From contig OY969425.1 in assembly GCA_963699255.1 (NCBI GenBank), positions 960,001 through 992,000 of the forward strand: a stretch of DNA of 32,000 nucleotides, given 5' to 3'. A program made the position numbers and the translations under genes. The DNA is from an uncultured bacterium. Its GTDB lineage: Bacteria > Margulisbacteria > WOR-1 > CAVSGV01. The notes beneath the pieces are model-generated. The model saw only the letters and a list, made by a program, of their open reading frames with translations. It searched no databases and was not told where the DNA came from. Positions 1 through 32,000 of the stretch are shown in pieces; positions within the stretch are counted from its first letter, which is position 1; each line of letters begins with the position of its first letter.

Positions 1-1860
1 CTTCAGCGTAAGGAAAATAAAAGATTGGTTCAGCCGCCCGCTTCCCCCGAAACCTCCGACCGCGGCGAATACCGAATCCGCTTCCGGCCGTTTCGCGATA
101 ATTGATTCCGCCAGCCTGGATTTTTCATCCATATACGCAAGCGATGCCCATGCCGGCGTCTGGAGGCGCACCGCATATTGGCTCTGGTCCTGAGGCGGAA
201 CAAGCTCGCTTCTCAGCGCCCTGGCTACGGAGAAAGTAATGACAAAAAATATCACCGATGACCATATGATAAGACCCCTGCGGTCCAGCGACCAGGCAAG
301 CGCCTTGCGGTAACCTCTGTTCAGCCGCTTGAAGCTCCTGTCCAGGAACGCGGCGAACCGGTTCTCCCTGGTGCCCACCTCGACGAACTGCGAGCAGCGC
401 ATGGGAGTAAGGGTAAGCGCCTCAAAAAGCGAGAGCAGTACGGCGACGCTTATCGTCATGCCGAACTGGTAGAAGTATTTCCCGATTATCCCTTTCATGA
501 ACGCCACCGGCAGGAATATCGCGATTATCGCGATGCTCGCCGCCATCGCCGCGAAAGTTATCTCCCGCGCGCCTATCAGCGCGGCCGAAACCTTTTCTTC
601 GCCTTTCTCCTGGTGCCTCATGATGTTCTCAAGCACCATTATTGCGTCATCCACCACTATGCCGATGGCAAGGCTCAGCGCCATGAGGGTGAACATGTTC
701 AGGGTGAAGCCCATGAAGTAAACGAATATGAAAGTCCCGATGATGGATGTCGGTATCGCGAGCCATACGTTCAGGACCGCGGACCACGACCCCAGGAAGA
801 ACCAGCAGACGAGCCCGGTAAGTATCGCGGAGAGGAGGAGCGTCACTTTCAGCTCATTCACGGCATCCTCTATGAATTTCGTGTTATCCATCCTTATGGA
901 AAGGTCCATGCCTTTCGGCAGTTCTTTCTGGACCGCTTTCATTTTTGCGCGGACGGCTTTCGCCACTTCCACGGCATTGGTGCCTCTCTGTTTCAGGATG
1001 CCGAGCCCGACCGCCGATACTCCGTTGGCGCGCGCCATGTGCTCGATGTCCGCAAGGTCGTCTTTTATGCTCGCCACCTTCACCAGCGCCACGGGAGAAT
1101 AATTCGGCTGGCCTCCGCGGTAGTTGAGACGGATATTCTCGAATTCCTGTACGGTTTTTGCCTCTCCGAGGGTCCTGACGGTGTGTTCCGCTTTTACGTC
1201 CGCAACGTATCCGGCGGGCAGCTCCACATGCTCGTTCTGCACCGCGCTCACGACGTCCTGGGCGGTAAGCGCGTAGCGGTTCAGGTCGGACTTCCTCACC
1301 TCCACCCGGAGGTTCGGGTCAACGTATCCGCCGAACACCACGTCCCCGACGCCGGAGACGGTCGTGAACTTATCTTTTAATATATCGTTGACGTAAGCCA
1401 TGGCATCGCGGGTCGAGATGCCCGTGGTGTTAAGCGACAGCCATATTATCGGCTGATCGTCGGGATTTGTTTTTGTGATGATGGGCGGATCTATGTCGTT
1501 GGGAAGCAGCCGCTGCGCCTGGGATATCTTGGACTGTATCTCCTGCACCGCCACGTCTATGTTCTTGCTCAGTTCGAATTCCACCGAGATGCTCGTGCTG
1601 CCGTCGCGGGAAGTGGAGGTGACGGTCCTTACGCCTTCCACGCCCATGACCGCGTCCTCTATGTAATCGGCGACGTCCGTTTCCATTATCTGGGGTGAAG
1701 CTCCCGGATAAGTGACGCTGACGGAAACGACGGGGAAATCCACGTCCGGCATCAGGCTGACGCCCATCCTCATGAAAGAGATCGCGCCGAAAAGTATCAG
1801 CGCGAACATCATCATCCACGCGAACACGGGCCGCTTTATGGATATGTCAGATAAGATCAT
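1..1860 (-). CDS. RND-family (AcrB/HAE1-like) efflux permease, N-terminal 620 codons; continues beyond window start
   Basis: My own translation of the minus strand from ATG 1860..1858 is open to base 1: MILSDISIKRPVFAWMMMFALILFGAISFMRMGVSLMPDVDFPVVSVSVTYPGASPQIMETDVADYIEDAV... It shows TM1 then a large periplasmic loop, and later LSLAIGIVVDDAIMVLENI (TM4 with the RND DD pair). It is missing from the ORF track only because it has no stop inside the window. ATGA start/stop overlap with the upstream OMP gene (1857-1860). Confidence 0.9.
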   Translation of the reverse strand, partial: MILSDISIKRPVFAWMMMFALILFGAISFMRMGVSLMPDVDFPVVSVSVTYPGASPQIMETDVADYIEDAVMGVEGVRTVTSTSRDGSTSISVEFELSKNIDVAVQEIQSKISQAQRLLPNDIDPPIITKTNPDDQPIIWLSLNTTGISTRDAMAYVNDILKDKFTTVSGVGDVVFGGYVDPNLRVEVRKSDLNRYALTAQDVVSAVQNEHVELPAGYVADVKAEHTVRTLGEAKTVQEFENIRLNYRGGQPNYSPVALVKVASIKDDLADIEHMARANGVSAVGLGILKQRGTNAVEVAKAVRAKMKAVQKELPKGMDLSIRMDNTKFIEDAVNELKVTLLLSAILTGLVCWFFLGSWSAVLNVWLAIPTSIIGTFIFVYFMGFTLNMFTLMALSLAIGIVVDDAIMVLENIMRHQEKGEEKVSAALIGAREITFAAMAASIAIIAIFLPVAFMKGIIGKYFYQFGMTISVAVLLSLFEALTLTPMRCSQFVEVGTRENRFAAFLDRSFKRLNRGYRKALAWSLDRRGLIIWSSVIFFVITFSVARALRSELVPPQDQSQYAVRLQTPAWASLAYMDEKSRLAESIIAKRPEADSVFAAVGGFGGSGRLNQSFIFLTLK

Positions 1861-3150
1861 TGCGCTTCCTTCCCGTCCGGAACATCTACTGATGCCGTTA
1901 TCGCCATTAGCGCGTTCATGTCGGATTTTAAGTTGTATATGGCTTTGTTAAGGGAACGCTCCACGTCCTGGTAAGAGGTCATGGCCTGCAGGACATCCAG
2001 GTTCGACACCAGACCGAGGTCGTAATCGCCGGATACCGCGATGTAATTCCTCTTCGCCAGATCCACGGCGTTCTGGAATTCTTTTACCTGCGACATGTCA
2101 TACGTCAGCCGCTGGTAGGTCGTCCTCAGGTCCTGCTTAGCCAGGCGTTCCACGCGCTCCAGGTCGTTCCGGCTCTGCCGCAGGAGCGATTCGGCTTCCG
2201 CGTGGCGGGAAGTGTTGAGCCCTCCGGTGAATATCGGAAGTGTCGCGGTGATCGTAGCGTCCCACTCGCTGTTCTGCAGGGTTCCTTTCGGGCGGCTGAA
2301 ATAATAATCCGCGGAAAGGTCAGCCGACGGCAGGTATGCGCCTTTTGCGATATCCACGTTGTTTCCCGCCGCTTCGGTCCTTGCGAGCGCCGCTTTTATG
2401 TCGGGGCGGCCGGATAATCTAGCGTTATAAGATTCAAAGCTTCCGATCGATGAAGGTATTTTATCCGCATCGGAAAGTTCCACCGACGGCGAGAGTCCCG
2501 TCAGGAAAGAGAGAAGTTCCCTGGCCGTGGACAGCTGCGACTTCACCTGCTCCACCTGGGCCATGAGCGTCGCGCGCGAAACCTGCACGGTAAGCACCTC
2601 CGTGGACCTGGACCTGCCTATCGCCACGCGCGCGCGCAGTTCCGTTATCCTCTTATCATACAGGTCCGCTTCCTTGCGTAATATAGCGATGTCGTTCTCA
2701 AGGGACAGGACAAGGTAGAAAGCGTTCGCGGTGTCCTGGTAAAGCTGAAGGGCCGCCCACTGGTAAGACCGCTTCTGCGATGTAATAAGGTTCTGGTTCA
2801 GCTTCAGCGCCGCGAAATCGCGGAAGCCCCTGAAGAGCGGCTGCGAAATTGAAAGCCTTGTCGTCGCCTGGTCCTTGTAAAGCGAAGTGTCGGTCGTTTC
2901 GGGGACAAGGTCCGAAGTGTCTTCATTAAAATATGTATAGCCTGCCGATATCCCCGGCATGCATCGCCGCCAGCGCCTGCCTGTAGTGCTCTTCGGCCTG
3001 CCGCACAAGCTCCTGATCGTCGGCCATGACCTCGCTCTGTTTCAGCGCCGACCGGAAACACGATTCAAGGCTTATTCCGTCGGCTGAACACTTAACGGCG
3101 GATCCCGCTATCATAAGACATATAATAATGTATATACTAAATTTTTTCAC
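1857..3150 (-). pseudogene. TolC/OprM-family outer-membrane efflux factor, interrupted by a frameshift (true pseudogene or assembly error)
   Basis: Two overlapping minus-strand ORFs are colinear with an outer-membrane factor. ORF 3150..2926 has a GTG start and signal peptide MKKFSIYIIICLMIAGSAVKCSA. ORF 3008..1857 carries two repeat halves (...ISQPLFRGF... / ...TLPIFTGG...). The frame changes at 2957-2964 (GCATGCAT, a tandem ATGC duplication on the coding strand). Removing 4 nt restores ...QALAAMPGISAGYTYF... Confidence 0.75.
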
Positions 3151-3271
3151 GAATTGAATATTTTATCAGCAAATCGGAGGGTATGGCAAGTAAAATCTAT
3201 GTAAAGATCGGGTAAAATCCATGGAACGACATTGCCTGTGCCGTTGAATTCATTGAAAGCTGCCGATCTTA

Positions 3272-3748
3272 TCAGAATCCCATCTTTCCAAACCCTCGGC
3301 CTCCGCCCATGCCTCCCCTTTTGCCCCCGCCTTTTCTTCCGCCCGCCTGGCTCTGCTGGGCTTTCTGCATGTCTTCCAGCTTCTTCATTTGATCATCGGT
3401 CAGGTACTGCGCCAGCTTATTGTTCGTCTGGATCTGGAGGTCGTTCATCGCGCTTTTTATCGCATCCCGGTTCCCCTGATCGTTCTTTATTATTTCGCTT
3501 CTCTTCGCCATATCTTCTTCAACGACCGGCTTTATCTGCTGAGCCTGCTTGTCGGTCAACGAAAGATATATGGCCATTTTGCTTACGACCTGATCGGCCG
3601 TTAGAGGCGCCTGCCGTTTCTGTTCTCCCTGTTTCTGCTGGTCGGCTGAAGGCGCTGCTCCGCCCATAGCGTACGCGGCGGCGCTTAACATCGAAATAAT
3701 ACTGAACATCAGAATGAAAACAAAAACAATATTTTTCCTGTGGAACAT
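3272..3748 (-). CDS. Periplasmic LTXXQ-motif protein (CpxP/Spy/ZraP-like) with Gly/Arg/Lys-rich C-terminal tail
   Basis: Signal peptide MFHRKNIVFVFILMFSIISMLSAAAYA. Three LTxxQ motifs (LTADQ, LTDKQ, LTDDQ) in a helical, charged body. Tail GGRKGGGKRGGMGGGRGFGKMGF. SD GAGGTGA just upstream of the ATG. Confidence 0.7.
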   Translation of the reverse strand: MFHRKNIVFVFILMFSIISMLSAAAYAMGGAAPSADQQKQGEQKRQAPLTADQVVSKMAIYLSLTDKQAQQIKPVVEEDMAKRSEIIKNDQGNRDAIKSAMNDLQIQTNNKLAQYLTDDQMKKLEDMQKAQQSQAGGRKGGGKRGGMGGGRGFGKMGF

Positions 3749-3777
3749 ATTTTCACCTCGCTCTGTCTGTCATATAA

Positions 3778-3811
3778 GAAAAAAGCCCTCCGAATTCCCG
3801 GAGGGCTTTTC
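3778..3811 (-). terminator. Rho-independent terminator after the His-rich membrane protein gene
   Basis: Stem AGCCCTCCG (3784-3792) / CGGAGGGCT (3799-3807) with loop AATTCC. An A-run on the plus side gives a U-run on the minus-strand transcript. Confidence 0.7.
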
Positions 3812-3818
3812 GGTCGCA

Positions 3819-4124
3819 TTACTTTACGCTTTTTGCATGAACATGATGCCTGTGCATCCCCGCTCCTCCGGTCACATTCGATTTTTCCGTAGTGGTCATA
3901 TTTGAAGCTCCCTTGTCGGATCCGTATTCATGGTGCATGCGTCCGAAAGAACGCGCGCCGTATAGAACGGATATCAACGCAAGAACGATTATGACAACAG
4001 AAATGACCGCTCCGGTCGTTTTCATGCCGCCTTCCTCTTTGGCAGCCAGCACCCAGATGATGTACGCAAGCCCCAAAGCCGATAAAAGTTTCAATAAAGC
4101 CGAGCAAATTAACATTAATCCCAT
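3819..4124 (-). CDS. Small 2-TM membrane protein with His-rich C-terminal tail
   Basis: Start placed at ATG 4124 (MGLMLICSALLKLLSALGLAYIIWVLAA...) because a GGGGG SD lies 8 nt upstream; the track start at 4157 has none. Two hydrophobic helices, then ...RMHHEYGSDKG...GAGMHRHHVHAKSVK. Confidence 0.55.
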   Translation of the reverse strand: MGLMLICSALLKLLSALGLAYIIWVLAAKEEGGMKTTGAVISVVIIVLALISVLYGARSFGRMHHEYGSDKGASNMTTTEKSNVTGGAGMHRHHVHAKSVK

Positions 4125-4145
4125 TAGTTTCACCCCCTTATTATG

Positions 4146-4216
4146 CGATCTTAACACGCATTGTATTACTAATGCATTAGATTAACATTAAAACGGGATT
4201 AGAACTTAATTAAAGC
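4146..4216 (-). promoter_or_regulatory. Conserved 71-nt upstream/leader element, copy A (paired with 10059-10129)
   Basis: Ungapped alignment with 10059-10129 gives 55/71 identities, with identical blocks GCATTAGATT, ACATTAAAAC and ATTAGAA (plus-strand reading). It lies 21 nt upstream of the minus-strand start at 4124. Contains the 12-bp palindrome CTAATGCATTAG. Confidence 0.5.
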
Positions 4217-4288
4217 ATTGAAGCGTGATATTTTCGGGTATAGTATATATGTAAGCGATAATATTGCCCGTTAAAGGAGGTAATTCAT

Positions 4289-5005
4289 ATGAATAAGCTT
4301 TTAAAGGATATTTGTGAGAGGCGTTCTGACAGGGTGTTCTTTGATCCCGGTCGTCCTATAGCAAAGAAGGCCCTGGATCAGATACTTGAGGCGGCGCGCT
4401 GGGCGCCCACGGCCCACAACATGCAGAACTTCGAGCTGATAGTTGTTGACGATAAAAAGATACTCGGGGCCATCTCAAAGATAGAACGCCCGATGTCCGA
4501 AGCGTTCATCCGCGAGAATTATCCGCTGCTTTCTTTTTCAAAAGAGGAGCTCCTCAAAAGGAAAGTGGGGATACTGGGCACTACGTTCCCGCCGTCATGG
4601 AGGGATCCCGCAAAACTTGACGAAGCGGTCAAAGAAGCTACGCCGATGCCTCTCGGCGACCAGATCAAAAAAAGTGCCGTATTGCTTATCGTGGTCTATG
4701 ACCCGGCAAGAAGAGCTCCGGCTTCTGAAGGCGATTTCCTGGGCCATATCAGCCTCGGCTGCATGACGGAGAACATGTGGATCATGGCTAATTCACTGGG
4801 GATCGGTTTCCATATAGTCAGCACGGTGGGTTCCGATCCTGCGGAAAAAGAGGTAAAGGATATCCTGAACATCCCGAAAAACCTTAAGATAGTTTACGGG
4901 ATACGCCTGGGGTATGTCGCGGGTAAAGCGGCCCAGCCGCTCAGGGTGCGCCGTGACATAAATGATTTTACATACCATAACAGGTACGGGAGCAAGGGGG
5001 AATAA
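4289..5005 (+). CDS. Nitroreductase-family oxidoreductase
   Basis: 238 aa with ...ILEAARWAPTAHNMQNFELIVVDD... (nitroreductase N-terminal signature) and a C-terminal ...GIRLGY... segment. SD AAAGGAGG upstream. Confidence 0.85.
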   Translation: MNKLLKDICERRSDRVFFDPGRPIAKKALDQILEAARWAPTAHNMQNFELIVVDDKKILGAISKIERPMSEAFIRENYPLLSFSKEELLKRKVGILGTTFPPSWRDPAKLDEAVKEATPMPLGDQIKKSAVLLIVVYDPARRAPASEGDFLGHISLGCMTENMWIMANSLGIGFHIVSTVGSDPAEKEVKDILNIPKNLKIVYGIRLGYVAGKAAQPLRVRRDINDFTYHNRYGSKGE

Positions 5006-5006
5006 T

Positions 5007-5762
5007 ATGAACTTATCCGGCAATACGGTCCTGATAACCGGCGGAGCGACGGGGATCGGATATGCGATGGCGGAGGCGTTCCTTGAAGCCGGCAGCGAAG
5101 TCCTGATCTGCGGGCGCAGGGCGACCAGGCTGCGCGAAGCGCAAAAGAACCATCCCGAATTCCATAATAAAGTTTGCAACATTGCGGATGATAAGGATAG
5201 AAAGTCCCTTTTCGAGTGGGCGACGTCGAATTTCAGGGATCTGAACGTCCTTGTGAACAATGCCGGCATTCAGCGCGACATAGACCTGACAAAGGGCCTT
5301 TATGAGATCACCTCGGGCGAAAACGAGATAAAGGTAAACCTGGAAGCGCCGATATATCTCTCCGCGCTGTTCATCCCGTTCCTGGCGAAAAAGAAAGGTG
5401 CGGCGATAATAAACGTATCATCCGGGCTTGGTTTTGTGCCGGCAGTCAAGATGCCGATATACAGCGCGACAAAAGCCGGCGTCCACGCTTACAGCATGGT
5501 CCTGAGGCAGCAGATGTTAAAGATCGGCATAAAAGTTTATGAAGTGATACCGCCGACGGTGGACAGCGAGCTGAACAAAGAAGGAAGGGCGAAGAGGCAC
5601 ATGCCGGCGCCGGAGCTTAAGCCGAAGGAATTCGTAGCCGCCGTAATGAAGGGGCTTCAGCAGGATGAACCAGAGATAGGTTACGGCATGTCGGCAGGGT
5701 TCAAGACCGCTTCAAGGGCCGATCTGGACAAGAGTTTTCAGATGATGAACAGCAGAATGTAA
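5007..5762 (+). CDS. Short-chain dehydrogenase/reductase (SDR) family oxidoreductase
   Basis: Start moved to ATG 5007 (SD AGGGGG at 4995-5000; 1-nt gap after the nitroreductase stop). TGGATGIG cofactor motif, NNAG, catalytic YSATK. Confidence 0.9.
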   Translation: MNLSGNTVLITGGATGIGYAMAEAFLEAGSEVLICGRRATRLREAQKNHPEFHNKVCNIADDKDRKSLFEWATSNFRDLNVLVNNAGIQRDIDLTKGLYEITSGENEIKVNLEAPIYLSALFIPFLAKKKGAAIINVSSGLGFVPAVKMPIYSATKAGVHAYSMVLRQQMLKIGIKVYEVIPPTVDSELNKEGRAKRHMPAPELKPKEFVAAVMKGLQQDEPEIGYGMSAGFKTASRADLDKSFQMMNSRM

Positions 5763-5894
5763 ATGACAAAACCCAAATGTCAAAATCCAAATGAATCATT
5801 TAAAGCCAAATAACAAACCGGTCTTTCGTGTTCATTTGGAATTGGTCATTCTGTCTTGATTCATTTGTCATTTGATATTGGACATTTGTCATTA
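5762..5894. repeat. MITE/REP-like imperfect palindromic element, family 1, copy 1
   Basis: Perfect terminal inverted repeats AATGACAAA (5762-5770) / TTTGTCATT (5885-5893). A/C-rich left arm, T/G-rich right arm, centre at CCGG (5818-5821). Both ends are homologous to the element at 29493-29641 (15/18 and 17/18 nt). Confidence 0.6.
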
Positions 5895-5903
5895 TGCCCC
5901 CGT

Positions 5904-5931
5904 TAATCTCTATTCTCTGATCTCTAATCTC
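5904..5931 (+). repeat. Four tandem heptamers TAATCTC-TATTCTC-TGATCTC-TAATCTC
   Basis: Direct reading of 5904-5931. Located between the palindromic element and the SD of the ORF starting at 5968. Confidence 0.7.
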
Positions 5932-5967
5932 TGCTTTTGTGATAGAATTGCCTCCGAGGTGATATTA

Positions 5968-6195
5968 ATGAATAGATGGCAAATGGTTCTTATGTGGCTC
6001 GTAGGTTTATATGTTTCGCTTATTATTTCCGATACCGGTCTGAAGCTCCTAATCCACGCCAAAAAGTCCGCGGAGACGCTTGAAACGGGATATCCTTTTA
6101 CAGTGCTGGCTGGCACCGCCTGGGCTTATATTATTCCGATCATTATCATCGGGGCGTTGGTGTTCATAACTGTTAAGGAGAATAAGAAGAAATAA
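5968..6195 (+). CDS. Small 2-TM membrane protein, unknown function
   Basis: Start placed at ATG 5968 (MNRWQMVLMWLVGLYVSLIISD...) behind SD GAGGTGA. Two hydrophobic helices and a KKK C-terminus. No recognisable family. Confidence 0.45.
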   Translation: MNRWQMVLMWLVGLYVSLIISDTGLKLLIHAKKSAETLETGYPFTVLAGTAWAYIIPIIIIGALVFITVKENKKK

Positions 6196-6247
6196 TAATC
6201 AGATACAGTTTCTAGACTATACCTTGCGGCGAAAGGTGGTCAGCGTC

Positions 6248-6508
6248 TTATCCCTTTATTTTCCATCCTTGTTTCTTATAAGTCTCGACTATTATCCTCT
6301 CCGCGAAAAAAGGATATATCAGGATGGATATCCCGCCGGAAATGACGGCTAAAATGCCCGAAACCAGAGCGGAATCCCAGATCCCCAGATAGGCAAAATA
6401 GAACGGGCCGAACAATAATGTCCAGAGAAAAACCCTGCTTAGCTTGACCTCTCTCTGCCCCGTCGGCGAAACCAGAACGACCGCCATAAGATATATTCTC
6501 CCCTGCAT
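6248..6508 (-). CDS. Small membrane protein, DUF2628-like (FGPFYFxY motif)
   Basis: 86 aa. ...FLWTLLFGPFYFAYLGIW... resembles the conserved motif of DUF2628-type membrane proteins (recalled from memory, not searched). G-rich SD upstream. Confidence 0.45.
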   Translation of the reverse strand: MQGRIYLMAVVLVSPTGQREVKLSRVFLWTLLFGPFYFAYLGIWDSALVSGILAVISGGISILIYPFFAERIIVETYKKQGWKIKG

Positions 6509-6688
6509 AATTCTATAGCCCCCGCTCCAGATCAGTCAAGCGCAATGATGGTCTTCAATTATATTATCAGGCTAATATGAAAACTACAAAAAGGTATTAC
6601 TGCTACAATAATGTAATCAATCGTTAAACAACCAACAAAAATGTAACAGTTAAGCGCTCTTGATAAGATACCTTCTCACAGATAAGGA

Positions 6689-6704
6689 TGGCAATATTAT
6701 TGCT
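6689..6704 (+). promoter_or_regulatory. Putative sigma-54 (-24/-12) promoter
   Basis: TGGCAATATTATTGCT matches TGGCA-N6-TTGCT with exact GG/GC spacing. It lies 33 nt upstream of the micro-ORF ATG (6737) and heads the permease-PII operon. Confidence 0.6.
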
Positions 6705-6736
6705 GCTTATTACGTGTAAGAAGGGATGTGAGGGAG

Positions 6737-6862
6737 ATGGACATGACAGATTGCCTGGTATTAACGGTCTTCATTCTCATGTTCATAGGCATAGCAGGAA
6801 TGATCGTAAATAAAGGAGAGACTGTCAGCTATGACCCGACACAAGATTATTACCGCGTTTAG
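6737..6862 (+). CDS. 41-aa single-TM micro-protein (below the ORF-track cutoff)
   Basis: My own translation: MDMTDCLVLTVFILMFIGIAGMIVNKGETVSYDPTQDYYRV*. SD GTGAGGGAG immediately upstream. Ends 36 nt before the permease start. Confidence 0.45.
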   Translation: MDMTDCLVLTVFILMFIGIAGMIVNKGETVSYDPTQDYYRV

Positions 6863-6898
6863 ATTCGGAGCTGAATTTAATAAAGGGGGCTGGTTAAT

Positions 6899-8764
6899 AT
6901 GAACAAAAGTAAAATTGATTCGGCAAAACTGGTGAAACCAACGCTGGGATTATTGGGGGCGTCAATGAACGCGATGGCGCTGATAGCTCCGGGCGCGTTC
7001 CTGTGGATCACCTATCAGCTGCAGGCCGCGGCGACCGCGCCCAGCGGCGCATCCGTCGCCGGCGACATCTGGGCGGGAATAGTCCTGGCCCTGATAGTCG
7101 CTTTTCTCACGGCTGTTTCATATTCCGAACTCGCGAAAATATATCCCGAAGCCGGTTTCGCCAGCGTCACGTATTTCGCGGAGAAAGCTTTCCTCGACCG
7201 CGAAGGCGCGAAAAGGTCCGCTCCGGCCTCCCTGGCCAGGATAGCGAAACTTATCACCGGCTGGGCGGCCCACCTGTTCTACTGGGTGTACCCCGGCATA
7301 ATGGTCGCCATGATGGCGAACCTCATCGGTTACATATATACACAGCTGACCGGGCTCACTTTATCTGTCATAGCGCTCACCATGATCGGCGTCGTCTTTA
7401 CCGCAGTGACCGGGTACATAGCGTACCGCGGAGTAACGGGCTCCACAAAAACATCGATATGGATCAACGTCATTCAATGGGTAACCCTCATAATATTCAG
7501 CGGACTTGCCATCTGGTACCGCGTTGCCAACCCGCAGGGCGTCACGGTGTGGGCTTTCAGCAGCGCCTGGGATGTCGTACGCCCACATACTATTAACGGC
7601 GTACTTGTACAGTCGACTCTCGCCATATTGATATTGGTCGGATTCGAAAGCTGCACGGCCCTCGCAGCTGAAACGAAAGAGCCGGAAAAGAACCTGCCGA
7701 AAGCCATTATCATTTCTCTGATCATACAGGGGCTGATCGCGTATCTTCTTGAATATTTCGCGGCTGCCGCAATGATAGGAGACAAACTGGTCAACGGGAA
7801 GGTTTCCGGAATGGCCGCGGCTGCGGCATCAGCCGCCCCCATCGGCGACCTTGCGAAGCTCATCGGCAAAAGCCTGCTCGGAGGCATAGGCTTCGGGCTC
7901 ATGATAACGATGGCGGTCACAGTGGCGATAGCCATCATCGGGACCACGCTCAGCTGCATGAACACCGCAATGAGGATAAGCGCCGGGATGGCGGAGGACA
8001 GGGAGCTTCCCACGATGATGGGATTCATGTCCAGGAAATTCAGCACTCCCCACATGTCGCTTCTGATGTTGATACTGGTCTCGTCCGTAATAGCCGCCGT
8101 CGGCGTGCGGTCGGTCGTCGGATTGACGGGGATAACTCTCGCTTCGAACCTCGGCACTTTCATCCTTTACGGCCTGACGTGCATTTGGACTATAGTGGCA
8201 TTCAAGGACAGGATCGAGTTCAATCTCCTGAAACACGGGATCATCCCTTTCCTAGGAGTGGTCACAAACATCATAATGGCGGTCGCCATCGTTTACCTGT
8301 ACGCCGTCGGGAATGCGGACGCTAAAGCCGAAGCGGATATCTGCTTCCTCATCGCGGGCGCATGGGGGCTTGTCAGCGTCGCTTATGTTGTGCTCACCAG
8401 CGTCAAGAGGTCGTACAGCCTTAAAATGGTCTCGGCGATGATCCGCCCGGAATCATTGAATGCTCTTGTGGACGTTCTCCAGGACGAAGAGCTCATCCTC
8501 GGGATAACGGTCACGAAAGTGAAAGGGTTCGGAAGGCAGAAAGGCAAGATAGACGCGGATGCGGAGCCCATCAATGACAAAATATCCTTCATCCCCAAAC
8601 TGCGCGTGGATCTTGTGGTGAACGACTGGGATGCTCCGGAGGTCATGAAGATAATGAGGGACGCATTGTTCACAGGCAATATCGGGGACGGGAAAATATT
8701 CGTCATGGATGCAGCCGACGCCATGAGGATAAGAACGGGAGAACGCGGCGTGTTCGCCGTCTAA
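6899..8764 (+). CDS. APC-superfamily (amino acid/polyamine/organocation) permease with C-terminally fused P-II (GlnB-like) domain
   Basis: One uninterrupted 621-aa ORF. Residues 1 to about 505 are polytopic and carry the APC signature VGFESCTALAAETKEPEKNLPKAII. From 8426 onward (MVSAMIRPESLNALVDVL...TKVKGFGRQKG...GNIGDGKIFVMDAADAMRIRTGE) it is colinear with full-length GlnB. Confidence 0.85.
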   Translation: MNKSKIDSAKLVKPTLGLLGASMNAMALIAPGAFLWITYQLQAAATAPSGASVAGDIWAGIVLALIVAFLTAVSYSELAKIYPEAGFASVTYFAEKAFLDREGAKRSAPASLARIAKLITGWAAHLFYWVYPGIMVAMMANLIGYIYTQLTGLTLSVIALTMIGVVFTAVTGYIAYRGVTGSTKTSIWINVIQWVTLIIFSGLAIWYRVANPQGVTVWAFSSAWDVVRPHTINGVLVQSTLAILILVGFESCTALAAETKEPEKNLPKAIIISLIIQGLIAYLLEYFAAAAMIGDKLVNGKVSGMAAAAASAAPIGDLAKLIGKSLLGGIGFGLMITMAVTVAIAIIGTTLSCMNTAMRISAGMAEDRELPTMMGFMSRKFSTPHMSLLMLILVSSVIAAVGVRSVVGLTGITLASNLGTFILYGLTCIWTIVAFKDRIEFNLLKHGIIPFLGVVTNIIMAVAIVYLYAVGNADAKAEADICFLIAGAWGLVSVAYVVLTSVKRSYSLKMVSAMIRPESLNALVDVLQDEELILGITVTKVKGFGRQKGKIDADAEPINDKISFIPKLRVDLVVNDWDAPEVMKIMRDALFTGNIGDGKIFVMDAADAMRIRTGERGVFAV

Positions 8765-8777
8765 AGGAGGAACCGAC

Positions 8778-9116
8778 ATGAAAAGGATAGAAGCGATAAT
8801 CAGGCCCGGCAAGGTAAATGACGTGTGCGGCGCGCTTGATAAAGTGGGCCATCCGGGAGTGATGGTGTCGGAGATAGAAGGCCACGGAAAGCAAAAAGGA
8901 CTGGAGCAGCAGGTGCGCGGAAAGACGTATAAGGTGGATCTCCTACCCAAAGCCCGCCTGGAAGTGGTGGTAAAAGACTCGGACGTGGAAAAGACGGTAA
9001 CGGCGATACGGGAAGCGGCGTACAGCGGCAATGTGGGAGACGGGAAAATATTCATTTATCCCGTGGATGACACGGTAAGGATACGCACCGCCGAGCATGG
9101 TGATATTGCGATATAA
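8778..9116 (+). CDS. glnB: Nitrogen regulatory protein P-II (GlnB/GlnK family), free-standing
   Basis: 112 aa: MKRIEAIIRPGKVNDV...GHGKQKGLEQQVRGKTYKVDLLPK...GDGKIFIYPVDDTVRIRTAE. The T-loop Tyr is retained at the GlnB Tyr51-equivalent position. SD AAGGAGG upstream. Confidence 0.9.
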   Translation: MKRIEAIIRPGKVNDVCGALDKVGHPGVMVSEIEGHGKQKGLEQQVRGKTYKVDLLPKARLEVVVKDSDVEKTVTAIREAAYSGNVGDGKIFIYPVDDTVRIRTAEHGDIAI

Positions 9117-9185
9117 TCTCCGGACCAAAAAGCGCGGATCAAAAAAGCGGGCTCATTTATTGATGCCGCAAGGCCCATCACGAAC

Positions 9186-9220
9186 AAAAGCCGAAGGGCA
9201 TTTCTGGCCTTCGGCTTTAT
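9186..9220. terminator. Bidirectional rho-independent terminator between convergent genes
   Basis: Stem AGCCGAAGG (9189-9197) / CCTTCGGCT (9208-9216), flanked by an A-run upstream and a T-run downstream. Confidence 0.7.
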
Positions 9221-9242
9221 CTTGGTCGGAACGGGAGATTAT

Positions 9243-9506
9243 CTATTGTGTCGGCGTAGTTGGCGCGGGCTGAGTCGTCGCTTTCGCCTTCCTTTTCGCG
9301 CGTCTTGCCGCACGTTTCGCCTTCATGGCGGCCTTTAGATCTTTCCTTTTCTGTTTCCTATCCTGCATTAATTTTTGCCTGTCAGCTTTTATCTTTTGCG
9401 TATCCTGTTTCACCGGTGCAACAGCCTGATCCGCATAAGCAAGCTGCGTCGCGAAACATCCCAGGACCAATAACAACACGAATAGTGAAGAGATGCTCTT
9501 TTTCAT
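9243..9506 (-). CDS. Small exported polycationic protein
   Basis: Start at ATG 9506 behind SD AAGGGGGG. Signal peptide MKKSISSLFVLLLVLGCFATQLAYA, then ...KQKRKDLKAAMKAKRAARRAKRKAK.... Confidence 0.55.
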   Translation of the reverse strand: MKKSISSLFVLLLVLGCFATQLAYADQAVAPVKQDTQKIKADRQKLMQDRKQKRKDLKAAMKAKRAARRAKRKAKATTQPAPTTPTQ

Positions 9507-9549
9507 CTGATATCCCCCCTTTACATATGTATTCTTACATATATTAAGT

Positions 9550-10020
9550 TTAATATCCATTTCCGGACGGAGATGGCGCTACCGGAGGCACAGGAGCCGG
9601 AGCTTCGGGAGCCATAGGAGCCGAAGGAGCTGGAGCTTCCGGAGCCGCAGGCGCCACAGGAGCCGGAGCTTCCGGAGCCGGGGTCACAACAGGCGCCGCC
9701 GGTGCCGCCTCAGGAGCCGTTGCCGGAACTGTCGCAGTCGACGTCGGTACCACTACGGGAGCCGGAGCTGCTGCCGGCGCCACAGCCGGTGCCGCAGCCT
9801 TGACCGGTTTAGCCGCCTTTGGAGCCGCCTTTTTTACAGCCGCTTTCTTCACTACCCTCTTTATCTTTTTAACCTTTTTGACCTTTACAACTTTGGAAGC
9901 TTCGGTCGTGGACGCTGGTTTCGTCATTGACGGAGCATTTACAACATCAGCCGAGGCCACAAGAGAGAACGCACCCAGGCAGAAAGCCGCCATAACAAGC
10001 CAACTTATCTTTTTCATCAT
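9550..10020 (-). CDS. Exported Lys/Ala/Pro-rich repeat protein
   Basis: Signal peptide MMKKISWLVMAAFCLGAFSLVASA. Histone-H1-like block KVVKVKKVKKIKRVVKKAAVKKAAPKAAKPVKAAAP, then three APEAPAP repeats. SD GGAGGTGA upstream. Confidence 0.65.
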   Translation of the reverse strand: MMKKISWLVMAAFCLGAFSLVASADVVNAPSMTKPASTTEASKVVKVKKVKKIKRVVKKAAVKKAAPKAAKPVKAAAPAVAPAAAPAPVVVPTSTATVPATAPEAAPAAPVVTPAPEAPAPVAPAAPEAPAPSAPMAPEAPAPVPPVAPSPSGNGY

Positions 10021-10058
10021 TTAATTCACCTCCTTATCCTTATATTATTATTATGTAA

Positions 10059-10129
10059 CGATCTTGATGCGTATTCTAATACTATCGCATTAGATTTACA
10101 TTAAAACATAATTAGAATTCGATTAATGC
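10059..10129 (-). promoter_or_regulatory. Conserved 71-nt upstream/leader element, copy B
   Basis: 55/71 ungapped identity to 4146-4216, in the same orientation relative to the downstream minus-strand gene (start 10020, 38 nt away). Confidence 0.5.
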
Positions 10130-10211
10130 GAACAAGCCTGATATCGCCTTGTAATGCTCATAGAGCGATGATATTTTCCGTTGCGGCTTCATCCGTCCGT
10201 TATCCAAACAC

Positions 10212-10240
10212 TTGACGGAAATTAACGTATGTGATATAAA
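10212..10240 (+). promoter_or_regulatory. Sigma-70-type promoter for the lipoprotein gene
   Basis: TTGACG (10212-10217), 17-nt spacer, TATAAA (10235-10240). The start codon is 35 nt downstream. Confidence 0.5.
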
Positions 10241-10274
10241 TCTAACGTTTTAATGTTCTTGCGGAGGTAAAAAA

Positions 10275-10973
10275 ATGAAAAAGCAAATGATCCTGGTCCT
10301 GGGCTGCGTTCTTATTTTCGCGTGCGGCTTCGGCGGTCCGGCCCCTACGGCATCTTCCGGCGGCAGCTCCGCAACATCTTCAAATATATACATGATCGAT
10401 GATTTCGAGGACGGCGACTATACGACCAATCCCGAATGGTGGAAGTTCGACAACATCACCGCTTCGATAGCCGACAACACGCTTTACCAGACCGGCGATC
10501 CCGCCGTTGTCGCGGCGGTCGGGAAAAACTCGCTCAACATAACAGGGAGCGCCTCCGACTGGTATGCGGGAGGGATGGGAACATATCTCGCGAGAAAGAA
10601 CAACGACCTCGGCAAATATAACGCGGTGCAGATGGATGTTTTCGGCAACGGCCCCGGATCGGGCACGATAAAGATAGAGCTGGTGGATGACGACAAGGGC
10701 AACTGGCAGGTGGAGCAGGATTCAAAAGGCGTGCCGCTTTATGATGATAAGTTCGTATACAACGTGAACGTGGACTGGAAAGGCTGGAAAAGTGTCGTCA
10801 TACCGTTCAGCGATTTCGCCCTTGAAAACCCGGGCAAAGGCGACGGCGTCCTGACAGTCGGGCAGGAGAACGGGCACGGCGGGCTGCTCCAGATGCAGTT
10901 CATTTTCATCGCGTCCCAAAAGGTCGGTTCATTGAATTACAACCTGGATAACATATCGCTGGTAAAACAATAA
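10275..10973 (+). CDS. Lipoprotein with beta-sandwich, carbohydrate-binding-module-like body (CBM11/CIA30-like)
   Basis: MKKQMILVLGCVLIFAC with a lipobox Cys and an S/G linker. ...YMIDDFEDGDYTTNPEWWKF... and ...WKGWKSVVIPFSDF... resemble CBM/CIA30-type modules. The domain call is from memory only. Confidence 0.6.
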   Translation: MKKQMILVLGCVLIFACGFGGPAPTASSGGSSATSSNIYMIDDFEDGDYTTNPEWWKFDNITASIADNTLYQTGDPAVVAAVGKNSLNITGSASDWYAGGMGTYLARKNNDLGKYNAVQMDVFGNGPGSGTIKIELVDDDKGNWQVEQDSKGVPLYDDKFVYNVNVDWKGWKSVVIPFSDFALENPGKGDGVLTVGQENGHGGLLQMQFIFIASQKVGSLNYNLDNISLVKQ

Positions 10974-11003
10974 GATCTTTGGGGGCGGGTCGGGCGTCAG
11001 GGT

Positions 11004-11735
11004 CTATTTTACCGCCCCGTAAACGGCGAAGTTGTAATACTTAAAGTGCGCATCGGCTGAACTGAACCCGGCTTTTCTAAGCCACTCCAGTTCGAGGTTC
11101 AGCTTGTTCGGCCTGTCTTCGCGATTATATCGCTCCAGGTTCTCCTTCATGTCTTCCTGAGGCAGATTGCTTATGACGAATTCCCCCCACTTTTTCAGGT
11201 ATACCTCCTGGATTTTTTCGTCATCTGCCAATATGATGTCAGCGTTCAAAAATATCCCGCCCGGGTTGAGAGCCTCGTATAGTCTGCGGTAAAATCCCAT
11301 TTTGTTCTTATCCGGTTCCAGATGATGCAGCGCCAGGGAAGAAACGACCGCGTCATATTTTTCCTTGAATTTGTAGGCGGCCAGATCGGCCTGCTCATAC
11401 TTGATGCCGGAAAACCCGCCCAGCTTCTTTTTGGACATTTCCAGCATCTGCGGGGCGATGTCCATGCACGTTATCCGGGCCTGGGGAAACGCCTGTTTTA
11501 TAAGGCAGGCAGCAGTTCCCGTGCCGGCGCCCAGGTCAAGCACGGAAAATTCCTGCTCCCCGGTGAAAGGCAGAAGACTGACCATGACCGCCAGCATTTC
11601 CTTATAATATGGGACCCTCTGCAAGGCCCTCGTATCCCAGATGCCCGCTTCCGAGTTGAAATGATCTTTAACGGTCCTCATTCTGTCTTCGCCCATGATC
11701 GGGACATTATAGACAGTAGTTCCCGCCGTGTCCAT
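11004..11735 (-). CDS. Class I SAM-dependent methyltransferase, CmoA-like
   Basis: Motif I VLDLGAGTGTAA. N-terminal ...RVPYYKEML... and C-terminal ...LRKAGFSSADAHFKYYNFAVYGAVK parallel E. coli CmoA (...[25 protein letters not shown]). The start is uncertain (ATGs at 11735, 11696, 11681; none has a clear SD). Confidence 0.8.
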   Translation of the reverse strand: MDTAGTTVYNVPIMGEDRMRTVKDHFNSEAGIWDTRALQRVPYYKEMLAVMVSLLPFTGEQEFSVLDLGAGTGTAACLIKQAFPQARITCMDIAPQMLEMSKKKLGGFSGIKYEQADLAAYKFKEKYDAVVSSLALHHLEPDKNKMGFYRRLYEALNPGGIFLNADIILADDEKIQEVYLKKWGEFVISNLPQEDMKENLERYNREDRPNKLNLELEWLRKAGFSSADAHFKYYNFAVYGAVK

Positions 11736-11763
11736 ATCGTTGCATAATTAATAATTAATAATA

Positions 11764-11791
11764 TTGTTTTTCACAAATGTTTTGATATAAT
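11764..11791 (+). promoter_or_regulatory. Sigma-70-type promoter upstream of hppA
   Basis: TTGTTT (11764-11769), 16-nt spacer, TATAAT (11786-11791). Predicts a leader of about 139 nt. Confidence 0.45.
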
Positions 11792-11936
11792 ATGAAAGGC
11801 AGTGAGGTTTCCCTGAAAGATTCGATCTTCGGATTCGATCGCCTCTACCAAAGACCGGTTAAATGGTTAAGGGGGGTTTTTTGTTCAGAGGCGCTGCCAG
11901 ATGGCTGATGGATAGAAAAGAAGGGGGAAAATAAAA

Positions 11937-14171
11937 ATGTCAGAATCAAGCGTCATGCTTCCGTTGTTAGGGGCTCTGGAGAACAATCTTCTGTGGATGG
12001 TATTCGGGTCGGCGATAATCGCGCTTCTTTACGGGGCGTACCTCGCCTGGAAGGTCTTGAAGGCTCCGCAGGGGTCGCAGGCCATGATCGACGTGTCAAA
12101 AGCCATCCAGCAGGGTTCGGCAGCTTACCTCGCCCGCCAGTTCAAAGTGATGGGCATCATCATATTTTTACTGACCATAGGTCTGTATTTAATGTACAGG
12201 CCGATCTATACCAATAATCCGTTCCTGCCGATCGGCATAGCGGGCGCTTTCCTGCTGGGTTCCATGGCATCGGCCGGCGCAGGTTTTGTGGGAATGAACC
12301 TGGCCGTACGCGCTAATGTGCGCGTGGCCAACGCGGCCCTGACCAGCTATAAGAAAGCCCTGGAGATCGCCTTCCAGGCCGGCACAATATCCGGCATGTT
12401 CACCGTAGGGCTTGGATTGCTGGGAGCCACCATCATATTCATGATATTCAAGCAGGATGCCATGAAGGTCCTTATCGGTTTCGGTTTCGGCGGCTCGCTG
12501 GTCGCTCTCTTTATGCGCGTCGGCGGCGGCATCTTCACGAAAGCGGCTGACGTAGGCGCAGACCTGGTCGGCAAAGTCGAGAAGAACATTCCGGAAGACG
12601 ATCCGAGGAACGCGGCGGTCATAGCCGACAACGTCGGCGACAACGTCGGCGACTGCGCCGGCATGGCAGCCGACGTTTTTGAGAGCTACGAAGTGACCCT
12701 GGTCGCGGCGATCATACTTGGCGCGGGGCTCCTGCTCGACAGCGGCTTCAAGGCGTTCTACGGGGCGGGCGCGGCGGCCATGGCTCTGAAGCTTATCCTT
12801 TATCCTCTATTGGTCCGAGCGGTCGGGGTTTTCGCGTCGATCATCGGGACACTGCTGGTGCGCGGCAAAGACACCGAGGAGATCGGCGATCCCATGCAAT
12901 CGATCAATTTCGGCTTCTGGGCGGCGTCCATAACCGCGACGATCGGTTTCGGCGCGGTCAATTATTTTTATCTTAAGGATTGGCGATTTTTCTTCGCGAC
13001 CCTGACCGGGATCATCCTGGCGATCGTGATCGAATGGATAACGAATTACTTCACTCACACGTCAAACCGTCCGGTCCAGGAAACAGCTTACGCGTCAAAG
13101 ACCGGCCCGGCGACACTCCTGCTTTCAGGTTTCGGCCTGGGCAAGGAATCTTCTGTCTGGGCGATCCTTGCCATTGCCGCGACTATATTCGTATCAACAA
13201 GCATTTTCGGCGGGAACATAGGGCTCTCGGCTTACGGCATAGCCCTGGCGGGACTGGGGCTTTTAACGACCACCGGCTTTATCCTGGCCGAAGACACTTT
13301 CGGGCCGATCTCGGATAACGCCAGCGGAATTTTTGAAATGTCCGGCGCCAACAAAGGTGCCGGCAAACGCGCGCAGGAAATAACGATCAAGCTCGACGCG
13401 GTCGGGAACACGACCAAAGCCCTGACAAAAGGTTTTGCCATAGCCACGGCGGTCATCGCGGCCATCGCGCTGTACAGGTCATTTATCTCCGAAGGCGGGC
13501 TCCTGCTAACGGGCATTCAGCTCAATATGCCGGATGTATTCATCGGCCTGCTGATAGGAGGCGCTGTGCCGTTCCTTTTCTCTTCGCTATTGATAAACGC
13601 GGTCGGACGCTCCGCTTTCTTCGTGGTCGAAGAGGTCCGTCGCCAGTTCAGGGAGATCCCCGGGATCATGGAAGGCAAAAATAAGCCGGAGTACGACAAG
13701 TGCGTGGACATCGTGACCATCGCCGCGCAGAAAGAGCTGGTCGGTCCGGTAATAATCGGGGTTTGCACCCCTATCGCCGTCGGTTTCGGCCTGGGCGTCG
13801 CGGCGCTCGGCGGCTATCTGGCGGGCACTATACTTGTCGGACAGCTTCTCGCGGTCATGCTCTCGAACTCCGGTGCGATCTGGGATAACGCCAAGAAGGT
13901 AATTGAGATGGGCGCGCACGGGGGCAAAGGCAGCGAGTGTCACAAGGCGGCGGTCATCGGCGATACGGTCGGCGATCCATTCAAAGATACGGCCGGTCCG
14001 GCGCTCAACCCGTTGATCAAGGTAATGAACCTGGTATCGATCCTGATCCTGCCGCTTCTTCTTCTCGGATTTGATATAAAGATCCGTTTGGGCATCGTGA
14101 TCGTTTGCGTTCTTCTGATCATTTTCGCGCTCTGGCTGTCGAAAAAAGAAGGGATAATGACCGAGCGATAA
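11937..14171 (+). CDS. hppA: Membrane-bound proton-translocating pyrophosphatase, K+-independent type
   Basis: 744 aa, polytopic. Canonical motifs GGGIFTKAADVGADLVGKVE and DNVGDNVGDCAGMAADVFESY. GNTTKA (Lys where K+-dependent enzymes have Ala) indicates the K+-independent subfamily. Confidence 0.95.
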   Translation: MSESSVMLPLLGALENNLLWMVFGSAIIALLYGAYLAWKVLKAPQGSQAMIDVSKAIQQGSAAYLARQFKVMGIIIFLLTIGLYLMYRPIYTNNPFLPIGIAGAFLLGSMASAGAGFVGMNLAVRANVRVANAALTSYKKALEIAFQAGTISGMFTVGLGLLGATIIFMIFKQDAMKVLIGFGFGGSLVALFMRVGGGIFTKAADVGADLVGKVEKNIPEDDPRNAAVIADNVGDNVGDCAGMAADVFESYEVTLVAAIILGAGLLLDSGFKAFYGAGAAAMALKLILYPLLVRAVGVFASIIGTLLVRGKDTEEIGDPMQSINFGFWAASITATIGFGAVNYFYLKDWRFFFATLTGIILAIVIEWITNYFTHTSNRPVQETAYASKTGPATLLLSGFGLGKESSVWAILAIAATIFVSTSIFGGNIGLSAYGIALAGLGLLTTTGFILAEDTFGPISDNASGIFEMSGANKGAGKRAQEITIKLDAVGNTTKALTKGFAIATAVIAAIALYRSFISEGGLLLTGIQLNMPDVFIGLLIGGAVPFLFSSLLINAVGRSAFFVVEEVRRQFREIPGIMEGKNKPEYDKCVDIVTIAAQKELVGPVIIGVCTPIAVGFGLGVAALGGYLAGTILVGQLLAVMLSNSGAIWDNAKKVIEMGAHGGKGSECHKAAVIGDTVGDPFKDTAGPALNPLIKVMNLVSILILPLLLLGFDIKIRLGIVIVCVLLIIFALWLSKKEGIMTER

Positions 14172-14234
14172 CCGGCCTTCGCTCGATACGGGGCTATTTG
14201 ATCGACTCTGATGATCCGGTCAGGAAGTGACCTG

Positions 14235-15470
14235 TTAATGGTTCACGCCGTTTTCTTTCTTAAATTGAGCGACCAGAGCCGGGATATCCAGATACGCGCG
14301 CATCGAATCCGTACAGCAGAAGAATTTTTTCGCGTTCTTATCCACGTATTTTTTTATCGCGGGGAAATCGTCCTGAAGTTTCAGCAGCTGGACCATCGCC
14401 TCTTTCATTAAGAACATCTTGATAAGTTTCTTTTCGTCTCCCGTGGCGCCGTCGTGATCAAAAAAGCGGGACAGGGGCTTTTCCAATACCTGATAATAGA
14501 AAGGATCCACAAAACCCCTGAAATGTTGCATGGTGTCGATCTTTGCCGCCGCAACATACGAATATGTCCTGAGGACAAGCGGATCGTCCGCCCATGTAAG
14601 CGCTTTCAGGTTCTTTATATATTGTCCGTATTCACCCGCAAAACAGACGTATTTATCCACATTAGATAAATAGGCTGCTCCAATCTCCTTTTTTACGTCC
14701 GAGCCGGCTTCAGACATCGCCTGATTAATGACTCTCGAGACTTTCCTGTCCGCGATATTCCCTTCTATGATCGCAATGTCATTATTTATTGCCCGCTCTC
14801 GCAGATAATTGAATGATTCCATGGTGAACAGCCACTCGTTCTGGTAAGGCTTAAGGGACGTCTCCCCTGTCCAAATATGAAAGAACGAATACAGGAATAT
14901 ATCCCTCAGGAATCTTTTTTCAGGGTTGGTCAACATTTCCGTTAACAGGGCGAATTCTTCCGCGTCTTTTATTGCACCCCTTGCATACTGGAGATTTTTC
15001 TGGGCTATCATCATATTACCACAACCCTCGTTTTTTATGGGATCGCTGATATCAAAAATATGCTTCGAGATCGCGCTCAAGAGTTCGTTATCATCCTGAA
15101 TGGCAATGTTTCGTGCCTCCTTGATGAGCATGGCGCTTTTTGCAAAAGCAAGGAATTCAAAAGGATTCTTTGTGATCTTTAATAATGTCTTTATCGCCGA
15201 AAGGTGGTCGGCAACATCAACGGAAACATCCACTATTATCGATTTCTGCGGCTTAATTTTGCATATGTGATCGAAGTTCTGATGGCTGCCGATCCCTAAA
15301 TATATCCCTTTTGTCTCCCTCTGACCATAAGTAAATCCGGACAATCTTTCATTGGAATGGATGTCTCCAAATCCCCCGCTTTCAAACCCCACCGTACATC
15401 CCGGCGGACGTATCTTCTTAATATAAGCGGGAGCCTTTATTCTCGTAACCGCCTTTGAAAATATGCTCAT
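14235..15470 (-). CDS. Hypothetical 411-aa cytoplasmic protein, no confident family
   Basis: Long ORF with normal composition and no TM or signal peptide. N-terminal ...YLGIGSHQNFDHICKIKPQKSIIVDVS... has a Rossmann-like strand-loop-helix flavour. Function unknown. Confidence 0.6.
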   Translation of the reverse strand: MSIFSKAVTRIKAPAYIKKIRPPGCTVGFESGGFGDIHSNERLSGFTYGQRETKGIYLGIGSHQNFDHICKIKPQKSIIVDVSVDVADHLSAIKTLLKITKNPFEFLAFAKSAMLIKEARNIAIQDDNELLSAISKHIFDISDPIKNEGCGNMMIAQKNLQYARGAIKDAEEFALLTEMLTNPEKRFLRDIFLYSFFHIWTGETSLKPYQNEWLFTMESFNYLRERAINNDIAIIEGNIADRKVSRVINQAMSEAGSDVKKEIGAAYLSNVDKYVCFAGEYGQYIKNLKALTWADDPLVLRTYSYVAAAKIDTMQHFRGFVDPFYYQVLEKPLSRFFDHDGATGDEKKLIKMFLMKEAMVQLLKLQDDFPAIKKYVDKNAKKFFCCTDSMRAYLDIPALVAQFKKENGVNH

Positions 15471-15635
15471 GATATCTTCTTATCGATAAAATCAATGAAA
15501 AATCCCACTTTTCACAGCGGATCCCCGCGCGAAGCAACACTACTGGTCAGAAAAGCCATGCCTCCAAAACAATGCAAGTTTACGGCGCCATCTCCCGATA
15601 TATATCATGGAAGATGAAGCAAAGGAGATGTGCAA

Positions 15636-15887
15636 ATGAGCGGATCAATAAGCGGATTATCCTTAAATTCCAGTACCGCAATATCAAGTGCGCAAGACGA
15701 GACGAATTTATTCGATGCGATCAACAGCATCGCCACAAGTTCATCGTCAGATTCGGATTCGGATGCTATTGATTCCATGGCTTCATCCCTGAATAGTTCA
15801 GCGCCATCCAGCACAAGCACAAGCGGTACCAGCTCTGTATCAAATCCCTTTTCAACTTCGGGGACGATAACGAACACCATAGCTTAG
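15636..15887 (+). CDS. Hypothetical Ser/Thr/Asp-rich acidic small protein (83 aa), no Cys
   Basis: ATG 15636 lies 9 nt after SD AAGGAG. MSGSISGLSLNSSTAISSAQDETNLFDAINSIATSSSSDSDSDAIDSM... is low complexity. The mirror ORF on the other strand has a worse SD. Could be non-coding. Confidence 0.35.
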   Translation: MSGSISGLSLNSSTAISSAQDETNLFDAINSIATSSSSDSDSDAIDSMASSLNSSAPSSTSTSGTSSVSNPFSTSGTITNTIA

Positions 15888-15944
15888 GAACGCCGCTCCC
15901 TCGTTTTGCTCATGCTCCCGCCGAAAAAACCAAAACGCCTTCAA

Positions 15945-15973
15945 TTTACATTGCTTATTTTATTCACTATAAT
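15945..15973 (+). promoter_or_regulatory. Near-consensus sigma-70 promoter positioned for a leaderless rpoN mRNA
   Basis: TTTACA (15945-15950), 17-nt spacer, TATAAT (15968-15973), then GCCCAC, then ATG at 15980. No SD is present. Confidence 0.5.
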
Positions 15974-15979
15974 GCCCAC

Positions 15980-17347
15980 ATGAACAAACTGGGGCTCGGA
16001 TATGAACTTAACCTCTCAAATACGCTTGAGCTGATGCTCTCGCCGCGCATGATCCAGATGCTCAGGATGCTGAACCTCTCCTATGTGGAGCTTGTGGAGG
16101 AGATAGAGAAAAGATCCGAAGAGAACGTGATGCTGGAGCTGGAACACCCGGACAGGCTGCTGGAATACCTGAAGCACATAAGCACCGAGAGGATATCTAA
16201 AAAGGAGATCCCTTATGAAGAGCTGCCGGGAATAGAGAGCCTGGCCGACACGGCAGAGACCCTTGAGGACCACCTCCTCAAGCAGCTTGATCTTGAAGAG
16301 CTGAATGAAAAGAAAAGAAAGATCGCTGAATTCATCATAGGCAGTATCGACACGAGAGGTTATCTGCAGAATTACGAGCAGATCAGCGGAGCGATAAAAA
16401 AGGAACTGGGCGCGAGCCAGAATGAGATAGACAGCACGCTGGAGGTGATCCAGGATCTGGAGCCGGATGGCGTGGGAGCAAGGGCCCTGAAGGAATGCCT
16501 CCTTATACAGGTAAGGGAATACAACTTTGAAAGCGAAGAACTGGAAGATTTGCTGACAAAGGCGATAGAGGACCACCTGGATGACTTCGCGGAAAAGAAA
16601 TTCGACAGGATCGCGAAAGCGCTGAAGATCGGAAGGGACGGCGCCGAAAAGCTCGCCGAGTTCATAAAGAACAACCTCAATCCCAACCCGGGATCGATGT
16701 TCGCCGAGAGGCTTCCCTGCGTGATCCCTTCTTTTTCGATCGTAAAAGAAAAGGACAAATACAAGGCCGTTAACCTGGAAAAGACCTACGGCCCGTCGCT
16801 CAAGATCAGTCCCGTGTATGAAAAAATGCTGAGAGACCCGAAAACCGACGCGAAGAGCCTTGAATTCCTGAAGGAAAAACTTGAAGCGGCAAAGGATTTC
16901 CTGGAGAACATCGCGAAACGGCATGAAACGATCGAAAAAATACTTGACCTGATAATCGCGGCCCAGAGCGGATCTTTTGAAGGCGGCAAGCTTAAGTTGA
17001 ACCCTCTTATGCAAAAGAACATCGCAAAGGACCTCGGCCTTCACCCGTCCACCATCTCAAGGGCGATCGCGAACAAATATATACAGACCCCCCGCGGGAT
17101 CATCCTCCTGAAAACCCTCTGCCCCCGGGAGATAAAAGGCACGACCGGCGAAAAGATCCATAAGCTTATACAGGTCATCATCGATTCGGAAGACAAAAAA
17201 GATCCGCTGACGGACGAGGAGATAGCCGAAAAGCTGAAGAGCGACGGCCTGTACCTTGAGAGAAGGACCGTGGCTCTGTACAGGAAAAAGCTGGGATTTG
17301 AAATAGCTTCGAAAAAGAGTGAAATTTTAAGTCGGAACATACGATAA
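15980..17347 (+). CDS. rpoN: RNA polymerase sigma-54 factor
   Basis: 455 aa. Region I LELMLSPRMIQMLRMLNLSYVELVEEI, HTH ...HPSTISRAIANKYIQTPRG..., RpoN box RRTVALYRKKLG. Confidence 0.93.
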   Translation: MNKLGLGYELNLSNTLELMLSPRMIQMLRMLNLSYVELVEEIEKRSEENVMLELEHPDRLLEYLKHISTERISKKEIPYEELPGIESLADTAETLEDHLLKQLDLEELNEKKRKIAEFIIGSIDTRGYLQNYEQISGAIKKELGASQNEIDSTLEVIQDLEPDGVGARALKECLLIQVREYNFESEELEDLLTKAIEDHLDDFAEKKFDRIAKALKIGRDGAEKLAEFIKNNLNPNPGSMFAERLPCVIPSFSIVKEKDKYKAVNLEKTYGPSLKISPVYEKMLRDPKTDAKSLEFLKEKLEAAKDFLENIAKRHETIEKILDLIIAAQSGSFEGGKLKLNPLMQKNIAKDLGLHPSTISRAIANKYIQTPRGIILLKTLCPREIKGTTGEKIHKLIQVIIDSEDKKDPLTDEEIAEKLKSDGLYLERRTVALYRKKLGFEIASKKSEILSRNIR

Positions 17348-17398
17348 TATAGCGTCAAAACACCTATTCGCAAGGCCTTGACGGAAGCGGGAGAAAAA

Positions 17399-18832
17399 AT
17401 GACCGACGGTAAAGCAGACATATTGATAGTTGAAGATGAAAAAAACGTAAGAGCCGCGCTCTCCCTTGCTCTCTCGGATAAATACAACCTCTTTTCGGCA
17501 TCCGACGGGAAAAAGGCCCTCGAAATGATCTTTGAAAGGAACATCGACCTGGTGCTTCTGGACATAAGGCTTCCCGAAGTGAACGGGATGGACGTCCTTA
17601 AACAAATAAAGGACATGAGCAGCTCGATCCCGGTGATAATGCTTACGGCAGTCAGGACCGTTGATTCCGCCGTATCAGCCATGAAGCTCGGCGCCTACGA
17701 TTACGTGATAAAGCCTTTTGACATAAACGAACTGATGGCGCTGATCGAAAAAGCGCTTGAAAAAAGGAACCTTGAAAAGGAGAACGTTTTTCTGAAGAAC
17801 GAGCTTGAGAAGACCGGCGGCTTTGAAAAGATCATAGGCATGAGCGAGAAAATGAGGGAAATTTTCAAGCTGATAAAAAGCGTGGCGAGAGGCGACGCAA
17901 CGGTGCTTATCACAGGAGAGTCCGGGACCGGCAAGGAACTTGTCGCGAGGGCGATACACCACCAGAGCAAGAGGGCAAAAAAACTGTTCGTCCCGGTGAA
18001 CTGCGCGGCGATCCCCGAGAACCTTCTCGAGTCCGAGCTCTTCGGCTATGAAAAGGGCGCTTTTACGGGGGCGTATGAGCGGCGTCTGGGTAAATTCGAG
18101 ATCGCCAACGGCGGAACGATATTCCTGGATGAGATAAGCACAATGCCGCTCCCAATGCAGGCAAAGCTACTCAGGGTCCTTCAGGAGCGCGTCATAGACA
18201 GGGTGGGCGGCACGATCCAGGTAGAGATCGACGTGAGAGTGATCTCCGCCACGAATTCGGACCTTAAACAGGAGGTCGACAACAAAAAATTCAGGGGCGA
18301 CCTGTTCTACAGGCTTAACGTGATCCCGATGGTCATCCCTCCGCTCAGGGAGCGAACGGAAGACATACCTCTGCTGGTGAACTATTTCCTTGATAAGTAC
18401 AACAAGGAGTTCGGCAAAAAGATAAAAGAGTTCGACGCTGATGCCATGCACGTTCTCACTTCCTATCCCTGGCCGGGCAACGTCAGGGAACTGGAGAACC
18501 TGATAGAGCGGCTCGTGGTCCTGAGCGACAGGAACATTATCACAAAAGACAAGCTCCCTCCCGAGATATACAAAAAGCTGATGGACGAACACGCGAAAAG
18601 ATTCGAAATGGACTTCATAAAACAAGCCATACAAAAATCCAACTTGAACGAACGGCAGCTGAAAGCGATAGAACTCGTCAAAAGCCAGGGGAAGATAACG
18701 AAGCAAACCTATATCAAGCTGACCAACACCCCGAAAACCACTGCTTTCAGGGACCTGCATACGCTCGTAAAGCTCCACATATTGACCCAGAAAGGCATCG
18801 GAAAGAGCTCCTGCTACACGCTCTCGGATTAG
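17399..18832 (+). CDS. Sigma-54-dependent response regulator (NtrC-type bEBP) with atypical winged-helix C-terminal domain
   Basis: Start at ATG 17399 (SD GGGAG; the track uses an upstream TTG). REC domain (VEDE..., [16 protein letters not shown]). Intact AAA+ core: [36 protein letters not shown]. The C-terminus [59 protein letters not shown] is not a Fis-type HTH. Confidence 0.9.
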
Positions 18833-18854
18833 CGCCCGGAATCCAGTCCACTTA

Positions 18855-18895
18855 GGACCGCAAACGGACCGCAAAACGGACCGCAAAACGGAAAC
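18855..18895 (+). repeat. Tandem direct repeat GGACCGCAAA(A)C x3 plus a partial unit
   Basis: GGACCGCAAAC (18855-65), GGACCGCAAAAC (18866-77), GGACCGCAAAAC (18878-89), GGAAAC (18890-95). Non-coding, 23 nt after the bEBP stop. Confidence 0.85.
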
Positions 18896-18930
18896 TCATC
18901 ATATTTACCCGCGTCCATTATGGCTTTATT

Positions 18931-18946
18931 TGGTATGATAATTGCT
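18931..18946 (+). promoter_or_regulatory. Putative sigma-54 (-24/-12) promoter
   Basis: TGGTATGATAATTGCT has GG and GC at exact consensus spacing (TGGYA-N6-TTGCT). It lies 54 nt upstream of ATG 19000. Confidence 0.55.
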
Positions 18947-18999
18947 ATATAATAGATGGAACCAATGTTTAGGCACGATCCTATAAAGGAGTGATCTAC

Positions 19000-19401
19000 A
19001 TGGCAAGGCTTGAGCCCGGTGAGCAGAATGAACAAAAAGAGATGAACCCGAAGTTCCTTTCCGTGATCCTTGACAGGGATTTCCAGAAACAGCAACTCGA
19101 GGAAAAAGACAGATCAAAGGTGGAGCTGTTCGAGCGCGGGCTCGCGTGTGAGCTATTAACGTCCGATACCATCGACAGGTCCGTGGAAAAGATAGTGAAA
19201 ATGGCCCTTGCCTGCGAATTCGGCGCGGAGCTGGTAACAAAACCGGCCGCAAAAAAAATGGTCTCCGTTATAAGCCGCGGCATCCTGTCGGACAGGGATC
19301 TGAGGAGATCCGCTCTTATCATAGCCGACAGGTTCGCGACCAGCAGGAAGACCAAGATCGTGCCTCTTAGGGGGAAGGGAAAGTCCGTGATAAATGGCTG
19401 A
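19000..19401 (+). CDS. Hypothetical 133-aa protein, translationally coupled to the degenerate bEBP
   Basis: ATG 19000 behind SD AAAGGAG (the track starts at an upstream GTG). MARLEPGEQNEQKEMNPKFLSVILDRDF...; predicted helical and soluble. Its 3' end overlaps the next start by 8 nt. Confidence 0.6.
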   Translation: MARLEPGEQNEQKEMNPKFLSVILDRDFQKQQLEEKDRSKVELFERGLACELLTSDTIDRSVEKIVKMALACEFGAELVTKPAAKKMVSVISRGILSDRDLRRSALIIADRFATSRKTKIVPLRGKGKSVING

Positions 19402-20698
19402 TATTAAACCAGTAATACTTGTCGTCGATGACGAAACGAACATAAGAGAATCTTTCACCCTCATTCTGGAGAAAGAATTCAATGTGATCACCGCCGCCTC
19501 AGGAGAAGCCGCGCTTAAAAGGATCATAGACGAGAAGGTCGACCTGGTATACCTCGACATAAGAATGCCGGGAATGAACGGCATGGAAACGCTTAAGAGG
19601 ATAAAAGAAATAGACAGCAGCATTGAAGTTATAATGGTCACCGCACTGAATGACGTTGGAGGCGCGGCCGCCGCGATCAAGCTCGGGGCCAAAGATTACA
19701 TCGTAAAGCCTTTCGACGTGAAGGATATCCTGAACAGGACGAGAAGCTTTGTGATAAAAGCCCAGACAAAAGCCATAAAGCCGCCAATGGAGGATGAACT
19801 GATAGGCAACAGCAGGCAGATCCAGAACATAAGGAAAGTTGTGGAGCAGCTATCGCAAAAGGGCTCTTCCGTACTGATCATCGGGGAGAAGGGACTCGAA
19901 GCCGAACAGATCGCCGCGATCGTGAACGGCGAATCCGAAAAGGAACTGAAGAAGCTGGACGCGTCTTCCGATCTCGGAAGTTGGGTCCTTTTTGGGCGCG
20001 AGAAGGGTTCTTTCACGTCTGAGTTCGAAAAAGAAGCCGGCATGCTGGAGGAAGCGAACGGTGGCATACTGTTCATAAGGAACATAGAACTCCTTCCCAT
20101 GGACGTTCAGAAAAAGCTGGGACAGGCGCTTTCAAAAAAAGAATTTTCCCGCGACGGCTCCTCTGCGGCGATACACGTGGACTTGAGGGTTATAGCGGAA
20201 ACATCCGCAGATCCGGCTGAACTCATAAAAGAAGGCAGCTTTGACAGGGACCTTTATAACGCCATAAGCAGAACGGTGATCGAGCTGCCTCCGCTCAGGA
20301 TGAGGGAAAGCGACATACCGATACTGATAAACCACTATGTTGATAAATTTTCGATCAAATACGACAGGCAATTAAAAGTATCCCCCGAAGCCCTTGAAAT
20401 ACTCGCGGGCTATCCATGGCCCGGGAATCTGGCCGAGCTGTCGAACGTTATAGAGGCGATCATGCTGTCGAGCAAAAAGGAAGTGCTGGAACCGGACGAT
20501 CTCCCCCTGGATATCCTGATAAAAAGCCCCGCCGGAGGAAGGCCATTCACGACGCTTGAGAATATCGAAGGAAAGTTCGAAAAAGCCCATATCCTTAGCG
20601 TTTATAAAAAAGCCGGGGAAAGCAAAGAGAAGGCTTCGGCAATGCTCGGTATAGGGCTGAAGACCCTGGAATCCAAGCTTGAATCGATCAACGCCTGA
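19394..20698 (+). CDS. bEBP-like response regulator with degenerate AAA+ domain (predicted ATPase-dead, sigma-54-contact loop lost)
   Basis: REC domain intact (VVDDE, LVYLDIRMPGMNG, KPF) and Fis-type HTH intact (KEKASAMLGIGLKTLESKL). Colinear with the neighbouring bEBP, but Walker A GESGTGKE is GEKGLEAE, GAFTGA is GSFTSE, Walker B FLDEI is FIRNI, and sensor-[10 protein letters not shown] is GNLAELSN. Confidence 0.85.
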   Translation: MADIKPVILVVDDETNIRESFTLILEKEFNVITAASGEAALKRIIDEKVDLVYLDIRMPGMNGMETLKRIKEIDSSIEVIMVTALNDVGGAAAAIKLGAKDYIVKPFDVKDILNRTRSFVIKAQTKAIKPPMEDELIGNSRQIQNIRKVVEQLSQKGSSVLIIGEKGLEAEQIAAIVNGESEKELKKLDASSDLGSWVLFGREKGSFTSEFEKEAGMLEEANGGILFIRNIELLPMDVQKKLGQALSKKEFSRDGSSAAIHVDLRVIAETSADPAELIKEGSFDRDLYNAISRTVIELPPLRMRESDIPILINHYVDKFSIKYDRQLKVSPEALEILAGYPWPGNLAELSNVIEAIMLSSKKEVLEPDDLPLDILIKSPAGGRPFTTLENIEGKFEKAHILSVYKKAGESKEKASAMLGIGLKTLESKLESINA

Positions 20699-21354
20699 TG
20701 GCCTCAAGACTTATCCCGATAGACCTCCTTATCCTTGACTTTGACGGCACGCTTACGGACTCGATCCCGCCCGCGGTCGCCGCGATACAGAAAATGCTCA
20801 AAAAACTGGGCCTTCCCTACAGATCAAAGAAAGAGATCAATGAACACGTCGGCTACGGAGAGCCCCCGCTTCTTGAAGGGTCAACAGGTTCCAAAGACCC
20901 GGAGCTGCTGAAGAAAGCGATGAGCACCTATGAGAAGATATATATGAAAGAAGGGATCAAAAAAGTCACATTATATCCCCACGTGAAGGGATTCCTTGAA
21001 TATTTCAAAGATAAGCCAAAAATTATCGTTTCCAACAAAAAAGATCTTTTCATAAAAATGATACTCAAGAACCTGGGGTTGACGAAGTATTTTAAAGAAA
21101 TTCATGGAGGGGATACCCTGCCCTGCCTTAAGCCGGACCCGCACGCGATAAACATCATGATAAAGAAATACCGGGTTTCGAGGAATCGGGTGTTGTTCAT
21201 CGGGGACATGACGGTGGACATCGAGACCGGAAAGAACGCGCATGTGCGCACATGCGCTGTGACCTACGGATTTGACAGCGTGAGCAAATTAAAGAAGCAC
21301 AAGCCTGATATCCTGATCGATAATCTGATGGAGCTGAAGGATCTGATAGAATGA
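20698..21354 (+). CDS. HAD-superfamily hydrolase, phosphoglycolate-phosphatase-like
   Basis: Motif I ILDFDGTLTDS, motif II IVSNK, motif III/IV K...FIGDMTVDIETGKNA. TGATG overlap with the preceding gene. Confidence 0.85.
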   Translation: MASRLIPIDLLILDFDGTLTDSIPPAVAAIQKMLKKLGLPYRSKKEINEHVGYGEPPLLEGSTGSKDPELLKKAMSTYEKIYMKEGIKKVTLYPHVKGFLEYFKDKPKIIVSNKKDLFIKMILKNLGLTKYFKEIHGGDTLPCLKPDPHAINIMIKKYRVSRNRVLFIGDMTVDIETGKNAHVRTCAVTYGFDSVSKLKKHKPDILIDNLMELKDLIE

Positions 21355-21355
21355 A

Positions 21356-21440
21356 TGCCCAGAGTCGGACTCGAACCGACATGACCTATTCGGTCAAGGG
21401 ATTTTAAGTCCCTCGCGTCTACCAATTCCGCCATCCGGGC
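21356..21440 (-). tRNA. tRNA-Leu (anticodon UAA)
   Basis: Hand-folded cloverleaf: acceptor GCCCGGA/TCTGGGC plus discriminator A, D arm GCG-GAATTGGTAGA-CGC, anticodon arm AGGGA-CTTAAAA-TCCCT, long variable arm GACC-GAAT-AGGTC, T arm GTCGG-TTCGAGT-CCGAC. CCA is not encoded. Confidence 0.9.
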
Positions 21441-21465
21441 TGGTAAAAGAAAGCGGCCGGAGCTC

Positions 21466-21912
21466 CTAAAACTTCTTGGGTTTCTTGCCTTCCTGTTTTA
21501 CCTGTATGTTCCGCTTCCAATCAAGCAGTTTTTCTTCGCTCTGTTTCAGGAAATTGGTCATCTTTTCCTCGAAAGAATTGGAGAATTTCCTCGGTTCGCG
21601 CCTTTCATATCTCCTTGGGCCGCCCGCCGGGCCGCCCGCCGACTGGCCGGGCCTGTCGAATTTCTTCTCTTCCCGCTTCTCCAGCTGCTTTATCGAGAGG
21701 TCATACTTGCCGTCCTTGGTCACGCCTATGACCCTTACCTTAACGGTGTCCCCTACTTTTAAATGCTGGGCCACGTCCGTGACATAAGTGTTCGATATCT
21801 GCGAAATATGGATAAGCCCCACGTTCCTTTCGCCAAGATCAACGAACGCGCCGAATTTCATGATGCCCGTCACGCGTCCCTCAACGATACTGTCAACTGC
21901 TATAGACCCCAT
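21466..21912 (-). CDS. S1 RNA-binding domain protein (YabR-like)
   Basis: N-terminal S1 fold VEGRVTGIMKFGAFVDLGERNVGLIHISQISNTYV...VGDTVKVRVIGV, basic disordered tail. The order ftsB/divIC, S1 protein, tRNA mirrors the Bacillus divIC-yabR-tRNA arrangement. Confidence 0.85.
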   Translation of the reverse strand: MGSIAVDSIVEGRVTGIMKFGAFVDLGERNVGLIHISQISNTYVTDVAQHLKVGDTVKVRVIGVTKDGKYDLSIKQLEKREEKKFDRPGQSAGGPAGGPRRYERREPRKFSNSFEEKMTNFLKQSEEKLLDWKRNIQVKQEGKKPKKF

Positions 21913-21934
21913 ATTCTCCCCTCCCGAAGATCGA

Positions 21935-23580
<1,646 letters not shown>

Positions 23581-23589
23581 CCATATCGT

Positions 23590-24285
23590 TCACCATATCA
23601 AAATTGAAACAATTGCCCCCAAAGCGAGGAAAGGCGCGAACGGAATATAATCCTCCCTGTTCAGCTTTTTCAGCAGGATTAGCGCTATGCCCGCTGCGGC
23701 TCCGGTCAGCGAAGCGAAGAGAACGGATAGAAGCGTCCTCTCGATGCCGAGATTTGCCCCGAGCATGATAAGCAGCTTTATATCCCCGTCGCCCATCGCC
23801 TCTTTTTTTAACGCGTATTTTGCCGCCGACGAGATCAGGAACATGAACGAAAAACCGAAACAAGCGCCGGTCAGGCTTTCGATAAAGTTGCCGCTATAAG
23901 CCGAATACGCGAGCCCCGTGCCGATCCCGATCAGCATCAGGAAATCGGGGATCACCATGTGTTCAATGTCAATAAAAGAAATAAGGACCAGCAGGATCGA
24001 GAATATTAAAATAGCGGCGAACCGGACTGAAAAACCCACCTTTAGATAGAAGATCAATAACAGCGCCGCGGTCAGGGCTTCAACAACAGGATAGCGGATG
24101 GATATCTTTTCCCCGCAATATCTGCAGCGGCCGCGAAGGATCAAATAACTGATCAGGGGAATAAGGTCGTAAGCTCTCAAAGTTGACTTGCATTTCGGGC
24201 AGTGGGACGGCGGGTAAACGATCGATCCCTCTTCAGGGATCCTGGAAATACATACGTTCAGAAAACTTCCCGTAACAAGGCCCAA
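23590..24285 (-). CDS. pilD: Prepilin peptidase / N-methyltransferase (A24 family); true start probably upstream of the TTG at 24285
   Basis: GSFLNVCISRIP, Zn-knuckle CPKC...CRYC, catalytic Asp motifs DIEHMVIPD and GDGDIKLL. The frame stays open upstream and encodes the missing half of TM1 (IKVETAAIYSLIIV), but it contains no ATG, GTG or TTG. Confidence 0.9.
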   Translation of the reverse strand: MGLVTGSFLNVCISRIPEEGSIVYPPSHCPKCKSTLRAYDLIPLISYLILRGRCRYCGEKISIRYPVVEALTAALLLIFYLKVGFSVRFAAILIFSILLVLISFIDIEHMVIPDFLMLIGIGTGLAYSAYSGNFIESLTGACFGFSFMFLISSAAKYALKKEAMGDGDIKLLIMLGANLGIERTLLSVLFASLTGAAAGIALILLKKLNREDYIPFAPFLALGAIVSILIW

Positions 24286-24340
24286 AACAATTATTAGTGA
24301 GTAAATCGCTGCCGTTTCTACTTTAATGCCGCCTCTTTTC

Positions 24341-24369
24341 TTGACTTTACCAGCAAATAAATATATATT
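24341..24369 (+). promoter_or_regulatory. Sigma-70-type promoter of the cheY-like/pilB/pilC operon
   Basis: TTGACT (24341-24346), 17-nt spacer, TATATT (24364-24369). Confidence 0.55.
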
Positions 24370-24399
24370 AGTATATCTTTGAAGTCAAATCCGTCTTGA

Positions 24400-24419
24400 C
24401 CTGCCTGCCGGCAGGCAGG
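24400..24419. promoter_or_regulatory. Perfect 20-bp GC-rich palindrome in the operon leader
   Basis: CCTGCCTGCC|GGCAGGCAGG is a perfect inverted repeat, 13 nt upstream of ATG 24433. Its 3' arm overlaps the only purine-rich SD candidate (AGGGG). Confidence 0.8.
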
Positions 24420-24432
24420 GGCAGAAAGATCT

Positions 24433-24786
24433 ATGAAAAAAATCCTAGTGGTGGACGACGAGGAAAGCGTAAGAATCATATTAAAACAGATGCTTGAAAA
24501 GGGCGGCTACAGCGTTGAGGTCAGGAGCGACGGAGAGGAAGCGCTGGGGGCGCTAAAAAGCGGCCGTTTTAACATGCTTATCACCGACATTAATATGCCG
24601 AAAATGAACGGCATTGAACTCCTTTATAAAACAAAAGAAGAGTTCCCCGCCATGCCTGTGGTCTTTATCACCGCTTACGGAAAAGACAAAACGATAATTG
24701 AGGCAATGAAAATGGGGCTCTCCGATAACATAGAAAAACCGTTCAGGATGGATGATGTCCTGAAGACCGTTAAAGACCTCATTTAA
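24433..24786 (+). CDS. Single-domain CheY-like response regulator
   Basis: 117 aa. VVDDE, phospho-acceptor context MLITDINMPKMNG, TAYG, KPF. No output domain. Confidence 0.9.
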   Translation: MKKILVVDDEESVRIILKQMLEKGGYSVEVRSDGEEALGALKSGRFNMLITDINMPKMNGIELLYKTKEEFPAMPVVFITAYGKDKTIIEAMKMGLSDNIEKPFRMDDVLKTVKDLI

Positions 24787-24803
24787 AGAAGGGACGTGAG
24801 CAG

Positions 24804-26501
24804 ATGCCCGTCAGGCAAAGAAAATCCCTCGGGGAAAGCCTTGTTGAACAAAAGATAATATCCGAAGAGCAGCTCAGGACCGCCGTAAAAGAAAGCGAGA
24901 ACAGCGGCGAACCGCTGAGAAAAACGCTTGTAAAGACCGGATTGGTCTCTGAAGAAGACATCTGCGGCTTCTTTGAGGAACAGCTAGGGATCCCCAGAAT
25001 AGACCTGAAAAATTACCTGATAGATCAAAAGATACTTTCGCTGATCCCCGAAAGTCTCGCCAAGAAATACAACCTGATCCCGCTTTTCAAGACCGGGGAT
25101 ACCCTGACGATAGCCACCGCCGACCCTCTAAATGTCGTGGCTATGGATGAGATCAGGATAAAGACCAAAAGCAACATTGAACCCGCGGTGGCGACAGAAA
25201 CCGAAATAAGGAACTCGATAAACCAGTATTACGGGGTAGGCGGCTCCATAGAAGACATCATCAGGAGCATTGACATAAAATCGCTCGCCATAGATGAAGG
25301 CAAGGAAGAAATAGAGCCGGAAAAGCTGAAAAATATCGCGGAAGAAGCGCCCATAATCAAGCTTGTGAACCTGATAATCCTTCAGGCGATAAGGGATAAA
25401 GCTTCCGATATTCACGTGGAACCGGAAGAGGACAGCCTGCAGATCAGGTTCAGGGTCGATGGGATCCTGCATGAGCAGGCCACCATCCCGAAACAGATGC
25501 AGGCGGCGGTGCTTTCCAGAATGAAAATAATGTCCGACATGAACATCGCGACAAAAAGGATCCCTCAGGACGGAAGGTTCAGGTTGAACATAGAGGGAGG
25601 ACAGATAGATATGAGAGTGTCATCCCTCCCGACCATCTTCGGCGAAAATATCGTGATGAGGCTTCTTGATACGACAAGCATACTTATCGGTCTGGAAAGG
25701 CTGGGCTTTGACGAAAAAAACCTTGAAAAATTCAAGTCCCTTATCGTCAAACCGCACGGGATAATCCTTGTTACGGGTCCTACAGGTTCCGGGAAAACAA
25801 CGACGCTGTATTCCGCTTTGAACACCATAAACACTCCGGACAAGAACATCATTACGGTCGAAGATCCGGTGGAATATCAGCTGAAAATGATCCGCCAGTC
25901 GCAGATAAACCCGAAAGCGGGGCTTACTTTCGCGACGGGACTGCGTTCGATCTTAAGGCAGGATCCGGACGTAATAATGGTCGGTGAAATAAGGGACCTG
26001 GAGACGGCTGAAATATCGATCCAGGCGGCGCTGACCGGGCATCTGGTGTTTTCCACCCTTCACACGAACGATGCCCCCAGTTCGCTGACCAGATTGACCG
26101 ACATGGGGGTTGAACCTTTCCTTATATCCTCTTCCGTGATCGGGATCATCGCCCAGAGACTTGTAAGAACGATATGTCCGTCCTGCAAGCAATCCTATAC
26201 CCCTTCCAAGGAGGCCCTTGATGATATAGGCGTAACACTTCCGGAAGGACCGCTGAAGTTCTACAGGGGCGCCGGATGCAAGGTCTGCAAGAACACCGGA
26301 TACAAAGGCAGGATAGGGATATTTGAAATGCTCCTGCTTGATGACAAGATCAGGGACCTGATCCTTGCCAAAACCTCGAGTGCTCAGATAAAACACCTGG
26401 CGCAGGAATCCGGCATGAAGACGCTGCGCGAGGACGGGGTCGTAAAAGTGCTCGCGGGCGCTACCACGATAGATGAAGTTATCAGGGTAACTCAGGAATA
26501 A
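24804..26501 (+). CDS. pilB: Type IV pilus assembly ATPase (PilB/GspE family)
   Basis: 565 aa. N-terminal T2SSE_N/MshEN-like domain, Walker A GPTGSGKTTTLY, VGEIRD, HLVFSTLHTND, tetracysteine CPSC...CKVC. Confidence 0.93.
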   Translation: MPVRQRKSLGESLVEQKIISEEQLRTAVKESENSGEPLRKTLVKTGLVSEEDICGFFEEQLGIPRIDLKNYLIDQKILSLIPESLAKKYNLIPLFKTGDTLTIATADPLNVVAMDEIRIKTKSNIEPAVATETEIRNSINQYYGVGGSIEDIIRSIDIKSLAIDEGKEEIEPEKLKNIAEEAPIIKLVNLIILQAIRDKASDIHVEPEEDSLQIRFRVDGILHEQATIPKQMQAAVLSRMKIMSDMNIATKRIPQDGRFRLNIEGGQIDMRVSSLPTIFGENIVMRLLDTTSILIGLERLGFDEKNLEKFKSLIVKPHGIILVTGPTGSGKTTTLYSALNTINTPDKNIITVEDPVEYQLKMIRQSQINPKAGLTFATGLRSILRQDPDVIMVGEIRDLETAEISIQAALTGHLVFSTLHTNDAPSSLTRLTDMGVEPFLISSSVIGIIAQRLVRTICPSCKQSYTPSKEALDDIGVTLPEGPLKFYRGAGCKVCKNTGYKGRIGIFEMLLLDDKIRDLILAKTSSAQIKHLAQESGMKTLREDGVVKVLAGATTIDEVIRVTQE

Positions 26502-26512
26502 GATAATTCAGC

Positions 26513-27727
26513 ATGCCAACTTTTTCCTATAAAGCGAGAGACGAAACCGGCAAGCCGATCTCCAGCATAATGGAAGCGTCAAATAAAGATGCCCTTGCCT
26601 CAAGGCTGCAAAAGCTCAAGTACACGGTCATCTCAATTTCCGAAAAAGCGATCCCGTTCACAATAGATAAGTTCCTGCGAAGGTTCACCAGAGTAAAGAT
26701 CAATGACCTGGTAATGTTCAATGTTCAACTTGCCAATATGATAGGCGCCGGGATCCCGTTGCCATCGAGCCTTATGACCCTTTCGGAACAGATCGAGAAC
26801 GAAAGATTAAAGGATGCCGTAAGCGACGTATATAACGAGATAAAGGGAGGCCAGACCTTCGCTGACTCCTTAAAAAAACATCCCGATATTTTCCCCCCGC
26901 TTTTCACGAACATGATACATGCCGGCGAGGTCGCCGGGAACCTGGATGAAATATTGAACAGGCTGGCGACATTCGTGGAACACGAATCGGAGCTGAGGCA
27001 AAAAATAACCACGGCGCTGTTTTATCCGATGATCCTTGCCGTATTCGGCACTGCCGTCGTGGTGTTAATTATTGTTACTATACTTCCCTCTTTCGCCAAA
27101 ATATTCATCGAAGCTAATGTTCCGCTGCCGCTGCCGACAATGGTGCTTTATAACCTGAACCTGGTAATAAGGGCTTACTGGAAGCATATTATTGTGGCGA
27201 TTGCAGCGCTGTTCTTTCTCGCGAGGTGGTACAAAAGGACCCCGACCGGGAAATATTACCTGGACAGCGCCATGCTCAATATCCCTGTCTGGGGAAAACT
27301 GATAAGGGAGTCAACGGTCGCCCGCCTCACAAGGACACTTGCGTCGCTCATTTCAGCCGGCGTCCCGATGCTGCAGTCACTTGAGGTAACGGAGAAGACA
27401 ATAGACAACTCGATAATCTCCGGGGTTCTGAAGGACGTATATTCATCGGTAAGCAAAGGCGAGACTATTTCAGAACCGCTAAGGAAAAGCGGCCAGTTCC
27501 CGGCTATGCCCATCCACATGATAGCCGTTGGTGAAGAAACCGGTGCACTGGATACAATGCTCAACAAAGTTGCCGATTATTACGACATGGAAACAGAATA
27601 CAGCATAAAAAGGATCACTTCGCTTCTTGAGCCTATTTTTCTGGTCATTATCGGCGGTATGGTGGGATTCATTTTTGCATCTATACTGCTGCCCATATTC
27701 CAGATGGTGAAGACGCTGAAACACTAG
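26513..27727 (+). CDS. pilC: Type IV pilus platform protein (PilC/GspF family)
   Basis: 404 aa. Two GspF-type repeats, three TM segments, typical N-terminus MPTFSYKARDETGK.... Confidence 0.93.
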   Translation: MPTFSYKARDETGKPISSIMEASNKDALASRLQKLKYTVISISEKAIPFTIDKFLRRFTRVKINDLVMFNVQLANMIGAGIPLPSSLMTLSEQIENERLKDAVSDVYNEIKGGQTFADSLKKHPDIFPPLFTNMIHAGEVAGNLDEILNRLATFVEHESELRQKITTALFYPMILAVFGTAVVVLIIVTILPSFAKIFIEANVPLPLPTMVLYNLNLVIRAYWKHIIVAIAALFFLARWYKRTPTGKYYLDSAMLNIPVWGKLIRESTVARLTRTLASLISAGVPMLQSLEVTEKTIDNSIISGVLKDVYSSVSKGETISEPLRKSGQFPAMPIHMIAVGEETGALDTMLNKVADYYDMETEYSIKRITSLLEPIFLVIIGGMVGFIFASILLPIFQMVKTLKH

Positions 27728-27827
27728 AGGAGCTAGAAGAACTAGATGTTAAGAGGTGAAAAGGTTGAGAAGAAAAAGAGGAAGGACCTCTTTACCTCTT
27801 CCACTTTTAGCTCCCCTAGCTCTTCTA
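27725..27827. repeat. Purine-arm/pyrimidine-arm imperfect palindrome between pilC and pilT
   Basis: The left end TAGAGGAGCTAGAAGAACTAG (27725-27745, which includes the pilC TAG stop) matches the reverse complement of 27807-27827 at 16/21. The left half is almost pure A/G and the right half almost pure C/T. Confidence 0.5.
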
Positions 27828-27831
27828 ATTC

Positions 27832-27859
27832 TTGCGTATTATTATTACGGTAGTATAAT
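27832..27859 (+). promoter_or_regulatory. Possible sigma-70 promoter for pilT
   Basis: TTGCGT (27832-27837), 16-nt spacer, TATAAT (27854-27859). There is no obvious SD before ATG 27880. Confidence 0.4.
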
Positions 27860-27879
27860 GTTTTTCGTCTCTGGTACAT

Positions 27880-28926
27880 ATGGAAATAAACAGCTTACTT
27901 AAAATAGTAGTTGAAAAAAATGCTTCGGATCTGCTCATCGTATCCGGAACAGCTCCTGTACTCAGGATCAACGGGGCGCTTTCTCCCATAGATTCCGCGA
28001 GACTCTCTGAAAGCGAAGCAAAATCCCTGATCTACGGTCTTCTCACTCCGAAACAGATAGAAACCTTCGAGAAAACAAAGGAACTTGACTGCGGTTATGA
28101 ACTTAAAGGCGTATCAAGGTTCAGGGTCAACGTTCACTATCAAAGAGGCACGGCAGCAGCGGCACTGAGGCTTATCCCTTCCGAGATCCCGACGCTCGAG
28201 GACTTAAGGCTCCCAAATGTTGTTGCCGATTTCGCCAACCTTGAGCGGGGGCTGGTGCTTGTGACCGGACCCACGGGATCCGGGAAAACCACAACGCAGG
28301 CGTGCATGGTGGACATTATCAATGCGAGCAGGAGCCGCCACGTGATAACCATAGAAGACCCCATCGAATACGTCCACGGAAACAAAAGAAGCATTGTGGA
28401 ACAAAGAGAGGTCGGACTCGACACCGAATCCTTTGATTCCGCCTTGAAGAGAGTGCTAAGGCAGAACCCTGATGTCATACTGATAGGGGAAATGAGAGAC
28501 CTGGAAACCATACAAACCGCTATAACAGCCGCGGAAACAGGCCACCTTGTCATATCCACCCTTCATACGAACGACGCTGTGCAGGCGGTAGACCGCATTA
28601 TCGATGTTTTCCCGCCATACCAGCAGACCCAGGTAAGGATGCAGCTTTCGCTGTCCCTGCAGGGGATAATGGCCCAGCAGCTTATACCGAGAATAGACAA
28701 GAAGGGACAGATAGTCGCCACAGAGGTCCTTATTGCCACTTCGGCCGTCAGGAATTTGATCAGGAAAGGCACCACCCAGGAGCTATATTCCACACTGGAC
28801 ATAGGCGCGAAATTCGGGATGCAGAGCATGGATGCCTGCCTTAAGAATCTATACAAGAACAAGTTGATATCATACGACGAAGCTTTCGCGCACGCGATAA
28901 ACCAGGAGCATTTCGAGAAACTTTGA
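27880..28926 (+). CDS. pilT: Twitching-motility retraction ATPase
   Basis: 348 aa. GPTGSGKTTT, IGEMRD, GHLVISTLHTNDA, PilT-type AVRNLIRKG motif. Confidence 0.93.
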   Translation: MEINSLLKIVVEKNASDLLIVSGTAPVLRINGALSPIDSARLSESEAKSLIYGLLTPKQIETFEKTKELDCGYELKGVSRFRVNVHYQRGTAAAALRLIPSEIPTLEDLRLPNVVADFANLERGLVLVTGPTGSGKTTTQACMVDIINASRSRHVITIEDPIEYVHGNKRSIVEQREVGLDTESFDSALKRVLRQNPDVILIGEMRDLETIQTAITAAETGHLVISTLHTNDAVQAVDRIIDVFPPYQQTQVRMQLSLSLQGIMAQQLIPRIDKKGQIVATEVLIATSAVRNLIRKGTTQELYSTLDIGAKFGMQSMDACLKNLYKNKLISYDEAFAHAINQEHFEKL

Positions 28927-28949
28927 CATTTCGTCCCGTTATAATATAA
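28922..28949 (+). promoter_or_regulatory. Consensus sigma-70 promoter of the major pilin gene
   Basis: TTGACA (28922-28927, overlapping the pilT stop), 16-nt spacer, TATAAT (28944-28949). Followed by SD AAAGGAGGGGGTGA. Confidence 0.6.
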
Positions 28950-28974
28950 TGTAAAAAAAGGAGGGGGTGAAAAA

Positions 28975-29427
28975 ATGAAAACAAGCAAAGGCTTTACTCT
29001 TATCGAGTTACTCATAGTCATGGCGGTCATAGCCATATTGATCGCTATAGCGATCCCTAGCTTCAGAGGCATGCAGCAGGAAGCAAGGAAGACAAAGGCT
29101 CAGGGCGACGTCAGGGTAATAAAGATTGCTATCGAATCTTACTACAAGAATCATAACAATCAATACCCGGCTACTGGAGTCGACTACCAGACAACACTGC
29201 AAAACGCTGTACCAAGGATACTTGAAGGAACGTTGAACGATCCTTTCAGCGTAGGTGCAAATGTGCCTTATCAGTATGCTCTAAGCGGTGCAGACCCAAC
29301 GAGTTCCGATTACTATATCATATGGTCAGTCGGACCGAATCAATCAGCTGTACCGGCCACAGTGTCAACATCAGGCATTGTTACGGCAACAAATGAGGTG
29401 ATCTGGGAATCGAACGGTCACATGTAA
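28975..29427 (+). CDS. Type IV pilin / GspG-like pseudopilin (probable major subunit)
   Basis: Class III signal MKTSKG|FTLIELLIVMAVIAILIAIAIPSF with Glu at +5. The globular part, with ...DPFS...YQYAL...YYIIWSVGPN, resembles GspG/PilA-type subunits. Confidence 0.88.
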   Translation: MKTSKGFTLIELLIVMAVIAILIAIAIPSFRGMQQEARKTKAQGDVRVIKIAIESYYKNHNNQYPATGVDYQTTLQNAVPRILEGTLNDPFSVGANVPYQYALSGADPTSSDYYIIWSVGPNQSAVPATVSTSGIVTATNEVIWESNGHM

Positions 29428-29457
29428 TCACGGAATGTCTTTAAAGACATGTTGATT

Positions 29458-29492
29458 TAAAGGGAGCTGACTAGTCGGCTCCCTTTCTTTTT
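29458..29492 (+). terminator. Rho-independent terminator after the pilin gene
   Basis: Stem AGGGAGCTGAC / GTCGGCTCCCT (29461-29484) followed by TTCTTTTT. Confidence 0.8.
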
Positions 29493-29641
29493 AATTTCCA
29501 ATGACCAATCCCAAATAAATACCAATTAATTTGCAATTACCAATTTGACAATTGACCGCTAAGTACAAAAGCGCACAATTTGTCTTATTTCATTGACTAA
29601 TTGGACATTGGTCATTAATTTGACATTTGACACTGGAAATT
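29493..29641. repeat. MITE/REP-like imperfect palindromic element, family 1, copy 2
   Basis: Nested perfect inverted repeats: AATTTCCA (29493-29500) / TGGAAATT (29634-29641), and AATGACCAAT (29500-29509) / ATTGGTCATT (29607-29616). A/C-rich left half, T/G-rich right half. Ends homologous to 5762-5894. Confidence 0.6.
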
Positions 29642-29675
29642 GGTAATTGATTTTCCTTTGTGTTATCATTTCTTC

Positions 29676-30035
29676 ATGAAATCAAAGGGTTTTACTCTAC
29701 TTGAGATCCTCCTGATAATAATCATCCTTATTTTAGTTTTCTTTCCGCTTTTGGAGATGCTCTCAAGCGGCCTTCTGGTAAGCGACAAAGTAAAAAGCAC
29801 GAACACCGCCATGATACTTGCCCAGCAACAAATGGAGGCCGTTAAGAATTCCTCCTTCACTTCCATAAGCAGCACACCTCAGACCACGATCGCGTCATAC
29901 CCGGCCTATAGCTCACAGGTCATAGTAAGCACGCCTCAAACTAATTTAAAGGATGTTCAGGTGATAGTATACTGGCTTTCGGTCACAGGATCACAAACAA
30001 GTGTATCTATTGAAACATTTATATCGAATTTCTAA
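29676..30035 (+). CDS. Minor pilin / pseudopilin (prepilin-type N-terminal domain)
   Basis: Start placed at ATG 29676: MKSKG|FTLLEILLIIIILILVFFPLLEM.... The track start at 29640 would add 12 residues before the leader. Confidence 0.75.
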   Translation: MKSKGFTLLEILLIIIILILVFFPLLEMLSSGLLVSDKVKSTNTAMILAQQQMEAVKNSSFTSISSTPQTTIASYPAYSSQVIVSTPQTNLKDVQVIVYWLSVTGSQTSVSIETFISNF

Positions 30036-30047
30036 GGAGCTCACACA

Positions 30048-30104
30048 GATGCTTGGATTTGCTCAGCATGACACACAATGTCGCTCTGAACGAAGTGAAG
30101 GATC
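30048..30104. repeat. Imperfect hairpin element embedded at the 5' end of the next pilin ORF
   Basis: GATGCTTGGATTTGCTCAGCATGAC (30048-30072), loop ACACAAT, GTCGCTCTGAACGAAGTGAAGGATC (30080-30104). 19 of 25 positions pair, counting G-U. Confidence 0.55.
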
Positions 30105-30612
30105 TGCCTTGAAGGAAAGTCTGCGGCGTTCTGCAGGGTTCACCTTAGTGGAATCCGTTTTAGTGCTGGCTATGCTCGGTTTTTTGATGGTCGTGATCTT
30201 TTACGCCTTCACGGCCTCCATGCGCATCTTCACGAGTGAGATGTCCGAAGCCGATACATCCCTGGAAACGCACAGGGCCATGGAGCGGATGACAAAAGAG
30301 CTGAGGGGCGCCCTTCAGATAGTTTCGGCGGAGGCTTCAAGCATAACCTTCTGGTATAACGATCTAAATGGTGATGGAACAATGGAAGCGAATGAAACCG
30401 TAACATATTCCTGGACAGGAGCATCTCCGGGATACATAAACAGGACTGTGCAAACTTCGACACAGGAGGTCTCGTCCGGGATCATGAACTTTTCTCTTAC
30501 ATATAATGACCCGGACCCGTCCAATATCAACTTCATCACCATATTTATGGCCGCTCAGAATGGCTCTACCATGAGCACGCTCGAATCCAGTGTGGACTGC
30601 AGAAATTTATGA
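30049..30612 (+). CDS. Minor pilin (prepilin-type N-terminal domain); start ambiguous (ATG 30049 or TTG 30109)
   Basis: ...RRSAG|FTLVESVLVLAMLGFLMVVIFYAF.... ATG 30049 (SD AAGGAG) gives an unusually long 30-aa leader. TTG 30109 (SD GAAGGA) gives a typical 10-aa leader, MKESLRRSAG. Confidence 0.75.
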   Translation: MLGFAQHDTQCRSERSEGSALKESLRRSAGFTLVESVLVLAMLGFLMVVIFYAFTASMRIFTSEMSEADTSLETHRAMERMTKELRGALQIVSAEASSITFWYNDLNGDGTMEANETVTYSWTGASPGYINRTVQTSTQEVSSGIMNFSLTYNDPDPSNINFITIFMAAQNGSTMSTLESSVDCRNL

Positions 30613-30624
30613 TATAATCAGGTT

Positions 30625-32000
30625 GTGCCGGGAAATAATATAGTTATTGGACTGGACATAGACGGAAAATCTGTCAAGTTCGCAAAGCTTAAGAAAACTG
30701 ACAGCGAAACGACCCTTTTAAAATACGCCGTCCGCGAAGTTCCCCCATCAGAAGATAAGATCAAAGCGGTCTCAGACATCCTTAAAGACCTGTTCAAGGG
30801 CGAAAGACAGGACACCGAAGTTTACACCTGCGCGTTCGGGACAAATGTTAGCTTAAAACGCCTGACCATCCCCGTGATGCCGGATGAAGAGATAAGGGAA
30901 GCCCTGCAGTGGGAAGCCAAAAACCTGGTCCCCTTCCCTATCGAGAATTCCACATTGGATTTCTACAAGATAGGCAAGATATCCGACAAGGCTGTGGAAA
31001 AGTATGACGTCATGTTCGCCGTCGCCGGTGAGGAATTGCTCAGCTTCCTGACCTCCGTCTCAAAAGAATCCGGGATCCGATTTTCAGGGATATCGCTTAT
31101 CCCTCTTGCGCTAAGCGCGCTCCTGCTCCACAACAAAAAGTTCGATAAAGATAAGATCAATGCCATCATAGATATCGGGGCCGAAGCTGCCAGCATAAAC
31201 CTTTTCAAAGGCGATGTGCTTAACTTCACAAGGGTGATAACCGTTGCAGGCGACTCCCTCACAAAAGCCATGACAGGGCTCCTTGTGGCTGACCGATGGC
31301 AGCTGAATCTGACCTATGAACAAGCCGAGGAAATAAAGAAAAAATACGGCATACCAAAAAAAGACACGACCGAGGTCACGGACAGCGGGATACCGCTGGT
31401 CCACATCTACGAGATGATGGCTCCAACACTGCGCAGGCTCCAGAACGAGATCCTAAGATCTTTCGATTATTATAAAGAGGAATTCAGGGAGGAAAAGATC
31501 GACAGAATATTCCTTACAGGCGGCACCTCACACCTGATCAATCTGGAAGAATTCCTCTCCAACGCGCTCGGAATAAAGGTAGAGACCTTAAATCCCTTTG
31601 AAAACCTGAAAATAGACCCATCATCAGGAATAGCCCCCGCAGCATTAAAAGAAGCGTCGCCAAGGCTTGCCCTTGCTGCAGGTCTTGCCCTGGAACAAAG
31701 CGAAAAAATAAATTTCCAGAGGAAAATGGAAAAGTCGCGAAAGCTGATAGGCCTGGAAGGGATGTTCGGCAAGATCAAATTAAAGATCCCGGTACAGATC
31801 CCGGTAAATCTTTTCGCCTATGGTTTAGTGGCGTTATTGATCCTTGCTTTCTCATATAACTTTTACCTGACAAGACTTAGGGATCACTACAAAAAAGAGA
31901 TCGCGTCAAAACAAGCCATTCTAACGGATGTTAAGACCCTTATTGACAAAAGAACGATCCTTGAACAGATCTCAAAGGAAGAAACCCACATAAGAGAAAC
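30625..32000 (+). CDS. pilM: PilM-PilN fusion protein (actin-like ATPase fold plus TM/coiled-coil PilN module), 3' end beyond window
   Basis: My own translation from GTG 30625 is open to base 32000 with no stop: (M)PGNNIVIGLDIDGKSVKFAKL...IDIGAEAASINLF...IFLTGGTSHLINLEEFLS... (PilM). It continues ...EKINFQRKMEKSRK...VNLFAYGLVALLILAFSYNFYLTRLRDHYKKEI... (PilN-like INLLP-type motif, TM, coiled coil). Absent from the track because it has no stop in the window. Confidence 0.85.
   Translation, partial: MPGNNIVIGLDIDGKSVKFAKLKKTDSETTLLKYAVREVPPSEDKIKAVSDILKDLFKGERQDTEVYTCAFGTNVSLKRLTIPVMPDEEIREALQWEAKNLVPFPIENSTLDFYKIGKISDKAVEKYDVMFAVAGEELLSFLTSVSKESGIRFSGISLIPLALSALLLHNKKFDKDKINAIIDIGAEAASINLFKGDVLNFTRVITVAGDSLTKAMTGLLVADRWQLNLTYEQAEEIKKKYGIPKKDTTEVTDSGIPLVHIYEMMAPTLRRLQNEILRSFDYYKEEFREEKIDRIFLTGGTSHLINLEEFLSNALGIKVETLNPFENLKIDPSSGIAPAALKEASPRLALAAGLALEQSEKINFQRKMEKSRKLIGLEGMFGKIKLKIPVQIPVNLFAYGLVALLILAFSYNFYLTRLRDHYKKEIASKQAILTDVKTLIDKRTILEQISKEETHIRE

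What the first reader, a model, noticed from the sequence alone, without database searches (positions are those of the whole stretch)
15980..21354. Compact sigma-54 circuit: rpoN, active bEBP, enhancer-like repeats, sigma-54 promoter, small protein, dead bEBP paralogue, HAD phosphatase
All parts are contiguous and co-oriented:
- rpoN (15980-17347)
- a fully intact REC-AAA+ activator (17399-18832)
- three tandem 11-12-nt repeats (18855-18895)
- a -24/-12 promoter (18931-18946)
- three translationally coupled genes, with 8-nt and 1-nt overlaps; the middle one is a bEBP paralogue with every catalytic motif destroyed

No histidine kinase is present for either receiver domain.

Inference: the layout suggests a cascade in which the active bEBP switches on a non-catalytic copy of itself. 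That copy could act as a hexamer poison, an enhancer competitor or a sigma-70-type regulator, giving built-in feedback on sigma-54 output. I do not recognise this as a described module.
Basis: inference. Interest (0 to 1): 0.7.

Follow-up and report, generated by a model that had tools for sequence, protein, structure and literature searches.

The report
Conserved sigma-54 cascade with pseudo-activator
A gene switch conserved across an uncultured bacterial phylum: the sigma-54 factor and its activator turn on a small protein of unknown family plus a catalytically dead copy of the activator, and the best-preserved part of that dead copy is its phosphorylation-receiver domain.

Summary

**What comparison with about 40 related loci shows** (Margulisiibacteriota / Saganbacteria / WOR-1)
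- rpoN, active bEBP, small ORF and dead bEBP lie co-oriented in about 29 loci.
- The -24/-12 element lies upstream of the small ORF in every locus where rpoN and the activator are adjacent: canonical TGG[CT]A-N6-TTGCT in most, CGG/AGG variants in four.
- The upstream repeats change together with the activator's DNA-binding domain. Seven loci have a Fic-like winged helix and GGACCG direct repeats. Twenty-three have a Fis-type HTH and GCAC-N8-GTGC dyads. There are no exceptions.
- I therefore treat the cascade (activator to sigma-54 promoter to small protein plus dead paralogue) as well supported.

**What is not supported**
- The HAD gene occurs only in the window's clade.
- The dead bEBP belongs to an old pseudo-ATPase family. 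Its receiver is more conserved (70% mean identity) than the active activator's receiver (64%). Its AAA+ core is decaying (37%) and is deleted in two lineages. Its HTH is sub-threshold and lost in three lineages. This argues against a hexamer-poison or enhancer-competitor role.
- I favour a phosphorylation-controlled, receiver-centred role with the co-translated small protein as partner.

The small protein has distant homologues encoded between flhA and a FliA-like sigma factor.

I found no description of this module.

The parts
15945..15973 (+). Sigma-70-like promoter TTTACA-17-TATAAT, ending 6 nt before the rpoN ATG. This suggests a leaderless rpoN-bEBP transcript.
   Evidence: Consensus scan, 11 of 12 matches. 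Sequence read directly. Function is inferred.
15980..17347 (+). rpoN (sigma-54), 455 aa
   Evidence: Pfam Sigma54_AID, Sigma54_CBD (8e-46) and Sigma54_DBD (4e-39). Directly upstream of the activator in about 29 related loci.
17399..18832 (+). Active bEBP: receiver, intact AAA+ sigma-54 interaction domain, lid, and a C-terminal Fic-like winged helix in place of the usual Fis-type HTH.
   Evidence: Pfam. All catalytic motifs intact. The C-terminus gives DeoR/IclR HTH hits at E about 0.01 and matches the C-terminal region of a PDB Fic family protein, 8cil, at E 9e-4.
18844..18892 (+). Upstream activator site: four GGWCCG units at an 11-12 nt period. Three are near-perfect GGACCGCAAA(A)C and one is degenerate. 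The array is centred about 85 nt upstream of the predicted start site.
   Evidence: Tandem Repeats Finder. The units are conserved in register in the five other loci of this clade while the flanks diverge. They are present only where the activator carries the winged helix. Binding is inferred.
18931..18946 (+). Sigma-54 promoter TGGTAT-N5-TTGCT. The predicted start site is about 18957.
   Evidence: Pattern match. A GG-N10-GC element lies at the equivalent position in every locus with adjacent rpoN: canonical TGG[CT]A...TTGCT in most, CGG/AGG variants in L001/L008, L007 and L003. A weight matrix built from 32 of these sites finds only one other site in the module's score range (at least 16 bits) in 588 kb, both strands. 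Sigma-54 dependence has not been tested experimentally.
19000..19401 (+). Small helical protein, 133 aa, of an unannotated family. First gene of the sigma-54 operon.
   Evidence: No Pfam or NCBIfam hit. 386 homologues, all hypothetical. AlphaFold2 predicts a helical bundle with core pLDDT about 90. No PDB fold match. Homologous to a family encoded between flhA and a FliA-like sigma factor: hhalign probability 99.2%.
19394..20698 (+). Pseudo-bEBP, 434 aa: intact receiver, degenerate AAA+ core, lid, and a degenerate Fis-type HTH.
   Evidence: Pfam. Motif table for 120 homologues. Domain-wise conservation. Architecture survey of 36 loci.
20698..21354 (+). HAD-IA hydrolase, phosphoglycolate-phosphatase-like. 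A clade-specific addition to the operon.
   Evidence: Pfam HAD_2, 5e-32. NCBIfam Gph-like hits fall below the equivalog cut-offs. Present only in the window, L001/L008, L007 and L009.
21356..21440 (-). tRNA-Leu(taa). Marks the 3' boundary of the operon.
   Evidence: ARAGORN and Rfam.

Best explanation
This is a sigma-54 cascade conserved across a phylum. Its output is a receiver-domain pseudo-activator and a small partner protein.

**Steps supported by comparative evidence**
1. A sigma-70-type promoter expresses rpoN and a REC-AAA+ activator.
2. The activator's C-terminal winged helix binds the GGWCCG direct repeats, about 65-100 nt upstream of the start site.
3. The activator switches on the sigma-54 promoter at 18931-18946. 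Established bEBP mechanism says this happens after receiver phosphorylation, here by an unlinked donor.
4. That promoter drives a translationally coupled operon: small protein, pseudo-bEBP and, in this clade only, a HAD hydrolase.

**Inferred step**
- The pseudo-bEBP cannot hydrolyse ATP or contact sigma-54.
- Selection keeps its receiver (phospho-site and alpha-1 face invariant) and its lid. The AAA+ core and HTH decay.
- It therefore most likely acts as a phosphorylation-switched binding protein. The co-translated small protein is the most likely partner.
- In that role it would relay or feed back on the signal. It would not act as an ATPase poison or a DNA competitor.
For: **Synteny**
- rpoN, the intact-motif bEBP, the small ORF and the dead bEBP are co-oriented in about 29 of 40 loci.
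- The small ORF and dead bEBP are adjacent in essentially all Saganbacteria/WOR-1-type loci, mostly overlapping by 4-26 nt.

**Promoter**
- A GG-N10-GC -24/-12 element (mostly TGG[CT]A-N6-TTGCT) lies 30-60 nt upstream of the small ORF in every locus with adjacent rpoN.
- The weight matrix finds only one other site in the module's score range (at least 16 bits) in 588 kb.

**Activator site**
- The co-variation has no exceptions. Seven loci have a winged-helix C-terminus, 2-5 GGACCG-type units and no TGCAC-type half-sites. Twenty-three loci have an HTH_8 C-terminus (45 bits), at least one TGCAC-type half-site (1-5) and no GGACCG.
- 28 of the 34 GCAC-N8-GTGC dyads in 588 kb lie just upstream of the small ORF.
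- The window clade shows the footprint pattern expected of real sites: repeats and promoter conserved, spacer and leader not.

**Pseudo-enzyme**
- 115 of 120 homologues, down to 37% identity, have degenerate Walker A, GAFTGA, Walker B and sensor II motifs. Their receiver residues DD, D and K are invariant, and the conserved Thr is Ser in only one.

**Where the constraint sits** (mean pairwise identity)

| Domain | Dead bEBP | Active bEBP |
|---|---|---|
| REC | 69.6 | 63.5 |
| Linker | 34.5 | 55.9 |
| AAA+ core | 36.7 | 73.8 |
| Lid | 43.3 | 65.6 |
| HTH | 42.2 | not computed |

- The receiver and lid are complete in 36 of 36 loci. The AAA+ core is deleted in L033 and L037. The HTH is lost in L017, L024 and L033.
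- The receiver alpha-1 contact residues are SISFLI in 22 of 25 loci, with single conservative changes in the other three. The active protein's residues change between clades.
- The small protein's core is conserved to a similar degree (65%) and is translationally coupled.
Against: - There are no expression or binding data of any kind. Promoter use, activator binding and the pairing of the small protein with the receiver are all inferences.
- No kinase was found, so phosphorylation is assumed from intact residues.
- About nine loci lack adjacent rpoN and activator. Four of these (L004/L036, L030, L034) have lost the -24 GG. The pair can therefore be expressed without sigma-54, apparently from a sigma-70-like promoter.
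- In Termititenax-type relatives the small protein stands alone, with no bEBP nearby. Its function therefore cannot depend strictly on the pseudo-bEBP.
- Most lineages retain the HTH, so a DNA-binding role is not excluded.
Confidence: 0.55

Rival explanations
1. Atypical-EBP transcription factor. The pseudo-bEBP binds DNA through its Fis-type HTH and regulates sigma-70 promoters, as VpsR, TyrR, HupR and NtrX do. Targets could include its own operon or the neighbouring type IV pilus genes.
For: - It has the same REC / AAA+ without GAFTGA / HTH layout as described atypical EBPs (PMC6158489).
- PDB hits include NtrX (5m7n) and VpsR (7v2b).
- 33 of 36 loci retain an HTH-like C-terminus.
- In lineages that lost the -24 GG, the GCAC-N8-GTGC dyad persists. 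There it lies in the spacer of a sigma-70-like promoter, TTTCAA-17-TGcTATAAT in L004/L036. Some HTH protein still uses that site.
- The module always lies next to pilD and pilT/pilB.
Against: - The HTH scores below Pfam's cut-off (18-21 bits against 22). It lacks the R-N-T recognition residues present in the active paralogue's HTH.
- The HTH is only 42% conserved and is lost in L017, L024 and L033.
- No second conserved operator was found in the window clade's promoter region.
- No dyad recurs at pilus genes, apart from one site in L033.
Confidence: 0.2
2. Partner switch by activator mimicry. The small protein is an anti-activator or anti-sigma-type inhibitor. The phosphorylated pseudo-bEBP acts as a decoy that sequesters it. 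The logic is that of PhyR-NepR-sigma-EcfG.
For: - A receiver is fused to a degenerate, non-functional copy of the regulator's own fold.
- The small helical partner is co-translated.
- The module is placed under its own sigma-54 and activator.
- Homologues of the small protein lie in three-gene, overlapping sets directly upstream of a FliA/WhiG-like sigma factor. That layout resembles anti-anti-sigma / anti-sigma / sigma operons.
- The lid is always retained. It is as similar to the active protein's lid (46%) as dead lids are to each other (43%).
Against: - This is purely an analogy. No interaction has been tested.
- The fold search of the small protein found nothing.
- The small protein persists without any bEBP nearby in Termititenax-type genomes.
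- The AAA+ core, the part most anti-activators are known to bind, is the most dispensable part.
Confidence: 0.13
3. Hexamer poison or phosphate sink. The dead paralogue co-assembles with the active bEBP, or drains its kinase. This gives direct negative feedback on sigma-54 output.
For: - The two proteins are paralogues: 36% identity overall and about 50% in the receiver.
- The dead copy is expressed from the promoter that the active copy controls.
- The FleQ/FleT precedent shows that co-encoded bEBP paralogues can form hetero-oligomers (PMC7277832).
Against: - The AAA+ core of the dead copy diverges twice as fast as that of its supposed ring partner (37% against 74%).
- The core is deleted in L033, which still has rpoN, the activator and the promoter.
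- The receiver alpha-1 contact residues of the dead copy stay essentially constant. Those of the active copy change between clades (SMSMML against NVALLA). This is not expected if the two share one kinase.
- The pair persists in loci that have lost the sigma-54 promoter.
Confidence: 0.08
4. No functional link. The arrangement is inherited synteny, and the dead bEBP is a decaying relic.
For: - The whole neighbourhood is syntenic across the phylum: S1, DivIC, pilD and pilT.
- The AAA+ core is clearly eroding.
Against: - The ORF is open in 36 of 36 loci.
- The receiver is 70% identical across the phylum, with an intact phospho-site.
- The promoter and activator sites are conserved, and they co-vary with the activator's DNA-binding domain.
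Confidence: 0.04

Closest known systems
Atypical EBPs acting without sigma-54: VpsR, TyrR, HupR, HsfA, PhhR, NtrX (reviewed in PMC6158489)
   Same: - They are NtrC-family proteins with REC (in most), AAA+ and HTH domains.
- They lack GAFTGA and often have non-consensus Walker motifs.
- VpsR's Walker B is N-D. The family studied here has RN, NN, NH or DN.
   Different: - The described examples are DNA-binding regulators with functional HTH domains, and most still bind nucleotide.
- Here the HTH is sub-threshold and sometimes lost, and the AAA+ core is eroding or deleted.
- Here the gene is itself a conserved sigma-54 target, sits next to rpoN, and is always paired with a small protein.
FleQ to FleT in Rhodobacter (Cereibacter) sphaeroides (PMC7277832)
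   Same: A master bEBP and sigma-54 activate an operon that encodes a second bEBP paralogue. That paralogue then works together with the first.
   Different: - FleT is catalytically competent and forms an activating hetero-oligomer with FleQ.
- The paralogue here has no catalytic motifs, and its AAA+ core is dispensable.
RpoN3 / AprX / XrpA module of Cereibacter sphaeroides (PMC11999139)
   Same: It is a compact, dedicated unit: a sigma-54, its cognate activator, and a sigma-54 promoter driving a regulatory protein. It is conserved as a co-occurring set.
   Different: The output there is an Xre-family repressor. Here it is a pseudo-bEBP plus a small protein of unknown family.
PhyR-NepR-sigma-EcfG partner switch of Alphaproteobacteria (from my own knowledge, not checked here)
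   Same: - A receiver is fused to a degenerate, non-functional copy of a transcription component.
- It is paired with a small helical protein.
- The module is autoregulated by the sigma factor concerned.
   Different: - The decoy there mimics a sigma factor, not an activator.
- No interaction has been shown here.
- The resemblance is one of logic only, not of homology.
PspF-PspA and HrpR/HrpS-HrpV anti-activator systems (from my own knowledge)
   Same: A sigma-54-dependent operon encodes a small protein that could feed back on the bEBP. HrpR and HrpS are adjacent bEBP paralogues.
   Different: - The small protein has no sequence or fold similarity to PspA or HrpV.
- HrpR and HrpS are both active and lack receivers.

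Membership tests
bEBP (sigma-54 activator), tested on the protein at 17399-18832 | AAA+ sigma-54 interaction domain with Walker A, GAFTGA, Walker B, R-finger and sensor II | tested here: met
   Pfam PF00158, 1.7e-73. Motifs [26 protein letters not shown] and GNVREL.
bEBP (sigma-54 activator), tested on the protein at 17399-18832 | C-terminal Fis-type HTH (HTH_8) that binds a dyad upstream activating site | tested here: not met
   No HTH_8. The C-terminus resembles a Fic-type winged helix, and the upstream site consists of direct repeats. Orthologues in other clades do have HTH_8 and dyads. This is a DNA-binding-domain variant, not a failure of the core definition.
bEBP (sigma-54 activator), tested on the protein at 19394-20698 | Walker A P-loop GxxGxGK | tested here: not met
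   GEKGLEAE in the window. The family consensus is GExGxEKE, with Glu in place of the P-loop Gly.
bEBP (sigma-54 activator), tested on the protein at 19394-20698 | GAFTGA loop that contacts sigma-54 | tested here: not met
   GSFTSE in the window. Unconserved or deleted across the family.
bEBP (sigma-54 activator), tested on the protein at 19394-20698 | Walker B DE, arginine finger and sensor II Arg | tested here: not met
   RN in place of DE. The R-finger Arg is replaced. GNLAEL replaces GNVREL.
Response regulator receiver, tested on the protein at 19394-20698 | Acidic pair, phospho-accepting Asp, and conserved Thr and Lys | tested here: met
   VDDE, LDIRMP, MVTA and VKPF in the window. DD, D and K are invariant in 120 of 120 homologues; the Thr is Ser in one. 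Pfam PF00072, 3e-29. Phosphorylation itself was not tested.
Sigma-54 promoter | GG and GC doublets separated by ten bases (-24/-12), consensus TGGCAC-N5-TTGCW | tested here: met
   TGGTATGATAATTGCT at 18931-18946. The element is conserved in every locus with adjacent rpoN and is highly specific in the weight-matrix scan.
Sigma-54 promoter | Transcription depends on sigma-54 and on ATP hydrolysis by a bEBP | not testable with these tools
   Requires transcript mapping or in vitro transcription.
Atypical EBP (VpsR / TyrR / NtrX class) | NtrC-family fold lacking GAFTGA | tested here: met
Atypical EBP (VpsR / TyrR / NtrX class) | Sequence-specific DNA binding and regulation of sigma-70 promoters | tested here: inconclusive
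   The HTH_8 match falls below the cut-off (18.4 bits against 22). The recognition-helix basic residues are missing. The HTH is lost in 3 of 36 loci. DNA binding itself cannot be tested here.
HAD-IA phosphoglycolate phosphatase (Gph), tested on 20698-21354 | Score above the NCBIfam equivalog cut-off | tested here: not met
   Best hit NF009695, 166.7 bits against a cut-off of 225. Membership of the HAD superfamily is met (Pfam HAD_2, 5e-32).
PhyR/NepR-type partner switch (working analogy only) | Phosphorylation-dependent binding of the small protein by the decoy domain | not testable with these tools
   The structure tool does not accept complexes. No interaction data exist.

The most novel reading that the evidence does not exclude
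The module is a partner switch based on activator mimicry. The small protein belongs to a family also found directly upstream of a FliA-like sigma factor in flagellar clusters. In this reading it is an inhibitor of the sigma-54 activator or of the sigma-54 holoenzyme. The pseudo-bEBP is a phosphorylation-triggered decoy that captures it. It would be the first sigma-54 counterpart of PhyR-NepR-sigma-EcfG logic, and it is conserved across a phylum sister to the Cyanobacteria.
Probability: 0.13. Interest if true: 0.85.

Novelty: new variant of a known kind. Interest (0 to 1): 0.62.

Why it matters
- **A defined circuit in an uncultured phylum.** Sigma-54 systems are usually described as one sigma factor serving many activators and regulons. 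Here an uncultured phylum keeps rpoN, one activator and one promoter together as a unit. The conserved product of that unit is a pseudo-enzyme copy of the activator plus a protein of unknown family. This gives a wiring diagram that can be reconstituted: promoter, activator site, activator and outputs are all identified.
- **A natural test of activator-site pairing.** Within one orthologous promoter, a swap of DNA-binding domain is matched by a swap of upstream site.
- **A view of pseudo-enzyme evolution.** The series runs from a full AAA+ core, to a trimmed core, to a deleted core. Throughout, the receiver is under stronger constraint than in the active paralogue.
- **A new protein superfamily.** The small protein links the sigma-54 module to an uncharacterised three-gene set next to a FliA-like sigma factor. 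Its function would be worth finding.

Tried and rejected
- **A second target of the activator in the window.** GGACCG occurs 21 times, close to chance, and clusters only at 18855-18883. The second sigma-54-like site, at 6689, has no such repeats.
- **A shared kinase for the two receivers.** The alpha-1 contact residues do not co-vary between the paralogues, so I rejected this as the leading idea.
- **HAD as a phospho-aspartate phosphatase for the receivers.** I dropped this because the gene is absent from all but one clade and resembles metabolic Gph enzymes.
- **A c-di-GMP-binding role like FleQ or VpsR.** I saw no matching motif by eye at the start of the AAA+ domain and did not pursue it.
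- **The organism's name.** The exact-sequence look-up returned no names. The phylum assignment rests on the names of related records.

Full report

Yes. ORF listing and Pfam give the following features:

| Feature | Coordinates | Notes |
|---|---|---|
| rpoN | 15980-17347 | AID, CBD and DBD domains |
| REC-AAA+ activator | 17399-18832 | every catalytic motif intact |
| Small ORF | 19000-19401 | 133 aa; starts at the ATG behind an AAGGAG box |
| Second REC-AAA+ protein | 19394-20698 | degenerate motifs, described below |
| HAD hydrolase | 20698-21354 | |

- The gene overlaps are 8 nt and 1 nt, read directly from the sequence.
- In the second protein, Walker A is GEKGLEAE, GAFTGA is GSFTSE and Walker B DE is RN. 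The arginine finger and the sensor II Arg are replaced. All receiver phospho-site residues are intact.
- Tandem Repeats Finder reports 3.2 copies of GGACCGCAAAAC at 18855-18892.
- TGGTATGATAATTGC lies at 18931-18945.
- As a bare pattern, the -24/-12 match is no more frequent than chance: 3 in the window against 4.05 expected. The case for a promoter therefore rests on comparison with relatives.
- No histidine kinase was seen among the scanned ORFs of the window. A crude motif screen of the related loci found one weak candidate.
- The operon ends at a tRNA-Leu gene on the other strand.
- No terminator-like site was predicted on the + strand anywhere in 15400-21600, so none separates the activator gene from the small ORF. 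Some read-through from upstream is therefore possible.

**2. Where it comes from and how widely it occurs**

- The dead bEBP has more than 1,400 database relatives. The closest 120 come from Margulisiibacteriota, Saganbacteria and WOR-1 metagenome bins.
- 115 of those 120 share the degenerate motifs, down to 37% identity. All keep the receiver residues, with one Thr-to-Ser exception.
- The dead bEBP is therefore not a recent casualty. It belongs to an old, conserved pseudo-ATPase family.
- I collected 5 loci through the dead bEBP and 35 species-level genome loci through the small protein. I annotated them uniformly.
- The small ORF is followed by the dead bEBP in essentially every locus that extends far enough.
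- rpoN and an intact-motif bEBP lie directly upstream, co-oriented, in about 29 loci.
- About nine loci lack rpoN and the activator at that position.
- The HAD gene occurs only in the window's own clade.
- S1, DivIC, (enolase), pilD and then pilT/pilB always follow on the other side.

**3. The promoter**

- A GG-N10-GC element lies 30-60 nt upstream of the small ORF in every locus with adjacent rpoN. It is canonical TGG[CT]A-N6-TTGCT in most, with CGG or AGG variants in L001/L008, L007 and L003. It is also present in several loci without adjacent rpoN.
- A weight matrix built from 32 of these sites was scanned over 588 kb of these genomes on both strands. It found only one other site in the module's score range of at least 16 bits. 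That site is at window position 6689.
- In L030 and L034 the -24 GG has decayed. In L004/L036 no GG-N10-GC element is found at all.

**4. The activator site**

In the window clade the intergenic region shows a classic footprint pattern. Four GGWCCG units in register and the promoter block are conserved. The spacer and the leader are not.

Across all loci, the upstream element tracks the activator's C-terminal domain with no exceptions:

| Loci | Activator C-terminus | Upstream element |
|---|---|---|
| 7 | winged helix | 2-5 GGACCG-type units, no TGCAC-type half-site |
| 23 | Fis-type HTH (HTH_8, 45 bits) | at least one TGCAC-type half-site (1-5), no GGACCG |

- The winged helix gives DeoR/IclR-like hits at E about 0.01. 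It also matches the C-terminal region of a Fic family protein, 8cil, at E 9e-4.
- 28 of the 34 GCAC-N8-GTGC dyads in the 588 kb lie just upstream of the small ORF.
- A swap of DNA-binding domain matched by a swap of site at the same promoter is strong indirect evidence. It indicates that the adjacent activator binds there and controls this promoter. The sites are centred roughly 65-100 nt upstream of the predicted start.
- In the non-window clades the proximal dyad lies inside a conserved sigma-70-like promoter, TTGATT-17-TGcTAAAGT, upstream of the -24 element.
- In L004/L036, where no sigma-54 element is found, that -10 reads TATAAT. The operon therefore probably also has sigma-70 input. In some lineages it has only that input.

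**5. What selection preserves in the dead bEBP**

Mean pairwise identity over 26 matched loci:

| Domain | Dead bEBP | Active bEBP |
|---|---|---|
| Receiver | 69.6% | 63.5% |
| Linker | 34.5% | 55.9% |
| AAA+ core | 36.7% | 73.8% |
| Lid | 43.3% | 65.6% |
| HTH | 42.2% | not computed |

- An architecture survey of 36 loci shows the receiver and lid always complete. The AAA+ core is trimmed in many loci. It is essentially deleted in L033 (247 aa) and L037 (270 aa). The HTH is lost in L017, L024 and L033.
- L033 still has rpoN, the activator, the promoter and the small gene.
- The alpha-1 residues that usually contact a receiver's partner are SISFLI in 22 of 25 loci, with single conservative changes in the other three. 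Those of the active paralogue change between clades.
- The dead protein's HTH scores below Pfam's cut-off. It lacks the R-N-T recognition residues of its active neighbour.

These data argue against a hexamer poison, because the ring-forming part is the most dispensable. They argue against an enhancer competitor, because the DNA-binding domain is different and degenerate. They also argue against a simple sink for the active protein's kinase, because the contact residues do not co-vary. They point to a receiver-centred, phosphorylation-dependent role with a partner that has stayed the same across the phylum.

**6. The small protein**

- It has no Pfam, NCBIfam or PDB sequence match.
- Its AlphaFold2 model is a helical bundle: core pLDDT about 90, overall 73. 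It has no fold match in the PDB.
- It has 386 homologues, all unnamed. Only 70 cluster representatives were found among 1.84 billion proteins.
- Its 70-residue core is as conserved as the dead bEBP's receiver: 65%.
- A distant branch is clearly homologous: hhalign probability 99.2%, E 9e-20.
- In three of three contexts examined, that branch lies between flhA and a FliA/WhiG-like sigma factor. The arrangement is X, then a 69-aa ORF, then the sigma factor, with overlapping genes.
- A Termititenax-type branch has the small gene alone. It sits behind a sigma-70 -10 element and next to a peptidase, with no bEBP nearby.
- The small protein is therefore the more widely distributed component. In two separate settings it is associated with alternative sigma systems.

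**7. Most likely mechanism**

Steps supported by comparative evidence:
- Sigma-70-driven rpoN and activator.
- Activator bound at the repeats.
- A sigma-54 promoter.
- A coupled operon encoding the small protein and the pseudo-bEBP.

Steps that are inferred:
- The activator's receiver is phosphorylated by an unlinked donor.
- The pseudo-bEBP works through its receiver (and lid) as a phosphorylation-switched binding protein, with the small protein as partner.
- The pair relays or feeds back on the signal.

I put about 0.75-0.8 on the cascade and about 0.4 on the receiver-partner reading.

The most interesting version is a partner switch by activator mimicry, with PhyR/NepR-like logic. It is not excluded, but it rests on analogy only.

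**8. Comparison with what is known**

- Atypical EBPs that lack GAFTGA and work without sigma-54 are established: VpsR, TyrR, HupR, HsfA, PhhR and NtrX (PMC6158489).
- bEBP-to-bEBP cascades are established, for example FleQ to FleT (PMC7277832).
- So are dedicated rpoN-activator-target modules, for example RpoN3/AprX/XrpA (PMC11999139).
- What I did not find described is this combination:
  - a pseudo-bEBP with an eroding AAA+ core and a highly conserved receiver;
  - always paired with a small protein of unknown family;
  - itself the conserved target of the adjacent sigma-54 and activator;
  - conserved across a phylum.
- I class it as a new variant of a known kind.

**9. Limits**

- Everything rests on sequence comparison.
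- The organism is uncultured.
- No kinase is identified.
- Whether lineages lacking adjacent rpoN have lost sigma-54 could not be checked.
- Some of the related loci come from metagenome bins whose taxonomic labels may be wrong. One is labelled Omnitrophota.

Noticed in passing
window 6689-6704 (+), with 6738-6863 and 6899-8764: A second strong sigma-54-type element, TGGCAATATTATTGCT. It scores 18.3 on the weight matrix and is the only non-module site in the module's score range in 588 kb. It lies upstream of a 41-aa hydrophobic ORF and of an amino-acid permease fused to a C-terminal PII domain (621 aa). There are no GGACCG repeats upstream, so a different activator would be needed.
   Followed up: partly
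window 15945-15982: The sigma-70-like promoter TTTACA-17-TATAAT ends 6 nt before the rpoN ATG, and there is no Shine-Dalgarno sequence. rpoN may be translated from a leaderless mRNA.
   Followed up: no
window 15636-15887 (+): An ORF of 83 aa behind an AAGGAG box, very rich in Ser, Thr and Asp (low complexity), directly upstream of rpoN. It has no Pfam hit. L001 also has several small unannotated ORFs upstream of rpoN.
   Followed up: no
window 23590-30612: A type IV pilus cluster: pilD (-), a stand-alone receiver (24433-24786), pilB, pilC, pilT and two prepilin-like genes. Together with S1 and DivIC it is syntenic with the sigma-54 module across the phylum. No sigma-54 promoter or activator site was found in front of these genes in the window.
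   Followed up: partly
L002, L011-L028 and others, about 20-45 nt upstream of the -24 element; L004/L036 5560-5600: In clades whose activator has a Fis HTH, the proximal GCAC-N8-GTGC dyad lies in the spacer of a conserved sigma-70-like promoter (TTGATT-17-TGcTAAAGT). In L004/L036, where no sigma-54 element is found, the -10 is a perfect TATAAT. This suggests tandem sigma-70 and sigma-54 promoters with a shared operator.
   Followed up: partly
window 18925-18954: In the window clade a perfect TATAAT follows the -12 TTGCT by 1-2 nt. A conserved CTTTATT also lies just upstream of the -24 TGG. A weak sigma-70 promoter may overlap the sigma-54 promoter. It did not pass the scan's thresholds.
   Followed up: no
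L043 6001-7176; L045 2111-3294; an ENA contig without DNA: An unannotated, overlapping three-gene set in flagellar clusters. After flhA come a homologue of the small protein (about 130 aa), a 69-aa ORF, and a short FliA/WhiG-like sigma factor. The host organisms were not identified.
   Followed up: partly
L024, L033, L035 (3' end of the dead-bEBP ORF); window 21354-21356: In several loci the dead-bEBP reading frame runs into a tRNA gene: the C-terminal peptides end ...GRNRTGMAYSxEGF. In the window the tRNA-Leu gene begins 2 nt after the HAD stop. The tRNA may mark a recombination-prone boundary where the HTH was lost.
   Followed up: no
L033 12851: A well-formed GCACAAGAAATTGTGC dyad lies beyond pilD, about 360 nt past its 5' end. 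It is one of the few copies away from the module promoter. It could be a second binding site near the pilus genes.
   Followed up: no
window 14235-15470 (-): A 411-aa DUF7790 protein lies between the membrane pyrophosphatase gene (11937-14171) and rpoN. It is not conserved at this position in related loci.
   Followed up: no

Follow-up and report, generated by a model that had tools for sequence, protein, structure and literature searches.

Organization of the locus

The window (the whole 32,000-nucleotide stretch of DNA that we analysed) contains a cassette of genes on the forward strand in the order rpoN, ACT, a gene for a small orphan helical protein, and PSE, where ACT is a canonical bEBP (17378..18832, +) and PSE is the pseudo-ATPase bEBP paralogue adjacent to it (19394..20698, +). 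The same order is conserved among related loci, at 39-90% identity. Sigma-54 transcription depends on bEBPs as its obligatory ATP-driven switches. The gene for sigma-54 itself, rpoN (15980..17347, +; likely start, by comparison with orthologues, at 15998, giving 449 aa), carries the Pfam domains Sigma54_AID, Sigma54_CBD and Sigma54_DBD. It heads the cassette in six of the related loci, and is present in 25 of the 31 metagenome loci whose upstream sequence extends to 3.3 kb or more. ACT has a REC-AAA+ layout, likely starts at 17399 (477 aa), and has all its motifs in canonical form, close to 100% conserved in 26 orthologues. Its C-terminus is non-Fis and wHTH-like, with only weak matches to IclR and DeoR HTH models. 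ACT lies directly upstream of the operon that encodes the small protein and PSE in 26 of 31 loci and in 6 of 6 long contigs, and the two tandem bEBP paralogue genes are thereby conserved together; in 5 of the 31 loci the operon is found apart from rpoN and ACT.

The small orphan protein is all-alpha and encoded at 19000..19401 (+), with 133 aa counted from the ATG at 19000 and an alternative GTG start at 18991. The stop of its gene overlaps the PSE start by 8 nt. PSE follows immediately 3' of the small reading frame in 65 of 65 loci, the overlap being usually 4-26 nt; as judged from this gene layout, PSE is translationally coupled to the small protein. The protein is 47-94% identical among 8 loci and has 330 homologues, all unnamed or hypothetical, with only 74 representatives in 1.84e9 proteins. 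Searches against Pfam, NCBIfam and PDB sequences returned noise only. The core of its AF2 model is helical and confident (pLDDT >87), and a Foldseek search of the PDB with the model gave no match at E<=0.001. It has no invariant His and so is not an Hpt protein, and no match of the Spo0E type was obtained.

PSE is in turn overlapped at its stop (ATGA) by the start of a gene for a HAD-family hydrolase (20698..21354, +; Pfam HAD_2, 5e-32), which is found 3' of PSE in 12 related loci and is not found there in the distant clade. In the window clade, and only there, it probably forms the third gene of the operon. By its position PSE thus takes second place in a small operon running from the orphan helical protein through PSE to, in the window clade, the HAD gene. 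No dedicated kinase gene is conserved beside the cassette.

PSE is an intact, folded relative of ACT

The PSE frame, which the original prediction had called intact, is open from its ATG over 434 aa (the end coordinate includes the stop). Pfam recognizes Response_reg at residues 8-115 (E=3e-29), Sigma54_activat (PF00158) at 136-295 (7.6e-31) and AAA_lid_14 at 302-379 (1.9e-21), so the layout is a receiver, an AAA+ domain and a lid, followed by a weak Fis-type three-helix C-terminus at 388-432. BLASTP aligns PSE to ACT with 36% identity across 394 aa (E=2e-85). Scoring against the Sigma54_activat model, proposed earlier as a check, gave 107 bits for PSE versus 246 bits for ACT, and the motif positions of PSE were degenerate.

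The AlphaFold model of PSE has a pLDDT of 87, and its AAA+ domain superimposes on those of FleQ and NtrC1 with TM 0.88-0.90 and rmsd 2.4-2.6 A. An AAA+ domain of the Sigma54_activat type is therefore present by both sequence and fold, and in the model this fold and the lid are intact. A long alpha5 linker helix joins the receiver to the AAA+ domain in the same model. The top structural match is NtrX (Foldseek E=1e-34), and the closest solved sequence is NtrC1 (E=1.8e-57), with VpsR far weaker (E=1.5e-23). PSE falls below the cut-off of every NCBIfam equivalog (AtoC, NtrC, NtrX, ZraR and others); the top match, AtoC, reaches 263.8 bits against a cut-off of 714.

PSE appears to be made under sigma-54/ACT control

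Upstream of the small gene lies a sigma-54-type promoter with -24 GG and -12 TTGC elements (18931..18946, +; TGGTATGATAATTGCT) in GG-N10-GC spacing. The consensus of such promoters 5' of the small-PSE gene pair is TGGCAATAAnnTTGCT. The motif GG[CT][AGT]N6T[TG]GC[TA] occurs at the equivalent position in all of the first 8 loci and likewise in 64 of 70 metagenome loci, where chance would give 0.027 per 320 nt. When the motif was made stricter, 60 of the 68 matches that have an ORF downstream were this same promoter, and across about 0.95 Mb of related loci there is hardly another sigma-54 motif. We considered whether a TATAAT-like sequence just 3' of the -12 element could form an extended -10 sigma-70 promoter. 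This was rejected as the main reading, because the GG and TTGC elements are conserved at the exact GG-N10-GC spacing in distant loci, and the sigma-70 scan was empty there.

The best sigma-70 candidate is elsewhere: TTTACA-17-TATAAT at 15945..15973 (+), 5' of rpoN, matches the consensus at 11 of 12 positions and is the top match within 15400-21600, so that rpoN and ACT have a sigma-70-like promoter candidate separate from the promoter of the small-PSE operon. The same consensus scan of 15400-21600 gave no comparable site on the + strand 5' of the small ORF. No sigma-54 motif was found 5' of the nearby type IV pilin genes, and we therefore dropped a PilR-like role for the ACT/PSE pair.

Three direct repeats of GGACCGCAAA(A)C at 18855..18895 (+), as read from the sequence, are a candidate upstream activator sequence (UAS) for ACT. 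In every locus with a wHTH-type C-terminus on ACT, repeats of the GGACCG[CA]AAA type stand at this position, and loci with a Fis-HTH ACT carry TTGCACA-N6-8-TGTGCTAA palindromes instead. The type of UAS thus co-varies with the type of the DNA-binding domain of ACT, and we infer that ACT binds at these upstream repeats. This co-variation, together with the conserved sigma-54 promoter, suggests that PSE is made under the control of sigma-54 and ACT. It also makes PSE no simple competitor for ACT's sites, as PSE kept its Fis-like C-terminus while ACT swapped both domain and UAS.

The ATPase and sigma-54-contact motifs of PSE are degenerate

We compared the functional motifs of the two paralogues in the colinear alignment. 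Walker A changes from GESGTGKE in ACT to GEKGLEAE in PSE, the L1 loop from GAFTGA to GSFTSE, Walker B from FLDEI to FIRNI (with both acidic residues gone), sensor I from SATN to AETS, and sensor II from GNVRELEN to GNLAELSN, where the Arg is gone. All five substitutions had been pointed out in the original prediction and are seen as described; missing from its list were the arginine fingers, both of which are also absent (FRGDLFYRL in ACT, FDRDLYNAI in PSE). The post-Walker A 'ExxxR' is EQIAA in PSE.

Of the top 120 database relatives of PSE, about 112 show the same pattern of degeneracy, as do 48 of 48 full-length PSE copies that were found independently, via the small neighbouring gene. Glu replaces the second P-loop Gly in 100% of the family, 62% still have the Walker A Lys (a distant clade keeps it as GEAGTEKE), and the catalytic Glu of Walker B is at 0%, replaced by Asn in 77% and His in 16%; the first Walker B position is Asp in 33%. 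The sensor I Asn is present in 8%. Arg at both fingers and at sensor II is given as 0%, being outside the three commonest residues at these positions. The Phe and Thr of GAFTGA are needed for contact with sigma-54. In the PSE family this loop is highly variable (Phe 29%, Thr 68%), the two residues are not conserved together, and its second Gly is outside the three commonest residues. Some members have deletions within the AAA+ domain.

Judging from these residues, PSE is a catalytically dead paralogue of the adjacent sigma-54 activator, maintained by selection (see below), and its ATP binding is predicted to be lost. The change of the P-loop Gly to Glu and of the Lys to Ala, with 'ExxxR' becoming EQIAA, further suggests that PSE does not retain the ligand site of the atypical EBPs, be it for nucleotide (ATP/ADP in NtrX) or for c-di-GMP (VpsR, FleQ).

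The receiver is conserved, and DNA binding by the C-terminus is doubtful

The PSE receiver keeps VVDDE, LDIRMP, MVTA and VKPF. Residues D12, D13, D55, T83 and K105 and the switch residue Y102 are invariant among 80 family members, and the residues of the phospho-acceptor site (D, D, D~P, T, K) are 100% conserved, which bears out the claim that the Asp pocket is preserved. Conservation in PSE versus ACT is 0.68 versus 0.61 for the receiver and 0.44 versus 0.70 for the AAA+ domain. Helix alpha1 is the usual kinase-docking face of receivers. It is nearly invariant in PSE (LSIRESFSLIL), whereas in ACT it is variable and different, which points to a partner of PSE's own and not to competition for the kinase of ACT.

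The C-terminal HTH had been described as intact, and this holds only in part. The region is recognizably of the Fis type, and AlphaFold predicts three helices in it. However, HTH_8 (PF02954) was not reported in full-length PSE at E<=0.01, and its last 70 aa, scored by themselves, reach 17.5 bits against the Pfam cut-off of 22 bits. PSE orthologues score 20.7-35.8, several of them above the threshold, and canonical relatives 36-55. The recognition helix reads 'LRTLYRRLK' in NtrC1, 'HRNTL' in canonical members and 'LKTLESKLE' in PSE; the DNA-contact residues of the Fis/NtrC type (R, N/T, R, K) have become L/K, E, S, E or are variable in the PSE family, and many members terminate directly past a short third helix, with a truncated recognition helix. 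The C-terminal fold thus appears to be preserved, while DNA binding is doubtful: the missing contacts and the truncated helix argue against autonomous DNA binding by PSE.

PSE is ancient and under purifying selection

More than 100 relatives of PSE, at 37-100% identity, share its degeneracy, and those with names belong to Margulisiibacteriota, Saganbacteria or WOR-1; the cassette appears to be confined to, yet widespread in, Margulisiibacteriota-type bacteria. The PSE family is monophyletic and separate from the active partners, and the ACT and PSE lineages diverge in parallel. Its origin, as read from these relationships, is an ancient duplication.

We estimated dN/dS (NG86) from pairs among the window, L088 and L089 only, as dS was saturated (>1.5 or undefined) for L090 and L002, which were left out. 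Whole-gene values for PSE were 0.128, 0.098 and 0.116. The receiver gave 0.05-0.07, the dead alpha/beta core of the AAA+ domain alone 0.12-0.14, and the C-terminus 0.04-0.12; across AAA+, lid and C-terminus omega was 0.10-0.17. Values in the same genome pairs were much alike for rpoN (0.147) and the HAD gene (0.127), and the gene for the small protein gave 0.10-0.13. No frameshifted or truncated PSE was met, and an open homologue was present in each of the 65 loci that reach far enough downstream; PSE retains AAA+, lid and C-terminus at full length lineage-wide.

The original prediction had taken PSE for a maintained, phosphorylatable pseudo-ATPase, and had named frameshifts or neutral drift in orthologues as what would speak for a pseudogene. 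Neither was seen: the dN/dS test it suggested indicates purifying selection (about 0.10-0.13 for the whole gene), and the open frames, the intact predicted fold and the fully conserved acceptor residues agree with it. That PSE is instead a decaying pseudogene left by a tandem duplication has in its favour that all catalytic motifs are lost. It is refuted by omega near 0.1, by the open frames, by a model that folds with high confidence, and by the age and monophyly of a family whose invariant positions include the newly gained P-loop Glu; we give it practically no chance.

Residue matching between ACT and PSE within genomes showed no excess (z=-0.75 for REC, -1.5 for AAA+ and +1.8 for the lid). 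This simple test for gene conversion between the two, or for co-variation through a shared partner, was negative.

Possible roles of PSE

As PSE lies 3' of a sigma-54 promoter and beside a working sister, it most likely tunes the circuit rather than activating genes. We tentatively favour, at somewhat less than an even chance, PSE being a phosphorylation-gated modulator, most probably a feedback subunit, of the sigma-54/ACT circuit under which it is made. Phosphorylated ACT and sigma-54 would induce production of the small protein and PSE. PSE, itself unable to remodel the sigma-54 holoenzyme, would co-assemble with ACT through the AAA+/lid scaffold, and in the mixed ring would damp ACT activity, since it would supply neither an arginine finger nor an L1 loop. 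The co-translated small protein would be a stoichiometric partner of PSE, and the invariant P-loop Glu may take the place of the phosphates of the nucleotide, or be a docking point for the partner's arginine fingers. In a more specific form, which we consider unlikely, PSE is a poison subunit: the Glu-plugged P-loop would mimic nucleotide and capture the arginine fingers of ACT, forming nucleotide-independent mixed rings gated by PSE phosphorylation, for negative feedback or pulse generation. No such mechanism for a pseudo-bEBP was found in the literature searched.

For the feedback reading we counted the degenerate motifs beside an intact receiver, purifying selection, the monophyly of the PSE family, the cassette with PSE always next to the small gene, the sigma-54 promoter, the UAS co-variation, the intact fold and the precedent of HrpR/HrpS/HrpV, as well as the sigma-70-like promoter lying only 5' of rpoN and the weak recognition helix of PSE. 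Against it we counted the negative ACT/PSE co-variation test, PSE's own alpha1 and the loci without adjoining rpoN and ACT. Deletions within AAA+ in some members could disturb ring assembly, and if the small-PSE operon were the main sigma-54 target, PSE would resemble an output of the system more than a brake.

The main rival to the feedback reading is an independent sigma-70-type regulator. PSE would then be an autonomous atypical EBP of the VpsR/NtrX/HupR/TyrR kind in a sigma-54/ACT cascade, in which phosphorylated PSE dimerizes or oligomerizes on DNA via its Fis-like C-terminus and regulates sigma-70 promoters without ATP. Such a class exists and includes a member without detectable ATPase (VpsR, PMC6158489), and NtrX is the top structural match to the PSE model. 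The almost sole sigma-54 promoter near the cassette fits PSE as an output, its receiver has its own invariant alpha1 surface, and the C-terminus is under strong purifying selection, with several orthologues passing HTH_8. However, the window PSE does not pass it, and the DNA contacts of the recognition helix are replaced, the helix being truncated in many members. In addition, known atypical EBPs keep Walker A with nucleotide, or a c-di-GMP site, whereas the P-loop of PSE is plugged by an invariant Glu, and the obligatorily coupled small protein is given no role. We regard this rival as possible, although rather unlikely.

PSE might also serve as a phosphate sink that drains the kinase of ACT, with AAA+ and C-terminus kept for stability or dimerization. 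The receiver is indeed the most conserved part of PSE, with its catalytic residues conserved at 100%, sigma-54-dependent expression would yield delayed negative feedback, and beside the cassette no kinase gene of its own is conserved. A single-domain receiver would do for this purpose, however, yet AAA+, lid and C-terminus are selected and of full length; the alpha1 helices of the two proteins differ and do not co-vary within genomes; and the P-loop Glu and the coupled small protein are left unexplained. This makes a phosphate sink improbable. Still less can be said for PSE remaining an ATPase and sigma-54 activator that uses non-canonical residues, such as Asn or His for the catalytic Glu. 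The intact modelled fold, the Walker A Lys of the distant clade and most of the family, and the Asp at Walker B position 1 in a third of it would fit. But the window PSE has neither the Lys (GEKGLEAE) nor either Walker B acid (RN), the catalytic Glu, both arginine fingers and the sensor II Arg stand at 0% family-wide, and GAFTGA Phe and Thr are not jointly conserved, so that we consider residual activity very improbable.

Significance

Known atypical relatives of bEBPs have lost the sigma-54 contact loop, mostly keep the ligand site, and are ordinary DNA-binding regulators. The present case differs: a whole lineage keeps a completely dead paralogue under purifying selection, 3' of a sigma-54 promoter, with its active sister alongside and an orphan protein coupled with it. 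Sigma-54, the active bEBP and the dead bEBP, the last induced through sigma-54 and joined by its orphan partner, may together form a sigma-54 circuit of three parts that is complete in itself. If PSE acts on ACT, a pseudo-enzyme would for the first time be seen to regulate a bEBP ring in nature, and the pair would be a clean bacterial case of a dead paralogue regulating a live one, comparable with pseudokinases and eukaryotic AAA+ assemblies. The cassette also supplies a defined pair of sigma-54 promoter and UAS for an uncultivated phylum, and ACT is an example of an activator whose DNA-binding domain and binding site were swapped together. Finally, dead paralogues carry the labels of active regulators: proteins of the PSE type are now annotated as 'sigma-54-dependent transcriptional regulator', AtoC, NtrX or PilR, and such annotations should be read with caution.

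Comparison with known systems

PSE is a variant within known kinds, namely the atypical EBPs and the paralogue pairs of the HrpR/S type. HrpR and HrpS are tandem bEBP paralogues that form mixed hexamers, and the small trans-acting inhibitor HrpV binds the AAA+ domain of one of them and controls its activity (PMC3105312). As with ACT and PSE, the paralogues are regulators within the circuit that is regulated, HrpS is partly degenerate, with reduced ATP binding, and a small unrelated protein is involved (PMC3105312). However, the catalytic and GAFTGA motifs are retained in HrpR as well as in HrpS, and each contacts sigma-54 (PMC3105312), whereas PSE lost all motifs; HrpR and HrpS also lack the receiver domains that ACT and PSE have. 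The pairing of two catalytically competent partners is thus not found here. Unlike in the HrpR/HrpS case, PSE has its own sigma-54 promoter, and the small protein of the cassette, unlike HrpV, has no detectable kinship in sequence or fold with any known family. HrpR and HrpS work as a mixed hexamer, which for ACT and PSE is a proposal.

The likeness to PspA/PspF, HrpV/HrpS and FleN/FleQ is in logic only, in that a separate protein expressed by the circuit damps an AAA+ activator. PspA, HrpV and FleN have no homology to bEBPs, whereas the candidate damper of this cassette is itself a dead bEBP that carries a receiver and has an orphan partner.

NtrC1 and NtrC4 of Aquifex aeolicus (PDB 4l4u, 1ny5, 3dzd) have the same three-domain layout as PSE, and the long alpha5 linker of PSE is as in negatively regulated activators of the NtrC1 type. 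With all their motifs intact, both are fully active as sigma-54 activators, whereas PSE is degenerate.

PSE combines EBP homology with a degenerate GAFTGA, as do the atypical, sigma-70-dependent EBPs, a class that comprises VpsR, NtrX, TyrR, PhhR, HupR and HsfA (definition in PMC6158489). NtrX of Brucella abortus (PDB 5m7n/o/p) is likewise a REC-AAA+-HTH response regulator without a functional GAFTGA, and it binds DNA as a repressor (PMC6158489). By the titles of its PDB entries it was crystallized with ATP and ADP, and so keeps nucleotide binding, whereas the P-loop of PSE is degenerate; PSE is not a member of NtrX, as it scores 224.7 bits on the NCBIfam model against a cut-off of 600. That atypical EBPs usually keep nucleotide binding, as had been stated at the outset, is consistent with these entries, VpsR being a partial exception (PMC6158489). 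VpsR of Vibrio cholerae (PDB 7v2b) resembles PSE in its REC-AAA+-HTH layout, in lacking GAFTGA and in its replaced Walker B acids (ND), and no ATPase was detected for it; it binds c-di-GMP and DNA and activates sigma-70 RNAP (PMC6158489). VpsR, in contrast to PSE, has neither an active paralogue nor rpoN as its partner and does not depend on sigma-54, and PSE goes beyond it in having also lost the P-loop, sensor I, the arginine fingers, sensor II and the basic contacts of the recognition helix.

Motif loss, predicted fold and selection

The gene of the degenerate bEBP (pseudo-bEBP; 19394..20698, + strand) is, as originally predicted, an intact frame, open over 434 aa to a stop codon inside these coordinates. 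Pfam assigns it a receiver domain (residues 8-115), a Sigma54_activat AAA+ domain (136-295) and an AAA+ lid (302-379); the Sigma54_activat model, the proposed check, scores 107 bits here versus 246 bits in the neighbouring active bEBP. A colinear pairwise alignment of the two (36% identity across 394 aa, E=2e-85) contains every motif substitution originally listed: from active to pseudo-bEBP, Walker A changes from GESGTGKE to GEKGLEAE, the L1 loop from GAFTGA to GSFTSE, Walker B from FLDEI to FIRNI, sensor I from SATN to AETS and sensor II from GNVRELEN to GNLAELSN. Both trans-acting arginine fingers, absent from that list, are lost as well (FRGDLFYRL to FDRDLYNAI). The receiver has its full set of residues (DD, D~P, T, K and the switch Y), and the Asp pocket is preserved as claimed. 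Of the six testable features that define a functional bEBP, the pseudo-bEBP lacks five, which makes the source label on its relatives, 'sigma-54-dependent transcriptional regulator', unsuitable for it. None of the NCBIfam equivalog models reached threshold.

We modelled the protein with AlphaFold on an 80-sequence alignment (mean pLDDT 87). The modelled AAA+ domain superimposes on those of FleQ and NtrC1 with a TM of 0.88-0.90 and an rmsd of ~2.5 Å, and NtrX is the best full-length structural match. Among proteins of solved structure, Aquifex NtrC1 and NtrC4 are closest in sequence, with NtrX and LuxO next and VpsR distant. The HTH, claimed to be intact, is so only in part. HTH_8 was not reported by Pfam in the full-length protein at E<=0.01, and the C-terminus alone reached 17.5 bits, below the 22-bit cut-off, versus 36-55 bits for canonical relatives. 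Three C-terminal helices are predicted by AlphaFold, but the recognition helix reads LKTLESKLE, versus LRTLYRRLK in NtrC1 and HRNTL in canonical relatives. The C-terminal fold thus appears to be kept, and the DNA-contact chemistry does not.

To quantify selection, we calculated omega (Nei-Gojobori) on codon alignments of the window with three close orthologous loci, leaving out saturated, more distant pairs. The whole-gene values of 0.128 (dS 0.40), 0.098 (dS 0.94) and 0.116 indicate the purifying selection that dN/dS across orthologues had been proposed to detect. Omega was 0.05-0.07 in the receiver, 0.12-0.14 in the dead AAA+ alpha/beta core, 0.10-0.17 in the lid and 0.04-0.12 in the C-terminus. 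The active bEBP gave 0.05 in the same genome pairs; rpoN, the HAD gene and enolase gave 0.15, 0.13 and 0.07, respectively. Open copies were present in 65/65 loci with enough downstream sequence. Low omega, even in the dead core, and the open copies support the view of a maintained regulatory pseudoenzyme; a decaying pseudogene is ruled out by omega of ~0.1, the 65 open copies and the confidently modelled fold.

A lineage-wide degenerate family

A database search returned 1553 homologues at E<=1e-10. The same degeneracy is seen in ~112 of the best 120 of these (37-100% identity), among which five canonical proteins are clearly distinct. The named sources of the degenerate relatives are Candidatus Margulisiibacteriota, Saganbacteria and WOR-1, with one Omnitrophota label. 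An independent sample of 77 metagenome loci was retrieved via the small gene that precedes the pseudo-bEBP gene, not via the pseudo-bEBP itself. In its 48 full-length pseudo-bEBP copies, the receiver catalytic residues are 100% conserved and the second P-loop Gly is Glu in 100%. The Walker B catalytic Glu (Asn in 77%, His in 16%), the arginine fingers and the sensor II Arg are each retained in 0%, the sensor I Asn in 8%, and the Walker A Lys in 62%, its loss including the window clade. The 26 neighbouring active proteins are ~100% canonical at all these positions. The family signature GExGxE[KA]E is lineage-wide and a new finding.

The degenerate proteins group as a single clade in neighbour-joining trees, apart from the active neighbours and canonical bEBPs; the active/pseudo pair thus goes back to an ancient duplication, after which the two diverged in parallel. 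Mean identity in the receiver is 0.68 among degenerate versus 0.61 among active proteins; in the AAA+ domain it is 0.44 versus 0.70, and some pseudo-bEBPs carry AAA+ deletions.

A conserved cassette with an orphan helical protein

A sigma-70-like promoter candidate (15945-15973; TTTACA-17-TATAAT, 11/12 consensus match) precedes rpoN (15980-17347) and the active REC-bEBP gene (17378-18832). A gap of 160 nt separates these from the small ORF (19000-19401), which ends in an 8-nt overlap with the start of the pseudo-bEBP gene. The stop codon of the latter is overlapped (ATGA) by an HAD_2 hydrolase gene (20698-21354), which is confined to cassettes of the window clade. The four-gene core, rpoN to degenerate bEBP, is found again on long contigs with identities of 90, 75, 61, 44, 40 and 39% and with varying outer flanks. 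Across the 77 surveyed loci, the small ORF is directly followed by the degenerate bEBP in 65/65 informative cases (overlap typically 4-26 nt). Directly upstream of this pair is the active bEBP in 26/31 loci, and rpoN is upstream in 25/31; in five of the 31 loci with long upstream sequence (L132, L144, L149, L155 and L163) the operon lies away from both.

The small protein (110-133 aa) belongs to a lineage-restricted family whose genes always lie just upstream of the one for the pseudo-bEBP. It has 330 homologues, all without a name, and only 74 representatives among 1.84 billion proteins. We found no sequence relatives in Pfam, NCBIfam or the PDB, and no Foldseek match to its confidently predicted, all-helical core. 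Its omega is 0.10-0.13, and charged residues make up its invariant positions (K40, E45, D56, K64, E73, R102 and D110).

Around the cassette, the stretch 15605-15887 between a DUF7790 gene and rpoN has a pair of antiparallel, Ser/Asp-rich ORFs of 85 and 91 aa, which are probably low-complexity non-coding sequence; at the equivalent place in locus L088 a 123-aa minus-strand gene is called. A type IV pilus cluster at 23590-30612 (prepilin peptidase, single-domain receiver, PilB, PilC, PilT-like ATPase and several pilins) lies near the cassette in the window and in loci L002, L004 and L088-L090, whereas L003 and L006 lack it at this place. The sequence ahead of the pilin genes gave no sigma-54 motif. 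G+C per kb in the window ranges from 0.42 to 0.58 (1-3000, 7001-10000 and 12001-14000 versus 6001-7000 and 29001-30000), and is 0.58 in the H+-pyrophosphatase gene (11937-14171).

A sigma-54 promoter with candidate activator sites

The gap behind the active bEBP holds a sigma-54-type promoter, TGGTATGATAATTGCT (18931-18946), with canonical GG-N10-GC spacing. The motif GG[CT][AGT]N6T[TG]GC[TA] occupies the equivalent position in all eight loci first compared and in 64/70 survey loci (consensus TGGCAATAAnnTTGCT), with 0.027 matches expected per search region from the background of the same DNA. With a stricter motif, searched over ~0.95 Mb, this promoter accounts for 60 of the 68 matches with an ORF downstream; a sigma-70 consensus scan of the + strand in the region gave no site.

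Upstream of the promoter, three direct repeats, GGACCG[CA]AAA(A)C (18855-18895), mark the window clade, whose active bEBP (loci L091-L107) ends in a non-Fis, wHTH-like domain (window 18590-18832). The distant clade (L108-L166) has TTGCACA-N6-8-TGTGCTAA palindromes and an active bEBP with a canonical Fis HTH (LLGIHRNTL). Repeat type matches the active neighbour's DNA-binding domain type in all loci inspected. In the window clade, the Fis-type HTH looks to have been replaced and the sites changed alongside it, as a joint swap of DNA-binding domain and operator. The palindrome is retained even where the operon does not adjoin rpoN and the activator: TGCACA..TGTGCTAA is present in the four such loci inspected (L144, L149, L155 and L163), and the strict sigma-54 motif is kept in 4/5, L132 having only a looser GG-N8-TTGC form. 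We infer that the active bEBP would bind these sites and drive sigma-54 transcription of the small-ORF/pseudo-bEBP operon.

The only other strict motif in the 32 kb is a second near-consensus -24/-12 element, TGGCAATATTATTGCT, at 6689-6704 (+). It is followed by a hydrophobic mini-ORF of ~30 codons (6738..) and by an ORF (6899-8764) whose product joins an amino-acid permease to a P-II nitrogen-signalling domain at the C-terminus, which hints at a nitrogen-related target of the local sigma-54/bEBP pair.

Possible roles of the pseudo-bEBP

Judged from its sequence, the pseudo-bEBP is a selected, fold-intact paralogue that keeps its phospho-acceptor residues and none of those required to bind or hydrolyse ATP, to trans-activate an adjacent subunit or to contact sigma-54. 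Its gene lies behind a sigma-54-type promoter and is translationally coupled to that of the orphan protein. We tentatively propose, as a reading that could well be right, that it modulates the sigma-54 circuit in a phosphorylation-gated manner, most probably as a feedback subunit, with the small protein as its partner. The pseudo-bEBP would co-assemble with its active paralogue via the AAA+/lid scaffold and, having neither arginine fingers nor L1 loop, damp the activity of the ring. The P-loop Glu, gained and invariant, calls for a positive role; speculatively, it may mimic a phosphate or dock the partner's arginine fingers. The modulator is favoured because the AAA+ domain and lid are selected despite dead catalysis, and it has a precedent in HrpR/HrpS/HrpV, where tandem paralogues, with partial degeneration, assemble into mixed hexamers and the AAA+ domain is bound by a small inhibitor (PMC3105312). 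A simple competitor for the activator's sites is not expected, as the active partner appears to have swapped its DNA-binding domain and UAS while the pseudo-bEBP kept its own C-terminus.

Several observations count against the modulator. A simple within-genome test of residue matching between active and pseudo-bEBP was negative. The alpha1 face of the pseudo-bEBP receiver is almost invariant, unlike that of the active partner, which suggests that this receiver has its own partner or kinase. Some members have the AAA+ deletions noted above. If the operon is the chief sigma-54 target, the pseudo-bEBP looks like the system's output. From these objections follows the main rival, an autonomous regulator of the atypical EBP type, like VpsR or NtrX, made in a sigma-54 cascade. 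We consider it rather unlikely, since autonomous DNA binding looks improbable, which in turn favours the modulator. That the pseudo-bEBP is purely a phosphate sink is more doubtful still; residual ATPase activity is very hard to credit, and we give a pseudogene practically no weight.

Comparison with known systems

The literature that we searched, which does not cover all journals, held no account of such a pseudo-bEBP, nor of sigma-54 in Margulisbacteria. The lineage-wide signature, the conserved cassette, the sigma-54 promoter with its matching UAS and the orphan partner are new here. The mechanism is a proposal, for a system that is clearly delimited and open to direct test. The pseudo-bEBP can be placed in the loosely defined group of atypical EBPs (TyrR, PhhR, HupR, HsfA, NtrX and VpsR; PMC6158489). 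Unlike these, however, it appears to have lost the nucleotide site too, its DNA-contact residues are doubtful, and its link with rpoN, with an active paralogue, with a sigma-54 promoter and with an orphan partner is obligatory.
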